Assembly: GCA_973895155.1 (NCBI GenBank) | Contig: OZ316894.1 | Span: forward strand, 2,806,457 to 2,870,456 | DNA length: 64,000 nt | Source of the DNA: Marsupella aquatica | Lineage: Eukaryota > Plantae > Marchantiophyta | Direction: 5' to 3' | Shown: positions 1 to 64,000 of the stretch, one piece after another | Layout: the number at the start of each line of letters is the position of its first letter | Numbering within the stretch: position 1 is the first letter of the stretch | Notes under the pieces: model-generated | What the model was told of the DNA's origin: nothing | Databases searched by the model: none | The model's input: only the letters and a program-made list of their open reading frames with translations | Position numbers and translations under genes: made by a program

Positions 1-6
1 TATGTA

Positions 7-122
7 CATTCAATCGAGACCCACATTCAATCGAGAGTCCTGCCATCGGGCCTGCCATGCCAAGGTGCGATCCATTCAATCGAGAGCCCTGCCATGCCAA
101 TCTGCTTCCCCTGCCATGCCAA
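7..122. repeat. Short degenerate tandem repeats (CATTCAATCGAGA x3, CCTGCCATGCCAA x3), probably transposon-internal
   Basis: Motifs read directly in the first 122 nt; the element is truncated by the window edge. Confidence 0.5.
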
Positions 123-2722
123 GGTGTGAAGCTGCCTTTTTGCTTCTCATCCCAGAATTAGCGCAACCTCAGGAAGTGTCGATAGCCAGGCCAGGTTAAG
201 GAAGGAAGGATGGAAAAACTATGCAGCCAACTTAACTTCCGTTAATGAAAGACCTAGCCAACTTAAGTTCCGTTAATGAGAGACCGGAATCCATTTATGC
301 TGTCAATGAAGGTCGCCATGACACTGTAATTTGTCTGTGTCCATTAGGGCCGTCGAAGCAAACGTTTGTGTCCATGGGAGCTTTAAGTTCCTGTGACTTT
401 CTATTGATTAGTAAAACATACATTTAAAAAACGGAAATGAAATCAATATGTTTCTCCTCTCATGAAGGTGGTTGTATATAAAGTTACCTTCTTCCCAATT
501 CAACATGATCATTATGATTCTACACTTATGGGTTTTTTCTTTCTTTCCATTTGCCATTAAAATTGATGAGAATTTTGTTTTTGTCATTACTAGACAAATC
601 ATGATGAATAAAGTACATTTTGCAAACAAAAAGTATACTTGTCTCCCCACAAAACAATTAAAAAACCAATCCTATAAATAGTTTTTGAGTTTATGAATTT
701 GTTTGCTAGTGATGTCAACTTTTATTATGCAAACTTCAAATACTTTAAATTAAAAACATCTCATAATTTTAAAGACAAGTCCAATGCATAATTATCCATT
801 GCACAAAATGTTGTGAGACAATGAAGTGCAGGTGATTGCCTAGCTCCTGGTCTCCAAGATAGCTCGTTGCTCACCCTTGTGATGAATAATTTATCACTCA
901 AACAAGTGAGGTGATAGCTACACTCAGTGACAAGTTGCAATGTGAATTACACAGAGAGGTGAAAAGAACATGAGAGAGGTGGAGACAAACAAAGGATGAC
1001 AATATTATGTACCATGCTAAAAGCTCTTTCCAAATTCTTGGCACTCTATTTGGGCACATCATAGAGTTTTGGCAGACTTGATGACCAAGAAAGACCAAGA
1101 AAGAGAGCTAGTAAAACAAACAAATACAATATTACCAATGTGTAAAAAAACATTGAGCTGGACCCGCATACTAGTTACATTGAGCAAGCTATTCCTTAAA
1201 TTAATTTTGTATTCTAGGAACTTAAGTCACTAAGTTGGCCTAATAAAGTTTTTAACCTGACTAAATTAATCTTACCTAACCTGTTTAGGTACCCAATTGT
1301 CTTGACCTTCTATTACCTACTATGCATTTTTCTCTTCTAACCCTACTTTTGCTAACTGTGGTTACTTCTACTATAGTTACTCTATTTTTTAAACTTTAGT
1401 TGACAACTACTACTTAATCTGGCATCCAACACTGCCACTTTTTGGCCCTTTGAGGCTTCTATTGCCGTTTGGCGTGTTGGTTCCCCCCATCCATGGGGTT
1501 CACGGGGAATAAAATTGAAAATTAAATTATAATAAAAATTTATACTAATGGCATTTAAAAATCCAATTTTATATTCAACAAGATATTTAAGAATTTGTCA
1601 AAGTCGTATAATAAAAGGTGTAAGGATTTTTTTAATTGAATTTATTTTTTCAAATTTCATTGGTTTGTTCTCATGTGTTTTAAGGGTTTTACTCTAAGTG
1701 ATTCCTAGGGTGCCGTGGGTTGTCATTACCCTAGACTCTGGATACCGGATAATGATGGAGCAACTCCATGCCTGGGCTTCCACCCCATAATGATGTTCTA
1801 AAGAGACAAGGGGCTGATCCCACTAGAAGAAATTGACCCATTTCGATACCTGAATATGTCAGTCTTTTTGGTTTTTGTGACTTCATCGTGACCCTGGTTG
1901 CTCGACAAAATATGGATACCCAACCCAAGCAAAGGCAATGAGGTGATGCATAATCTAGAACAAGAGTTTCAAGAAGATCTAGAAGAGAGGCAAACAATCT
2001 GTCGGACACCCCTATGAGCAAAAGAGGTCAAGATCTAGTTTGTTAGAAGATATTAAAAAAAATACATTAATTTGTTAATATTTGACCTACTGATGAATTT
2101 GAAAGCATGATTCCTCAAAGATTTTGGCTTGCAAAAGCAATCAATTGTGTCGTAAGAGATCCTGACAATGCTCATGTTGGAGAGTTTCAATTAAGTTGAA
2201 TGGTGGCGCCCTCTTCATCGTAGGAGTTCAGCAACCAAAGCAGAAAGATATTAGAACTCTTTTAGTTCAATTAAAGCAAACGTGGCAAAGGGATCCCAAC
2301 TAGCTCAACCCCCCAATCACCCACAATTGGATGCTTGCAACTTCAACCATCACTGAATGGACATCCAAATAAAAAACAAAGGCAAAAGTTCTTGCTAGAG
2401 TTTTGGAAAGTGTGAAGGTTTACATCACAGGAACGGTTAAGGAGAACTAGAAATCGTGCTCAACATGAGACTTGTGTGGAAGATCCTTGGCAATGCGTGT
2501 TTTGTGCCAATCTCCTTCCACATGACACACGGGATGATGTGTGACGAGGCCAGGTTCAGAACTGAGGGATGATAGTGGTCTACAACCTCAATGTGTCTAG
2601 TGTGGACCTGTGGAGCTAGTTGGTTTCCTATCGCTTTCCACACAAGGCTCAAGTAGGCCAAACTACCTACATCTAGGTCCATCATTACGACATCCTGGAA
2701 TTGAGTATGAACTTGTACTATC

Positions 2723-3010
2723 GGGGATTTCACTTCCACAAAAATGGCACATCACGTGCAACGAAGGACAGGGTAGTTTTATTTGTTTGAAGGGAAGACT
2801 TAAGAATTTTTGTAGAAGAACAATAGGGTCTTTTAAATCCAATTTTGAGACTTATAAGAATATTAGGGTCTTTATAACCAAAATTTTGGAATATGCCAAG
2901 AATATTCCAACTTTATAGGGGTTGAAAATAATTTTTTTCTTACATTTTAGGGAGTCCAAGGCCTATAAATGTCGTAGGGGATGGGGAGGCATCCATATAA
3001 TGAGACCCCC
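2723..3010 (+). mobile_element. MITE-like non-autonomous element, copy 1 (about 290 bp)
   Basis: Starts GGGGATTTCACTTCCACAAAAATGGCACATCACGTG and ends TGAGACCCCC (short TIR GGGGG(T)TTCA / TGAGACCCCC). AT-rich core shared with 3490-3707 and 20468-20761. Confidence 0.7.
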
Positions 3011-3231
3011 AAGCTTGTACTCAATCTCACAATGGCTGCAACGGCATGCAAGTAGACTTTTGGCTTGAGTTTGTTCCATGTGGCCAGTGTGATGTTTGGG
3101 CCCGCTTGCACTGGCTATATCCCGGCTCAGATAACCCAATCCAAATGATATTTTTCTAGAGCGTCAGTGATTGGAAGAGATTCAAAGCTTGTCAAAGGCA
3201 CGACAACCTTTTGGATCCTGCAATGGCCGAC

Positions 3232-3492
3232 ACCTTTTGGGATGGATGAACATTGAGTGTCCATGTTGTAAAGCTCTTCATTGGATTGAAGAATGCAAGT
3301 CCAAAACGCAACCTATCCATGCTCCACAATGTGTTGTGCCGATGGGAAGGTGGATTTGCCTTCAATTGGTGCTTCTTTGGAGCCTTTGCAGAGTCTGGTG
3401 CAAAGTTTGTTGACCAAAAGTAATGTTGCAGCTACAACCTTTTGGAAGAATATTAGAGGGTACAATAATGTCTTGGCATTTATATCCTTGGG
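3232..3492 (+). pseudogene. Helitron Rep-helicase N-terminal fragment (frameshifted)
   Basis: Two overlapping ORFs read LGWMNIECPCCKALHWIEE / STMCCADGKVDLP...LQSL...FWKNIRGYNNVLAFISLGV. This matches the Helitron motif C-x2-C-x-A-L-H-W...CC-x2-G-K-V-x-L...F-x2-N-I-R-x-Y-N-x3-A-F-x-S-L-G. Cut off by MITE copy 2. Confidence 0.75.
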
Positions 3493-3707
3493 GGTTTCAC
3501 TTTCACAAAAATGACACATCACGTGCGACAATGTATACGGTCTTTTAAATTAAATTTTGAGACTTATAAGAACATTAGGTCCTTATAACCAAATTTTTGG
3601 AATATTTCAAGAATATTCCAGCTTTATAGGGGTTGAAAAATACATTTTTTTCTTACATTTTAGGGGGTCCAAGGCCTAAAAACGTCGTAGGTGATGGGGA
3701 GACCCCC
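3490..3707 (+). mobile_element. MITE-like element, copy 2 (internally deleted, about 218 bp)
   Basis: GGGGGTTTCACTTTCACAAAAATGACACATCACGTG ... GAGACCCCC, with the same core as copy 1. Confidence 0.7.
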
Positions 3708-3979
3708 GAGTTTACTCAATAAGTTTCAAGATTGATAAAAAGGGGGGCAATCATAGCCCATATTCATTTCACATCCAAAAAACTTTACACCATCAAGGCG
3801 GAAGCCTCAACATCTTTGCCTCGCATCCAACGAACTTTAGACCATCAAGGCCTCACCTCAACATGTTTGCCTCGCCTCAACATCTCTGCAGAAACTAATT
3901 GGTCAACCTTAATTTTTGCAGAGATATGGGACAAGGCAGATCTTTGTCTTGCTTGGACATATTTTGTGGAATGCAAGGT

Positions 3980-4002
3980 TATATATATATATATATGCAA
4001 GG

Positions 4003-4044
<42 letters not shown>
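3980..4044. repeat. (TA)n microsatellite, interrupted by a duplicated ATGCAAGGTT
   Basis: Direct reading. Confidence 0.95.
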
Positions 4045-4047
<3 letters not shown>

Positions 4048-4246
4048 ACTATAATAAGATATTCTGCCTTTTTTCATCATTTGTCCCAATATAGAAAAGT
4101 TCATGAGGTCCACAGCCGTTGGATTGGATTGGCTGTTTTTCCTATTTCCCTGACCATTGATGGAGGAAATGTGCACACCTGACTCCCTATGGGCTCGCCC
4201 TCCTTGGGCAGTGCAACGCCCAGGCATAGGGCTGGCATAGGGCTCG

Positions 4247-4256
4247 TATAAATATA
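4247..4256 (+). promoter_or_regulatory. Candidate TATA box of the multi-AP2 gene
   Basis: TATAAATATA about 290 nt upstream of ATG 4537, followed by a pyrimidine-rich, leader-like sequence. Confidence 0.4.
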
Positions 4257-4536
4257 TAACGTCAAATCCTAGACCTAAAGGATCCTGCGTTAAACTCTTT
4301 TGGGGGTTTAACGTGCTATTCCTAAACCCCTGCCCCTTCCTGTTGGGGTTACTCACTCTGGGTTTTCCTCACTCTGGGTTTCCTCACACCTCCACTCGCG
4401 AAAGGAAGGCTCGATCTTAAGTGTCTCCTTCTGGACGCTAATTAACATCTCCTCCCACATTGTCTTGAGAAAGCTGCGAATGATCTGCCTGTCTTGCTGC
4501 GCTGCACCACTGGATCGAGGACCGTGAGCCGGCGCG

Positions 4537-7500
4537 ATGGCAGCTGCCCCGAGCTTATTGGCAGCCAACGGGAGCAGCGTGACATTGGCTTCCTCAGCTC
4601 GGAGTCCCAAGCTCGTCGCTACTCTTCATGAGTCTCCCTCCTCCTCCTACTCCTTGCAGCAGCAACTGTGGCATTCGCAGAAGCAGTGTGGCTTTGGCTC
4701 GGTGTGCTGCGGCTCTAGACATGGAACTCTGGATTCGAGTAAGTTTCTCTCCCAGGCAATTGCTGTAATCGGGGTTTAGATTTCGCTGTGTACCACGGAA
4801 TTTAGTGTACCTCAGTGAGTGGTGGCCCTTTCTGGTTGATACGCCCTTGTGCATTATTTTCGGACGACGAAGTACGGTTTTTGTTGCGTCCATCTCTGTG
4901 CCTCCCCCTCTGAGACTAATCTCGTGCGGGTAGGTCTTCAATTGTGATGCACTTGTGTCCATAAATCTCTTTCTCGAATTCAAAAATATGTAATGCTCAC
5001 AAAATCGAAGCTCTCAAATTGAAGGGAGTTGACGGGAAGGCAATACCAAAACAGGTCTCTGCCATAAGAGGCCTTATTGGTTCATCAATTCAGTCATTCG
5101 GTCATCATTGCATTTGTCACATTGAGGGATGTGAGGGTTAGGGTTAGCAGTCTTAGTGTTTAGTGTCCCTGGCCAGGTGGTGCTACTCTGTGTCCCACTT
5201 TTTGCTCGCTGGTCTGAAGACGTAGGAATGCACCTTGCGCCCTACGGCTTCCAGAAATAAAAGATAGGAATGGATCTGTAAAATTTAGAATTTAGCCAAG
5301 GACATGGGAGATGCAAAGACCTAGGAAGGTTGCTACCTTAAGAGGCCTCACCTTGATTGATTCATTCAGTCAGTCAGTCGGTCATTCATTTGTGTATCCA
5401 GGCGTTGTAAGATTCATTCATTCTCTTATCTCTGATCCCTGATGAGGCTTGTGTCAAATGGGGAGGCTTGAAGCGGACCAGTTATGGTCAGGGGACGGCC
5501 TCTTAATATGGTTGACGTGGTGCTGTAGGATTAAGGAGTGGACGAAATGGATTATGGGTCCGGCGGAAGAGAAGGTGGAAGCTGCTTTGCGAGAAGGCAT
5601 CCGAGCGATTCCCTACAAGTGGTATCAGAAATAACGGCGATTTCACTGTAGTTAGAGCCTTGCCTTGGACAGCATCTGCGATTGCCTCCTCCACCCTTGA
5701 TTCCAATGGCTCGAGATTCCACACCTCGAAAGAAAGGTACATTTACACTTTACAAACGCAACCCCTGTGAGTGTGTAAACCATTACAATTTGAGTCCTCC
5801 ACACCCAGTTGACCTCTGTAGATGCACACAATGGAAGTTTTTGAAACAAAATTTGCATCTCTTCTATGTCTTGCTTCTAAATTAGTCCTGTCGGTAGGCT
5901 TAAAAATGGGAAGGATCGATGGAGGGCACTGATCCACCACAGAAGAATTTGTTGTGTTCCTCTTTTTTTTCATTTGGACAGGGTAGAGTGCATGATGTGC
6001 TGCTTTATTTCTCAGGGCTGTCTCATTCTCCTAAGTTTACTATGTATGCCTCGGGGCAAAATAGTGGGAAATTGGGGGAGGATATGGACAACTTTGAAAT
6101 AAGATATAAGTAACAAGGCAACTACTCATCTTATCCAGATAGGGCTGCAGAAAACATCGGTGAACGGTTTTTCTGGATCAAGAAGATTCTGACATTTCTC
6201 ACATTTTGTGATCTAAAATCTGTGGGAGTACTAAGTTCTTCTAACATTAACCACTGAAATGATCTTTCACAGATGGAACTTCGATCGTCTTTTGTTTTAA
6301 CTGAGGCTGACATCTAAGTGGGTTTCATGTTCATGATTGGGAAGAAAGACTCTCTGTCAGCAATTATATTCCAAATTTTAGTGAAGAAGTATATGGGAGT
6401 GACCCTCCCGAGGTTGCTGAATCTCGCATCGCACAAGGTAGTCTGGTTCTCCTCCCCCTCTTCCTTTTCCTCTAGTTCTGGTGTCTAGATACTTAAGCAG
6501 CATATGTTCTCGCTATGAGTTAAGACACAATGCTTCTAAAAATTTAAGTCCAGGTCTAAATAAGGTCACGGTGACCGAGAAATATTTTGTGGTTTAATTT
6601 TATCTGCAGAAGCACCAAAAACCAACGACAAGCTCATCGGGATTCAGCCAGTTCGTGGTAGATTTGAAGTGAGACTGCAGAAGGATCGGCATGCCCATAC
6701 TTTGGTATTTTCTTCTCAGAAGGAAGCAGCGAAGGCTTATGACAAGTGAGAGCATCTCTGGATTTTCCATGCATTCTCATCAGGATATTGTTGTCGCCTC
6801 TTGTTTAAACGCGGGTTCTCTCAACCTTTGGAATATGACTTGTAGGAAGAACATCACCAAAGCTAATCGTAGCTTGTTTACCTGATCTACTCTCGGACAA
6901 CTTCCTCAACTTCCTTTGATTTTCCCAAGCCCTGTTTGAAGTCAGCTGACTTTTTTGCCACCTTGCAGGGCTGTCTACAAACTTGAGGGTCCTTCTGCAG
7001 AAACCAATTTTGAATTGACAGAGAAGGAACGGTTGCACGTCGACAGGATAGAGTGGGAAGACTTACTGCTAGAAATGCAGCTCCAAGATCTTGCTCAAAA
7101 TTCCCCATGTGTGTAGGTTAAACCTTGACTTCTTTTTCTGATGTCAATAATGCTTCATTCGGCACATTTTCTATGTTATGATCCTTGATATTCAATTTGG
7201 GGGCATGGACAGGTCACATTTGCAAGTGATCGTATGCAATGTATAACACTCTGCGGGGAAAAAAGCTGAGTGTGAATTATTTTTATCATTCCGTGGAATG
7301 TTATGTCCGTCGATGTCCTCTGGCAGGGAGTTTTGTGTAACTAATCCACATGATTCAGTTGCTTGTGGTATTTGATAACTGGCATGTGTGCCGGATTGAT
7401 GGCTTCATGGCTGAAATGTTGTTAGCATGTGCCGCAGCTCGGCTGGGATTTCCAGGTGTCTATTATAAAGAAGAGGATCAATTGTGGTTGGTGAAGATAA

Positions 7501-9143
7501 GGCACGGGAGTAAAGCTTATGTTGGTTATTTTTCTTCAATGGCTGAAGCGACAAAGGCTTATGATCTGTGAGTCCCTCCTACTTACAGAATATTCATCAT
7601 AGCTGTGCAGGCATCGCAGTCAGTGTGAAACCCTCTACCGTGGACCATGTTCAACTGAACGTACTCATTTAGGTCGTCAAAATCCTTAAGTCACTAACGA
7701 AACTGCTAAAAAACAGAATTTTGAGAAAAATTTGTCGGTCAACCTGCTGTTTAAATATGATGTCATTGACTTGGGACTACCCATTCATCCTATGACAACT
7801 AATGAGGAAGATTTTGCTGAAAATTCTTTCCATTTTCTCGTTTTGACTGGGTTCAATTCTGTTCCTAGTCGTTTACATATTTGGACAGGACAATGTTATG
7901 GTAACAAAGACCCCAAATCTTGAATGAAGACAAGAGCTGAATTGTGTGATGACGTGTGTGACACTGAAACGTTATAATATCGTGGAGTGATCTTCAGAGC
8001 AGCTTACAAACTGGAGGGGAGAGATGCCTTGCTGAGCCGCCCTCTTACTTCATCTGAACGGGTGGAGTTGATGAACCATGATTGGGAGTCACTGGCGGCT
8101 AAGCTTGGTTTGAAGGTTTCTGCTGCGAGGAAAAGAGGTACTCGTCATAGCTACACATAGATTTTGTGGATGCAGACAAGCTGTGAATTCTTACGCACGA
8201 AGGCTTAGTTTAAACCCTTATCTCTAGTTGAAAGAGGATTTAAAGCACGCGGTCTACAAGATGCGTAATTCCTGTTGTCTCTCGCAAACACCTGCTCAAC
8301 ATAATTTAGACCGGTGATGCAACATAAAAGAATAAAGGTTCTTACGAAAAATTCGGTTGCGTCCTGTGGTGAGGAGCTGAATATTTTAGAATTCAATTTC
8401 AATTTTAGGATCCAATTGACTTCATTGCTTACAAGTTCGTCTTTCACTGTTAATAATTGGTAAACAAAGAATGATCTCTGAAGTTTATCAAGTCCTTTCA
8501 ATATTGCAGGAGTAACCGAGTGTCGCGGTGTACGACTTCGACCTTCAGGAAACTATCTTGCAAGCTTTGCTCATAAAGGTTACTACTTTTACTTAGGAAC
8601 ATTCGACACAAAAGATGCAGCAGCGAAGGCATATGATTTGTAAGTTTCATTTGAAGGAGCATGTTGTGTTCTAAACTGGTAAAATGGAACTTGACTGTGT
8701 TTATCAGAATGTTTTCGGAAATCACCCCGTACTGTTTAGGCTGTATTAATTCGCTGTTCCATTTGGTTGTGTCAGCAATTTGAATTTGTGTTAACAATGC
8801 AAATTTTATCAATAACAGCTAGTACTCAATGAAATCTTACTGATCATTGACCTTTAACATTACTCACTTGTAATCTTTGTTTCTGTGGATCTAATATTCG
8901 GGTTCGGGTGGTGCAGGTTTGCATTCAAGCTCCTTGGTGAAAATGCTAAAGTCAACTCGGAGCTTCTTTCAGATGAAAAGGAGTTCTTATCTACAATCTC
9001 TACATTTCGCCTACGCAATCATCTGGCATCTGAAGCTATTATCGCTCCAAAAATATGTGCGCCTCTCATCTCTGGCTCCTTACTTCATAGCAATCAGTTG
9101 TATAGTGGTTTCCATTTTTTCTACATCACAAGTGTGGAAGAAG

Positions 9144-9175
<32 letters not shown>

Positions 9176-11734
9176 TAATGAACTACTATTCACCTCTGCA
9201 GTACATCTGGGTGCCCGAGGAGCGCGACTAGTGCAAGGTCAGTGGGAAGTATGCTTGGAAAACCCCAGGAAGGATCGGATTTATACATCCTCTGTATCAA
9301 GTGAACAAGAAGCACTAAAAGTTCATGACATGTGAGTCCCACCCTTATCTATACGCAAGAAAGTAACACCTCAAACTGTCTATGAGTGGTCCTCGGTGAT
9401 TAAGAATAGACCAAGTAGCCTCTACTGATTTTGATATTCAGGGAGTACTTGGTGTGATCTTACATTTTGGAGTTCTCTGTCTTGGTTGGGCACCTCAAGG
9501 TTTTAATTCATGATTGACTTTCCATATAGAAGCAGACCTACAGCTACATTTGTTTTAATCTCTGGCCACAACTGGAGGGCCAAGATTCAGTTTTTTTCTG
9601 GTTTGACTATTGTCTTCGTTGTGGACATTGCAGGGTAGTGTCCAAACTTCACAATGGAATGGCAAGGACATATACTGAGTTAACTGAATCAGAACAGCGG
9701 GAAGTTGAGTTGGCAGATTGGACATCTGTAGCATCCAAGTTTGGACTTCGGCAGATGCCTTCATGTACTTGGCCTCCTTTTATCATTGCCATTTTATTTT
9801 CTTGTGTCTTCCAATTTTGATCTACGTTTCTCACGTGGTCGCCCTTCTTGCCAAATTTTACTTTTACTGTCCCTGCTAATGACCCAGTTTTCTGTGTAAT
9901 CCTCCCCTTCCTCTGGAATACTGGAACTGTAACCTAAACATCTACATGATGTTTTCATGTCTCTCTATCAGAGTGGGGTTGGTATCAAAATTAAGCATGG
10001 GCCACCTTGATGTGATGAAATAGTTAATTTTGATGCCTGTTTTGAATGTAATACCATTTTTGTGCAGATCATGGGGTCAACAGGTTAATTTCTGGCTTCT
10101 GGCAGAGCTACATTCGCCACGGTGGTGCTTATCTTGCTATCGGGACATTTGATTCAGCTGAGACTGCAGCTCGATGTTCAGACAAGTGAGTCGAACGTTA
10201 AGATGTTTTTGGTTGTTGTAAGTTCTTGCAATGTCTCCTCTGCAGTCTAAAACATGTCTTATTTATGTTATCCTACCATTTTCAAATAATACCTGAACTA
10301 CAGGTGTGAGTACAAACGGCTGGGAAAGACAGCTATACTTAATTTCCCTCTATCTGATCGACAAAAGCGAGAAATCGATGCTGTCGATTGGGGCACCCTC
10401 ATAGACGGCTTTCGAGGTATACATCTGATACTGTAGTTGTCACCATTTGGACTTCTTAGTTCTCTAGTAATACACATTAATGGTTTGTGTGGCTGTGCTT
10501 TTTCTTATGATCTCTTCCAAAGTATTCCGTAAGGGCAGTTTCATTATTATAGACTTGAGGAGACAATCAGACCATTTATATACCCAATTGTTTTTGGATT
10601 TCTGTCTAATTCATCCGCTTTTGTATAGAGACTGGTTTAGCTTAAACCACCACTAGCCATATAAAAGGAGAAGTGTCCCCTTTTCACGTTCCTCGCCTCC
10701 ACCGTGAGACTTTGCTCCACAATGTCAGGAAAAAGGTACTAAAAATGGTGAAACCTGGTGGAACCAGGTTTTTGTCATGGCTAGTGGCTCTTTGATGAAA
10801 CCAGTGTGGATCGTGTGACTCGAGTACCCATTAACTGCTCTGTATAGGAACAGTAGGGCTGAATAGCGTTGCTTGTTTGATAATAAGACTCCGGCGTTCC
10901 TATGTGGATACAACAGGGTCAATCACTGCAATGATTCTTCGACAAGTGGCCATGTATCTCTGCTAAATTGCGAATGGTGACATGTGCAAGTAGACTTTCA
11001 GAATTTTGACAACAGTGGATTCAAGCTAAACTGGTTGTCTAAGTAGTACTTGAACATCGTTCTTGCAGCGGAGCAGAGGCCGTCACCTGTGTTAACGAAG
11101 CTGGGGGGGACTTCGGCTATCTCCTCCCCTAATGTGTCAAGAGACAAGAAGTGGATGCTGTTGTTGTGTCATGAGCAAATTCTCCAGCAACAGGTATAAT
11201 TTCTTGTGTCCTTTCGGAGTTTCTTTTCTTGCGTGTGTTGGGGGCGGGGGAGAGGATTTATTTTCTGGTTTTGGGGTAGTTTTGGTTGTTTGTTTGTATG
11301 CGTGTCTCTAAATTAGTGCACAAGACTTAATGTTGAATTCTGTCAATCCCGTTCCATTCTTCTTCCCGTAATTCTTCTCTTGCCTTCTGTTTACTTTCTG
11401 TTACCAGATGACAAGGAGAGCACCAAAAATAGGAAGACAGTTGGTGGTTGCCAACTCTGCCCTGGCTGCCCAGTTTTCAGAGTTCAACAGAAGAGCAGAC
11501 GAATCTCCCATGCCAGTAGATGAAGTGATGGAAGGAAGCAACACTCCTCTCCTGTGGCAGTGCTCATGTGGAAACATTGTTCTTAAAGCTCCCATGGGGC
11601 TTCTACAGGCCAACCAAGTTCTGTGCAAATTGCGCGGGTGTACAGCTAAACCCCAAACTCCCAGAAGGATGAGCCTCAAGAAAAGAGTTCTTTCGGATTC
11701 TAATGGAACTTCAAGAAGGATAAGCAATCCATGA
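4537..11734 (+). CDS. Predicted plastid-targeted protein with five tandem AP2-like domains and a C-terminal DUF4379-like zinc ribbon (15 exons, about 748 aa)
   Basis: Exons 4537-4738, 5529-5736, 6361-6437, 6610-6745, 6969-7108, 7438-7567, 7998-8137, 8510-8639, 8917-9056, 9202-9331, 9634-9764, 10068-10185, 10304-10416, 11069-11193, 11408-11734. All are GT-AG with compatible phases and sum to 2247 nt with no internal stop. AP2 signatures include CRGVRLRPSGNYLASFAHKGYYFYLGTFDTKDAAAKAYDLFAFKLLGENAKVN and SYHGVNRLISGFWQSYIRHGGAYLAIGTFDSAETAARCSDKCEYKRLGKTAILNFP. The N-terminus is Ser/Ala-rich with a VVRA motif. Exons 2-3 are less certain than the AP2 exons. Confidence 0.85.
9137..9172 (+). repeat. 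(GAA)n microsatellite inside intron 9057-9201 of the AP2 gene
   Basis: About 12 GAA units read directly. Confidence 0.9.
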
Positions 11735-12573
11735 GACATTCTCCTGACGAGTCCTTCACATTAGTCAAATGATTAAAGAGCTGGGTGGTCTCGTATACCA
11801 AAGCTCCCAACAGTGTAAACATATTTGGAATCACCTGTCAACTAGGAATGGAACTGAGATGTAATCTTATCAAACGAGCAAATAAACCTGGCTTAGAAAT
11901 AAGCCAGACCTCAGTTACTTTCGCAGCTTGGGAGCTTCTGTCCTGCTGAAGTTCGGTTAGTTATTTTGGGAGTTGATGGTAGGTTGAAAAATGGGGACTT
12001 GGGACTTCAGAGGGTTCTGACATTCCAGACGGCTATGCCATGGCCCTAAAATAAATTTGTGCCTCCCATGGCTTTCCATCTTGTCCAGATTGAACAGTGG
12101 GTGTTGCGATGTGTGCGGGAGCTTATATGGGTTTGCCCTGTTGAATTTTCAAGTTTGGAGAGGACTACAAGTTCACCGCAAAAGGTCAAGAGTAGGACCT
12201 GTTGAATTTTCCAGTTTTTGGAGCAAATGAGAACAAAATAACCTGAATGTACCTACACTACCCTACAATAAAGGTACTGATGCTGTAACATGAAAGCCAG
12301 ATTTCTTGAACTTGTATTTACACTACGATGGACAACTGAAACTTTCAACATAGGACCAAAACGAACTCCTGCTGTGCCGAAGTGCTTCTATCAAATTCTG
12401 CCATGTAAGCATTTTTCCATGATTTCGATTATCGAATTTATTATGGTGTATTAGATAGTCTCAAAACTATCACACCCGTGGAAGAGTTAGATAGGCCAAG
12501 GGAACAAAATAGCGTCCCCACCAGTGAACAAACTTGAAGTGTTGGAGGCAAGTATGGACCAATAAAAACGTCA

Positions 12574-12720
12574 TTGGTTTTTCGGAAGAATGGTGAGTTG
12601 GCTTATTGCATCAACGACGATCTAATTAAGCTGATCCCCAAGAAAACTGGTAAAAGAGGACCCAGGGATTGGAGGCTGCTCACTATGCTGACCATTCAAT
12701 ATCAACAAGCTCTTGGCGAC
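12574..12720 (+). mobile_element. LINE (L1-like) reverse-transcriptase fragment
   Basis: NGELAYCINDDLIKLIPKK...DWRLLTMLTIQY resembles the LINE RT motif I-x-L-I-P-K...W-R-P-I/L-T-L-L-x3-Y-K-L-L-A; frameshifted and short. Confidence 0.65.
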
Positions 12721-12745
12721 ACTGCTAGCCCTTTACGGTCAGCTG

Positions 12746-12910
12746 TGAGTGAAAGCGAATAATTTTGATTCTCATCAGATGAGACACCATAAAAGGCACC
12801 AATCATCACAACACAATTGACAGCACTGCTGGCACTCTGACTTTAGCTCTGAGTGAAGGCTAGTATTTTTTATTCTCATCAGATGAGACACCATAAAGGA
12901 CACCAATCAT
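12746..12910. repeat. Local direct duplication of about 60 bp (TGAGTGAA...TTCTCATCAGATGAGACACCATAAA...CACCAATCAT), period about 104 bp
   Basis: Two copies at about 12746-12806 and 12850-12910. Confidence 0.7.
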
Positions 12911-15238
12911 TCCAAGACAATTGAATTTGTATGTGTACCCACTTGCATCCGCTAAAATTCCATTTCATCATTACCACTTCTGTCAAAGATGTTGCTCCTT
13001 GAGATGGAAATCTAGTTTTGAGAGATCTGTCCGCTAGTTGGAATAGCGGGACTATAAGCTGCCTCCAGAAGACTAGAAAGTCTAGCGGTAGAGACGTTAA
13101 GAATACGCAGTTTAATGGAACATTAAAGCAAAATTCAGCAACCCTGGCTAAAGACCTTACTCGCATCAATCACAATGTGACAACGTTTGAATGTGAAAAT
13201 CTTAGATTGGAGCCAGCTGTGCGACAAGGTATCCTTCAGAGCGCAACCAACCAAACATCCATGGCCTGAATTGGGCTCCAAAGCAAAAAGACAAAAACGC
13301 CGACCTTTTATCTATACTCCACAATAATATTCACCCATTCTCAGAAAATGTGCTTGTGACCGAAGCTGTATCACTTTCTGGATGAAAGAAACACAAATCT
13401 CAAAGTAAAGGTTTTACTCCTAGCTGGAGTCCACAACACCAAATTGCTCTCAATGCAGATTCAATGTTGGTACAAACAGCTGAAAGTACATGGCAAAACT
13501 TGGGAGAAGGAAAACCATACCCACAGCCATAACTGAATCCCATGATCTACACTGCAATTGCACGTACTTTGAGGGAGGAGGAGGGATCAACTAAACCAAT
13601 GGTTTTCTCCACTTGAGTCAAGGCTAAGGAGCCGGCACAGACCGCAAATGGGCTTGCAACCATGAGCTCTTCGGCCAGTTGCATGAGCCCCACTCAGAAG
13701 TACCTGCTATGTTTCATCATTTCCCTTCTCCTCGACTGGAAAATCATTGACCAAGACGTTCACAAGAATATTCGGAAAATAACAATTTCCAACCAAAATG
13801 GAGATCATGCGATGTTTCCCAAAGACGGTTAAATGCAATAAGAGCTTTGTGGCTCAGCTGAGTAAGGATTTCAATCAGAACCAGAGCCCCATATGACAAT
13901 TGTGAATAGCAGCCTACTCTCAGCCAAGTCCAACAGCTTCCTCTCTCTACCAGCACTTTCGTGAGCAAAGAGAAACTCGGGATGGTGAGAAAGGTCAAAC
14001 CAAGCACAACCCTAACATGGAATCTCAGGCTCATTTTCTCAACCTCATCACTGCCGATCAAAGATCCACCAGTAATCCTATCATCTGATTTTAGTTCATT
14101 GTTTCTTCAAATTCCTTTCCCTCCTGCAGGCTCCTGTGACCCTCATCACTTATCTCGCTACCTCTGCTTACATCTACCCAGTTTTAAAAAATAAGACTGT
14201 TTTTGAAAATTCACATGTCATGCTTCGTATCCCTTTCAGGAGAGTTATGTCATCGATTATATGAAAGATTTTTAATTAACTTCCCCTATAAAACCCCGCC
14301 TCACAATCCTTTCTGCAATGTTTCCTTGGATTTCTTACTTGATAGATTACGAAAGATCTAAGCTGACAGCAACTAACCGCAAACATCCTGTACTAATCTC
14401 CCAGCACCACCTGCACTTGAAACTGTCATACAAACTATCCTATTGACCTGCAAAGTCTAAGGCATACAAACCTAAACGCCTTGCTCATAACACAAGATAT
14501 TGTATTGTTTTGAATCTGCTTCCCACCTGCACTTGGTAATCAAAACTCTGGAATATGGTGTTACTACATTAGACATCTAAACTTCAAATATCACGGACCA
14601 ACTTGCACATATCGGAACCCATTTCTTTTGGATCAGAAACATTTTACATCGACCTCAACTGCAAATGCAAGGCATTAACTCAATGATACATCTAATTTTA
14701 CTTCTCAGCAGGAAATATCTGAGGACCACATCCAACTTTTATCGTTTGATTGATGCATTCCAAAACCATCAAATCTCTTGAAGTGCCCAGTACCAGATCC
14801 ACCACCGAAGATAATACTGACCTTCGTTTGAACTTAACGAATCTCATTCCCTTTGGCGGGGCAGTTTGAAATTTAACCACCCAAACTGGCAGTGGTTCAG
14901 CGATTGTGATATATGAAATGGACTACTCCAACCTTCAGATCAATTCAAGCACGACTGATCTGATCCTAAAAGCTACACTTGTCATCCATTTCTGTCAGTG
15001 AGGAATGAGTTCAAATCCTCTCAAATCGTAGCATAACAGCAAACATATGCTATTCGTTCGGGACAGGGTTACTCCAGTTTAGTAGAATTGGTCTCTGTTT
15101 AGATTGTACATGATGCTACCTCCGATTATGCGGTCAGCGTTCTTACAGTCCATGATGTCCAATACGTCAAAGAAGCAATTATGAAAGTCGACACCTGGAG
15201 GTAATACATTGAAGCTGTCCCTCACGCAGATGACGAAC

Positions 15239-18200
15239 TCATATTTTAAACGATTTGTAGCCGTCTTCAGGGTCAGTCATCCCCTCTTCCCAGTCTCCTA
15301 GCTTTTGTCCTCCAAATATCAAGTGCTTGATGCCAACATGACTGCAAAAAAAAATGACACAGCCCAGATTAGTAACAACAAAGATAACGACAAAGATAAG
15401 AATGACCTTATTAACACACTAGCCCACTACATAGCCTACGATGGGCCATTCCACCGGGCCAAAAAATACAGTTCCCTGAGTTGAAATGCTTCGTACAAAC
15501 AATCAGGAGAGCCAAGGAAGAAGATGCCCAACATTGTAATATAGGTCGTCTATCAGAAAGGACATCAGTAGCCAGCAAGCATAATAAGCTTGTCACAAAT
15601 TATGATACATGACCAGCCATGTAGAGAGACGGAGTCAAAGAACTGGTGGGAAATGAAGAGCAATCAACACCACATCCTCATTGATACCAAGTTGGAATGG
15701 TAGTTGAGATTGACCTCATACAGGACAATGAAAATGAATAGTACTCACTCTGAGCTGACTCCAGAAAGAACATTGATAAGAACATCCATTGCTACTGGAT
15801 CAGAAGTTCCCAAGTCCACCCTGTAAAAAGCAAACATCCAAATTTTACAAAAGAAGGAAGGTAACCATAGGCAAGCACATCTTCTGGTACGTGAGTCAAA
15901 ATTGTACCACCCATAATTAAAGAGGGTGGTACAAGGGTAACCTTCCACTAGAGCTCCAGGCGTTCAAGGTGTGTACAGCTCAATTACTCTTTACATATTT
16001 CAGGGTCCCTTTTAAACAGGTCACCCCAAAGAGCAACCCAACTGCATCTCTTGGCTGGTACCCAAATGCTCGACAACAATCTCTCCCTTATCCTCCCCAA
16101 CCCTTCCTCAAAAGAAACTTTGCAGGGGACCGAAAGCTAAAGCTTTGCTTCGATACACTTCACCTCCTAAAACAGTTGCCTAAAATAATAGTCACAGATG
16201 AGAGGCAGATAATGTCCCAAGTTACTGGACAACTATAGGTTTCCTATAATTTTCAATCAACAATTAGTAATTCATTGTAGTTTCTAATCTGTAACTCTAC
16301 AAACTCGCAATGTGATTTGTCGTGCTTTGTCAACAACCCTTATCAGTATTGAAGCACATACCAAACTCGCCCCCAGTTGTCTTGAAACTCGAGATCCGCA
16401 ATGTTGTGGAACAAAGATGGCAACGCTTCATTGGCACGGTCTGTGCTATAGCTCAACTTTGCATCAATTGGCAAATCGGTCAACTGCCGCATCCCATCAA
16501 CCCTAGATCTTGTCAGAAAACCTCTTTATATAACTGACTACCGAAGTCCACATTCCAACGATGCACAACCTTGAATCAAATGCGCGAGGAAGAAAACACA
16601 AAATGATGAAGACAGGCACAAAAATGTACTAACACAGACTTCTAAAAAGGTATGAAAGCTATCAATTTGACCTGCATGTTCATCGAGTTGTAGGCCCCCA
16701 GCTTCCCAAGCATGTACCAGGAAGTCAAGACCTGTAGTAAAAATCATAAATCCAACGGTGTTTAGAAAAACCACGATTGTAGGCTGAAGATATGGGTTCA
16801 GCATTAGGAAATCAGGATGCGCAGGGCAGCTGGGCAACGTGTTGTTTTAGCCACCTATTTGCTCTGACTGATGTTGCCCGGAGTATTTTTTTGCAGTATG
16901 CACAAGGGTGTGAAAAACGTATCCGAATTGATGAGTACAAAGGATTGCAAAATGGATCCAACGGTGAAATAGTTACTCACATTGCCTATCGTTTCCACAT
17001 CTCCGTCAGACGGCTCTCCATAAAGCTCCAGCCATATGAAAGCATCTGTTGCATCGAAGCTGACATCACCTAATGTTAGGGCTCGTGCTTGTCCACTTCC
17101 GAAGTGAACGGAATGGTCAGAAAAGACACAGCGAAACAAAGACAAACTAACAAAAAACCAACAAATGTAGAATGCCAAGATAACGATGCTTGCAGCTGAT
17201 TGATGCGATTCAATTTTCCTTTTTTCTTTTAGCTAATGCAGAGGCTGCGATAGAGGATACTGAAAGTGAAATCTGGGTGAAATCACTCTTTAAGTCTGAA
17301 TTAGTATCTAGGAAAACGCTTACTCTGATTTGAACGTCACTGTCATCGGTATGGCAGAGCCAGTTTTGGCGCTCAAGATGTCCCTCCCCTTTCTCCGCAC
17401 TCTCTGCTCAACCTGTGCACCATAGTAGATACATGATGAGGGAAACAGTAGCCACGTTACTGCATTTTGAGCCTAAACACTTAACTCAAATTGAGCAAAG
17501 CGAATGAGGAACAGGAGAGAATATACGAGCTTGTCAACAAACCATCCTCTCAATGGAAGGAGAGACAAAACACTCATTACCCGTCTGCGCATTTCTTCTG
17601 GGTTGCCAACGCTATCACCGATGATTTCCCTCAGCTCAACATCATCTTTGCAAGCATCTTCTAAGATCCTGCAAAGAGCACTCATGCAGTTCAACTTCTG
17701 CATCACACGGCCGGGAAAACAAAATAACAAGGGCGTCTCCACAAGAAACACAGCTTGGCTATACAGTTGGCCATGAATTTTTTATTGGACCATGACTGTA
17801 GAAGAATCTACTGTGAATTCTGCACCATGACGTGAGGAGAAGGTAGGAGGAAACCGCAGGAGCTGAGAATAAGAGTGCATGGGATAAGAAAGATTCCTAC
17901 GAGGCCCATTCAGGGTATTTCGATTGAGCCTCCTCAGCTTTCCGCCTCTTCTCCTCCGCAGCTTTCTGAAGGCGCCTCTCCCTAGCAGCACCACTGGTCC
18001 GTGTACCCGTAGCACTGATTCTCTGCTCTCTCCCCGCATTCCCACTCCTGTTACTACCGCTGCCACTTCCATTCCCACTCGCCTCCACCACACACACTAA
18101 ACCGCATCGTCTGCTCCCTTGCTGCTGCTTCCTACCCAATTCTCCAGCTCTCAACAAGCATGCTCCCCTTTCCGATGCGCATTGAAAGCTCGCAGCGCTG

Positions 18201-18256
18201 CTCCAGAGTGACGATGGTGAGACCCGACCGGCAGGGTGCGGAATCACCACCGACAT
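15239..18256 (-). CDS. DUF3531-family chloroplast protein (8 exons, about 322 aa)
   Basis: Exons (minus) 18256-17901, 17668-17581, 17412-17324, 17059-16981, 16731-16672, 16483-16362, 15820-15749, 15341-15239; GT-AG, 969 nt in frame. Motifs ARERRLQK..YPEWASILEDACKDDVELREIIGDSVGNPEEMRRRVEQRVRRKGRD, WLELYGEPSD, SWYMLGKLGAYNSMNMQ, FHNIADLEFQDNWGRVWVDLGTSD and GDWEEGMTDPEDGYKSFKI are recognisable as plant/cyanobacterial DUF3531. Transit-peptide-like N-terminus. Confidence 0.88.
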
Positions 18257-18559
18257 TTCATCGACCTCCAATTGCCCACTCGCCTCCAGCTCTTAAACCC
18301 CTCCCTAAACCCCTAAAACGGACATGATCTCGATCGAGACCAGAAACCATTTGTCCTTCTGTATGTAATCGTAATGGATGTGAGGCAAAAAGAAAAAATT
18401 CTCCTTCCAAAGCTGCTTCTCAGATCTTTCTTACGAGGAAGGACATATATATCCCGTGCTGGTAATCACAAGTCGAATCACATTAAAATGTGATAATATA
18501 TTGTGTACACTCATACTCATTGATAATAACAAGGTTTATCATGGTAACTAGTGTCCGAA

Positions 18560-19760
18560 GGCCATATATGTCATATAAGCCCTATTCGGCCATATATGTC
18601 ATATGAGCCCTATTCGGCTCCCTAGGGAACCTGGCCGGGGCATTTATGGGGTCATGAGAAGCACATATGTGCTAGGGGTGCACATTTTCTCCATCAATGA
18701 TCAGGGAAAACAGCGTGAATCTTTCCCACCCAGGAGTTTTTTTGTATTGAGACCAAGGACTAAAAAAAGCGGGATCCCTTATTATAGTTGTAAATTTAAT
18801 ATATGTCATATTTTGATGCAGTTACCGGGACCCATATATATCTCCCTACATATATAGGCTCACAATCACAATAAGGGGGAGAACACAAAGGAAAAACCAG
18901 GGTATGGAGCTTCGTACGCCATATATGTTTTGATGCAATTACCGGGACCCATATCTCCCAGCGCCTACATATATAGGTCCCAATTGTAATAAGTGGGAGA
19001 AAACAAAGGAAAAGCCAGGGTATGGAGCCTAGTTTGCCATATATGTCATATTTTGATGCACAGTTACCGGGACCCATATATAGGCTCCCAATCACAATAC
19101 GGGGGAGAAAACAAAGGAAAAGCCAGGGAAGATCAACCACAATAGCCAAAAAGCCCAGTAATCACAAAACTAAACTAAAGCATGGCTGAGCAATAATCTG
19201 AAAGCTCCTGAGTAAACTGCATACTAGGAGGGTCACAAATAAATTGCACAGGAGGGTCACAAGCAACAAATTGAAAGTCTAATGAAGCAACTGAAAGCTA
19301 GGGAGTAAACTGTATAAGAGGGTCACAAATAATACTCCTGAGCTGCATAAGACGAGGGTCACCAATAAACTGCACAGGAGTGTCAAAAGCACCACCATTA
19401 AAGGAGTAACCTACACAAGAGAGTCACAAAGAGTAATTTGTCCCAAGCCACTAAAACCAACAACCTCAGCCCATAGAAGAAGAAAAAAAATGAATAATGA
19501 ATGTATGAGCAAACTGCACTTGAAGGGTCACAAAGTGGAATTTGTCTACAGTAGAGTCACTAAAACCAACAACCTGAGCCCTGAGAAGAAGACTGAATGT
19601 TGGTCGCAAAGAGTAATATGCCTACATTGGAGCTACTAAAACCAACAAGCTTAGTGTTGAGAAGAACTATGAATGCCGGTCACAAAGAGCAATATGTCTA
19701 CAATAGAGCCACTAAAACTAACAACCTTAGTCCTCAAAAGAATAGTGAATGTCTGAGCCC
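18560..19760. repeat. Cluster of tandem arrays: 28-bp x2, about 120-bp x3 (GATGCAGTTACCGGGACCCATAT...AAAGGAAAAGCCAGGG), GAGGGTCACAA-type and ACTAAAACCAACAACCT-type degenerate units
   Basis: Units read directly at 18560-18618, 18800-19127, 19210-19430 and 19449-19735. Confidence 0.75.
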
Positions 19761-20467
19761 TATGTCATGCACATACACATCGCTACACAACATATATCGT
19801 TATTCATACATATCCAAGCATAGTCACAATCCAACAACACAAACATAAGATAGTGGAGTACAAATGGAACCCATGTTCACACATGCCCAAAACCCCACAA
19901 AAATATTCAATAGTGAAAATCAAATAACGATCGGTGCCAATCCAACAACGATCCGGCCCGATGCAATCACATGTATTTCCAAGCCCAACGCACCTTGTGC
20001 TTCAAGGAATCCACATTACATGCACACAATCTGGTCATCCACACCATAGCCACCAGAGCTTGAGCTCAAAGGCTCAACATTCAAAGATGTGGCTTTTGAG
20101 CCAACACACAGGGATAACTATCCCTCACAAAACTCAAACTAAAACACTAAATGCTCATATAACACACATACAAGACCTCTATACCTAGATAGTATGATAT
20201 ACTACATTACCACTCTAAATGGTGTGGCACCTATGAGACTTGGAACCCCAAACCAGGCTCGAGAGGGGGTTACGGCTGGTGAAACTACAAAAGATAAAAT
20301 AGACTGGGGAGATTATTTAGCTTTCCCACTTACTCTACATAATTCCTGCAAGGAAGAAAAGTTAGTGGTGTGAAACCTTTACTACTAGGTGCCACCATTT
20401 CCATAACCTTGTGCCCAAAAAGTTGTGCCCGGTAATATTTTTTCGGGCAAGTATTACGTATGATCTC

Positions 20468-20761
20468 GGGGGTTTCACTTCCACAAAAATGGCACATCAC
20501 GTGCAACGAAATATAGGGTCATTTTATTAGTTCAAAGAGAAGACTTAAGAATTTTATGAGAAGAACAAAAGAGTTTTTTAAATCAAATTTTGAGACTTAT
20601 AAAAATATTAGGGTCTTTATAATCAAAATTTTAGAATATTCCAAGAATATTCCAAACTTTATAGGGGTTAAAATTTCTTTTATTTTTTAAAAATATTTTA
20701 GGGGCTCCAAGACCTAAAAACATTGTAGGTGATGGGGAAGCATCTATATAATGAGACCTCC
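20468..20761 (+). mobile_element. MITE-like element, copy 3
   Basis: GGGGGTTTCACTTCCACAAAAATGGCACATCACGTGCAACG ... CATCTATATAATGAGACCTCC, collinear with copy 1. Confidence 0.72.
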
Positions 20762-21140
20762 TAGCATATGATAATGACTGTTTGGGCTGGGGTTCTAGTA
20801 TGAAACCTGTTCCCACAAAACTTAGAAAACTTCCTAGTTGCTGCCAGTCAACATTTCCTCACTTTTTGGTCATAGGGTTATAGACTAGTAACCCAAACCA
20901 ACTGTCATTACCCTATACATAATTAGTTCGTGGACCCTCACCTGTTTTTTATTCAATTGAGATTGAAAATTGGATAGTTATTGATACAAATAAAAAATGT
21001 GTTAAAAAGTAGATAATTATTGATATAGATAAATATGTTTCCGACAATGGGTATCTTTATTGGGACTTGTCATTTGTTTTTGCATGATACACCACATTGT
21101 TCTGAAAAATGAAACTTGTACTACATCATGGAAACAACTG

Positions 21141-21953
21141 TCACATCGCGTTGAATTTCCGCTTGGATGTGGTGGGTTGTTCCGTTGCTGTTTGGGCAGG
21201 GACGTCAGATAGCAGCCCCCGGTCGCTGCTCCTCCTCAGCCTGTCGATCAGGGACTGGGATTGCTGATGTGTCAGCCCTACCAACATATCAAGTGGCATC
21301 TTGAAATCATGCCTCAGTCTGGTCAGTTGCTCTAGACGAGCTCCCTTTGTGACCTGGATGTACTCGCGCATCCCGTCCTTGTAAGTGAGCTGGTCTTCCT
21401 CGAACGGAACTGCCATGTACCTAAGAATCTCCTTCATGACACCTGCATTTGTTTTCAACACGAAGTTAGTGCTTAATGTGTGCATGAGATGGTTGAATTC
21501 ATTTTTTATTGGGGGTTTTCTCTTTGTGCTTACCAGTCGCCGGTTTATCTCCGTAATGATCGTAGAAGTCGGCCTTGAACACTTTCCTCTCCTCGATCAT
21601 CTTCGACAGATCTCTCCTCTTGATCCCGTTCACCATCTCAGTTGTCTCGATTCTGAGACCGTTGCCGAAAGCAATTTGTTTAGCCGTTACCTCCTCGTCA
21701 GTCCGGAAGTCATCCGACGGCAGCTCTCTCATGATCATCCTTGCCATCTCCACGGCTGTCATGGGCTGCACAGGAAAGACGTGAACAATGTGTTAGAACA
21801 ATAGTGCCCGTCAATGTTAATGAATCTTGCAACTTTCGTATCATCATTTCATTATATATCGCTTGCATCAACAATGTGAAGTATGAAGTGGACACTGTTT
21901 ACCTGAACTGTTGTAGGAGTAGCGCTCGTCGTATTGCTATTTGTGCCTGTCAT
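21141..21953 (-). CDS. Helitron-associated 3-exon accessory gene of unknown function (about 194 aa; 213 aa if ATG 22010 is used through an in-frame TGA)
   Basis: Exons 21953(22010)-21903, 21765-21534, 21442-21141, with GTAAAC/TGCAG and GTAAGC/TGCAG junctions and matching phases. Reads MTGTNSNTTSATPTTVQ-PMTAVEMARMIMRELPSDDF...DHYGDKPAT-GVMKEILRYM...SKRKFNAM*. Confidence 0.6.
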
Positions 21954-24900
21954 CGTTTCTCATTGTTGTTGTGATGCCTTCGCTGCCTTATTGCCTTTGG
22001 TGGTCGACATCTGCTTGTTGAACACGACGAATTGGTAAGTGGAACACTTTGAAGTCCGGCGGCGTAAGATCTCCAACAATGCGCATGGATGCTCTATTGT
22101 GACCCTACTCAACATAATGTACACCAGTCCCGGTGTGAATGCACTGTTTATTTCTAGCATGACCTTGCCTGCTAGTGTGCAACCTTGGCTCTTGTGACCT
22201 GTTATGGCGTATCCGAGCATGAGAGGGAAAGTGGATTTCTGATGGGTTTGCTGTCCCGAGATGAACTTGTTCTCGTGAACCGTGCGGTTGATCTTTACGA
22301 GGTAGTGGTTGGAAGACATTCTCACAAAAATTGACATTTTGCCTTCGGCTTCTGTAGTGATTTTCTCCACGATTCCTCTGTTCCCGTTCGCGGCCTGCTT
22401 GGAGAGGTCGATGTTGTGTGTGAGAATCACCTTGCATCCGATTGCAACGTTCGTCAGTGTGTGGAAGGAGGGATCTTGTATCCAAGGCCGGGTGGATTTG
22501 TCTAAAGGGGCATTGGTGAGTATTGGGACGGGCATAATCTCTTGGCGTGGAAAATATCTCCGTAATGCCTGTTTGTTGTAGTTGTCGACTGTTTCTCTAT
22601 GTGTGCATATCACGGTCGTCGAGGCGTTGATGAAATCATGGGCTTCTTGTTTGGACACATAACATCGTCCCAGGCACTCATCGATCGATTCTTGGGTAGG
22701 GAGGCCTGTGCGGATGTTGTTAAGGAACTCCATGAACTCCCGGTCTGTGCTCTGTCTGAGCACAATGCTGAGGTGAAATTTCCGCATGGTCTCAAAATAT
22801 GGCGACGACGAGAGGTGGCACGACTTGCATATGTCGTTGGTGTGGTGGGTGCAAACCGGAGGCAATTGGCACATGTCTCCGACCAGGATGACCGTCTTAT
22901 TTTGGAACGGGTCGGACGAGCGGTCCTCGTCTTGGAGTGTCTCGTGTAGTCTTGTGGAGACGTAACGCAACAGTTTGGGTGTCAGCATGCTCGCCTCGTC
23001 TATGACGAACACGTCATTGTTCCTCAAGATGTGGTATTGGGGACTGGTGATGTGCAGAGGCCTGAGCTCTCCGTGTATTGGAATGCTGAACAAGGAATGC
23101 ATTGTCACCGCGTCGGCGTTAAGGTTTATGGCAGCCGCGCCCGTGGTGGCACACATCTTCACCTTCCTCCCTTTATATGTCCAGTATTTGTTCATGAAAG
23201 AAACATGAACAAATACTCAGATGAAGAAAGTCTTGCCGGATCCCAGATTTCCATCGATCATGAACAGACCGCTCTTGACATCCTTGAGTGCCTCAAACAC
23301 TCTGATTTGGTCTGGAGTCAAGTTGACGGTCAGGAGAGTTTTGTCATTGAGCACCGCGCCGATCGGTTTCTCTATGGCGACGGTGGGGATCGCTTGGAAT
23401 GTGGCCGCGTCGTTGAAAATTTGGTGGGGAAGCTTTTCGTTCAGCTCCTGCAGCAGGTGGGATGTGTGGTGGGTGGAGTAGAGGTGCGATGCGCAATATT
23501 GAAGCACCAACTTGTGCACGTCGTCGACGCTAGTTATCAACTTGCGGTGTATGCACTCGTGCAAGTAGCTCCACGTCTCGCTTATGGGCCTTAGGAGAAT
23601 CTCGCCTTCTGCACGAATTCTCACGACCTTCAGGAGGTAGTTGTAGAAGAAGCCGTTCATCTTGTATACAGGATGATACTCCGAAAATCGCACGAGCCGA
23701 TCCGTCCGATACAAGAAATTGCCTTGCAAATCCCTACCGACGTAGTCTTTGGTGGTGCTTTTCTTATTGGTGAGGACCTCGTGGTTGGTGAAGTAGTCAT
23801 AGAAGGACATTGCAAACATGTCCTCGGGCCTGTGTGCGTAGAGTCTGGTGGGATGCAAACATATCCCCGAGGACTTACGATAGATGGCGGACCTCAGTTC
23901 TGGAGGCGACGAGTCCATGAACGCCACTGTCTCCGAGCGATGGATGATGCTGATTTTAAGGCACGTCAAGGCCGCCTCCATGGCGCACACGCTTTGAGAC
24001 AGGACGGCTCCGCTGACGAGCTTGAGTTAGACTTCAGACAGGTCCTCGAGTCCTAGAGTGCACGCATCGTTCGCATTGAGCTGGAGTGATCCCATGGGCT
24101 CACATTTGATCGCGTACTTGAGCAAATAGAATGACCAGGCCGCGTTTATGACGCGCTATAGGTTCATGTGCGCGTCCCACAACAGCAACACGAGCAGGTG
24201 GTATGGCACGACATTTTGGTGGTGGTCGCTTGGCCTGTGGTACCTCCATTTCCCCGTGGCGGGGTTGATGGCCGCATCTTTGTCGAGATGAGTTTCTTGG
24301 GGGAAACCCAACTTGCAGTACTTGAGGCCAGTTTGGGAGTGCCTTTGCAAGCACAAGCCCTCCTTGCAGTAGTGAAGTTGTTTCGTCACCACGTTGCGAT
24401 ACAAGGTCTTTTCTTTGAGTCCATTCGGCTCTTCGAATCTGCCGGATGTCGAGTCGAATCTGCCAGGGATGAATGCGGAAATTTTGTTCGTGACTCGATC
24501 GACATCGCAATCCTTGACCCATAGCACCGTGTGGGTGTGGAGTGATCCACGGCCCTGCAACTCATACTTGATGACGTAGTGGATCACATTTCCGATTATG
24601 GCGCGTTTTGACAAAATATAATCCTTGAAAAAACATTGGATTCGTTCGTGGAAGAGCACGGCGCATTCGATAGGACAATCTTTCCATGAGAAGGTCGGAT
24701 TCATCCTCTTCATGAGGTTCTTGAGGTCGGCGATCTCAGGCCAACGGGTGTCGCTGAGCTCATCGCAAGTGAGCGTGAGGAAGAAGTGGGGCAGTCCCCA
24801 TTTTCTCACCATACACTTGAGGTGTTGAGGTGTCTTCCGTGCCACCCCGCGCTCCCAGGAATGGCCTACGTGATTGTCTTTTTTATCAGCATTTTGTATA

Positions 24901-25171
24901 TTTCCTTCTCGCTAAAGTGGGGGCACCTCTCCTTGATCTGCATGTATTCCTTGTCGATTACTATCGTCCTGCTCATGCTTGCTACTTGGCTGGCCTGTCG
25001 CAATTGGTACATGATAAGCATGTACGGCTTGTACAAAGTGAATATGTTGAACAACTGTTGTGTCCTCCGTTTCATGTAGTCGATCAAGCTGAGTTGTCCT
25101 CGATGGAAACCCCTCGAGTGGACAAACAAGAACGGGAATATTGCATTTTCCAATGTCAATTGTGGATCGTT

Positions 25172-28100
25172 TGTGGTGCGTCCCATGGCTCCCTAAACCC
25201 AAGAAACCCCCCAGCTCAAGCCGATTCCCGCAGGTTTCGTGCTTGGCGAGGCCGTTTCCGCGGCTTAGCGGCATGGGACGCTGCTAACCTTCTACTACTA
25301 CTATTAATATTTTACACACATATACTGGACAGATCCTTCATCGGGTCATGAGATACGTAGCCGGCCTAATATAGGCCTTCCCCTGTCTTCCCCTGTCTTC
25401 CCCTCCGCCTTGTTAGGTATGTTTGGATTCCGCCGCCGGAATGATCCCCAATAGGCTTGGTTAAGCCGCTAAGACCTCTCTCAGCTCGACACATCCAACT
25501 CTCACTCCCCTGCTTACTTTCCTTCCTCCTGTGATGTGGGCACTCTTCACACAAGTTAATGCGACACACAAATAGCAAAATGACTCATTCTGACTGAGTC
25601 ATACCATGCTCTTGCCATACAAACAGTACATCTCATACACAAGTTCTGCGAACTAAGCCGTGAGGCCAACTCTATTCAGCTCTTAGGCATGAGGAAACAT
25701 GAATATACACAAGGGTCACTGTATGACTAACCGAGAGCTTCTCGTACTACTTGATCCCAGCCCGGCTGGTGCAAACTAAAAACTTGCTAAAGAAGAGGCC
25801 CTGAGCTCCCCGCTGCCCAGGTACTTATCCTGGTAGTGGATCCGCCATTCTTTGCATCGTAAGCCTAATCTACTTAACAGTAATCTACTTGCCCGAATCT
25901 ACCTATGTACAGCAAGGCAGGAGCACAAGTGTTGCTCCTACCAGTGGGACCGCAATCCCACTAAGCTAAGTGTCAGGGCCGCTCCTGGTTCTGATCCTAA
26001 TCCTAAACTTGGAGATCCGCGCCCGCCCTGCCCACTCACGCCTCCTCCCTCCACGTCCGCCCTCCCTAAAAGGAACGGCGCCCTTGCACCGTCACGACAC
26101 CGGTGGTGGATCCTTAATGGACGCCCCCAACGCTTCCTCCTCAGCCACTGCCGTAGGTTCATTCTCTGACAGATTACCTGCCCTTGACTGAGTCAACTCT
26201 CCATCGGCCTGACTGGGTCCACCTTCGGCTTCAGCCTCGACACCGGCCTCGGCAATACCCACGGCTTCGGCCTCAGCCACTCCCACGGCTTCGGCTTCAG
26301 CCACTCCCTCGGCTTCGGCCTCCCCTTCCCCTAGGGTAGTTGGATCCTTAGCCGTGACCCTGTCTGGGGTCGGTGCTGGGTCTACCTCCTTGATCACCAC
26401 GGCCTGTGAAGTCGTATTACTCCTTGACCCTGAAGGTTTCCGCTTCTTCTTCGTTGGTGGCTCGGCAGCTGGTCCCTTCCCCTTCCCACTTACTTCCGGC
26501 ACTGGTGCAGTTGGCGCGGCTTGTCCTTCGGCAATTACCACCCCTGGTAACTGGTTTGTCCCAACGGGAGATGGACCTACTGCAGCTAAGCATTTAAATA
26601 CTGCGGCTTGTTTTTTCAGCCGCTCTATTTGGTTGTCGGCCCGCCGCTGTAGGTTCTCCATCTTCCTCGTGATTTCCTCCAACTCCTCTTGGGTTTCATC
26701 CAGGTCCTTACGTGCCCCCTCCAGCTCGTTTTTGGCCTCCTCCTGCTCCTTGTGGGCTTCCTCCAATTCCTTCTTCAAGGTAGCCCTCTCCTCCTGGGTT
26801 GCTCTTAGCTCCTTGTCGAGCTCTGCAATGATGACAAACTCCATCTGGTTCATCTTGGCGTAAGTCTGTTCGAGCATCTCGTCCTTCTCCCTTAGGTCGG
26901 CCTTGAAGCTGGCCATCAGGGACGCAAGCTCCTGCTGCAGCGCCATAATCCCTTGATAGGATTTCCCTAACTCGACCTCCTTCTGCTCAAGGGCTCCGCA
27001 GATTTTCTCGAGCTCCCCTTTCAACGCCCATTCCTTTCTTTGGGTCTCCGCCATGGCCCGGCTGTTGGCTGTTATGTGGGCCTCCTCTGTATTCTTCAGC
27101 TCTTGCTTCCACTTCTCCCTCTCTTTGATCGTGTCGGCCAACTCTTCCTGCGTCTGAGTCAGTTTATCCTTGATATTCTGATTATCAGCCTGCGCGGTGT
27201 CCAACTGCCCCTGCATGATGTTCAGCTCATGTCGTTTAATCCGCAGTTCATCTTGGGCTTTCTTGGCCGCCCTTAGATCTTCAATCTCGTCTTCCATCCT
27301 CCTAAGCCGCCGAATGACCTCGTCCTTCTTGCTTCTCTCTAAAGCCACCGCTTCTTCTAATTGGTGCTTCTCCAACTGCTCCCTATGGAAAAAGGGTCCT
27401 ATCTCCAACTCCTCTCCAAAGATGCCGAGCGCAAGTTCCCCACACATCTCACCATACTCCATGGCTCTATTCTTAGCGTAGGTGGAGTAAGTAGAAGTGA
27501 TCGGCATCGCCCATCGTGGCCTCTGCTCCCAAGCCGTCCTGTGGATCTCTTCAATCGTGGCTAGAGGTTTGCTTCCTTTTTCGGCTAGCCGCCTGATATC
27601 CTCCGGCCAATCTCCCCCTGGTAAATCCTTTTCCTTAGCCAGGGCGGCCTCTTCCTCCTGCTTGATTCGCTCCTGAAATTCCTGCACCGTCTGTTTTATG
27701 CCGTCGAAGCTCGGGGGAGCAACATCTGGTGGGGGAGACTCAGGGCTACTCTGCTGGTTGGGGTCCCCTCGCACTACCCTTGGAAGTGTGGGGACAAACC
27801 GGCCACAGGTCCTTACTCCTGGAACGTGATGGTCCGACCCATAGCCGGAATTATCATGGCTGCAGTCCTCCACTGCCTCCTCTACCTCTTGGACGTCCGG
27901 CTTCTCCCTCTCCTCTTCGTCGGTAGGAGCTTCAGGCAATTCTGCCTCAGATTCGGAGCTTGAGGTTCCCACGTACATTCGAACACCTGGCTTGGATTCC
28001 GGCCTGATTCTCTCCTTGTCTCCAGCAAAGGGGTTTTCTCTTGTGAGCCGGTGTAGGCCTACCTCTGTAGTAGTGTCCTGCATTGTTGTCGTTGCCGTTG

Positions 28101-29830
28101 TTGTTGCCGATGCCGATTTCTTTTCTTTCTCCAGTAGTTTCAGCAGACTCTGCATGCCTGGTTGCTGCATCGGCAAGTCCTCCTTCCTGGGCCTAAACAC
28201 CTGCTCGATCGTAGGACTAACAGGTGGTTGAGGCTTCTCAGCCAACGGCCTCGGCGTTGGAGCTTCCTCCGGTGCCCTTACCTGCAGGGGAAGTACCGGG
28301 GCAAAAGTCTGACCTCTGGCATACCGGCACAACAGCGGCATGTGATAGCCAAGCCGCGACACGCTCCCCATGCCGATTACCTGCTGCTCCTCCTTTAAGA
28401 TCTTCTTCAATTGGTTGAGGAGGTACCCGTTGTAGTCCCGGCTTGGGTCTGGCCTTTCTGCCAGATAGACCTGTGCCTTGCCGATCTCTGCCCTCGGCAA
28501 GTTACAATGCATGGTCACCCGCAAGAAGTCGATCATCTCTCCTATGTGCGGGTTGGTGCAGGTATTCCGGAAGAAGCCATTCTTCGTTGATGGCCCGGGG
28601 AACGACCGGAACTCCTTGTCAGGCAGGGTCTTTCTGGTATCAACTTTGGTCTTATTGCCTATCGGCAAGCCAAACACTTCGGCAATTACCTTGGGAGTAA
28701 GATAGAAATCCTTCCCATATATCCTCGTGCAATTGGTCTCGGGTTCCCATGACCCCACGAATTCTAATAGGTCTGACTCCGGTACCTCCGGCTTCAGCCA
28801 TGGTAATCTTACAAAGGCCTCCAAGCCGGATCCGGCCATGAAGCCTTGGTACTTCTTGGTCTGCATGGCCGTAAAGCATGCATCCTCCTCCCGTGCAAAA
28901 TGTAGTTGCACCTCCACCGGTAGGGTTGCCGCCCAGCCCTTCCAGGTGTCATCCCTGGTTGGAATGGCCTTGACGAGATCGACCTCCTCCTCTTCGGCTT
29001 CTCCCTGCCTCCTGCTCTGCTGCTCGGCTGGCCTCTTTGGTGCCGCCGACCTCGTTCTTTTTGCCGGGGTGGCTTCATCGTTGACGGCCCCCTTCCTCTT
29101 CATCTCTGCTGCCGTGGAGGTTTCTCCTAGCACCGTTGCCTGGGTCCACCTTTCCGTGCTACCCTTTAATTCCCAGTGTATGTCGTTGCAGTTCTTGATG
29201 GCCTCTCGGATGCCGACGACGCTGTCTTTGCAAAACAGAAGATCGTCGAGTTGATTGGAAGTAGGCGTCCACAGGAACTCGTCCTTGATGAGTTCGCCTC
29301 CTAAGAAAGCCGTCTTCTGCAGCTCCCACAATCGAGCGAGCTCCTGCCGTTCTCGAGCTGCCCTTTCTGACTCCTCGTCCTCGTAAGTCTTGATGTACTC
29401 AGTTGCCCGTTCGAACAGGCATCCCCAGAAATGTGCCGCTTGATTGACGTTGCTCATACCCTCCTTAGGTCGATCGTCGGTATCTACTCTCTCCCCGAGT
29501 GCTTGCCTAAGCAGCTGACAGTAGTTGGCCTCCCGTAGTCGTCTGCCTAGTTCGTGCTCGCAAATGAGCCACCATCTCCTGCAAGCGCTCCTTACCCCTC
29601 TCCTCTGCCGGTCCTTCTTCCCGTTGATCCTTCCTAGCCGCCGACGCTTAACGCGCCCTAACCCTAATCGAGTTTTCACCCTCAGCCTTACCTCCGGCCT
29701 CTGCCCGGGTTCCATGGTTGCCCCTAATTGTTTATATTTTCCTTGTTTTGTCCCTATACTAAGGTGTTCCTAGGGTGCCTTCCTGCTTTACCCACTTAAC
29801 CGGTTGAGTGATTCCTGTCTAGGCATCACA
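25172..29830. mobile_element. 4,659-bp TG...CA insertion with 5-bp TSD (TCGTT), solo-LTR-like, carrying one large ORF
   Basis: TCGTT at 25167-25171 and 29831-29835. Ends TGTGGTGC...GCATCACA (8-bp imperfect inverted repeat). No second copy of either terminus and no gag/pol motifs seen inside. Confidence 0.88.
26092..29715 (-). CDS. 1,207-aa intact ORF: retrotransposon accessory-type protein (PMD/ATHILA-ORF1/Transposase_32-like segment plus long coiled coil); the true start may be the MSNV ATG near 29457
   Basis: Uninterrupted ORF. Segment SGLEAFVRLPW...DLLEFVGSW...TRIYGKDFYLTPKVIAEVFGLPIG resembles the L-x2-F...EF...G-x4-T-x3-I-x3-FGLP-x-G motif of plant-transposon accessory domains. Heptad-rich E/K/L region around 26620-27380; AEAEGV repeats at the C-terminus. 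Confidence 0.75.
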   Translation of the reverse strand: MEPGQRPEVRLRVKTRLGLGRVKRRRLGRINGKKDRQRRGVRSACRRWWLICEHELGRRLREANYCQLLRQALGERVDTDDRPKEGMSNVNQAAHFWGCLFERATEYIKTYEDEESERAARERQELARLWELQKTAFLGGELIKDEFLWTPTSNQLDDLLFCKDSVVGIREAIKNCNDIHWELKGSTERWTQATVLGETSTAAEMKRKGAVNDEATPAKRTRSAAPKRPAEQQSRRQGEAEEEEVDLVKAIPTRDDTWKGWAATLPVEVQLHFAREEDACFTAMQTKKYQGFMAGSGLEAFVRLPWLKPEVPESDLLEFVGSWEPETNCTRIYGKDFYLTPKVIAEVFGLPIGNKTKVDTRKTLPDKEFRSFPGPSTKNGFFRNTCTNPHIGEMIDFLRVTMHCNLPRAEIGKAQVYLAERPDPSRDYNGYLLNQLKKILKEEQQVIGMGSVSRLGYHMPLLCRYARGQTFAPVLPLQVRAPEEAPTPRPLAEKPQPPVSPTIEQVFRPRKEDLPMQQPGMQSLLKLLEKEKKSASATTTATTTMQDTTTEVGLHRLTRENPFAGDKERIRPESKPGVRMYVGTSSSESEAELPEAPTDEEEREKPDVQEVEEAVEDCSHDNSGYGSDHHVPGVRTCGRFVPTLPRVVRGDPNQQSSPESPPPDVAPPSFDGIKQTVQEFQERIKQEEEAALAKEKDLPGGDWPEDIRRLAEKGSKPLATIEEIHRTAWEQRPRWAMPITSTYSTYAKNRAMEYGEMCGELALGIFGEELEIGPFFHREQLEKHQLEEAVALERSKKDEVIRRLRRMEDEIEDLRAAKKAQDELRIKRHELNIMQGQLDTAQADNQNIKDKLTQTQEELADTIKEREKWKQELKNTEEAHITANSRAMAETQRKEWALKGELEKICGALEQKEVELGKSYQGIMALQQELASLMASFKADLREKDEMLEQTYAKMNQMEFVIIAELDKELRATQEERATLKKELEEAHKEQEEAKNELEGARKDLDETQEELEEITRKMENLQRRADNQIERLKKQAAVFKCLAAVGPSPVGTNQLPGVVIAEGQAAPTAPVPEVSGKGKGPAAEPPTKKKRKPSGSRSNTTSQAVVIKEVDPAPTPDRVTAKDPTTLGEGEAEAEGVAEAEAVGVAEAEAVGIAEAGVEAEAEGGPSQADGELTQSRAGNLSENEPTAVAEEEALGASIKDPPPVS

Positions 29831-30919
29831 TCGTTCGACAGTCCTTCCGCATCGGTGTTGACGCTCTCTTCGGAGCACATTCTCTTGCGGTCGTACATGG
29901 TGCCGGAACGAAAGACCTGGTACTTGCGCTTGTGTGAAGTCGGGATCCTGTAATGCACATCTTGGAGGATGTGCAGGTCGGGGTCGAATGGGTCAAAGTT
30001 CATGGATCTCGTGGTTATTCCCTTTGCCCTCTTGTCTTTGATGATGTTCTCTACTCCGTCGGAACTTAGGATGCACAGTCCCAGTGACGGGTCTGGTAGT
30101 TCGACCAATGAAACGTATCTTTTGAAAAGTTGGTTGGTCGTCAAATTGAGTTCCCGATTGAGTTCCATGACCTTGTATATTTGTCGCATGATCTCCTCTC
30201 GATTATTGCACTCTAGCGTGTCGAGATTCCAGGATATGAGTGGGTTGTCAAGGAGGCTTTCCTTTTTGTAGAAGCCAGAGTGGAAGCCATTGTACTTTTG
30301 TATGATGCCTAGTCGACAATCGATTAGCGAGAGCAATTGCATGTACAACGGCTTCGCGGCTAGGATGTCGATCGCATATTGCGGAGATATGAAGGAGTTT
30401 ATCTGGATACGGGCGGGGTTTCGCATGCAAGTCACGCACACGTTGATTGTTCCATCTTGGTTCTCAATATACTGGTTGACAAATGCGTTGTATATGCCGT
30501 ACGGCGTCATGTTCACCTTTGGTATGGTGGTGAATGTCTTGTCGATCCTCGGAGTGTTTCCGTATCGAACTAGTCCGCACATCCCGCACACCTTCATGTC
30601 TTGGATTGTCTTTTGGCAGACTTCTCTCCATTCTTGGAGATACAATGGGGCTGAGGCCCATCCTTGACATAACGGACTTAGTGACTCGGCACAGGTGTTT
30701 ATTGCACGCCTTCGTGCGGCATGTCTCTTCTCGGACATTGTACGCCGTGACATTTTTGGGGAGACCTATGCAAAGGATTATGAACTCGTTAGTTTTCTTA
30801 GCTAGGGTCCATCCAAAATTCGCTCAATGAAATTTCATAAACGAGTCTTGCTTATCACGATCTCGTAGTTACCAAGAAGAGTTGGTTGCTTGGCTCCAAC
30901 CCAAGTTAGCAGAGCGCCA

Positions 30920-30991
30920 AACACTACTCGAAAGTCATGCCATAAACACTACTCGAAGGTCATGCCATAAACACTACTCGAAGGTCATGCC
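30920..30991. repeat. 25-bp tandem repeat x3 (AAACACTACTCGAA(A/G)GTCATGCCA(T))
   Basis: Direct reading. Confidence 0.9.
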
Positions 30992-31175
30992 ACTCATGAA
31001 GCAGGCGGCCGCGCCTGTATCCACCAACGCAACACCCAGATTATCGTTAGAACTTGTGACATTCACAAAAATCGGCTTGTCAGGATTTATAGTCATAACC
31101 TTACGTAATTTCTCTCACAACAACACCTTCTCTCCGACAGGCATATCCCCTACAGGGACCTCATCAACTACTAAG
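30980..31175 (-). pseudogene. Retroelement aspartic-protease fragment
   Basis: Minus frame reads KPIFVNVTSSNDNLGVALVDTGAAACFMSGMTFE*, the hydrophobic-hydrophobic-D-T-G-A retropepsin motif; flanked by stops. Confidence 0.6.
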
Positions 31176-32110
31176 GGTTCGGTCAGAGCAATACTTACAT
31201 TATTGCCCTTTTGCCCTCCATCTCCGCTCGGCTTGCCACCTTTGGTGGAACAATCCTTACTTCAATGATGACCCATGGCGCCACACGTGAATCACTATAA
31301 AGTTGTGCAGTTGTGTATGTAGGGTCTCTTGCCCCGTCGGGATACACACCAACTGGTTTGATAATAAGTGATGAGATTTTGGATATCACCCCTAAAGCTC
31401 ATTTACCAAGACTTGTACCAAGTCAAGGCATAGTTCTCCTAGGTATTTCGGTTAGAGCATTACTTAATGCCCTTCTGCCCTCCATCTCCGCTCAGCTTGC
31501 CACCTTTGGTGGAACAATCCTTACTTTGATGACCCATGGCGCCACACGTGAATCACTAGAAAGTTGTGCAGACTTTGTGTATGTAGTGTCTCTTGCCCCG
31601 TCGGGATACACACCAACTGGTTTTGATAATAAGTGATGATCATTTGGATATCACCCCTCAAGCTCATTTACGTTACACATCTCTAAGCGTGCCGCTCTAG
31701 GTACTTAGTGGTGACATGAGCACGAAGACCCTCAACTAGGTTTTCCCAAGTTAACGGCAAGGAGGAGTCCTCTTGCGACTTCTTCCAAGACTTGTACGGT
31801 CAAGTCAAGGCATAGTTCTCCCAGTTTTGGGTATCACCCCTAAAGCTCATTTACGTTACACATTTCTATTAAGCGTGCCGCTCTAGGTACTTAGTGGTGA
31901 CATGAGCACGAAGACCCTCAACTAGGTTTTCCCAAGTTAACGGCAAGGAGTCCTCTTGCAACTTCTTCCAAGACTTGTACCAAGTCAAGGCATAGTTCTC
32001 CCAGTTTTGGGTATCACCCCTAAAGCTCATTTACGTTACACATCTCTAAGCGTGCCGCTCTAGGGTTCGGTTAGAGCAATACTTACATTAAGGTATAGTT
32101 ACCAATCAAG
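31174..32110. repeat. Mosaic of direct repeats: about 230-270-bp unit x2 (31174-31410 / 31447-31670) and about 180-bp unit x2.3 (31645-32064)
   Basis: Shared blocks include GCCACCTTTGGTGGAACAATCCTTACTT, CCGTCGGGATACACACCAACTGGTTT, TATCACCCCTAAAGCTCATTTAC and AAGTCAAGGCATAGTTCTCC. Confidence 0.85.
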
Positions 32111-32469
32111 GTATAGTTCTCCTAGGTATGCGAAACCGTATCGCATCATTCACACGATAGGCCCACAAAGATAATACGGTTTAGGTGGTGTTGGAGACAC
32201 CCACGTAAACCCACAAGTAAATGGGCGTGGGCAAAAGCTACCATGTTAGCCGAATCAAGAAATTTGTCCAAGACGATGATCCCAACCGGGATCAAGTCTT
32301 GCGTTTGGACACTATGCTGGTGGAGGACGCTAGTGATCGAATCCGTCAGTCAAACATAGCTTTAGGATGCTGGTGAAGGACCTTAGTTTGTGAATTGGTA
32401 CAGGCAACTATAAAACCTTGTAATCTAATCTAATGAATTATATAGGTTTAATACTCAGTCAATATAAAG

Positions 32470-32478
32470 ATATATTTG

Positions 32479-32508
<30 letters not shown>
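32470..32508. repeat. (TA)n microsatellite
   Basis: Direct reading. Confidence 0.9.
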
Positions 32509-32509
<1 letters not shown>

Positions 32510-32523
32510 TAAAAAAAAATTCT

Positions 32524-34039
32524 TCATGTTCTTTACAAAGTGAGGATCTTTGTTGCAATCAAAATTGTAATGACAAAAAGCAATTCAAACATGGCTATGA
32601 TTTGGAGTTGGTCCGGATTCGAAGCACACTAAACCGTCTTAAAGGACCGCAACAGAGAAAATGCCAAATTAAATAGCCAAAAGTTATATTAGAAAATAGC
32701 AAGGAGTTTAGGGTTCAATAATCATGTTAGGGACCACACAAAAAGCAGGAAGAACTTGAAGTCAGGAGACAGCAAACCTGTATGTAGAAGCGTTGTTTAA
32801 CTTATTCGGAGCTTCTCTTCTCTAGGTAACTTGAAAACTCACGTCCAACTTCCCGAACATCATTAAGTAAGTTGGCCGACACACCATGCCCTTTCTGCAA
32901 AAAGACTTGTGTGAGTACCAAACAAACTTTCCATTAGATAAAGTGTCCACCTCTAGTAAGTTACACTAACTAGGCCTCTTACCCAAGACTCCTTGAAAGT
33001 AGAGATACAAAGAAAGAAAAAGCTTGCACGGAAACAATTCTAAGTATGCTTTAATTTGGGTTCATCTTTGCCCATCTAGTTCTTTGTCCACCCTCCTCCA
33101 TACTGTTTTTTTGTTTATCTTCATTTTTAAAGTTATGTGATTATTAAAGACTCATTATCAGTTTTGTCTTTATTGGGAGTTGCCAACTCTACCCCATAGG
33201 CCTTAAGTAGCTTTGCAAATTATTAGTAAGATAGCTTAGCCTATAAAATACATCTCACATAAAATTGTGACTCATTTAAGTTTATTTCAGGTGTCAATCT
33301 AATTTCATGTTGTTTACGAAGTGAGGATCTTTGTTGCAATTCAAAATTGTAGTGACAAAAAACAATTCAGACATGGCTATGATTTGGAATTGGTCCGGAT
33401 TCGAAGCAAACTAAACCGTCTTAAAAGGACCGCAACAAAGTAAATGCCAAATTAAAAAACCAAAAATTATATTAGAAAATAGCAAGGAGTTTAGGGTTCA
33501 ATAATCATGTTAGGGACCACACAAAAAGCAGGAAGAACTTGAAGTCAGGAGACAGCAAACCTGTATGTAGAAGCGTTGTTTAACTTATCTGGAGCTTCAC
33601 TTCTCTAGGTAACTTGAAAACTCATGTCCAACTTCCCGAACACCATTAAGTAAGTCGGCTTACACAGCATGCCCTTTCTGCAAGAAGACTTGTGTGAGTA
33701 CCAAACAAACTTTCCATTAGATAAAGTGTCCACCTGTAGTAAGTTACACTAACTAGGCCTCTTACCCAAGGTTCCTTGAAAGTAGAGATATGTAGAAAGA
33801 AAGAGCTTGCATGGAAACAATTCTAAGTATGCTTTAATTTGGGTTCATCTTTGCCCATATAGTTCTTTGTTCACCCTCCCCCATACTGTTTTTTTTGTTT
33901 ATCTTCATTTTTTAAGTTGTGTGATTATTAACGACTCATTATCAGTTTTGTCTTTATTGGGAGTTGCTAACTCTAGACCATAGGCCTTAAGTAGCTTTGA
34001 AAATTATTAGTAAGATAGCCTAGCCTATAAAATACATCT
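32524..34039. repeat. Tandem duplication of about 735 bp (32524-33255 / 33304-34039), period about 780 bp
   Basis: Both copies run from TTCATGTT(C/G)TTTAC(A/G)AAGTGAGGATCTTTG to AGCCTATAAAATACATCT, with scattered substitutions. Confidence 0.92.
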
Positions 34040-34928
34040 GACTATAAATTTCAGTCTAATTATAGGCTCTAAGTATGGGTAGGGTTTCTCTACATGCAGA
34101 TTGCTACTGTCTATTATGATTCTGGCCTCCTTGAAATAAGGATTTGTCCTATGCTATGATTTGGCAGCAGCCCAAGTTGTATTAACGAACTGTTATCGTG
34201 TGTTACTCCTTTTTAGTTCGCCGGGTGTTTAGCCATTGAGTTCTTGTACTAGGACTGAATGCGTTTACTATTTTGAAGTTGAGTTGTGATCATCTGCTCT
34301 CCTTTCAAGATCAGTCTCGATTACCAAAACCCTTCGGCTTGCAGGAACTCGACTGTGATGCATTACAATGACTTTTTTGGGCCAGTTTAATCGAGACGAT
34401 TGTTCATTTGCTCTCCTTTCAAGATCGGCTTGTGGGAGGTCGCTAAGTTCAAGGCTATAGAATCTCAATACATGGAGGCATTTCAACTGTAGCTATTTGA
34501 TGTATAGTATAAGTTAGTTTCCTTGCTCGTGAAGGAAAAAATGGTGAATGCCCTAATCATAGGCGCTTTGGTGTAAGTCTTGGCCAAACTACTTGACACT
34601 GAACATGAATTTTGAGGTGCCAGTTTAGGGACAGCATTGCAATTGCCAAGTGGACGTCGTCAGCAAGTTTGGCTATAAATGACTGCGAAAGTGTATGTTG
34701 CTGACTTCAATTCTTGAAAGCACATGATATTACAGTCCCCAAGGGCGAAGAGTCTATTATTGAGCACTGACTCCATGCTGAGGACAAGATCGTTCCTAAC
34801 TCGACTCCACATATTTACAGTTCTCGCCCGAGAATGACAATTAATTACTCAGTGTGTTTGACAAGGAGGTGCTCATAAGAAAGTTGACCTTGTTCGATCG
34901 ATATGCTTTTGCCTTTTTCTTCTGCTCA

Positions 34929-36300
34929 GGTCGTTGCCTTACAACTCTTCTCTGCCCCGATCGTGTATGGCCCACTCGAACAAAAAAATCTATCTGGAAA
35001 AACATGGTGGGAAATCTCAGGGCGCAGTAAAGTTAAGAGCCACCAACAAAGGTAAGGGCCGAATGTGTATCTGTAAGGAGTCTCTGGAGCAGAATGATGC
35101 AGATTATAAGTGACTCTAAATTCTCACGCGACATTGATATCTTATTTATTAATGCTTTGTGACATGATTCCAACCAGTTTCAATTCAACACCAATTTTGG
35201 TCGACATGGATCTGCTTCCAATCGAAGTGTTGCCTGCTACTCAAAATTAATCTAATATCCACAAACTTGAGTCGAAAGCAGATTGAAAAAGTTACAAAAC
35301 AAAGGCAGAGCCGATCATTTTATTAAACAAGGAAATTAAACAGTGAAGTCCTGATTGGAATTTGGAACAGAAAACTAAACTTCCCTACTGCTTTGCGCAA
35401 TTCAGCACACGGCAGGGGAGATGAAACGAGGTTTTTCAATGTGCAGAATTGTAAACCGACCTTTACTCCTCTTCAATGCCGACAGTAAATTTCTATGAAT
35501 CACAATCAGACATTGGGTTTAGTCTATGGAAACATCAAACTCAATCAGCGAGAACTGGTGAGACTAGGGACCTCCACTACAAACCGCGGTTAGTAACATG
35601 CTGTGTAAAAATAATTAACTAGAACTGCACTCACACGTTTTGTGAACACAATCAATCAAAGGTCAATAGTTAATATATAGTTGACATCAGCGATTGCATT
35701 TTCCCGATTTTGTTTCTCTCTTGCAGCTTTCGGAAGAGCTAATTAAGGTCGAGAAGGTTATGTAATTTCTCGAGTCCTAATTTTGAGTACTGTCTGACTT
35801 GGCTTGTTTGTTCTCACTCAAATTCATCTCATCACAAGGCTCTGTGGTGAATTGTCATTCAGAGAATCATGTTCCAGACGAAAGAATTGAAGGAAGGTTT
35901 ACGCAGGAACAGGATGAACTCCGGGTCCGTGTGGCCGATTTAGAAAAGAAGCTACAAGAGCGCACGCAAGAACTGATCGAGGGAATCAAAAAGTTCTCGT
36001 ACAGCAGAAAGTGCAGAATTTGGTATATTGCAGACCAAGATGAAGGAGTTGGAAAAGCTTCGAGAAACAGATGTAAGCTTTTGGTCGATCTCCACGCGCG
36101 TCCGTCATACTTGACGAGATGTTTTCATCTTCAGACTCAGGAGTAAATGGAAACATTACTTAATTACTGTTGAAAGGAAGGCAGAAGGGGAAGATTTAAT
36201 TGACATGCTTTCATCTCGGACTTCGGAGCAAATGGAGTGCGGTAAACAGAAGAAATACGGAAAGCAGCAGGCGTACAATAAATCGACATGTTCTCGAATC
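34929..36300 (+). pseudogene. Possible degraded spliced gene fragments, coiled-coil-like (QDELRVRVADLEKKLQERTQEL; TKMKELEKLRETD)
   Basis: Several small AG-exon-GT blocks (about 34929-35051, 35727-35756, 35863-35980, 36034-36072), but no consistent full frame and in-frame stops downstream. Confidence 0.3.
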
Positions 36301-38318
36301 GGACATCGCACAAAGGTGAATCTACTGCTAAAATGCGTCACCAGGCCATGCCCTGCATAAGCAATTACCTCCCCTGTCGTGTATGGCTACTGTCCTCTCC
36401 TGTCGTGTATAGATTAGAGTTTTGACCTGCATTCGTTGCTAGTCAATGTCCTTATCGATGTCCTTATCTATTCTCTTATCGATGTCCTTATCGATTCTCT
36501 TTGCTTCTCCTTATTTCTGCTCGATCTATTTGTTTCTGATTAAGATGTGCTGTGCCTCTTTTCTGTCCTCGATCAGTTCTCATTTTTGCTTTCTTCATTC
36601 GGCTTCTGATCTTTTTTGATTTTGTTTCTTCAACATTCCTCTTTACTTTGCACTTGAAGAGGCGAAACTCCTTTCGAGCTTTCCTCATTTTTCATTACTT
36701 TCATCAAAAGCCTTCCTCCCTTTCGAAATGTTGATGTGCTTCTTTTGTTCTGATGGTTTTATTTCGGCAGTTACATAGGAATACGGTTACTGTTTAAGTT
36801 GAACACTATTTACTTTTACAAAAAAACATTTATAAATTTAAGTAAAGAGAATATGGGTGAATGTTTTTAATCTCGCCCTTTGTATCAATAGATTTGGATG
36901 AATTACTTTTAATTACTTTTACATTATGTTTTGACGGCACAACGTCCATAAAATTACACGAAAAGCGACGTAAACAAGATGGAGAGGAGTTTATTCGTTG
37001 CGCAAACATGACCATTCTTGTTTGTTGCGGTTGTTGCTGACGTGGCATGCTGTGGTGCCAGGAATTTTGGAAGGAACCTCTAGTGGGGTCCGTAAAAATG
37101 ACCTACAATTATCAATAAGTGTAAGTGAGCATGTCCACAAGTGTTTGTAAACACTTACAGAGGTTTTGCACTTACAAACAGTCAAAATGGTGGGGATAAA
37201 AAGGGACTAGCACTTATTGAGTGTGCACTTAGCGAGAGCTGACTGTAAGTTCGGAGCTCCATTCCATGCATCCGCACTTTACAGTACTGTCCGTGTTACT
37301 GCGAAGGCAAGAAATCGGTCTGGACGCCTACCAGAGTCGAACCCGTGGTCTCCAAGCAAGGTAACGTCCTACTACTGCCGTCGTGGGTGTTAGTTTCACA
37401 CCGTAGGCAAAAACAACGAATGTAGCGCCTATCTCGACCGTCCATTTACAAATTAGAAGACCACGATTGAAAGATTCAAGGCGTACATTCGTTTTGGGGA
37501 TACATTCTCCAAACCGGAGGCGAACCGGAGGCGAACCCTTGATCTCCAAGCAAGGTCTCTCTGGAATGCCTAGGAGTCCATCGGGGCCGTCCAGATTAAA
37601 AATAGAAGGCCAGGATTCAAAGATTCAAAGATTTCAAAGACAACATTCGTTCCGGGGGGGGATGCCCTTTGTCTCTCCGTTGGATTATACTTGAAACTAA
37701 AGGAAAGAGTGGAGGATCCGTTGGAGAAAGAGGAAAAACGTTGGATTTAGAGACGACTCTCGTGCGCGTGGGAAAGGTGAGAAGACGAAGACTCCAGAGG
37801 AAAAGAGACCAGAAGGAAGACGAAGAAGGGAGCGCGAGACGAGAGAGAGGAAGAAGTGGAGGAGAAGCGCGACTATTGGGGTCGACGAGGGCGAGAGATC
37901 TTCGGTTGCTGGTGAGTTTTCTACCGATCGCCGCAGGGCATATCATATTGTTGTAACGCAATGCTCGGAGTTTCGATTGGGATTTTCCTGAGACAGTTTC
38001 GTCGGAAATCGCGTTCGTGAGGGTGGTTTTGTCGCGGACGGCCGTGTTGATGTCGGGGCGCATAATTATTGCGGACGGCAATCGTTCATTGGTGGTTTGT
38101 TTGGTTTGTTTTGCGTTTGAGACTTTCAGTGTAGGTCTGATTTGTGCATTTTTGTTCTGGCAGAGAGTGAAAACGGACTCCGCTGTAGTCGAATTTTGTG
38201 ATAGGTCTGCCAAAGGGAAGCTGTAGGGTTCCCGGACAGTGACATTTTCTGCTTCAACAGGTGGTGTGAACTCTGAGTGATTTTACGGTGAAGAGGAAGG
38301 GCGAAGAAGGCTGCAATC

Positions 38319-40207
38319 ATGTCGATGGCTTGGAAAAAATCTGGGTATGAGGATCTGGAAGCAGGAGAAGCAGGGTTGTACCCTGGCATTACTGCCGAAG
38401 ACAACGTATTGAGATGGGCCTTTATTAGGAAGGTGTATGGCATTCTTAGCACTCAAATGGTCCTAACAACTGCTGTGGCATCTGTCGTTGTATTCTCCAC
38501 ACCGGTAAAGGAGTTCTTCATCAGCAGCCCCTGGTTGCTGCTGGCCGTTGCATTTCTACCGCTTGTATGTGAGTGATCCTCAGACCCTGGTCCTCCTATT
38601 CCCTCAGTCAACCGAAACGTCGACCTAGTGTAGGTTGACGCTCTCTCTGTCGTATAGGTCCTGGTTTTCGACTCCTATTTTTAACTGAGTAATTTTTGCC
38701 GATACCGTCGCAGTTTTGTGCGTTGGGCCTTCCTTTGACAGAATGTGTTCAAATATATAAGGCCTGTGGGACTTTGACGTCCTAAACATGGCATGTAGAG
38801 TGAGAAAGGGGGTGAGGGAGTTGTAGAGCGGGCTAGAACTTTGATTGGTCTGTCGGCTTTCTCACGAGGAGCCTGATGAGGAGATTTCTTTTGGTTTCAG
38901 TATTACTTCACGGAACTGTACATTGCGGTGAATGCTTTCTTACCTGTTGTCATTGCTTGGTCCTGCATATAACTAGCTTTCCGTGAACGATTGAGGAAAT
39001 TTACTATACGTAATGGGGCTATTGATTCTCAGGCTGTGTTTCCTTTCTTCCTTGTCCATCAGCAAGCTTATATACTGACCAATTTGTTACCTGTCTGCAG
39101 TGTTGTGCCCACTGTATGCCTATAGTCAAAGTCATCCTTTGAACCTTCTTCTTCTGGGCCTCTTCACCGTCGGCGTGAGCCTCACAGTGGGAATATCATG
39201 TGCTTTTACCGAAGGTAAGTCCGTGAAAGCATGTAGATCAACTTGGCTACAGCTCGGCTTGATTTACCATATTTATAAATTGATAGAAAGAATTTAGGAA
39301 AGCAAGCCTAGACAATTTGCCATTTGCACTGTAAATGCAGCTCGGAGCTGGAAAGCGCTAGAATTCAATCTGATGCCCTAGGGATATTTTCTCATACGGG
39401 GTGGTGGGAAGACCCAGATTTGGCTGCTTTACTAACCAGGTTTTGATGTTTGACTTGCAGGTCTGATTGTTCTGGAGGCTCTGTTGCTAACAGCAACAGT
39501 AGTTTTGTCACTCACGGCTTACACGTACTGGGCTGCTAAGAATGGCTATGACTTCAGCTTTTTGGGCCCCATTCTGTTTGTTTCGGTGGTCGTGTTGGTC
39601 GTCTTTGGTCTTGTTCAGGTATTTTCCTTGCATCTTTCTTATCAAGTTGCTCCGCCGTGAATGAACGAACTCCGTGTAGCACTGTCATTGAAATCTGTTA
39701 TCCCAAGGCGTAAGTTTTAGGGGGAGTCTTTGTAGCCTGGTGAAGAAGACTTGAAGCATCTTGCAGGTATTCTGAATGTCAGTTTTATTTTAGGTGTAGT
39801 GGTTCAAACTGTGGATGTTGATGCGATTTCAAGAAATGGGTGAAACCTGTTGCGTTGGAAGATGTATTAATTTCATGGCTAAGAATGTTGTGAATATTGA
39901 ATTTCCAGATCTACCAGTAGGCTTTGAATTGAACAATCATGTGTATGGAGTGGAACGTTTACGTGTAATGTTGATGTCTCTACTTGTACAGATGATCTTC
40001 CCACTCGGACCCATAAGTACAGCAATCTATGGTGGTCTTGGATCTCTCGTATTCAGTGTCTACATCGTGTATGACACGGACAACTTGATCAAGCGGTTTA
40101 CCTATGATGAGTACGTCTGGGCCTCCGTGGCGTTGTACTTGGACGTCATCAACCTCTTCCTCTCAATCCTACAGTTGCTAAGGAGCATCCAAGGGGGAGA
40201 CAATTAG
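38319..40207 (+). CDS. Bax inhibitor-1 superfamily, LIFEGUARD/BI1-like membrane protein (4 coding exons, 245 aa)
   Basis: Exons 38319-38568, 39101-39214, 39461-39618, 39992-40207 (738 nt, in phase). Motifs DLEAG..LYPG...LRWAFIRKVYGILSTQ, HPLNLLLLGLFT, YDFSFLGP and YIVYDTDNLIKRFTYDEYVWASVALYLDVINLFL. 5' UTR intron at about 37912-38260. Confidence 0.93.
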
Positions 40208-43200
40208 AGAAAGGCCCACGTCAATTGGACTACACAGCAAATTAAGAAAACAGTGTTCGGAACTTTGTATAAAAACCGATTCTTTCATATGCCCAAATAA
40301 ATTGGGGTCGGAGTCAATGTAATAGAGGTCGACATCAGGCTTGATCAAGGAAGATGTAGCATTATCGTACAAATTGGATAGACATTCGATGATAGTTTCT
40401 AAAGCCGTCATTTTCCACTACACCGCAGGAAAGACGCCTTCACTGTACTATTCAGACCTTTTGGCATAGAGTGTATGTTAGGACTAGCATCTGTACGGAA
40501 AGTACTTGATACTTGTGAAGTCGATAGATCTATTTTGGGTCTCACTTTTTGTATTTACTAAAGACATCCCGTTGAAAATTTAGACTGGCAACTATCAGGT
40601 CCATGGACTAAACAATGATGCCGCGAATTTCATAAGAGAGTCAAACGACTTCTTCAGATGTGCTCTGAATTGTATGAATCGCGAGATGTAATTCCTCTTT
40701 TACCCGCAAGGTAGCCTTAGAATCATTTGTCTTTGTATAGTGCACGTCCTTTGTTCCTGTTCATCCTCTAATGTGTATTTTACATAGCCTGCTCCACATG
40801 TGATATACTTTTTTTGTGCTAGTCGTTTTAGAGAGCATTGATGCTCCAGTTCATACTTGAATTTTGCTGCTAGTACTGTGCCGGCATGAAGGCAGTTCGG
40901 TGGTCGGTTTTACTGTGGTGGAGTGTAAAATGAAGATTTGATGACACAAGGTCTGCTGTCCCTCATTAGGATACACAATTGTTATGATGACTATTCCACA
41001 GGTCTGAACTACCAGAAGTGCCACGAAGTCGCATTTTGGTCTGAATGGTTCTTGCCTGTAGGATCTGTGATGATGTTCTTTAGATATTTCCAGTGACAAT
41101 TATCTATAACAATTCCCCGTTCACTAGCACTATCTTCTTGTCCGTCACCTGTTGTTCGCTGTAAGCTTGCTATGATGTTCCTATCTGCTGTTTGTGAACG
41201 ATTCTATTGTATCAGGAACCCAAATATTGACTGCACCGATGACCCTGTCAGAGGAGTGTTTCGACGTTCACAGCAGTCCCCGGTGGCGGGCATCCCCTTT
41301 TTTTATCACGAAGCCAACCTTGTTTACAAAACGCAGAAACAAGTGTGATTAGAGGCAGCGTTATGTCATATGTATAGACTACACGACGAGAACCTTCCTT
41401 TCGTCAAAACGAGGGAGAGATTAGTTGTAATTCCCTATTCTACGTATGAGGGACTTAGTTGATCGAAGATTCTACTCTGTTGAGTAGTTTGTATTATTGC
41501 TAACCTTAAAGGTGGGGCCCGCAGGATGGGTTCATTTATTTATTTATAGGATAGGATAGGATGTCCAACGGATCGGAATCTGGTCATGTGCTTGACGGAA
41601 TTTGTATGTTCCCCATTTCTCCTTGGATGGATTTGGTGTATCCTGCTTTTCGTGGCCCTGCCTAACTTGTTCTGAGAAAGGGATTTTTTCTACTTGTCAT
41701 TACATATTGCTGTGGAGGTTTTGACTGGGGGACAGGGCTACCATTACAATACGTTGCCAAACCCTCCCAAGCACGTTCCCCACATGTGTGAAAGGTGTCT
41801 GCCGTTTGTCCACTGGCCGAACTCCCTTTTGTACTCGGTAAACCCTCACATACTCCGTCCTCCATGGGTTGTCCAATGTTCGGGCCCAGACCCAATTTGA
41901 GTTATCCAAATCCACTTGTGACTGAACAATTCAAAGGAAGGGGTTTGGAAGAGTTCAAAGCCTGGTGGGAAAGCAGTTGACAGTGAACCTGCTCAATTTC
42001 TCCAAATTCTCTGCGATATATGACGTGATGGGTCATATAAACTGTGCCTGAAAAACTGTTTACACCAATGCGTGCACGTCTTGCTATTATAAACCAACCC
42101 AATTCATTTGAGCAATGTTGTCCCCGGTTTGAGCAATGTCGAACTTGAAAATGTGACTTCGTACAACTTTTCATTGCGTTCTAAAGAAGGATCGGTTGAC
42201 GCGTTCGACAATATTAGTTTGTTTTACTTTTCATTTTATGAGGGGGCGTGCAAGGTAGGAAAACCTTTTCTACACAGCCAAAACGACTCTGTTGCACTTT
42301 GCTTTCCTTTTAAAAAAAATATGTTTTTCTGTTTACAGTCCAACTTATTGTAGTACTTTGCCTCCTCATACCCCACTCGTTCAGGATTTTCCAAGGAAAC
42401 TCATTCGCATGTGCTCTGAGTAAAAGAAGGACAAGCTGACAAATGTGCTTTCCCCACAAAGGAAAAAGATGAGGATTGTGGGCACAGTGTTTCAGAACTC
42501 TTCCAATGGCTCAATTGAGTTATGTGTACCACACTCAGATTCCAACACAAACCCATGTACTAAATCACATCAGAGAAAGAAAGGTGAAAGAGATCATCAA
42601 GAAAGAAATCCCTATAACGAAGGTCCTCCTTGAACAGACGTGCCCCGAAACACCATTTCATCATTGTCCATTTCATCGCATCATTCGTTTCCAGAAATTA
42701 AACTCAAAATGCTTCCACAGGAGACACAGGAGATCACAACAGCATCTATTATATAAGAAGCGAAGAAGAGCAAACTGGGAAATAAAATTTTGTACAAGTG
42801 CGCTCCATGCTTACGCCTCCACTTCCTTCTCTCAATAGTGAATTCTGTTTCCTGCTGTCCGTCTGTCTTGTCCGAATCTCAATCTGAACCTTGGTCGAAG
42901 GCTCTGAAACCAAGCCTAGCCAAGCCATAGCCAAGACCCTCGATCCTTCTTCAATTCTTCATCCCAAGGCGTCGTGCCTCAAATTCAGCTGATGTCTAGA
43001 TCGCACAAGCTCGTTGCGAATAATCTACACATTGAATTGTCGCTCCTTTGGAATCCAATCCATGGAGGGAGGCGCTACAGGAGGACAGGAGGACCATACT
43101 TACTTTCGACAGAGGCACCTTTCTGGTGCAGAATTGGGCTACACGGAGAGGAGGTTCTGACCCGGTCAACCTCCGCGTGATCCCGACTGGAACAGTCGAG

Positions 43201-43641
43201 AACCACGTTAGAATTATCGATTCACCCGGACTGATTACCCAATCCTCTGGCAGGTCGGACCTGCCAGCTCCAGGAGGAACGAGATAAAACTTCCGCTGCA
43301 ACTTGTCCCATAGACCGTCCTGAAGTCTACAAGACACCTTTCAGAGTAGGGCTCTGAATCTCCGACCTGGCCAAACTCCCTTAATTAATGGGACCCTAGA
43401 GTCTTGGGCATTGTAGCAATTTGGCAATATCCTGGCAATAGCCTGCTGCCCAGATTCTCTGAATGGATCATCATCCGGTGGAAGGCATGGCTCCGTCAGA
43501 AATAACACCGTAACACCGACTCTCGGCGATTCGATCGAGATTGCTCCCCTTTAGGCCATTCGAAACTTCTCCAGAAGTTGATGGATATGAATTTGTCACA
43601 AAATCCAGATTGCGAGAAAGCTAGGCTTGGATGCCATGAAT

Positions 43642-45666
43642 TTATCTGCTCAGATGCCCAGGCGCCCGGCCTTCGAGTTTTGCCATTTCGGTGGCGTTTT
43701 CTGCCCAGACTCGTCGAAAGCTCCGGCTAGAATCTTGAGAGCCTCGAGAGTTTGGGATGTAGCTGCTGCTAGTGATGGATGCAGCCAAAGGGATCTCCTG
43801 AGACTCGCTGCCGCTAGAGTCATCGTCCGTTAGAGACAGCAGCTCCAGCTCGGAGGGTTTCGAGGACCCCCACGATCGCTTTGAGCTCAAGGAGTTTGCT
43901 AGAGGTTTGAGGAGTGGAGTCTGTTTTGCGGCCGCCATTTGTTGCTCATTGTTGCCGCTTCCATCGCGGCTGAGGTTCTTGTTGGTGGAGCCGGGAGAAA
44001 GTTGCCGGCGCGGGCTGCCAAGTCTGTTGCCAGACCCTTGGGATGTTAACTTGCGAGAGTCTGGAGAATCGACCACGAGAATCTTTGGAGAATTGCAATT
44101 CTTCGGAGAATTCGCCCCGAAAGGAGCATCATCCAGGCTGTGTTCCATCGAATTAAGGAGCTGCATTTCAGCCCACAGCAGAGGGGAGGTCTTGGAGTTA
44201 GCAGCCTCCCGTGTGATACAGAGTGCTTTGGACAGCATATCTGCCAGCTCGTTCATGGTGGGAAGCCTATTTCCCTTGGGCCGGAGGCACATCTTTACAG
44301 CCTCGCAAATGGCCTCCAGCTCGACCTTCTTGTAATCCTTCAAGCTCGGATCCACCATTAACCGCATCTTTTCGGCGTCACTGAGGTACTCCTTCGCCCA
44401 GTCGATCAGAGGACCCTGCGTGTCTGTAAAGGGACGCCTCCCAGTGATGACCTCTAGCAAAAACACACCAAAGCTCCGAATATTACTGTCTAAGTTAGGC
44501 GTATGCCTGTGAGCTTCCCATTCATTGTACCCAACCACTGTGGCAATCTTTGCGAAGGATTTCCTCCTGCCCAGAGACTTCATACTGAAATCCCCCGAGT
44601 CTTGAGTGACGGCAAAGTCTGCCAGTTTGGCAGCGTAATCTTCTGTTAAAAACACATGCCGGGCATCGAATTTGAAGTGGCTTGTCGGGGGTATGAGCTT
44701 GTGGTGCAAGTACTCCAGCCCACATGCCGCCCCCATGATTATCCTCATCCTCGTGGCCCAATCCAAATGATCCTCAGCTGCACCTCTCGCGTGGAGATGC
44801 TCATAGAGAGTGCCATTGGAAGCGTATTCGAAGACTAACATTCTCTCAAAGGGAGTGTCGGTTGCGCAGTAGGCTATCAAATTGACCATGTTGTCATGAT
44901 TCATCCGAGCCAAATCCTCTACCTTGTGCCTAAACCCAATCTCTCTTTTCGCAGTCCACCTCTCCGGCGGAATTCTCATCCTCGCAACAGCAATTGGCAC
45001 CCCGTCTGAGACTCTCGTGCCTTTGAAGACAAAACAATCCGTCGACGTCCCAATGACGTTGGTGAACTCCTCGCAGGCTGCGTCCAATTCCTCGAAGGTA
45101 ATCGTCGGGACGCCTGCGAACGTGAACTTCTGGATCTGCTCATTATCATGGAAGCTCAGCCCCTTCTTCCAGGTTGTGCCGGCCTCCCGCCTGCGCTTCC
45201 TCACCAGGAGCCTTACCTTTGCTGCAATGACCGTCGCCACAAGTAACAGAAAGACGGCCGGTCCTATGAGAAAAAGCCAGAAGAGAGACAGCCGCTTAGA
45301 AGATGTCGAATTGACCCTGGTCGCGATGGCTGGTAGTGCCGTTGGCGCTGGCGTTGGTGCTGGCGTTGGTGCTCGTGCTGGTGCTTTCGTTGGTGATACT
45401 TTCGGTGGTGTTCCCGCTGCTGCTGAAGTGTTGACCTTGCCAGTAGCGAGTATCCGGCGAAGGAAGTTGCCTTCGCCTCGCCCTTCCTCACCTCTTGTCG
45501 CTCCATGAATCAAAGACTCATCCTGTAAGGGCAGCAGGCGAGCCTCACAACCTGGAAGAACCGAAGAGCCTGGTGGAGAAGGGGAGAACAGCAGCAGAAC
45601 GCCAGCTAGAAGAAGAAGCAGAAGGCCCTCGTTGCATGGTTCTCTCCTCAACCCCCTTTGACACAT
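43642..45666 (-). CDS. Intronless single-pass receptor-like pseudokinase, MDIS/LRR-VI-2-like but lacking LRRs (674 aa)
   Basis: Signal peptide, short Pro/Ala/Thr ectodomain, TM helix (LFWLFLIGPAVFLLLVATVIAA), then GVPTITFEELDAACEEFTNVIG...FRHKVEDLARMNHDNMVNL...PFERMLVFEYASNGTLYEHLH, typical of MDIS-like kinases. The VAIK lysine and HRD are replaced (IAVAR, SHFKFD). SPLLWAEMQLL motif followed by a Ser-rich tail. Confidence 0.88.
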   Translation of the reverse strand: MCQRGLRREPCNEGLLLLLLAGVLLLFSPSPPGSSVLPGCEARLLPLQDESLIHGATRGEEGRGEGNFLRRILATGKVNTSAAAGTPPKVSPTKAPARAPTPAPTPAPTALPAIATRVNSTSSKRLSLFWLFLIGPAVFLLLVATVIAAKVRLLVRKRRREAGTTWKKGLSFHDNEQIQKFTFAGVPTITFEELDAACEEFTNVIGTSTDCFVFKGTRVSDGVPIAVARMRIPPERWTAKREIGFRHKVEDLARMNHDNMVNLIAYCATDTPFERMLVFEYASNGTLYEHLHARGAAEDHLDWATRMRIIMGAACGLEYLHHKLIPPTSHFKFDARHVFLTEDYAAKLADFAVTQDSGDFSMKSLGRRKSFAKIATVVGYNEWEAHRHTPNLDSNIRSFGVFLLEVITGRRPFTDTQGPLIDWAKEYLSDAEKMRLMVDPSLKDYKKVELEAICEAVKMCLRPKGNRLPTMNELADMLSKALCITREAANSKTSPLLWAEMQLLNSMEHSLDDAPFGANSPKNCNSPKILVVDSPDSRKLTSQGSGNRLGSPRRQLSPGSTNKNLSRDGSGNNEQQMAAAKQTPLLKPLANSLSSKRSWGSSKPSELELLSLTDDDSSGSESQEIPLAASITSSSYIPNSRGSQDSSRSFRRVWAENATEMAKLEGRAPGHLSR

Positions 45667-46860
45667 TCCTTCGCCTTTGCTAGGGCGTCACCTTGATCCA
45701 CAAAGCTTGTGTTCACTCAATTGAGCCAATGGACCTAACAATCAATGTCCTGCAACTGACACTTTGCATAGACTGCTGTACGGTCGGCGCTTCGATCACT
45801 AATAATCTATTGCCTTCCGATTACGCGACAAACAATAGAGACCTACCCCAAACTCCTCGAATCTGATTGCAATTCCGGGTCTATCCCAACCTCAGGCTGT
45901 TGATAAGAAGTTCGACGTGAGGGCTCTCAATAAAATGGTTGTCCGTCCCAATGCAAGGCCCTCTGTCCGCAGCAAGATTCCAAAAAATTTCCAGTTGCTT
46001 ATTCCACCACGCTTACCGGGAGTCCAGACTGCCGAAGTGACGTTCAAGGGGAACTGTCGGAGCCATCATTGCAGAAAATTTAGTATGTCAAATTCAAAGA
46101 TTACTGAATGCTCGAAAAAGCCCGTGCACAGGCAGATTTCTGTGTTGAGCTTTGACAAAACCAAATGAAGAAAGAAAACGAGACATAGTGTTTGGACAGG
46201 TAAGATTTATCTGCGGGAGCTTCAGATAAGGCTTCGACCTAGTTGCAAACGACTGAACAACATAGAGTGGTAAATGAAGCAAATGCGTCAACCTACTTTA
46301 GTGCGAACGAATTGAAGAATCAAACGAGCGCTTCCAAAGACCGAGACAGAAAGGGGCACAACGAGAGGTAGTGCCCCTGCACCTACACAACAACGAGAGC
46401 TGACGCTACTGCACATATGCCTCCTGCACCCCGACTAAATTTAACTTCCGGCGAATTTCTGTAGCTTCCCACTGAGGTGAGGCGCTCGCGCTCGGTTTCT
46501 GCTCGTGCTCCACTTCGACTCCCACCTCCGGATGGTCTAGGTGCATAAGAAAGCACTGCCCGTCCGGGATACAAACGCCTGAGCGCTGGAGCTACAGCTC
46601 GCTCGACCCAAATCATCACCAGGGTAGACAATCCCATACATCGATACTCACCGGCAAATACGACGATCCGAGCTCCTCTCCTTGTTACTCAAATCGGGCA
46701 TCCGAACTCATGCGGAAGCTCCCAGCTTAATCCTCAGTCGCCTTTTTCAATTAAGTACCTGCAAACCGTCACCCGAAATCTATTGTTCTAATTGTAATCC
46801 TCGTCCTTCCAGCAAAGAAAACTCTCCGTCGTGCGCTCTCTTCTCCTCTCCTCTCCCCTC

Positions 46861-47159
46861 TGTTGACAGTCACTTTGCTTCATGATTCATAGCAAAGTAC
46901 CATGCGCTTCTAAGTGAGAAGTATGATTGTATCAGGCTGTTCTGCTGTGTCCACTCCCCCGGATATTATGGCTTGTTATCCGCTTGCTTGCTTTGATGAT
47001 TAGTAGGGACGTGCCCTGTACGTATCACATTTCACCGTAGATCTATGTTCTACCTCCTAATGGATTAAAATCCATCTGTATCTCTGGCATGTATTTATGT
47101 GGGGGCCCCGCCTCCCCTTTCCCACTCATCACAGGAGATCAATAAACTTGTTCTCTTCA
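46861..47159 (+). repeat. 5' LTR of the copia element
   Basis: TGTTGACAG...CTCTTCA, duplicated at 51805-52103. Confidence 0.97.
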
Positions 47160-47172
47160 TGGTATCAGAGCC
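47160..47172 (+). other. Primer-binding site (tRNA-iMet)
   Basis: TGGTATCAGAGCC immediately after the 5' LTR. Confidence 0.93.
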
Positions 47173-47381
47173 TTCCCAGGATAATGCCTGAGGGCTCAGT
47201 CTTTTCTTCCGTATTTTTCTGTAGTTCCGAGTTGGTAAGAATCACTCGCGTAGCTTTGGAGTCATAGCTGTATAGTCTTACGTTGCAGGTGATAGATCCC
47301 TGTCGTGTTCTCCGTAGTACTCAGGAATTTATTTTCATAGGTGATAGGTCCCTGTGCATTTCTTAATAGTACTCAGGAACG

Positions 47382-50300
47382 ATGAACCAGGATATGAATT
47401 TCTCAATGTCCAAGGACGAGAAACTTAATGGGAACAACTACCCATTATGGTCCTACAAGATGAAGCAGAGTTTCATCAAGGAGAAGATTTGGTACGTAGT
47501 TCGGGAGAATCTTCTTGGAGTGATCTTTGATGCTAACGATCCTGTCAATCCCACTCCCGCTGAGCGACGTACAGCTCAGAACAAGGCATTATATATGCTG
47601 ACTAAAGCAGTAGAGGACAAGATGCTTGCTAGATATGTGCGGATTGATGATCCAGCTTTTCTCTGGGCAGAACTCCGCCGTGCTTGTGCAGGCAACACCA
47701 CTTCTCGCCGTGCTGTACTCAAACGGAAGCTTTTCAGTCTCAGATTCCCTGAGTCTGCTACCATGACTACTAACTTCAGCACTGTCAATGAGTTACTTAA
47801 CGATCTTGCTGCTGTGGATGTCGCTTTTACTGATGAAGAATTGCAGGGAGTAATCATTGATGCTCTACCCCGTAGTTGGGAGACCTTCGGAGCTGTTCTT
47901 GCAGGACGAGAGAATATGCCTTCCTTCTCCCAACTGGAGAATATTGTTCGTGAAGAAGAGAGTCGTCGTGGTGCTCGCAATTATGCTGGTGAAGAGGCGC
48001 TATTTGTCCGTCATGTTTTCCCCCCACCTGCACCTTATGGCCGGTTCAACAACGCAGGGGGACGTGCCCGCGGTCGTGGAGGTCCTAATTTTGGAGGAAG
48101 AGGGGGCCGTGGACGTTTCCCGGCGCCATTGAACAACAACAACCGTGGAGACAACAACAACCGTGGGGCCTGCTTCACGTGCAGCGACCCCAGCCATGTT
48201 GCCCGCAACTGCCCTTTCCGTGGTCTCGAAACTGAGTTGCAACGCCTCACCGCTCGTATGACTCAGATGAACATTGGGGCTGGACGTGCTGCAAACCTCG
48301 TGGAGACAAATTTTGGTCCAAACCCGAATCCCGACGTTGAAGAATATTTTGATGCTGCACCTGAGAATGTCGATACGGTTACAGCTGACCAGATTCTGGA
48401 GGCCAATTTTACTGAGGTGATAGCACAGCCTGATCACCCGGAATGGATCTTCGACTCTGGAGCTAACACCCACCTCACTAGTGACAAATCTGGACTCACA
48501 AATTTTGTAGCTCTTGCCCCTGGATCCTCGGTGGCAACCGCTGGTGGGGCTGCCTTGGATATCAAGGGTAAGGGCACCCTCATTCTTGATCAGAATAAAC
48601 TTTTGAACGTTTTGTATGTGCCGCGTGCCCGTCGTAGCCTTATCTCTGTTGGAAATCTGGCTGATTTAGGACAAACTATATGTTTCAATTCCTCACAGTG
48701 TGTGGTGTTAGATCAAGAAAATCAAGTTAGCATGCATGGGGCACGTGATCCAGTGACTCGCCTATACACTCTAGTTCCCAAGCCTCCACCTAAGCTTGAG
48801 CAACTCTCCTTACCGATAGCTTCATGTCACATCGCCACTACTTCTTCATCTAATGCTGAACTTTGGCACAAACGCCTTGGACATATCCATTTTCAGAAAT
48901 TAGCACACATGAGTTCAACTCACCTAGTTGTCGGCATTCCACATATTTTGCCAGTCAACACAATATGCAGCACTTGCATGGTAGCCAAGCAAACACGGGA
49001 AAGAATTCCAAAGCACTCTCTGACACAAACAACTAGGCCTTTTGAGCTAGTTCACTCTGACGTTTGGGGCCCAGCCCGTGTACCATCCTTAGCAGGCTCT
49101 CGCTATGTCCTCACATTTACCGACGACTACACACGGTATACCTGGACATTCTTCCTTCGTTTCAAATCCGAAGTCTTTTCTACTTTCAAAGACTTTTGTG
49201 CTTCTGTCCAGAGTCAATTCGGATATCAGGTTGGATGCCTGCGAACCGATCGAGGTGGAGAATACATTTCTCATGATTTTCAACAATTCTGCTCCACTAG
49301 AGGCATTTTTCGTCAACTCACTGCCGCCTACACTCCACACCAGAACGGTGTCTCTGAGCGTAAAAATCGAACTCTCATTGAAGCGGCTCGCAGCCTTTGC
49401 TTTGGTGCTCATTTTCCGGCACCTCTTTGGGAAGAGATGGTGCGGACTGCTACTTATATTCTGAACCGATGTTCCACTCGAGCTCTCTACAAAACAACTC
49501 CTTTTCAGCATCTTCATGGAATCAAACCTGACGTTAGTCATTTCCGAGTCATTGGCTGCTCAGCATATATTCACATCCCTGCTCCATTACGCTCTAAGCT
49601 TGAACCAAAATCTCTCAAAGCTATTTTTGTTGGTTACGATGAAAACACCAAGGGATATCGTTGTTACTCGCCCAGTAGACGTAAAATTATTATCAGTCGC
49701 AATGTTCGTTTTGATGAGTCTGAACTTGGCATCTTTGCCGTTGCTGGTCCTGAACCCACTTCCATCGATTTTGGGGATTTATCGCCTTTTGACTCAATTG
49801 CTCCACCTATACCAGACATTGTTCCTGCTCCCGATGATAATACCGACCCAGACTCCACTCTAGGAGATCACAAGGATACTGCTCCGCCTGACACGGTTAT
49901 AGCAGATCCACCCATAGCTCCAGTTGAATATCGTCGCTCTGGCAGACTCCGCTCTCATAATTCTAGGCTTCTTGGGTTTTATGCTGAACCTCCTCCTTTA
50001 GAATTATCGGCTTGTGCTATCGAAACTTCTGATCCAACTATCACTGACAACATTTCTCTTCGTGAAGCACTCACTCACCCTGACTGGTCTGGAGCTATTG
50101 ACGAAGAGATGGACTCCATCCATAAAACCAACACTTGGACCCTTATGGAATTACCCCCTGGCAAGCGCGCCATTCCATCTATGTGGGTCTTCAAACGGAA
50201 ACCTATCTCTGCCACTCATGGTCGACTGAAGGCTCGTCTTGTTGCCAAGGGCAATTATCAGCAACATGGCATCGACTACTTTGAGACTTTTGCGCCAGTG

Positions 50301-51650
50301 GTCAAATGGACAACTCTCCGAACTATCACTGCCATATGTGCTTCCCGTGGCTGGCAGATCACTCACATGGATGTCGACACGGCTTTTCTAAACAGCAAAG
50401 TTCATGAAGATATTTACATGCATCAGCCTCCTGGACGTCGCATTGCTGGTAAGGAGCATCTTGTATGCCATCTCAACAATTCACTCTACGGCCTTAGACA
50501 ATCCTCCAAAGCTTGGTACGACACTTTACATGCACTATTACAGAAGCTTGGTTGGATTCGTAGCTTACTTGATAACAATCTTTACTATTTTCTTGATGGA
50601 TCAGACATTACTGTGTTGCTCACTCATGTTGACGATTTTTTTCTCACTGGGAGCAACGATACTCTTATTAGCTCCCACAAGACTGAACTTCGTAAGCACT
50701 TCAGCATGAAGGATCTTGGCCATGTTCAAAAATATCTAGGGATAGAATTTGATTCTTCTGCTACCGGAATCAAAATGCATCAACACAACTACTGCAATGA
50801 AATTCTTCAAGAATTTCATATGGGCTCTTGTACTCCGGCCCTCACTCCCTTACCGACAGGTACCGTTCTATCTACTGATTCCGCCAGTCCTCCTGTCGAC
50901 GCTCATCTTTATTGTCGGATGGTAGGGAAACTAATTTACCTTACCAACACTCGCCCTGATATATCCTTTGCTGTCAGCCTAGTCAGTCGTTTTATGCAAG
51001 ATCCACATGAAGATCACATGCAAGCCACCAAGCACATCTTCAGATATCTTCGACACACTCTCAACTACGGCATTTTTTACAAACGGCATGCTCCACTCAC
51101 TCTTTCTGCTTATACCGATGCCGACTGGGCTACCTGCCCTACAACTCGCCGATCTGTTGGGGCATATTTACTTACTCTTGGGGATAGCCCCGTTTCTTGG
51201 AACAGCAAACGTCAAGCCACAGTGAGTAAATCTTCTACGGAATCAGAATATATGGCTCTATCATCTGGGGCACAAGAAGCTGTATACATCCGCCGACTGC
51301 TGCTGGAACTTCAACTCATTCCCCATGTTGAGGTCACACTCAATTGCAAAGACCATCACATTCTTGATGCTCTTCACTCTTCTCGTCCAACTCTTCACTG
51401 TGACAACGAAGGTGCCATCAAGCTTGCACGAAACCCCGTTTTTCATGCTCGCACCAAACATATCGAAGTCCATCACCACTTCGTTCGGGAACGCGTCCTT
51501 GAGGGGGAATTAAACCTCACGTACATCCCAACTGATCTTCAACCTGCTGATGTACTCACCAAGGCCTTATCCCGACCTCACTTTGAACGACATCGATCTG
51601 CTATTGGAGTTCTGGACTTGAGTTGCATTCCCGATACTATACCACTTTGA
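47382..51650 (+). CDS. Copia Gag-Pol polyprotein (1,422 aa)
   Basis: CCHC knuckle CFTCSDPSHVARNC; protease WIFDSGA; integrase WHKRLGH..CSTC, VHSDVWG, RTDRGGEY, NGVSERKNR; RT RLKARLVAKG, HMDVDTAFL, HVDD; RNase H YTDADW, STESEY, CDN, ADVLTK. Copia domain order PR-IN-RT-RH. Confidence 0.97.
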   Translation: MNQDMNFSMSKDEKLNGNNYPLWSYKMKQSFIKEKIWYVVRENLLGVIFDANDPVNPTPAERRTAQNKALYMLTKAVEDKMLARYVRIDDPAFLWAELRRACAGNTTSRRAVLKRKLFSLRFPESATMTTNFSTVNELLNDLAAVDVAFTDEELQGVIIDALPRSWETFGAVLAGRENMPSFSQLENIVREEESRRGARNYAGEEALFVRHVFPPPAPYGRFNNAGGRARGRGGPNFGGRGGRGRFPAPLNNNNRGDNNNRGACFTCSDPSHVARNCPFRGLETELQRLTARMTQMNIGAGRAANLVETNFGPNPNPDVEEYFDAAPENVDTVTADQILEANFTEVIAQPDHPEWIFDSGANTHLTSDKSGLTNFVALAPGSSVATAGGAALDIKGKGTLILDQNKLLNVLYVPRARRSLISVGNLADLGQTICFNSSQCVVLDQENQVSMHGARDPVTRLYTLVPKPPPKLEQLSLPIASCHIATTSSSNAELWHKRLGHIHFQKLAHMSSTHLVVGIPHILPVNTICSTCMVAKQTRERIPKHSLTQTTRPFELVHSDVWGPARVPSLAGSRYVLTFTDDYTRYTWTFFLRFKSEVFSTFKDFCASVQSQFGYQVGCLRTDRGGEYISHDFQQFCSTRGIFRQLTAAYTPHQNGVSERKNRTLIEAARSLCFGAHFPAPLWEEMVRTATYILNRCSTRALYKTTPFQHLHGIKPDVSHFRVIGCSAYIHIPAPLRSKLEPKSLKAIFVGYDENTKGYRCYSPSRRKIIISRNVRFDESELGIFAVAGPEPTSIDFGDLSPFDSIAPPIPDIVPAPDDNTDPDSTLGDHKDTAPPDTVIADPPIAPVEYRRSGRLRSHNSRLLGFYAEPPPLELSACAIETSDPTITDNISLREALTHPDWSGAIDEEMDSIHKTNTWTLMELPPGKRAIPSMWVFKRKPISATHGRLKARLVAKGNYQQHGIDYFETFAPVVKWTTLRTITAICASRGWQITHMDVDTAFLNSKVHEDIYMHQPPGRRIAGKEHLVCHLNNSLYGLRQSSKAWYDTLHALLQKLGWIRSLLDNNLYYFLDGSDITVLLTHVDDFFLTGSNDTLISSHKTELRKHFSMKDLGHVQKYLGIEFDSSATGIKMHQHNYCNEILQEFHMGSCTPALTPLPTGTVLSTDSASPPVDAHLYCRMVGKLIYLTNTRPDISFAVSLVSRFMQDPHEDHMQATKHIFRYLRHTLNYGIFYKRHAPLTLSAYTDADWATCPTTRRSVGAYLLTLGDSPVSWNSKRQATVSKSSTESEYMALSSGAQEAVYIRRLLLELQLIPHVEVTLNCKDHHILDALHSSRPTLHCDNEGAIKLARNPVFHARTKHIEVHHHFVRERVLEGELNLTYIPTDLQPADVLTKALSRPHFERHRSAIGVLDLSCIPDTIPL

Positions 51651-51804
51651 AAGCCAACGCCACATTTCTGTTTAGTTCTTTTGATCTGTCTGTAGCCTGT
51701 TTGATCTGCTCCGGTGGACCTATCAAACTCCGTGTACATCCAAGTGATTTACGTAATCTTGTCACATCCTGTTTACTTTCTCATACACTTAGAGCGAGGG
51801 AGGG

Positions 51805-52103
51805 TGTTGACAGTCACTTTGCTTCATGATTCATAGCAAAGTACCATGCGCTTCTAAGTGAGAAGTATGATTGTATCAGGCTGTTCTGCTGTGTCCACTC
51901 CCCCGGATATTATGGCTTGTTATCCGCTTGCTTGCTTTGATGATTAGTAGGGACGTGCCCTGTACGTATCACATTTCACCGTAGATCTATGTTCTACCTC
52001 CTAATGGATTAAAATCCATCTGTATCTCTGGCATGTATTTATGTGGGGGCCCCGCCTCCCCTTTCCCACTCATCACAGGAGATCAATAAACTTGTTCTCT
52101 TCA
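51805..52103 (+). repeat. 3' LTR of the copia element
   Basis: Copy of 46861-47159, preceded by a polypurine tract at 51791-51804. Confidence 0.97.
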
Positions 52104-53265
52104 CCCTCCTCTACAGCAGCCTTCCAAAGCATAATCATCTCCTTCGTCAAAAACAAGGTATCACAATATCACACACCCTCCGTCCTCTCAGCGATATCTG
52201 AGTCGTACTCTCAATTCAGCCATTCAGTTCACAATCCGTGCGAACACATCCAATCAATCACGCTATCGAGCAATCCCACAATTGCTGAACCAATCACTCA
52301 GTAGAAACGACGATGAATCCTTTCACTTGGGACACGGCCTGTGACATCCTCGAGCTACAGTAGAGAGAGAGCGAGAGATTGGGTCCAATGGTTTGCTGCA
52401 TACGACATCAATGCTTCAATGTTGATTTCGGCGCCCCACTTCCGGCTGATCCGATCGAGTTGGGACGGGCAATGGACTAGATCGCCTCCGAGGCACGAAG
52501 AAAGAGCGCAACTACTACTGCATCGAAGAATCGTCACCCACTCGACTTCTCTGTGTTTCTTCTGTGCACGACGACATGACCGTCTCCTACTCTCCTCCGA
52601 GCCTACGGTCGCGGACAACGGCGGCATCCGACCGTTGCCACCGTCGACCCCCCCCAAATCCCCTCGACGGTGAGAGATTTCTTTCCTATAGTTAAATACT
52701 GGCCCCTTCGAGGAACGAAAGTGACTGAAATGTTGTAAATAGTGGACGCTAAATTAAACCACAAGTGCCCATATATATATATGGGAGGTGTCCAAGACCT
52801 CATCTAAAATATAGATGAGTGCCAAATAATCCGACAATAAAAATATTCTTTATTCTTTACATTTATTTATGATTTGTCTTCATTGCTAGCATCCCCAAAG
52901 TTAAATGAGGCAGGCTGAGTTATTGTTTTGTCTTGTAGTGATCTGAAAGTAAATAAAATATGAGAGCATAGAAATGTTGTTATATAAATAAAGTGTCTAC
53001 CGAGAAAAGCACAATGACCAAGAAAAGGTACAGTCAAACGATGCTACGATGTGTGCACTTAACTCAGGGTGCCTAATGAATGACACCCCTTTCAAAAAAG
53101 ACCATAAACCTAGGAAAGAAAAACATGAGGAGAACTTAAGAGGCTATGCATTTATGTTCTTCAGCATCATTTCTCTCACTTGTGGTGGTGGAGCCTTTGA
53201 TTTCATCTCTAAGAAAACACATATTGTAAAAGGGGACTGCCAAAATAAGTTCAAAACACTCTAGA

Positions 53266-53422
53266 ATACTTAAAATTAAAGGGGTCTAAAAATTAATTAA
53301 AAATATATAGAATACAAAGGCTGCCCCTTGATAAGGCAGATTAAATACTTAAAACTAAAGGGGTCTAAAACTTAATTAAAAATGTATAGAATACAAAGGC
53401 TGCCCCTTGATAAGGCAGATTG
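53266..53422. repeat. 79-bp tandem duplication
   Basis: AATACTTAAAA(T/C)TAAAGGGGTCTAAAA...GGCTGCCCCTTGATAAGGCAGATT x2. Confidence 0.88.
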
Positions 53423-53979
53423 AAATGAAAATACATGACACAAAAATTTGAATAAGACAAAATCCAAAATGTACATTCACCATATAGCAGCTTCAAAATA
53501 TAAAGGGTTCACTCTCGACCTAATCCATTAAAGTGTGTTTCTATCACAAATTACTAGTAATATTCCACAATTTTCCACAATTTTGGGCCACGTCTGACCC
53601 TTGGTACCCCCTTAACAGAGTCTCAACGGTGAGGGAATTCTTTCCTTTAGTTAAATACTGGCATTTCATTAGATTATTATATACTGACAACTTAGAGTAT
53701 GAGTCCTAAGGTTGGTTTTCTGCACCCAAGGGCATGCGCCTTTTCCCCTCGTAGGTCAGACCTACAAGCAAGATGATTATAATATGACAACCCTACAGCA
53801 AAGGACAAAAGCTCATACTGAGTCCGTACATGAAAAAGAAGGCCAAGACTTTTGTCCATCAAACATTTCTTTTAAAGATTTTTTATAAAATACATGTGTT
53901 TCTTTAATTAATATTTTGGACAACCACTTTCATGTCACAATATCTTCTATTCAACATCATCTTTTACGTGACAATATCT

Positions 53980-54283
53980 TCTTTGCACGGCACAGGTCAA
54001 TAGCAAGTAGGCAATACTCAAAAACCAAAGCTCTCATTTGTAGAAGCATTATATGCCACAATGTTCTGTATCTTCTTTGCAAGGCACAGGTCAATAGCTA
54101 CAGTATTAGGCAATAGATTCTCAAAACTCAAAGCCAAATCACTCATTTGTAGGAGCATTATAGGCAACAATGCACTGTATCCTCTTCCTTTGCAAGGCAC
54201 AGGTCAATAGCTACAGGAGTAGGCAATAGATTATCCAAACTCAAAGCCCAAGCTCTCATTTCTGGGAGCTTATATGCCACAAT
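53980..54283. repeat. Tandem repeat of about 100-110 bp x3 (TTTGCA(A/C)GGCACAGGTCAATAGC...CTCATTT...GCATTATA)
   Basis: Direct reading. Confidence 0.8.
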
Positions 54284-55006
54284 GCCCCTGGAAACAGGAT
54301 ACACGGACGGTGAGCAGTGCCCGCCGTCGAGTTTACGGTGAAAATTCTACGGTCAGCACTGGCGGTCAGCCGTCGAGTCATGACGCAGTCGGCCGTCACG
54401 AAGTAGCCGACAAAGACTCAGCCGCAGCCAAAATTCGGGAGTCCTCTCAACCGGCAGAGGAAGTAACCGCGGTAAGACCGAAACAGTCAGAAAGAGTCTA
54501 ATCTCCAACGAGCTGAAATGAAAGCTACTGTAGTTAATACAGCAGTATACCTTTGGAACAGGGCGGACTTGGCTGAGTGGTGAGGTCAGCCGGCCGCCAG
54601 AATGATGCCCCATGCTGCAGTTCCCGGCGAACATACCGTGAATTGCGTCGGGGCGAGAGTCGGGGTGTTTCGCAGCTGTTACCAGCTTCTGACCGGGGAT
54701 TGCCGGGCTGAACTGACGGTTCCGTGAATTGGGGGCAATCCGGCTGTTTCGAGGCTGTTACTGTAAAGTTCAGGGCCAAGTTCAGGGCCTTGACTGGGAT
54801 CGCCGGCCCAGTACACGCCTTCTCATGTAAAGACCTTCGCGAGAGTTTTCGTTTGTAACTTTGTTGATGGTGAGAACTATTCTTAGATTGTCTTTCAGTG
54901 CCAAATTATAAATTCTAGCCTGGTTAACCCTGCCTTGAGTGGAGACTGAGATGAGGACACAAAAAGATTCCCACTTATTTCCTGTTCATTTATGCCCCCT
55001 TCCTTG

Positions 55007-55303
55007 TTTTTTGTCTACCACCCTCTCTCTCAAATATGCTCTCACTTAGAGTTAGTCTACAGGCTTGTTTTTTTTCTACACCCTCTCTCTCAATTATGCT
55101 CTCATTTAGAGTTACGGTCTCCAGACAGTAGGTCCAGGAAGAAACTTTTGATGGGGTTTTATTAGTTAGATTAAGCCTGAACACGGGTTCACTCTAATGC
55201 CTCCATGGTATTCCAAAGCTGGGATGAATGGGGTTTTATTAGTTAGATTAAACCTGAACACGGGTTCACTCTAATATCTCCATGGATTTCCAAAGCTGGG
55301 ATG
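55007..55303. repeat. Two adjacent tandem duplications (60-bp unit at 55007-55112; about 78-bp unit at 55152-55303)
   Basis: CACCCTCTCTCTCAA.TATGCTCTCA.TTAGAGTTA x2; ATGGGGTTTTATTAGTTAGATTAA.CCTGAACACGGGTTCACTCTAAT...TTCCAAAGCTGGGATGAA x2. Confidence 0.85.
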
Positions 55304-56818
55304 AAGTCTGGGAAAGTAAAAAAACGCTCACTTTTTGCAGTTTTGATTGCAACATGACCTCACAACTTAGATGGACCTTGAGCCTGGGAGCCCCAAAAGT
55401 GTGACCATTATACAAACGAGGTATACTATTTGCATTCAAGTAACCTTTCAAAATGACCTCGTTTATGCTGATCCATCCTGCTTACTTTCTTCTAATTTAA
55501 AAATGACACCTCTAAGGTGAGATCTGACAAAGGTAATACTAGCAAAAGGGAATTCTCTGGTACCTATGGGGCCCCATGGCAGGTCACCAAAGACCTGGGT
55601 CAATAAAGTTATCATACTTGACGAGAGTTGACTTGGTCCAGACAAATTGTCTGAACAGTGTCGGTGACTGATTGGACGACTAGAAAACCTAACTGATTGG
55701 AATGTTATGGGAACTCGTTTTTATATCCGTGCCAGAAACAGTATGCTTTTTCCTGCAACCATGTGGGAGGTAGAGAGTTATGCTGTTCCCCCAACCCAAA
55801 ACAAAATCACCCAAATGTACTGTACATTTCGTCAAAGGTTAAAAAATGGAAAATTTGAGCACATTTCGTCATACTATGGCTGTGTATATACAGAGGACTA
55901 AAAGTACCCAATTAACATATCACTCCCTACCATCTTGAAATACATTATTGACTGCTTATATTCTTGGAAAACATGTTAGCATCTTTTTCAAAATTAGTTC
56001 GAGTACCCCTTGGTTATTTAAATATGATGTTATTCAACAACTAAGTTAGAGCACATGAAAAATTGCATACTGAATAGCTTTGAATATGGAGATGAGAGAG
56101 AAAAAAAGGTACATCTTTCATGGTAGTAGTCCATGCACAACTTCCCTTGGTACTCTAGGTCCATAGAGGTCATGCAAAATGTGTTATAGAAGCAGAAGGG
56201 TTTCTTACATTCCTTTGGTATTCTTTTATCCATAATAGTTGAAGGGTTTCTTATGTTCCCTTGGTGTTCTTTTGTCCATAGTAGCCGAAGGGGTTTCTAA
56301 CGTTACCTTGGTAAATGTTACAGTAGTCAAAGCATTTCTTTCTACCCAAGGTTATTCCAAAAATTGATAATGAAATGGAAAACTCATACAATCTACAGGA
56401 AAACAATCCATCCCAAGGTTATTTTTCAGACTCCTCTTTCTTTGTCTATTTGAAAAGTTACTTTTTAGTTTTCCATTGTTTGTATAATTACAAGGTCTAA
56501 CTGTTTGTTTTTACTTGTCTCAATCACATATAATCTTGTTTGGTATTTTTTGTATAACTAACCCTTCTTGTTTGTGACCAATAGTGTTTCCAAGGATTTT
56601 GGAAGGAGCTTCCCATGGGGTCCGTAAACAGACTAAAATATGTCTGTTAATTTTGAAGATTTCTTAACGTCCTTAAGTCTCACGTGGATCCTATATTTTG
56701 TTTGTATAATTCATGCTCCTTGTCGTTTTGCATTTTGGGTCATTTGAGGTTATATGCATATATACAACAAGAGAAACAAGCAAACACCAAAGTACAATTC
56801 TCACCTAGCCTTTGCTCT

Positions 56819-57120
56819 TGCATGTTTAATGTTATGCCTATACCTCACTAGCACTTGACTATATTTTTTGTAAAGAACACATAAAAGACTGGCCCAATGC
56901 CCATCTATTCCACTATATTGTTGATTAGTAAAGGATGTTGAGCAGAAGTGTTGTCAAGCATAATGGCCATCTACTGCATGTTTAATGTTATGCCTATACC
57001 TCACTAGCACTTGACTATATTTGTTGTAAAGAACACATAAAAAACTGGCCCAATGCCAATCTATTCCACTATATTGTTGATTAGTAAGGGATGTTGAGCA
57101 GAAGTGTTGTCAAGCATAAT
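56819..57120. repeat. Tandem duplication, period about 156 bp
   Basis: TGCATGTTTAATGTTATGCCTATACCTCACTAGC...GTGTTGTCAAGCATAAT x2. Confidence 0.9.
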
Positions 57121-58575
57121 TGATATGACCAGGCAGTTGGACATTGCAAAAGTCAACCACTGGATTTCAAGGAATGCGCACCTTGCCAGAAGAGTGGCAT
57201 ATTGGGTGTTAGAAAGGTGCACATTGGCACCTCCAGGCCCATCTAATGGTTGAGAAAAAAAATGAGACTGTAATCCAATGGCCAAGGACGCTTCCCCCCA
57301 TAATGACATTTCATAATAAATAGACCATGAGAGAAAGATTACATTTTGTAGTGTTTAGATACATTATGGTGTCTCAAAACTCAGAATTTGATGAACCTCA
57401 AATCCGCAGTTATGGGTTCCTGACACAAAAAGTTATAGACTACCAAATACATAGTCCATAGTTTTTTGCCATAAAGATTAGTAGTATGTCATGTTCCATT
57501 AGTTACTCTAGAGGCTAGTATAAAATAAACTAATACATAACCTTGTCAAAAATTAATGACCATTCCTTTATGGCACAAAAGCCATCATCCATAATTAATG
57601 AACCTTTGAAACACCCCATCTAGCTTGTCCATATAACATGGGCTCTATTTCAAACTTTCTCTACCAGGTTCAAGGTCTGCTGCCTACCCTCCCTGTCGCT
57701 TGTATCTGTTGTACTAGTTTAAGAATTATTAACAAAATGAAATGAAACCACAGTAGGGGTTTTCTAGCCTACTTGCTCAAACCAGCTTTCACCTTCTGGA
57801 GAAACTCAATTTGGTCCAACTGGAAACTACAGTGGAAGACAAGTATGTCGGTATATTTCTCTGTCAAGTGATCCTTTGATCTTGGAGCGGTGCAATTATC
57901 ATGCCCACTTGACCCTCTCGCCAAATTGCACATTGTATGTGCACAGCACCTCACCATCGTGGATTTCAGAGGTTTCGAAGAAATTCAAGGAAACAGACAA
58001 TTTCATTGCCAACCCACGATGGAACTTGTGGCTGTACACAACGCATTGTCAATTTGGGACACTCGTGATTCCACGGTCTTGGATGTGCGTCCTGGAGAAA
58101 ATGATATAACACAAATGACAGCCAGTCGAGGGTCATCGGAATTGTCTGGGATGAGCACTGAGGTGGATTTGAGTGCTTCGGAGAGAGAGTTCCGTCTTGC
58201 TGTCGGATAGAAAGCTCATCACCTCCACTTTACTAGTCTTGAGACATTGTCGTCCTTCACCGGGACTCTAAGCACGGCTCCAAGCCCACAATGCGCGTAC
58301 CCTGACCTCGATTGTACCGTCAGCTGCCCTGCCTGCGTCACTCTGAGGGTGTGTGATCATCGATTACGGAGTCAGAGAATCTGACTTCTGTCGCCGACTC
58401 GGCCATCGTTTTATGGGGCTAATGGATTTCTCGGAATTCCTTCACGTTCATCTGACGAGGTCAGCAGGACAGATCGTTTCATGAGTAGTCCTGCGTTAAG
58501 ATCAGTCTCTTGCAGGCTCAAGCCAGGCCCACAACTGCATGATATCGAACTTTCCAAAGCATGTAATTGTTTGCC

Positions 58576-58647
58576 TGGGCACCCTACCAACCGTATCAAC
58601 ACGCAGGGAGTGGGCACCCTACCAACCGTATCAACACGCAGGGAGTG
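58576..58647. repeat. Perfect 35-bp tandem duplication
   Basis: TGGGCACCCTACCAACCGTATCAACACGCAGGGAG x2. Confidence 0.95.
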
Positions 58648-61005
58648 AGTCAGATACACGGAGCCCAGTTTGCACGTCTGGTAATATGGATGCAGTGCTT
58701 GGTCCAGCATCGAATATTGTCACTCCTGCCTGAAGGCTGGGAGCTCGCATGTGTAATTCAGTGCTTTTGTTCAAATAAGAAGCACCTTATGATCTGCGTT
58801 CCGACCAACATTTCAGGAGTCGATGCCCCATAATTTCGTCAGTACCTCATCTACCACTTCTGATCACCTGCGACCACCTGTGCCTGCCATAGCCCTGCCT
58901 CAACCGCCCCGATCGTCCTCATCCCACGCTGTGACTAGATCTGGATGAAATTCACCCGGCCCGGCAATCTCAGTAGTGACAGCAGAGGGTGACGCAGTAA
59001 CAGAAACTTATTCAGATGACTTTACCAATGAGCTTCAGACAACGAAATCCGCACGGTCCAGAGATTTATGTCGATATCTAAGCTCACACATTCATACGAA
59101 TCTGTCTTTGCTGACGGTGGCATCGTATTATTAGTGAGCAAAGTACAATCGCGAGAAATGACGTTATTGAGAGGAACTTCAGACGATTGGGTCACACAAA
59201 TTGACGGCGACTTCATGGGATTTGGGTTCACGAAATTGAAAGCAAATTTAAAGAAAGTCGTCAAAGTTGCATTAGAAATGTGAGTTGCTACAAAGAAATC
59301 ACTCTGTTCTGCATCTTACTTACACATTCGTTAGGACGAATGTGATTGGTTTAGTTCTACGACTGATAACCAACATTCTTCTCGAGCAGCTCCACTGATG
59401 AAATTTATAACAGACCAGGATCGAGTCGAGTGGAGATTCATCGAGGCATTGACAGAATTCAGGCCAGTTCAGTAGCAGATTGTCTTGTAAAACCTGTGGC
59501 TCGGATATAACCTAGTCAATTGGATCGCACCTGACAACAAAATCAGGAGTGGCTTGAGACAATGTAACTGTGCTGTACAGCACTTCGTTAGAGATGACTA
59601 AACGTCATGAAGATTTTCTAACTCATCAGAAAATATCAGAGGAGACCCTCGAAGACGTTGCACTGCGCATTTTTAGAAACTTGGTGCAATTTTGGTGAAG
59701 CCTGTCCAAAATTTGTGTAGTCCTAACTATGCTAAAGCAGTGTGGTTGATGCCAATAACGACTTCATAAGTCAGAGAAATTCAGAGGGGATATCTATAGG
59801 CCGCCTAGTGGCTTAAATGCCACTTCTAGAATATATACTAAAGATCCGTTTTCCCAGACTTGGAGCAGGAGTAAGGCCTCCGATGCAATTATGGTTGAGC
59901 TGGGAAATTGGACATCTGTAACCTCTAATCCTACTATTATGTATACATGTTGGAAGAGTTCTACCGTCCAAGGTCACTGGCACGACAGAAAGGGAGAGAT
60001 TCTTAAGGATACCGCAACAGTAGTGTCGCCTGGAAGTTGTACCCAGACTCTAACAAAGACTAGAAGCTGGATCGATGGGACCTGGTCTGGAGGACTGACT
60101 CCCAGATTTATGACGTTTTCCACCCGTGTTTTCTGTACAAAGAGAAGCAAGCCTAGACAGAGCTTCGACTATCCATTGCTACGAAAGAACGCTCGTAGAG
60201 AAATTCATCTTGGTCACGAGGCCGGGTCGTCATGCGAGAGAAAATGAATAGATGCGACCACCCGGCCTGGGGCTCCTTTGCGTACCTAAGAATATCCTAC
60301 ACGTCTGCGCAAACGAACTCAAAAAGTGCAGACGCCCTCGGAGTTGTTGTACAAAGCCGTCGGCACAACGAACGGTGGTGGTTCAGTGCTAGTAGGTCTC
60401 AAGTCCTCTATTACTCTGCAGGCAAGAAGGACCACATGGAAATGAGATTTCTCCGCCTCACCGATTACGAGAGCATTCAGCCATGAATTAACAAGGACCA
60501 AGAAGAACGAGTAGTCTAACTGAAGTCAAGTGCCCGATCGTTGAGTACACGAGGCGAACAAGATTGGAACGTCGAGGGTGTGAAAACACAAGAAAAATTT
60601 CGTTGGTCCTTCTGCAATGGGAAACACCTTGTCTTCGACTAACTCAAGTCAGTCCTATCTTGTCATTTATGTTCTACGGAGAACTTCAACGACTGCCCAC
60701 ATTACTTGTTGGAGAGGCCTAAGAGGCAACGTTAGAAATTCCTTAGGCTGTTCTTTATTACATTCCTCAGACATCATTACGCAGCACGATAAATTAGTCC
60801 TCGGTCACATTGGCGCTTCTGAAGTTTCCCTCCAGAGATTCGGAGATCTGGAAGGTTTCAAGAAGTTTTCGTTTGGTCTTATTGTCGCATTCTAAATTTC
60901 TCAATCTCCTGGGCGGAGAAAACTCAACTCTGGACGGATTCAGCGATGTTCAAGCGATATCTTGAAGTACTTAAAATGAGGCTCTCAGTCTTCCAAGAGC
61001 ACCAA

Positions 61006-64000
61006 CTAAACATTTGTGACTGACCGTTCTCGGTAAGCAGCAGTGCATCGCTCATGGGACAAGTGCAACCGAGCAAATATGCGATGAAAGCTCTGAGGCT
61101 TTCTTTTTGAGCTGGACTTCAAGAACTTATCGTTCTTCCAAAGATTTTGCATCTCAGCAAACCTACAACCAAAGCCATCCAGATGCAAATTACCTACTTG
61201 TTACTTATTAGGTTTTTCAATTTTTTTCTCTTGGGGCATGGACACACATCTGCCTATTATACTGACCAATATCACATGTGCCATTAATTTAGAGGTCTTC
61301 TGGATGTTTACTGTTCGTTTCAAAGGCTAATCCGCAAATGCCGTACAGACTAATTTTGTTATTGTTTAAGCCAGACATTAGTTCTTCACGACATATTCAA
61401 CATTAATCGCTAGTTGTTCCAGCCTTCTCATTGGTGCGAACTTGAAGATCGATTCACATTCAGATTCCAAGAATAGAAACAGTGAAGTCGAATGGCTGGA
61501 TACACGACAGTTATATAATGAGGGAGCTGTATATAAATTTAGACAGCCTATAAAGTAGAAGTTTTTCGAAGCACTGGCATGACATAGGATCTCACACTCC
61601 CATCTGTCAGATAAAATCCTCCCAAACTCTTCAGAAACAGCAAAGAGGAACATTTGACAACATCCCAACCCGGGTAATTTGAGACCTATTGACCATTCTA
61701 AATGAACTGTACCCAGGACGAAGGTTCCCAGGAGTGAATGGACGGAAATCGGACTCCATCGAATGTGTAAGTGAGAAAGAAGATCACCGCAGCATAGGGA
61801 AAACCTTACAGGAGGGAAATTTTCATCTGGACCGTGAGGAAGGGACATAACAAGAGTAAATGAGACGACTTACATTAAATTTACCTTGCAACACGGTCAA
61901 CTTTCCCGCCTCGTCGTGGTCCTCCGGGTGTGAGCGTGTCTTTCGTAGTCGCACTGCTCCGCGAAACATAAGAGGTAAATGATGGAGTCTTGCCAAATGG
62001 TGATGACAAAATATCTTTTGGTGTCGCACTGCGCGAACTAAATGAACTTTTTGCGTATGGTGACACCGAATTGCTCTTCGAAGCTTGGGATTGGGCAGAC
62101 GGTGCTCGTTGAGGGCCTATAACAAGATTCGAACAGGCACATGTCAGTACTAGCAGTTTCAGTCAGCAAATCTCTGAACTTGGATCATACATCCAGAGAA
62201 GCTACAATTGATCAATTTGAGGGCGTGGGTCTTAATGTAGAAGAGACATAAGACAATCTCGGACCAAAGGTCTGGCTCCATACAATCGACCAATGTTAGT
62301 GTTTGTATAGATTTGGCTGATTTACAAGCACCAGGGAGCAATGAAAGAACTGCGATGAGATCGACGTATCAACCTGACATGTGGACAGTAAGAATGAAAG
62401 AATGATTTTCAAAGTCATTCATTCTGGTCCCTCCTGGCAGCCCGCTTGTTAGGTGTCTGACCTCACTTCCTCTTTGTTCAATTGGAGTGCTTTATTTCGT
62501 TGTGTACCAGATATTTCTTTGTGGTGAGTCATAGATTATTACCCAATGCGACCCTCAGTTCAATATGAGCAGTATAGAGTGAGAATGAATGATTAAATGG
62601 TTTATAAGGTCAAGCCTCGGATGGTAGATGGTAGATGTTAGACCTCCCATCCCCCTGATTCAAGTTGGGAACTTCAGCTCAGTGGCATCAATCTATTTCT
62701 ATCTGCACTAAATAGGGACACAAGGTGATTCTCTCTAGATCCATTAGCACGAGATTAGACATAGGCTTTAAAAGAGGAAGGAGACGGAAAAAATGAAATT
62801 TAGCAAGGCGCATGATACACACCCGAAGATCTTGAGCTCTCCGTGCTTGATCGAAGAGAAGGAGTTCGTCGTTCAGTGAGCCTCGAACTATCAGAGGCGA
62901 AATCCATAGAGGAACCCAACCGCCTGGTCTTGAGAAGCATTTTCGAATTATTATTCAAGTCATTTTTCGGATCAAACAGCGGCGTGGAGGGAACAGCAGA
63001 AGCACTTTTGTTCGAAGGGACCTTCTGTTTCGATAGTAATCCTGATCCTGCCCCTGCCCCTGCCCCTGTCTCTTTCCTTACGGACCGTTTGTGCTGTGGC
63101 GATGCTTCAGTCTCACTCAAAGTTGTCTCACGAAGACTTTTGCCAAATGGACTCTTGCTACCAGTGGTTGTACTTTGCGAGTTGTTCTCGCCACTTCCTC
63201 GCACAGTACTACAGGCACTGCAATGGGAGCCTAGCCTGTGCTCCGACAACACATTCGCAACGCATGAGCGCTCCCGAGTTGAGGGGTGGTTGAGACCTGA
63301 GGCTGGCTGCTCTCGGACCCTGACGGGAGATAAACCGAGAAAGGAAATGTCTAGATCAGTTCCATCCGATGCACTACAAGTCCTCGTGTGTCGAAATGCC
63401 AACCTTGGGCTGCTACTGCTCTTCTCTGCCGACTTAGGAAGGCGATAAATTCTCTCGGATTTCAATTTTCGAGCACTTGATGGCGGAGTGGTTGTGTTCT
63501 CAACGAGATGAGAATCCACCTGACTGCGGCCCTCCAAATTTTCCGAAAGATGCGTATCGTTAGCTTCTTCTACTATCTCGTTTCTCCTCCTGGAAAGTGC
63601 CAGCGACTTAGAATGGCCAAGAACTCTCTCGGATTTCAGTTTCCGAGCGCTGAATGGCGGAGTTGTTTTGTTCTCAAACAGGAGATGAGAATCCACCTGG
63701 CTGCCGCCTTTCACGATGTCCCAAGGATGCTCATCGGTGGCTTCTTCTACTATCTCGTTCCGTCTGGAGATTACCCGAGAACTCCGTGATCGCTTAAGCA
63801 TAACTGAAGAACTGTACTTCAGAGCTTTAGCAGAATGTGATTCTTTTTTCGTTACCATTTGGTCCTCTGCAATGCTCATGTTACTCCGGTCGTTGAGAGG
63901 AGACTGATGACGACCACCGCCACCACCCCTCCGATCTGGAGTTCTCACCACGAGAGGGACGCCCAAATCAACGGGATTCTCACTTTCAACAGGCTGTTGA
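61006..64000 (-). CDS. 3' part of a gene for a Ser/Arg/Pro-rich, probably disordered protein; starts beyond the window
   Basis: Large open exon from the window end to 62823 (donor GTGTGT), then exon 62116-61885 (GPQRAPSAQ...DRVAR) and a probable last exon 61162-61006 (FAEMQNLWK...TNV*); phases are compatible. No recognisable domain. Confidence 0.6.

What the first reader, a model, noticed from the sequence alone, without database searches (positions are those of the whole stretch)
25172..29830. A 4.66-kb solo-LTR-like element that is itself a protein-coding gene cassette
Seen: an insertion with integrase-type hallmarks (TG...CA ends, 8-bp imperfect terminal IR TGTGGTGC/GCATCACA, perfect 5-bp TSD TCGTT) whose removal restores the Helitron Rep frame (LSND|PQLTLE). 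I see no paired LTRs, PBS/PPT, gag, protease, RT or integrase inside. About 78% of it is one intact 1,207-codon ORF, with a TATA-like AAATATAAA about 95 nt from one end and an AT-rich poly(A)-like zone about 130 nt from the other. Established: solo LTRs arise by LTR-LTR recombination and are normally non-coding; plant Tat/Athila accessory ORFs usually lie between the LTRs. Inference: this retrotransposon family places its accessory gene inside a giant LTR, so each solo LTR would leave a self-contained gene behind. Alternatively, it is a non-autonomous integrase-mobilised element.
Basis: partly seen in the sequence, partly recalled or inferred. Interest (0 to 1): 0.88.

Follow-up and report, generated by a model that had tools for sequence, protein, structure and literature searches.

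The report
Solo LTR carrying a whole gene
This 4.66-kb piece is a many-copy mobile unit inserted into another transposon, likely the leftover single terminal repeat of a bryophyte jumping gene, and three quarters of it is one intact protein gene whose core is predicted to resemble plant DNA-binding proteins that counter gene silencing, so such leftovers would scatter possibly working genes through the genome.

Summary
Observation confirmed. 25172-29830 has TG...CA ends, a 7-of-8 terminal inverted repeat, a TCGTT target duplication, no paired internal repeats and one 1,207-codon ORF; removing it restores the Helitron frame. In public contigs cover rises sharply at both ends, contigs leave the ends into unrelated flanks, and the empty site exists. 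So it is a discrete, high-copy unit, not a one-off deletion product. Relatives of the ORF core occur in the liverwort Calypogeia fissa; one gene model joins that family to Ty3/gypsy RT-RH-integrase on the same strand. The core likely has the PMD/Athila-ORF1/VANC fold (modest scores). I could not see a two-LTR parent: no genome is held. The scan had already noted, on other DNA of this genome, 15.5-kb elements with two 4.66-kb ORF-bearing LTRs (unchecked notes; identity to this family not verified). Best reading: solo LTR whose giant U3 holds an accessory gene, as MMTV sag does; a self-protecting anti-silencing role is inferred (about 40%). Expression is untested; selection at codon level was inconclusive.

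The parts
25172..29830 (-). Whole inserted unit, likely solo LTR (5' end at 29830 if the ORF is sense)
25167..25171 (.). Target-site duplication TCGTT, left copy
29831..29835 (.). Target-site duplication TCGTT, right copy
   Evidence: empty-site joints skip 4,664 = 4,659 + 5
29731..29739 (-). TATA-like box AAATATAAA near the start of U3; likely promoter of the accessory gene
   Evidence: sequence; function inferred
26092..29715 (-). Intact ORF, 1,207 codons from M1 (1,121 from M87 at 29457)
   Evidence: homologue P0007 aligns from its residue 4 to residue 91
28978..29445 (-). N-terminal conserved region (about aa 91-246) with a bipartite NLS-like motif at aa 206-222
   Evidence: P0005, P0007, P0009 at 35-43% identity; motif by pattern
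28300..28986 (-). Conserved globular core (aa 244-472), predicted PMD/Athila-ORF1/Transposase_32/VANC-type fold
26581..27315 (-). Proline-free, highly charged segment (aa 801-1045), likely long helix or coiled coil
   Evidence: composition; a simple heptad test showed no peak
25172..26091 (-). 920-nt non-coding tail: end of U3, R and U5 (inferred)
   Evidence: sequence; holds 9 of the 10 indel rows shown inside the element
25367..25373 (-). Second TATA-like box (CCTATATTAG context), about 200 nt from the LTR 3' end; likely the element's own promoter
   Evidence: function inferred
25300..25316 (-). AT-rich poly(A)-signal-like zone
   Evidence: sequence; function inferred
25175..25290 (-). Long terminal hairpin (U5-like)
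   Evidence: -63.3 kcal/mol, z = -4.98, 0 of 200 shuffles as stable
25659..25689 (+). 31-nt motif, copy 1 (inverted partner at 29504-29535); candidate cis site
29504..29535 (-). 32-nt motif, copy 2, in the leader upstream of M87
21960..30765 (-). Host Helitron Rep-PIF1 helicase ORF, split by the insertion and carrying further stops

Best explanation
The piece is a many-copy integrase-type insertion with one intact long gene, likely the solo LTR of a Ty3/gypsy retrotransposon whose 4.66-kb terminal repeat carries its accessory gene, and the protein is predicted to be a nuclear DNA-binding factor that would help the family resist host silencing. Steps. (1) A full element integrated into a Helitron, making the 5-bp duplication (ends and duplication shown; parent inferred). 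(2) Its two long LTRs recombined and left one copy (inferred). (3) Read on the minus strand the LTR looks like a very long U3 holding a TATA box, the ORF and its tail, followed by the element's own TATA box, a short R with the poly(A) zone and a hairpin U5 (motifs shown; roles inferred). This keeps R and U5 short, so reverse transcription needs no 4-kb first jump, and U3 is copied from the 3' LTR into both ends as usual, which duplicates the gene. (4) The gene would be read from the U3 promoter to the LTR's own poly(A) site, so a solo LTR would hold promoter, ORF and terminator (inferred, as for MMTV sag). (5) The core fold links it to PMD, Athila ORF1 and VANC proteins; by analogy it would bind motifs in its own LTR and oppose DNA or H3K27 methylation (inferred). 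Odds: solo LTR of a gene-bearing giant LTR about 85%; ORF sense and in U3 about 70%; anti-silencing or self-activating role about 40%.
For: Ends, duplication, restored Helitron frame, no internal repeat. Summed contig cover in X1 is 1,565-3,378 in bins beside the element and 146,201-897,347 in bins inside; X2 and X3 show the same step (the tool warns that this is no copy number). Empty-site joints skipping 4,664 nt in X1, X2 and X6; contigs leave at 25172 (4 in X3, 3 in X6, agreement 0.55 and 0.5) and at 29830 (X6 record 32; X8 one contig). 23 representatives match aa 87-520 at E <= 0.001, 22 of them plausible relatives (P0014 is a repeat protein); several are Calypogeia fissa models. P0037 holds gypsy RT, RNase H and integrase, then 471 aa 96% identical to P0036, a 24%-identity relative of the ORF core: same strand, downstream of pol. 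The Atlas model of P0036 aligns over about 195 aa at TM 0.64-0.69 with clusters carrying PMD, ATHILA or Transposase_32 (rows under the tool's bar for naming a family). VANC21 (9lnk) ranks first of 48,161 chains for both my models: Z 4.6, rmsd 5.1, 174 aa and Z 4.0, rmsd 5.6, 174 aa. No membrane segment. Of 10 indel rows shown inside the element, 9 are outside the ORF and the one inside is 3 nt (five clusters, P about 0.01). The X3 loose-end line at 25172 matches a recalled tRNA-Asn primer motif at 13 of 18 positions on the minus strand; 18 of 200,000 random four-flank consensuses reach that. VANC and PMD share a fold and both oppose silencing (PMC13547354 passages; 10.1101/2024.09.27.615353 abstract and passages; PMC5735166 abstract).
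Against: No two-LTR parent, gag-pol or polypurine tract of this family was seen here. The primer-site match is post hoc, uses a recalled motif and an assumed tie rule; X6 gives only 8 of 18, and only 290 of 5,000 simulations with one carrier among four reach 13. The gypsy link is for a distant relative, and a gene model that joins pol to a downstream ORF fits an internal sense ORF just as well. Fold scores are low (Z under 8 may be a common arrangement; models pLDDT 66-67; Foldseek found nothing); 0 of 31 aligned members hit PMD, DUF1985, ATHILA or Transposase_32 in Pfam. The substitutions listed give 16 synonymous to 30 non-synonymous, about the 34% expected for neutral transitions (only the rows shown, 675 and 399 rows hidden), so selection on codons is not shown. 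One X7 contig has a 1-nt deletion in the ORF. No long tandem motif array like VANC targets lies in the non-coding part. An out-of-frame ATG (29575) precedes M87.
Confidence: 0.75

Rival explanations
1. It is a stand-alone non-autonomous unit, moved as a 4.66-kb piece by an integrase-like transposase in trans (Ginger-like), with no two-LTR parent.
For: Discrete high-copy unit with TG...CA ends and 5-bp duplication; no parent seen here.
Against: Terminal inverted repeat is only 7 of 8 nt (Ginger-type elements have much longer ones; recalled); U5-like hairpin and two TATA boxes fit an LTR; relative tied to gypsy pol; primer-site hint; earlier notes describe two-LTR elements of the same repeat length (unchecked).
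Confidence: 0.08
2. It is a deletion product of an ordinary short-LTR Athila/Tat-like element whose extra ORF lies in the internal region.
For: All plant extra ORFs in the papers read are internal (PMC7264820 parts 1-2; PMC11963269 passages); P0037 fits an internal sense ORF.
Against: No direct repeat pairs the ends; cover shows no step between the ORF and the termini, and both boundaries recur in other runs.
Confidence: 0.04
3. Same solo LTR, but the protein is not an anti-silencing factor: it serves as a scaffold or import factor for the particle or integration complex, or as a tether that guides integration.
For: Long charged helical segment and NLS-like motifs; Athila-domain and VANC proteins are predicted to oligomerise through coiled coils (PMC13547354 passages); no function is known for Athila ORF1, TRP28 or retrotransposon PMD-A (PMC7264820, PMC11963269).
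Against: The best-studied members of the fold act on chromatin at DNA motifs; a gene with its own likely promoter in U3 can be made before gag-pol, which suits a regulator.
Confidence: 0.35
4. Same solo LTR, but the ORF is antisense to gag-pol (like Retand/Grande extra ORFs), driven by a backward promoter at the LTR's 3' end.
For: Antisense extra ORFs are common in the OTA clade (PMC6317226 supplement 3); the 25367 box also reads TAATATA on the plus strand.
Against: P0037 puts the relative on the pol strand; the primer-site hint sits at the 25172 end on the minus strand; the one X8 flank at 29830 shows no primer-like start.
Confidence: 0.15
5. The gene works only in full elements; this solo copy is silent and decaying, intact only because it is young.
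For: This copy differs from nearly all laid contigs at 11 of the listed sites, 8 of them non-synonymous; CpG o/e 0.69 suggests past methylation.
Against: Frame, both TATA-like boxes and the tail are intact. This rival is compatible with the best explanation's architecture.
Confidence: 0.5

Closest known systems
MMTV-type betaretrovirus sag gene in U3, kept in solo LTRs (PMC4667437, passages)
   Same: Most of a gene lies in U3, has an internal U3 promoter, and survives in solo LTRs (490 of 527 sag contigs lacked other retroviral genes in that paper).
   Different: Animal retrovirus, unrelated protein; here a likely bryophyte retrotransposon, a far longer LTR and ORF (sag size recalled as about 320 aa), and the whole ORF lies inside the repeat.
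Extra ORFs of non-chromovirus OTA Ty3/gypsy elements: Athila ORF1 (PF03078), Ogre PMD (PF10536), Retand TRP28 (PMC6317226 passages, section 9, supplement 3; PMC7264820; PMC11963269)
   Same: 5-bp duplication, LTRs up to about 5 kb in this clade, extra ORF of related predicted fold with charged helical tail and NLS-like motifs.
   Different: Those ORFs are described in the internal region and are lost on LTR-LTR recombination; here the ORF fills the repeat itself. No Pfam match at sequence level. [quoted passage not shown]
VANC21 of VANDAL Mutator-like DNA transposons (PDB 9lnk; PMC5735166 abstract; PMC13547354 passages)
   Same: Top structural match for the core; transposon-encoded accessory protein with coiled-coil region.
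   Different: 6-9% identity, low Z; VANC sits in DNA transposons of eudicots and targets tandem motif arrays, not seen here.
MAIN/MAIL PMD-C proteins (10.1101/2024.09.27.615353, abstract and passages)
   Same: Same fold group; bind chromatin at DNA motifs and oppose Polycomb silencing; PRC2 represses some transposons in bryophytes (10.1101/2022.10.24.513474, abstract).
   Different: Host genes of Arabidopsis; no sequence match here.
TRIM, LARD and TR-GAG non-autonomous retroelements (PMC4350172, search listing only; rest recalled)
   Same: No pol; integrase-type ends.
   Different: They keep two LTRs with primer site and polypurine tract; this unit has no paired repeats.

Membership tests
Solo LTR of an LTR retrotransposon | TG...CA ends with short inverted repeat and a 4-6-bp target duplication | tested here: met
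   empty site in contigs
Solo LTR of an LTR retrotransposon | No paired repeats, gag or pol inside | tested here: met
Solo LTR of an LTR retrotransposon | Same boundaries at other insertion sites | tested here: met
   cover step and loose ends at 25172 and 29830
Solo LTR of an LTR retrotransposon | Two copies flank gag-pol in a parent element | not testable with these tools
   no genome held; contigs too short; only unchecked earlier notes say so
Solo LTR of an LTR retrotransposon | Primer-binding site after the 3' end and polypurine tract before the 5' end in parent copies | tested here: inconclusive
   13 of 18 match to a recalled motif in one mixed loose-end line; no polypurine tract in the single X8 flank
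Ty3/gypsy non-chromovirus OTA (Athila or Tat) | RT/RH/integrase phylogeny of the parent | not testable with these tools
   parent pol not available; the distant relative P0037 has gypsy domain order and no second RNase H hit between RH and integrase
Ty3/gypsy non-chromovirus OTA (Athila or Tat) | 5-bp duplication, long LTR, extra ORF | tested here: met
   against PMC6317226 supplement 3; these features are not exclusive to the clade
Pfam PMD / ATHILA / Transposase_32 / DUF1985 | Sequence match to the family profile | tested here: not met
   no hit for the ORF or for any of 31 aligned members
Pfam PMD / ATHILA / Transposase_32 / DUF1985 | Shared fold | tested here: inconclusive
   relative P0036 TM 0.64-0.69 over about 195 aa to such clusters, under the naming bar; feature scores 0.87
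VANC anti-silencing proteins | VANC fold | tested here: inconclusive
   rank 1 in both searches but Z 4.6 and 4.0
VANC anti-silencing proteins | Encoded by a VANDAL Mutator-like DNA transposon | tested here: not met
   ends, 5-bp duplication and gypsy-linked relative
VANC anti-silencing proteins | Binds repeated motifs in its own element and removes methylation | not testable with these tools
   only a two-copy 31-nt motif and a 2.8-copy 10-mer found
TRIM / LARD / TR-GAG | Paired LTRs at both ends | tested here: not met

The most novel reading that the evidence does not exclude
A bryophyte Ty3/gypsy family has moved its anti-silencing gene into U3, so the gene is duplicated at every retrotransposition and survives LTR-LTR recombination, the host's main way of deleting retrotransposons. 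Solo LTRs such as this one then remain self-contained genes that act in trans on the whole family's LTRs, turning the usual removal route into a growing stock of helpers against DNA or H3K27 methylation.
Probability: 0.25. Interest if true: 0.85.

Novelty: new variant of a known kind. Interest (0 to 1): 0.62.

Why it matters
Solo LTRs are treated as non-coding debris, and plant extra ORFs as internal. A repeat that is 78% coding breaks both assumptions for plants, would be mis-annotated as a host gene family, and shows that U3 can grow past 4 kb. It also offers a clean test of a long-open question, the function of Athila/Ogre/Tat extra ORFs: gene and likely target sit in one 4.66-kb cassette that can be assayed in a liverwort model, and its fold ties it to VANC and MAIN proteins that oppose silencing.

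Tried and rejected
Whole-genome search: no genome held. Word-seeded protein search with the whole ORF: 0 of 7,993 candidates; longer forms with alignment A2: 0 of 7,990. Viral contigs: no pattern match; 21 pattern matches, none confirmed. Metagenome contigs: 101 pattern matches, none confirmed; 6 loci from 110 matches, all 19-45-residue hits that no other family member matches, judged spurious. PDB by sequence profile: 0. Foldseek on PDB twice and on viral models: nothing at E <= 0.001. No RNA holder listed. Codon-level selection test inconclusive. Heptad periodicity test gave no peak. Short-word enrichment in the non-coding parts is not significant after allowing for the number of words. Look-ups of earlier findings by sequence returned nothing, so their elements could not be tied to this one by sequence. 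Paper search for the primer motif gave only unrelated primers. Searches for an ORF inside a plant LTR: 3 papers, none on plants by title and abstract; 0; none described this layout, but the library lacks most subscription papers, Steinbauerova 2011 was not read, the VANC21 structure paper is not held, and only one REXdb supplement was read in full. Rejected: TRIM/LARD, env-like membrane protein (no hydrophobic segment), assembly artefact (empty site and other flanks exist), giant-R layout (would need a 4.5-kb strong-stop DNA and read-through of the 5' poly(A) site; disfavoured by reasoning, not tested).

Full report
Observation. Every coordinate-level claim holds. The unit spans 25172-29830 (4,659 bp), starts TGTGGTGC, ends GCATCACA and has TCGTT on both sides; taking it out with one duplication restores the Helitron Rep frame at GLSND|PQLTLE. 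The flanking frames hit Helitron_like_N and PIF1. One minus-strand ORF of 1,207 codons fills 78% of it; the best of 1,000 matched random sequences reached 372 codons, and the five other frames have 24-59 stops. There is no internal direct repeat that could be a pair of short LTRs, and the ORF has no gag, protease, RT or integrase hit.

It is a discrete, many-copy mobile unit. No genome is held, so I used contigs of public runs. Six runs of four coded organisms and four studies hold half or more of its sampled words; one may be the source sample. Laid on the locus, summed cover rises about a hundredfold in X1 and X2 and more than tenfold in X3 at the two bins that hold the ends, with no step between ORF and termini; X6 is less clear (the tool states that this is no copy number). 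Joints that skip 4,664 nt, element plus one duplication, occur in X1, X2 and X6. Contigs leave the unit at 25172 (4 in X3, 3 in X6, mixed flanks) and at 29830 (one in X6, one in X8). The empty site may come from other copies of the Helitron.

Link to Ty3/gypsy. An HMMER search of 1.84 billion representatives with aa 87-520 gave 23 hits, best 42% identity. Of 10 clusters looked up, 3 carry NCBI models of the leafy liverwort Calypogeia fissa; the rest are unnamed. A profile search added P0036 and P0037 from the same species. P0037 carries gypsy RT, RNase H and integrase followed by 471 aa that are 96% identical to P0036, which matches the ORF core at 24%. So a distant relative lies downstream of gypsy pol on the same strand. 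That fits a 3' LTR but also an internal sense ORF. The host is therefore likely a bryophyte (inference). One further hint: the mixed loose-end line of four X3 contigs at 25172 matches the tRNA-Asn primer motif, as I recall it, at 13 of 18 positions, 4 nt from the end, on the ORF strand; 18 of 200,000 random consensuses do as well, against 290 of 5,000 when one contig of four carries the motif. It is post hoc, X6 gives 8 of 18, and I count it as weak. tRNA-Asn is a minor primer type of Athila and Tat elements (PMC6317226 supplement 3).

Earlier notes. Two unreviewed notes of this scan describe, on other pieces of this genome, 15,538-bp elements whose two 4.66-kb LTRs each hold an ORF of 1,100-1,200 codons with a VANC21-like core. 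Length and ORF size agree with this unit, but look-ups by sequence returned nothing, so I could not confirm that it is the same family, nor check their parent elements. I had stated the solo-LTR reading before seeing them; the VANC21 comparison was a lead from them, which my own fold searches then returned. A third note reports an esterase gene inside a BEL/Pao LTR in another genome (not checked).

Anatomy and likely working. On the minus strand: a TATA box 95 nt in, the ORF, a 920-nt tail with a second TATA-like box about 200 nt from the end, an AT-rich zone about 60 nt further, and a terminal hairpin (z = -4.98; motifs). The simplest layout is a U3 of about 4.5 kb containing the gene and its promoter, a short R and a hairpin U5. 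This keeps reverse transcription ordinary and explains why the gene is in both repeats and in solo copies. All roles here are inferred from motifs. The start is open: M1 has a good context but lies only 21 nt after the TATA box; the relative P0007 aligns from near M87; an out-of-frame ATG lies between.

The protein. An N-terminal conserved region, an NLS-like motif, a globular core (aa 244-472), an acidic linker, a proline-free charged segment and an acidic tail with KKKRK; no membrane segment. Two AlphaFold models of the core (pLDDT 66.4 and 66.8) both rank VANC21 first among 48,161 chains, at Z 4.6 and 4.0 over 174 aa, which is low; Foldseek found nothing. The Atlas model of P0036 aligns at TM 0.64-0.69 with clusters of PMD, ATHILA and Transposase_32 proteins, and feature search pointed the same way at lead level. 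Pfam finds none of these in 31 members. Papers tie VANC to MAIN/PMD by structure (PMC13547354 passages; 10.1101/2024.09.27.615353 passages); VANC strips methylation from its own family (PMC5735166 abstract), PMD-C proteins oppose Polycomb (abstract), and PRC2 represses some bryophyte transposons (10.1101/2022.10.24.513474 abstract). Hence the committed guess: a nuclear DNA-binding factor that protects or activates its own LTR (about 40%). A scaffold or targeting role is nearly as likely.

Is the frame kept by selection? Nine of ten indel rows shown inside the element lie outside the ORF and the tenth is in frame (21 rows hidden; P about 0.01 on five clusters). Against that, the listed substitutions are 16 synonymous to 30 non-synonymous, as expected for neutral transitions (most rows hidden, and 11 sites look private to this copy), and X7 shows a frameshift in one contig. 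So I regard selection on the frame as suggested and selection on codons as not shown.

Comparison. The design has a precedent in MMTV-type sag, which lies in U3, has an internal U3 promoter and persists mostly in solo LTRs (PMC4667437 passages). In plants extra ORFs are described between the LTRs (PMC7264820 parts 1-2 of 3; PMC11963269 passages; PMC6317226 passages and section 9), and LTRs of about 5 kb are known. My searches found no plant LTR that contains a whole long ORF, within the limits of the library; unread REXdb supplements and Steinbauerova 2011 may bear on this. It works like sag in position and probably like VANC/PMD in fold; it is a member of neither family by the tests run.

Verdict. 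New variant of a known kind. Solo LTR of a gene-bearing giant LTR about 85%; function open. Interest 0.62; 0.85 if solo copies prove to be expressed helpers against silencing (about 25%).

Noticed in passing
window 25659-25689 (+) and 29504-29535 (-): A 31/32-nt motif occurs twice in inverted orientation, once in the leader and once in the non-coding tail; score 35 against a maximum of 27 in 200 shuffles, no third copy in the window. Candidate binding site; found post hoc.
   Followed up: partly
window 46861-52103: Intact-looking Ty1/copia element: 299-nt repeats 100% identical, 1,426-codon gag-pol, Met-type primer site; a very recent insertion.
   Followed up: partly
window 21960-30765: The host Helitron is itself present in many contigs of X1 and X2, so the empty-site joints may come from other Helitron copies rather than from an empty allele of this locus.
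   Followed up: partly
window 26226-26322: Short 24-nt tandem repeat encoding an EAE(A/G)V-rich acidic tail; contigs show variant forms near 26079-26190.
   Followed up: no
P0037 (Calypogeia fissa gene model): Annotated protein fuses gypsy RT-RH-integrase to the C-terminal part of the accessory family; could be a mis-joined model, a real splice or a deletion.
   Followed up: partly
window 43642-45687 (-): 681-codon open frame with a protein kinase domain, beside the copia element.
   Followed up: no
window 32559-34050 and 31357-32125: Tandem blocks of about 783 nt (93-95% alike) and about 183 nt.
   Followed up: no
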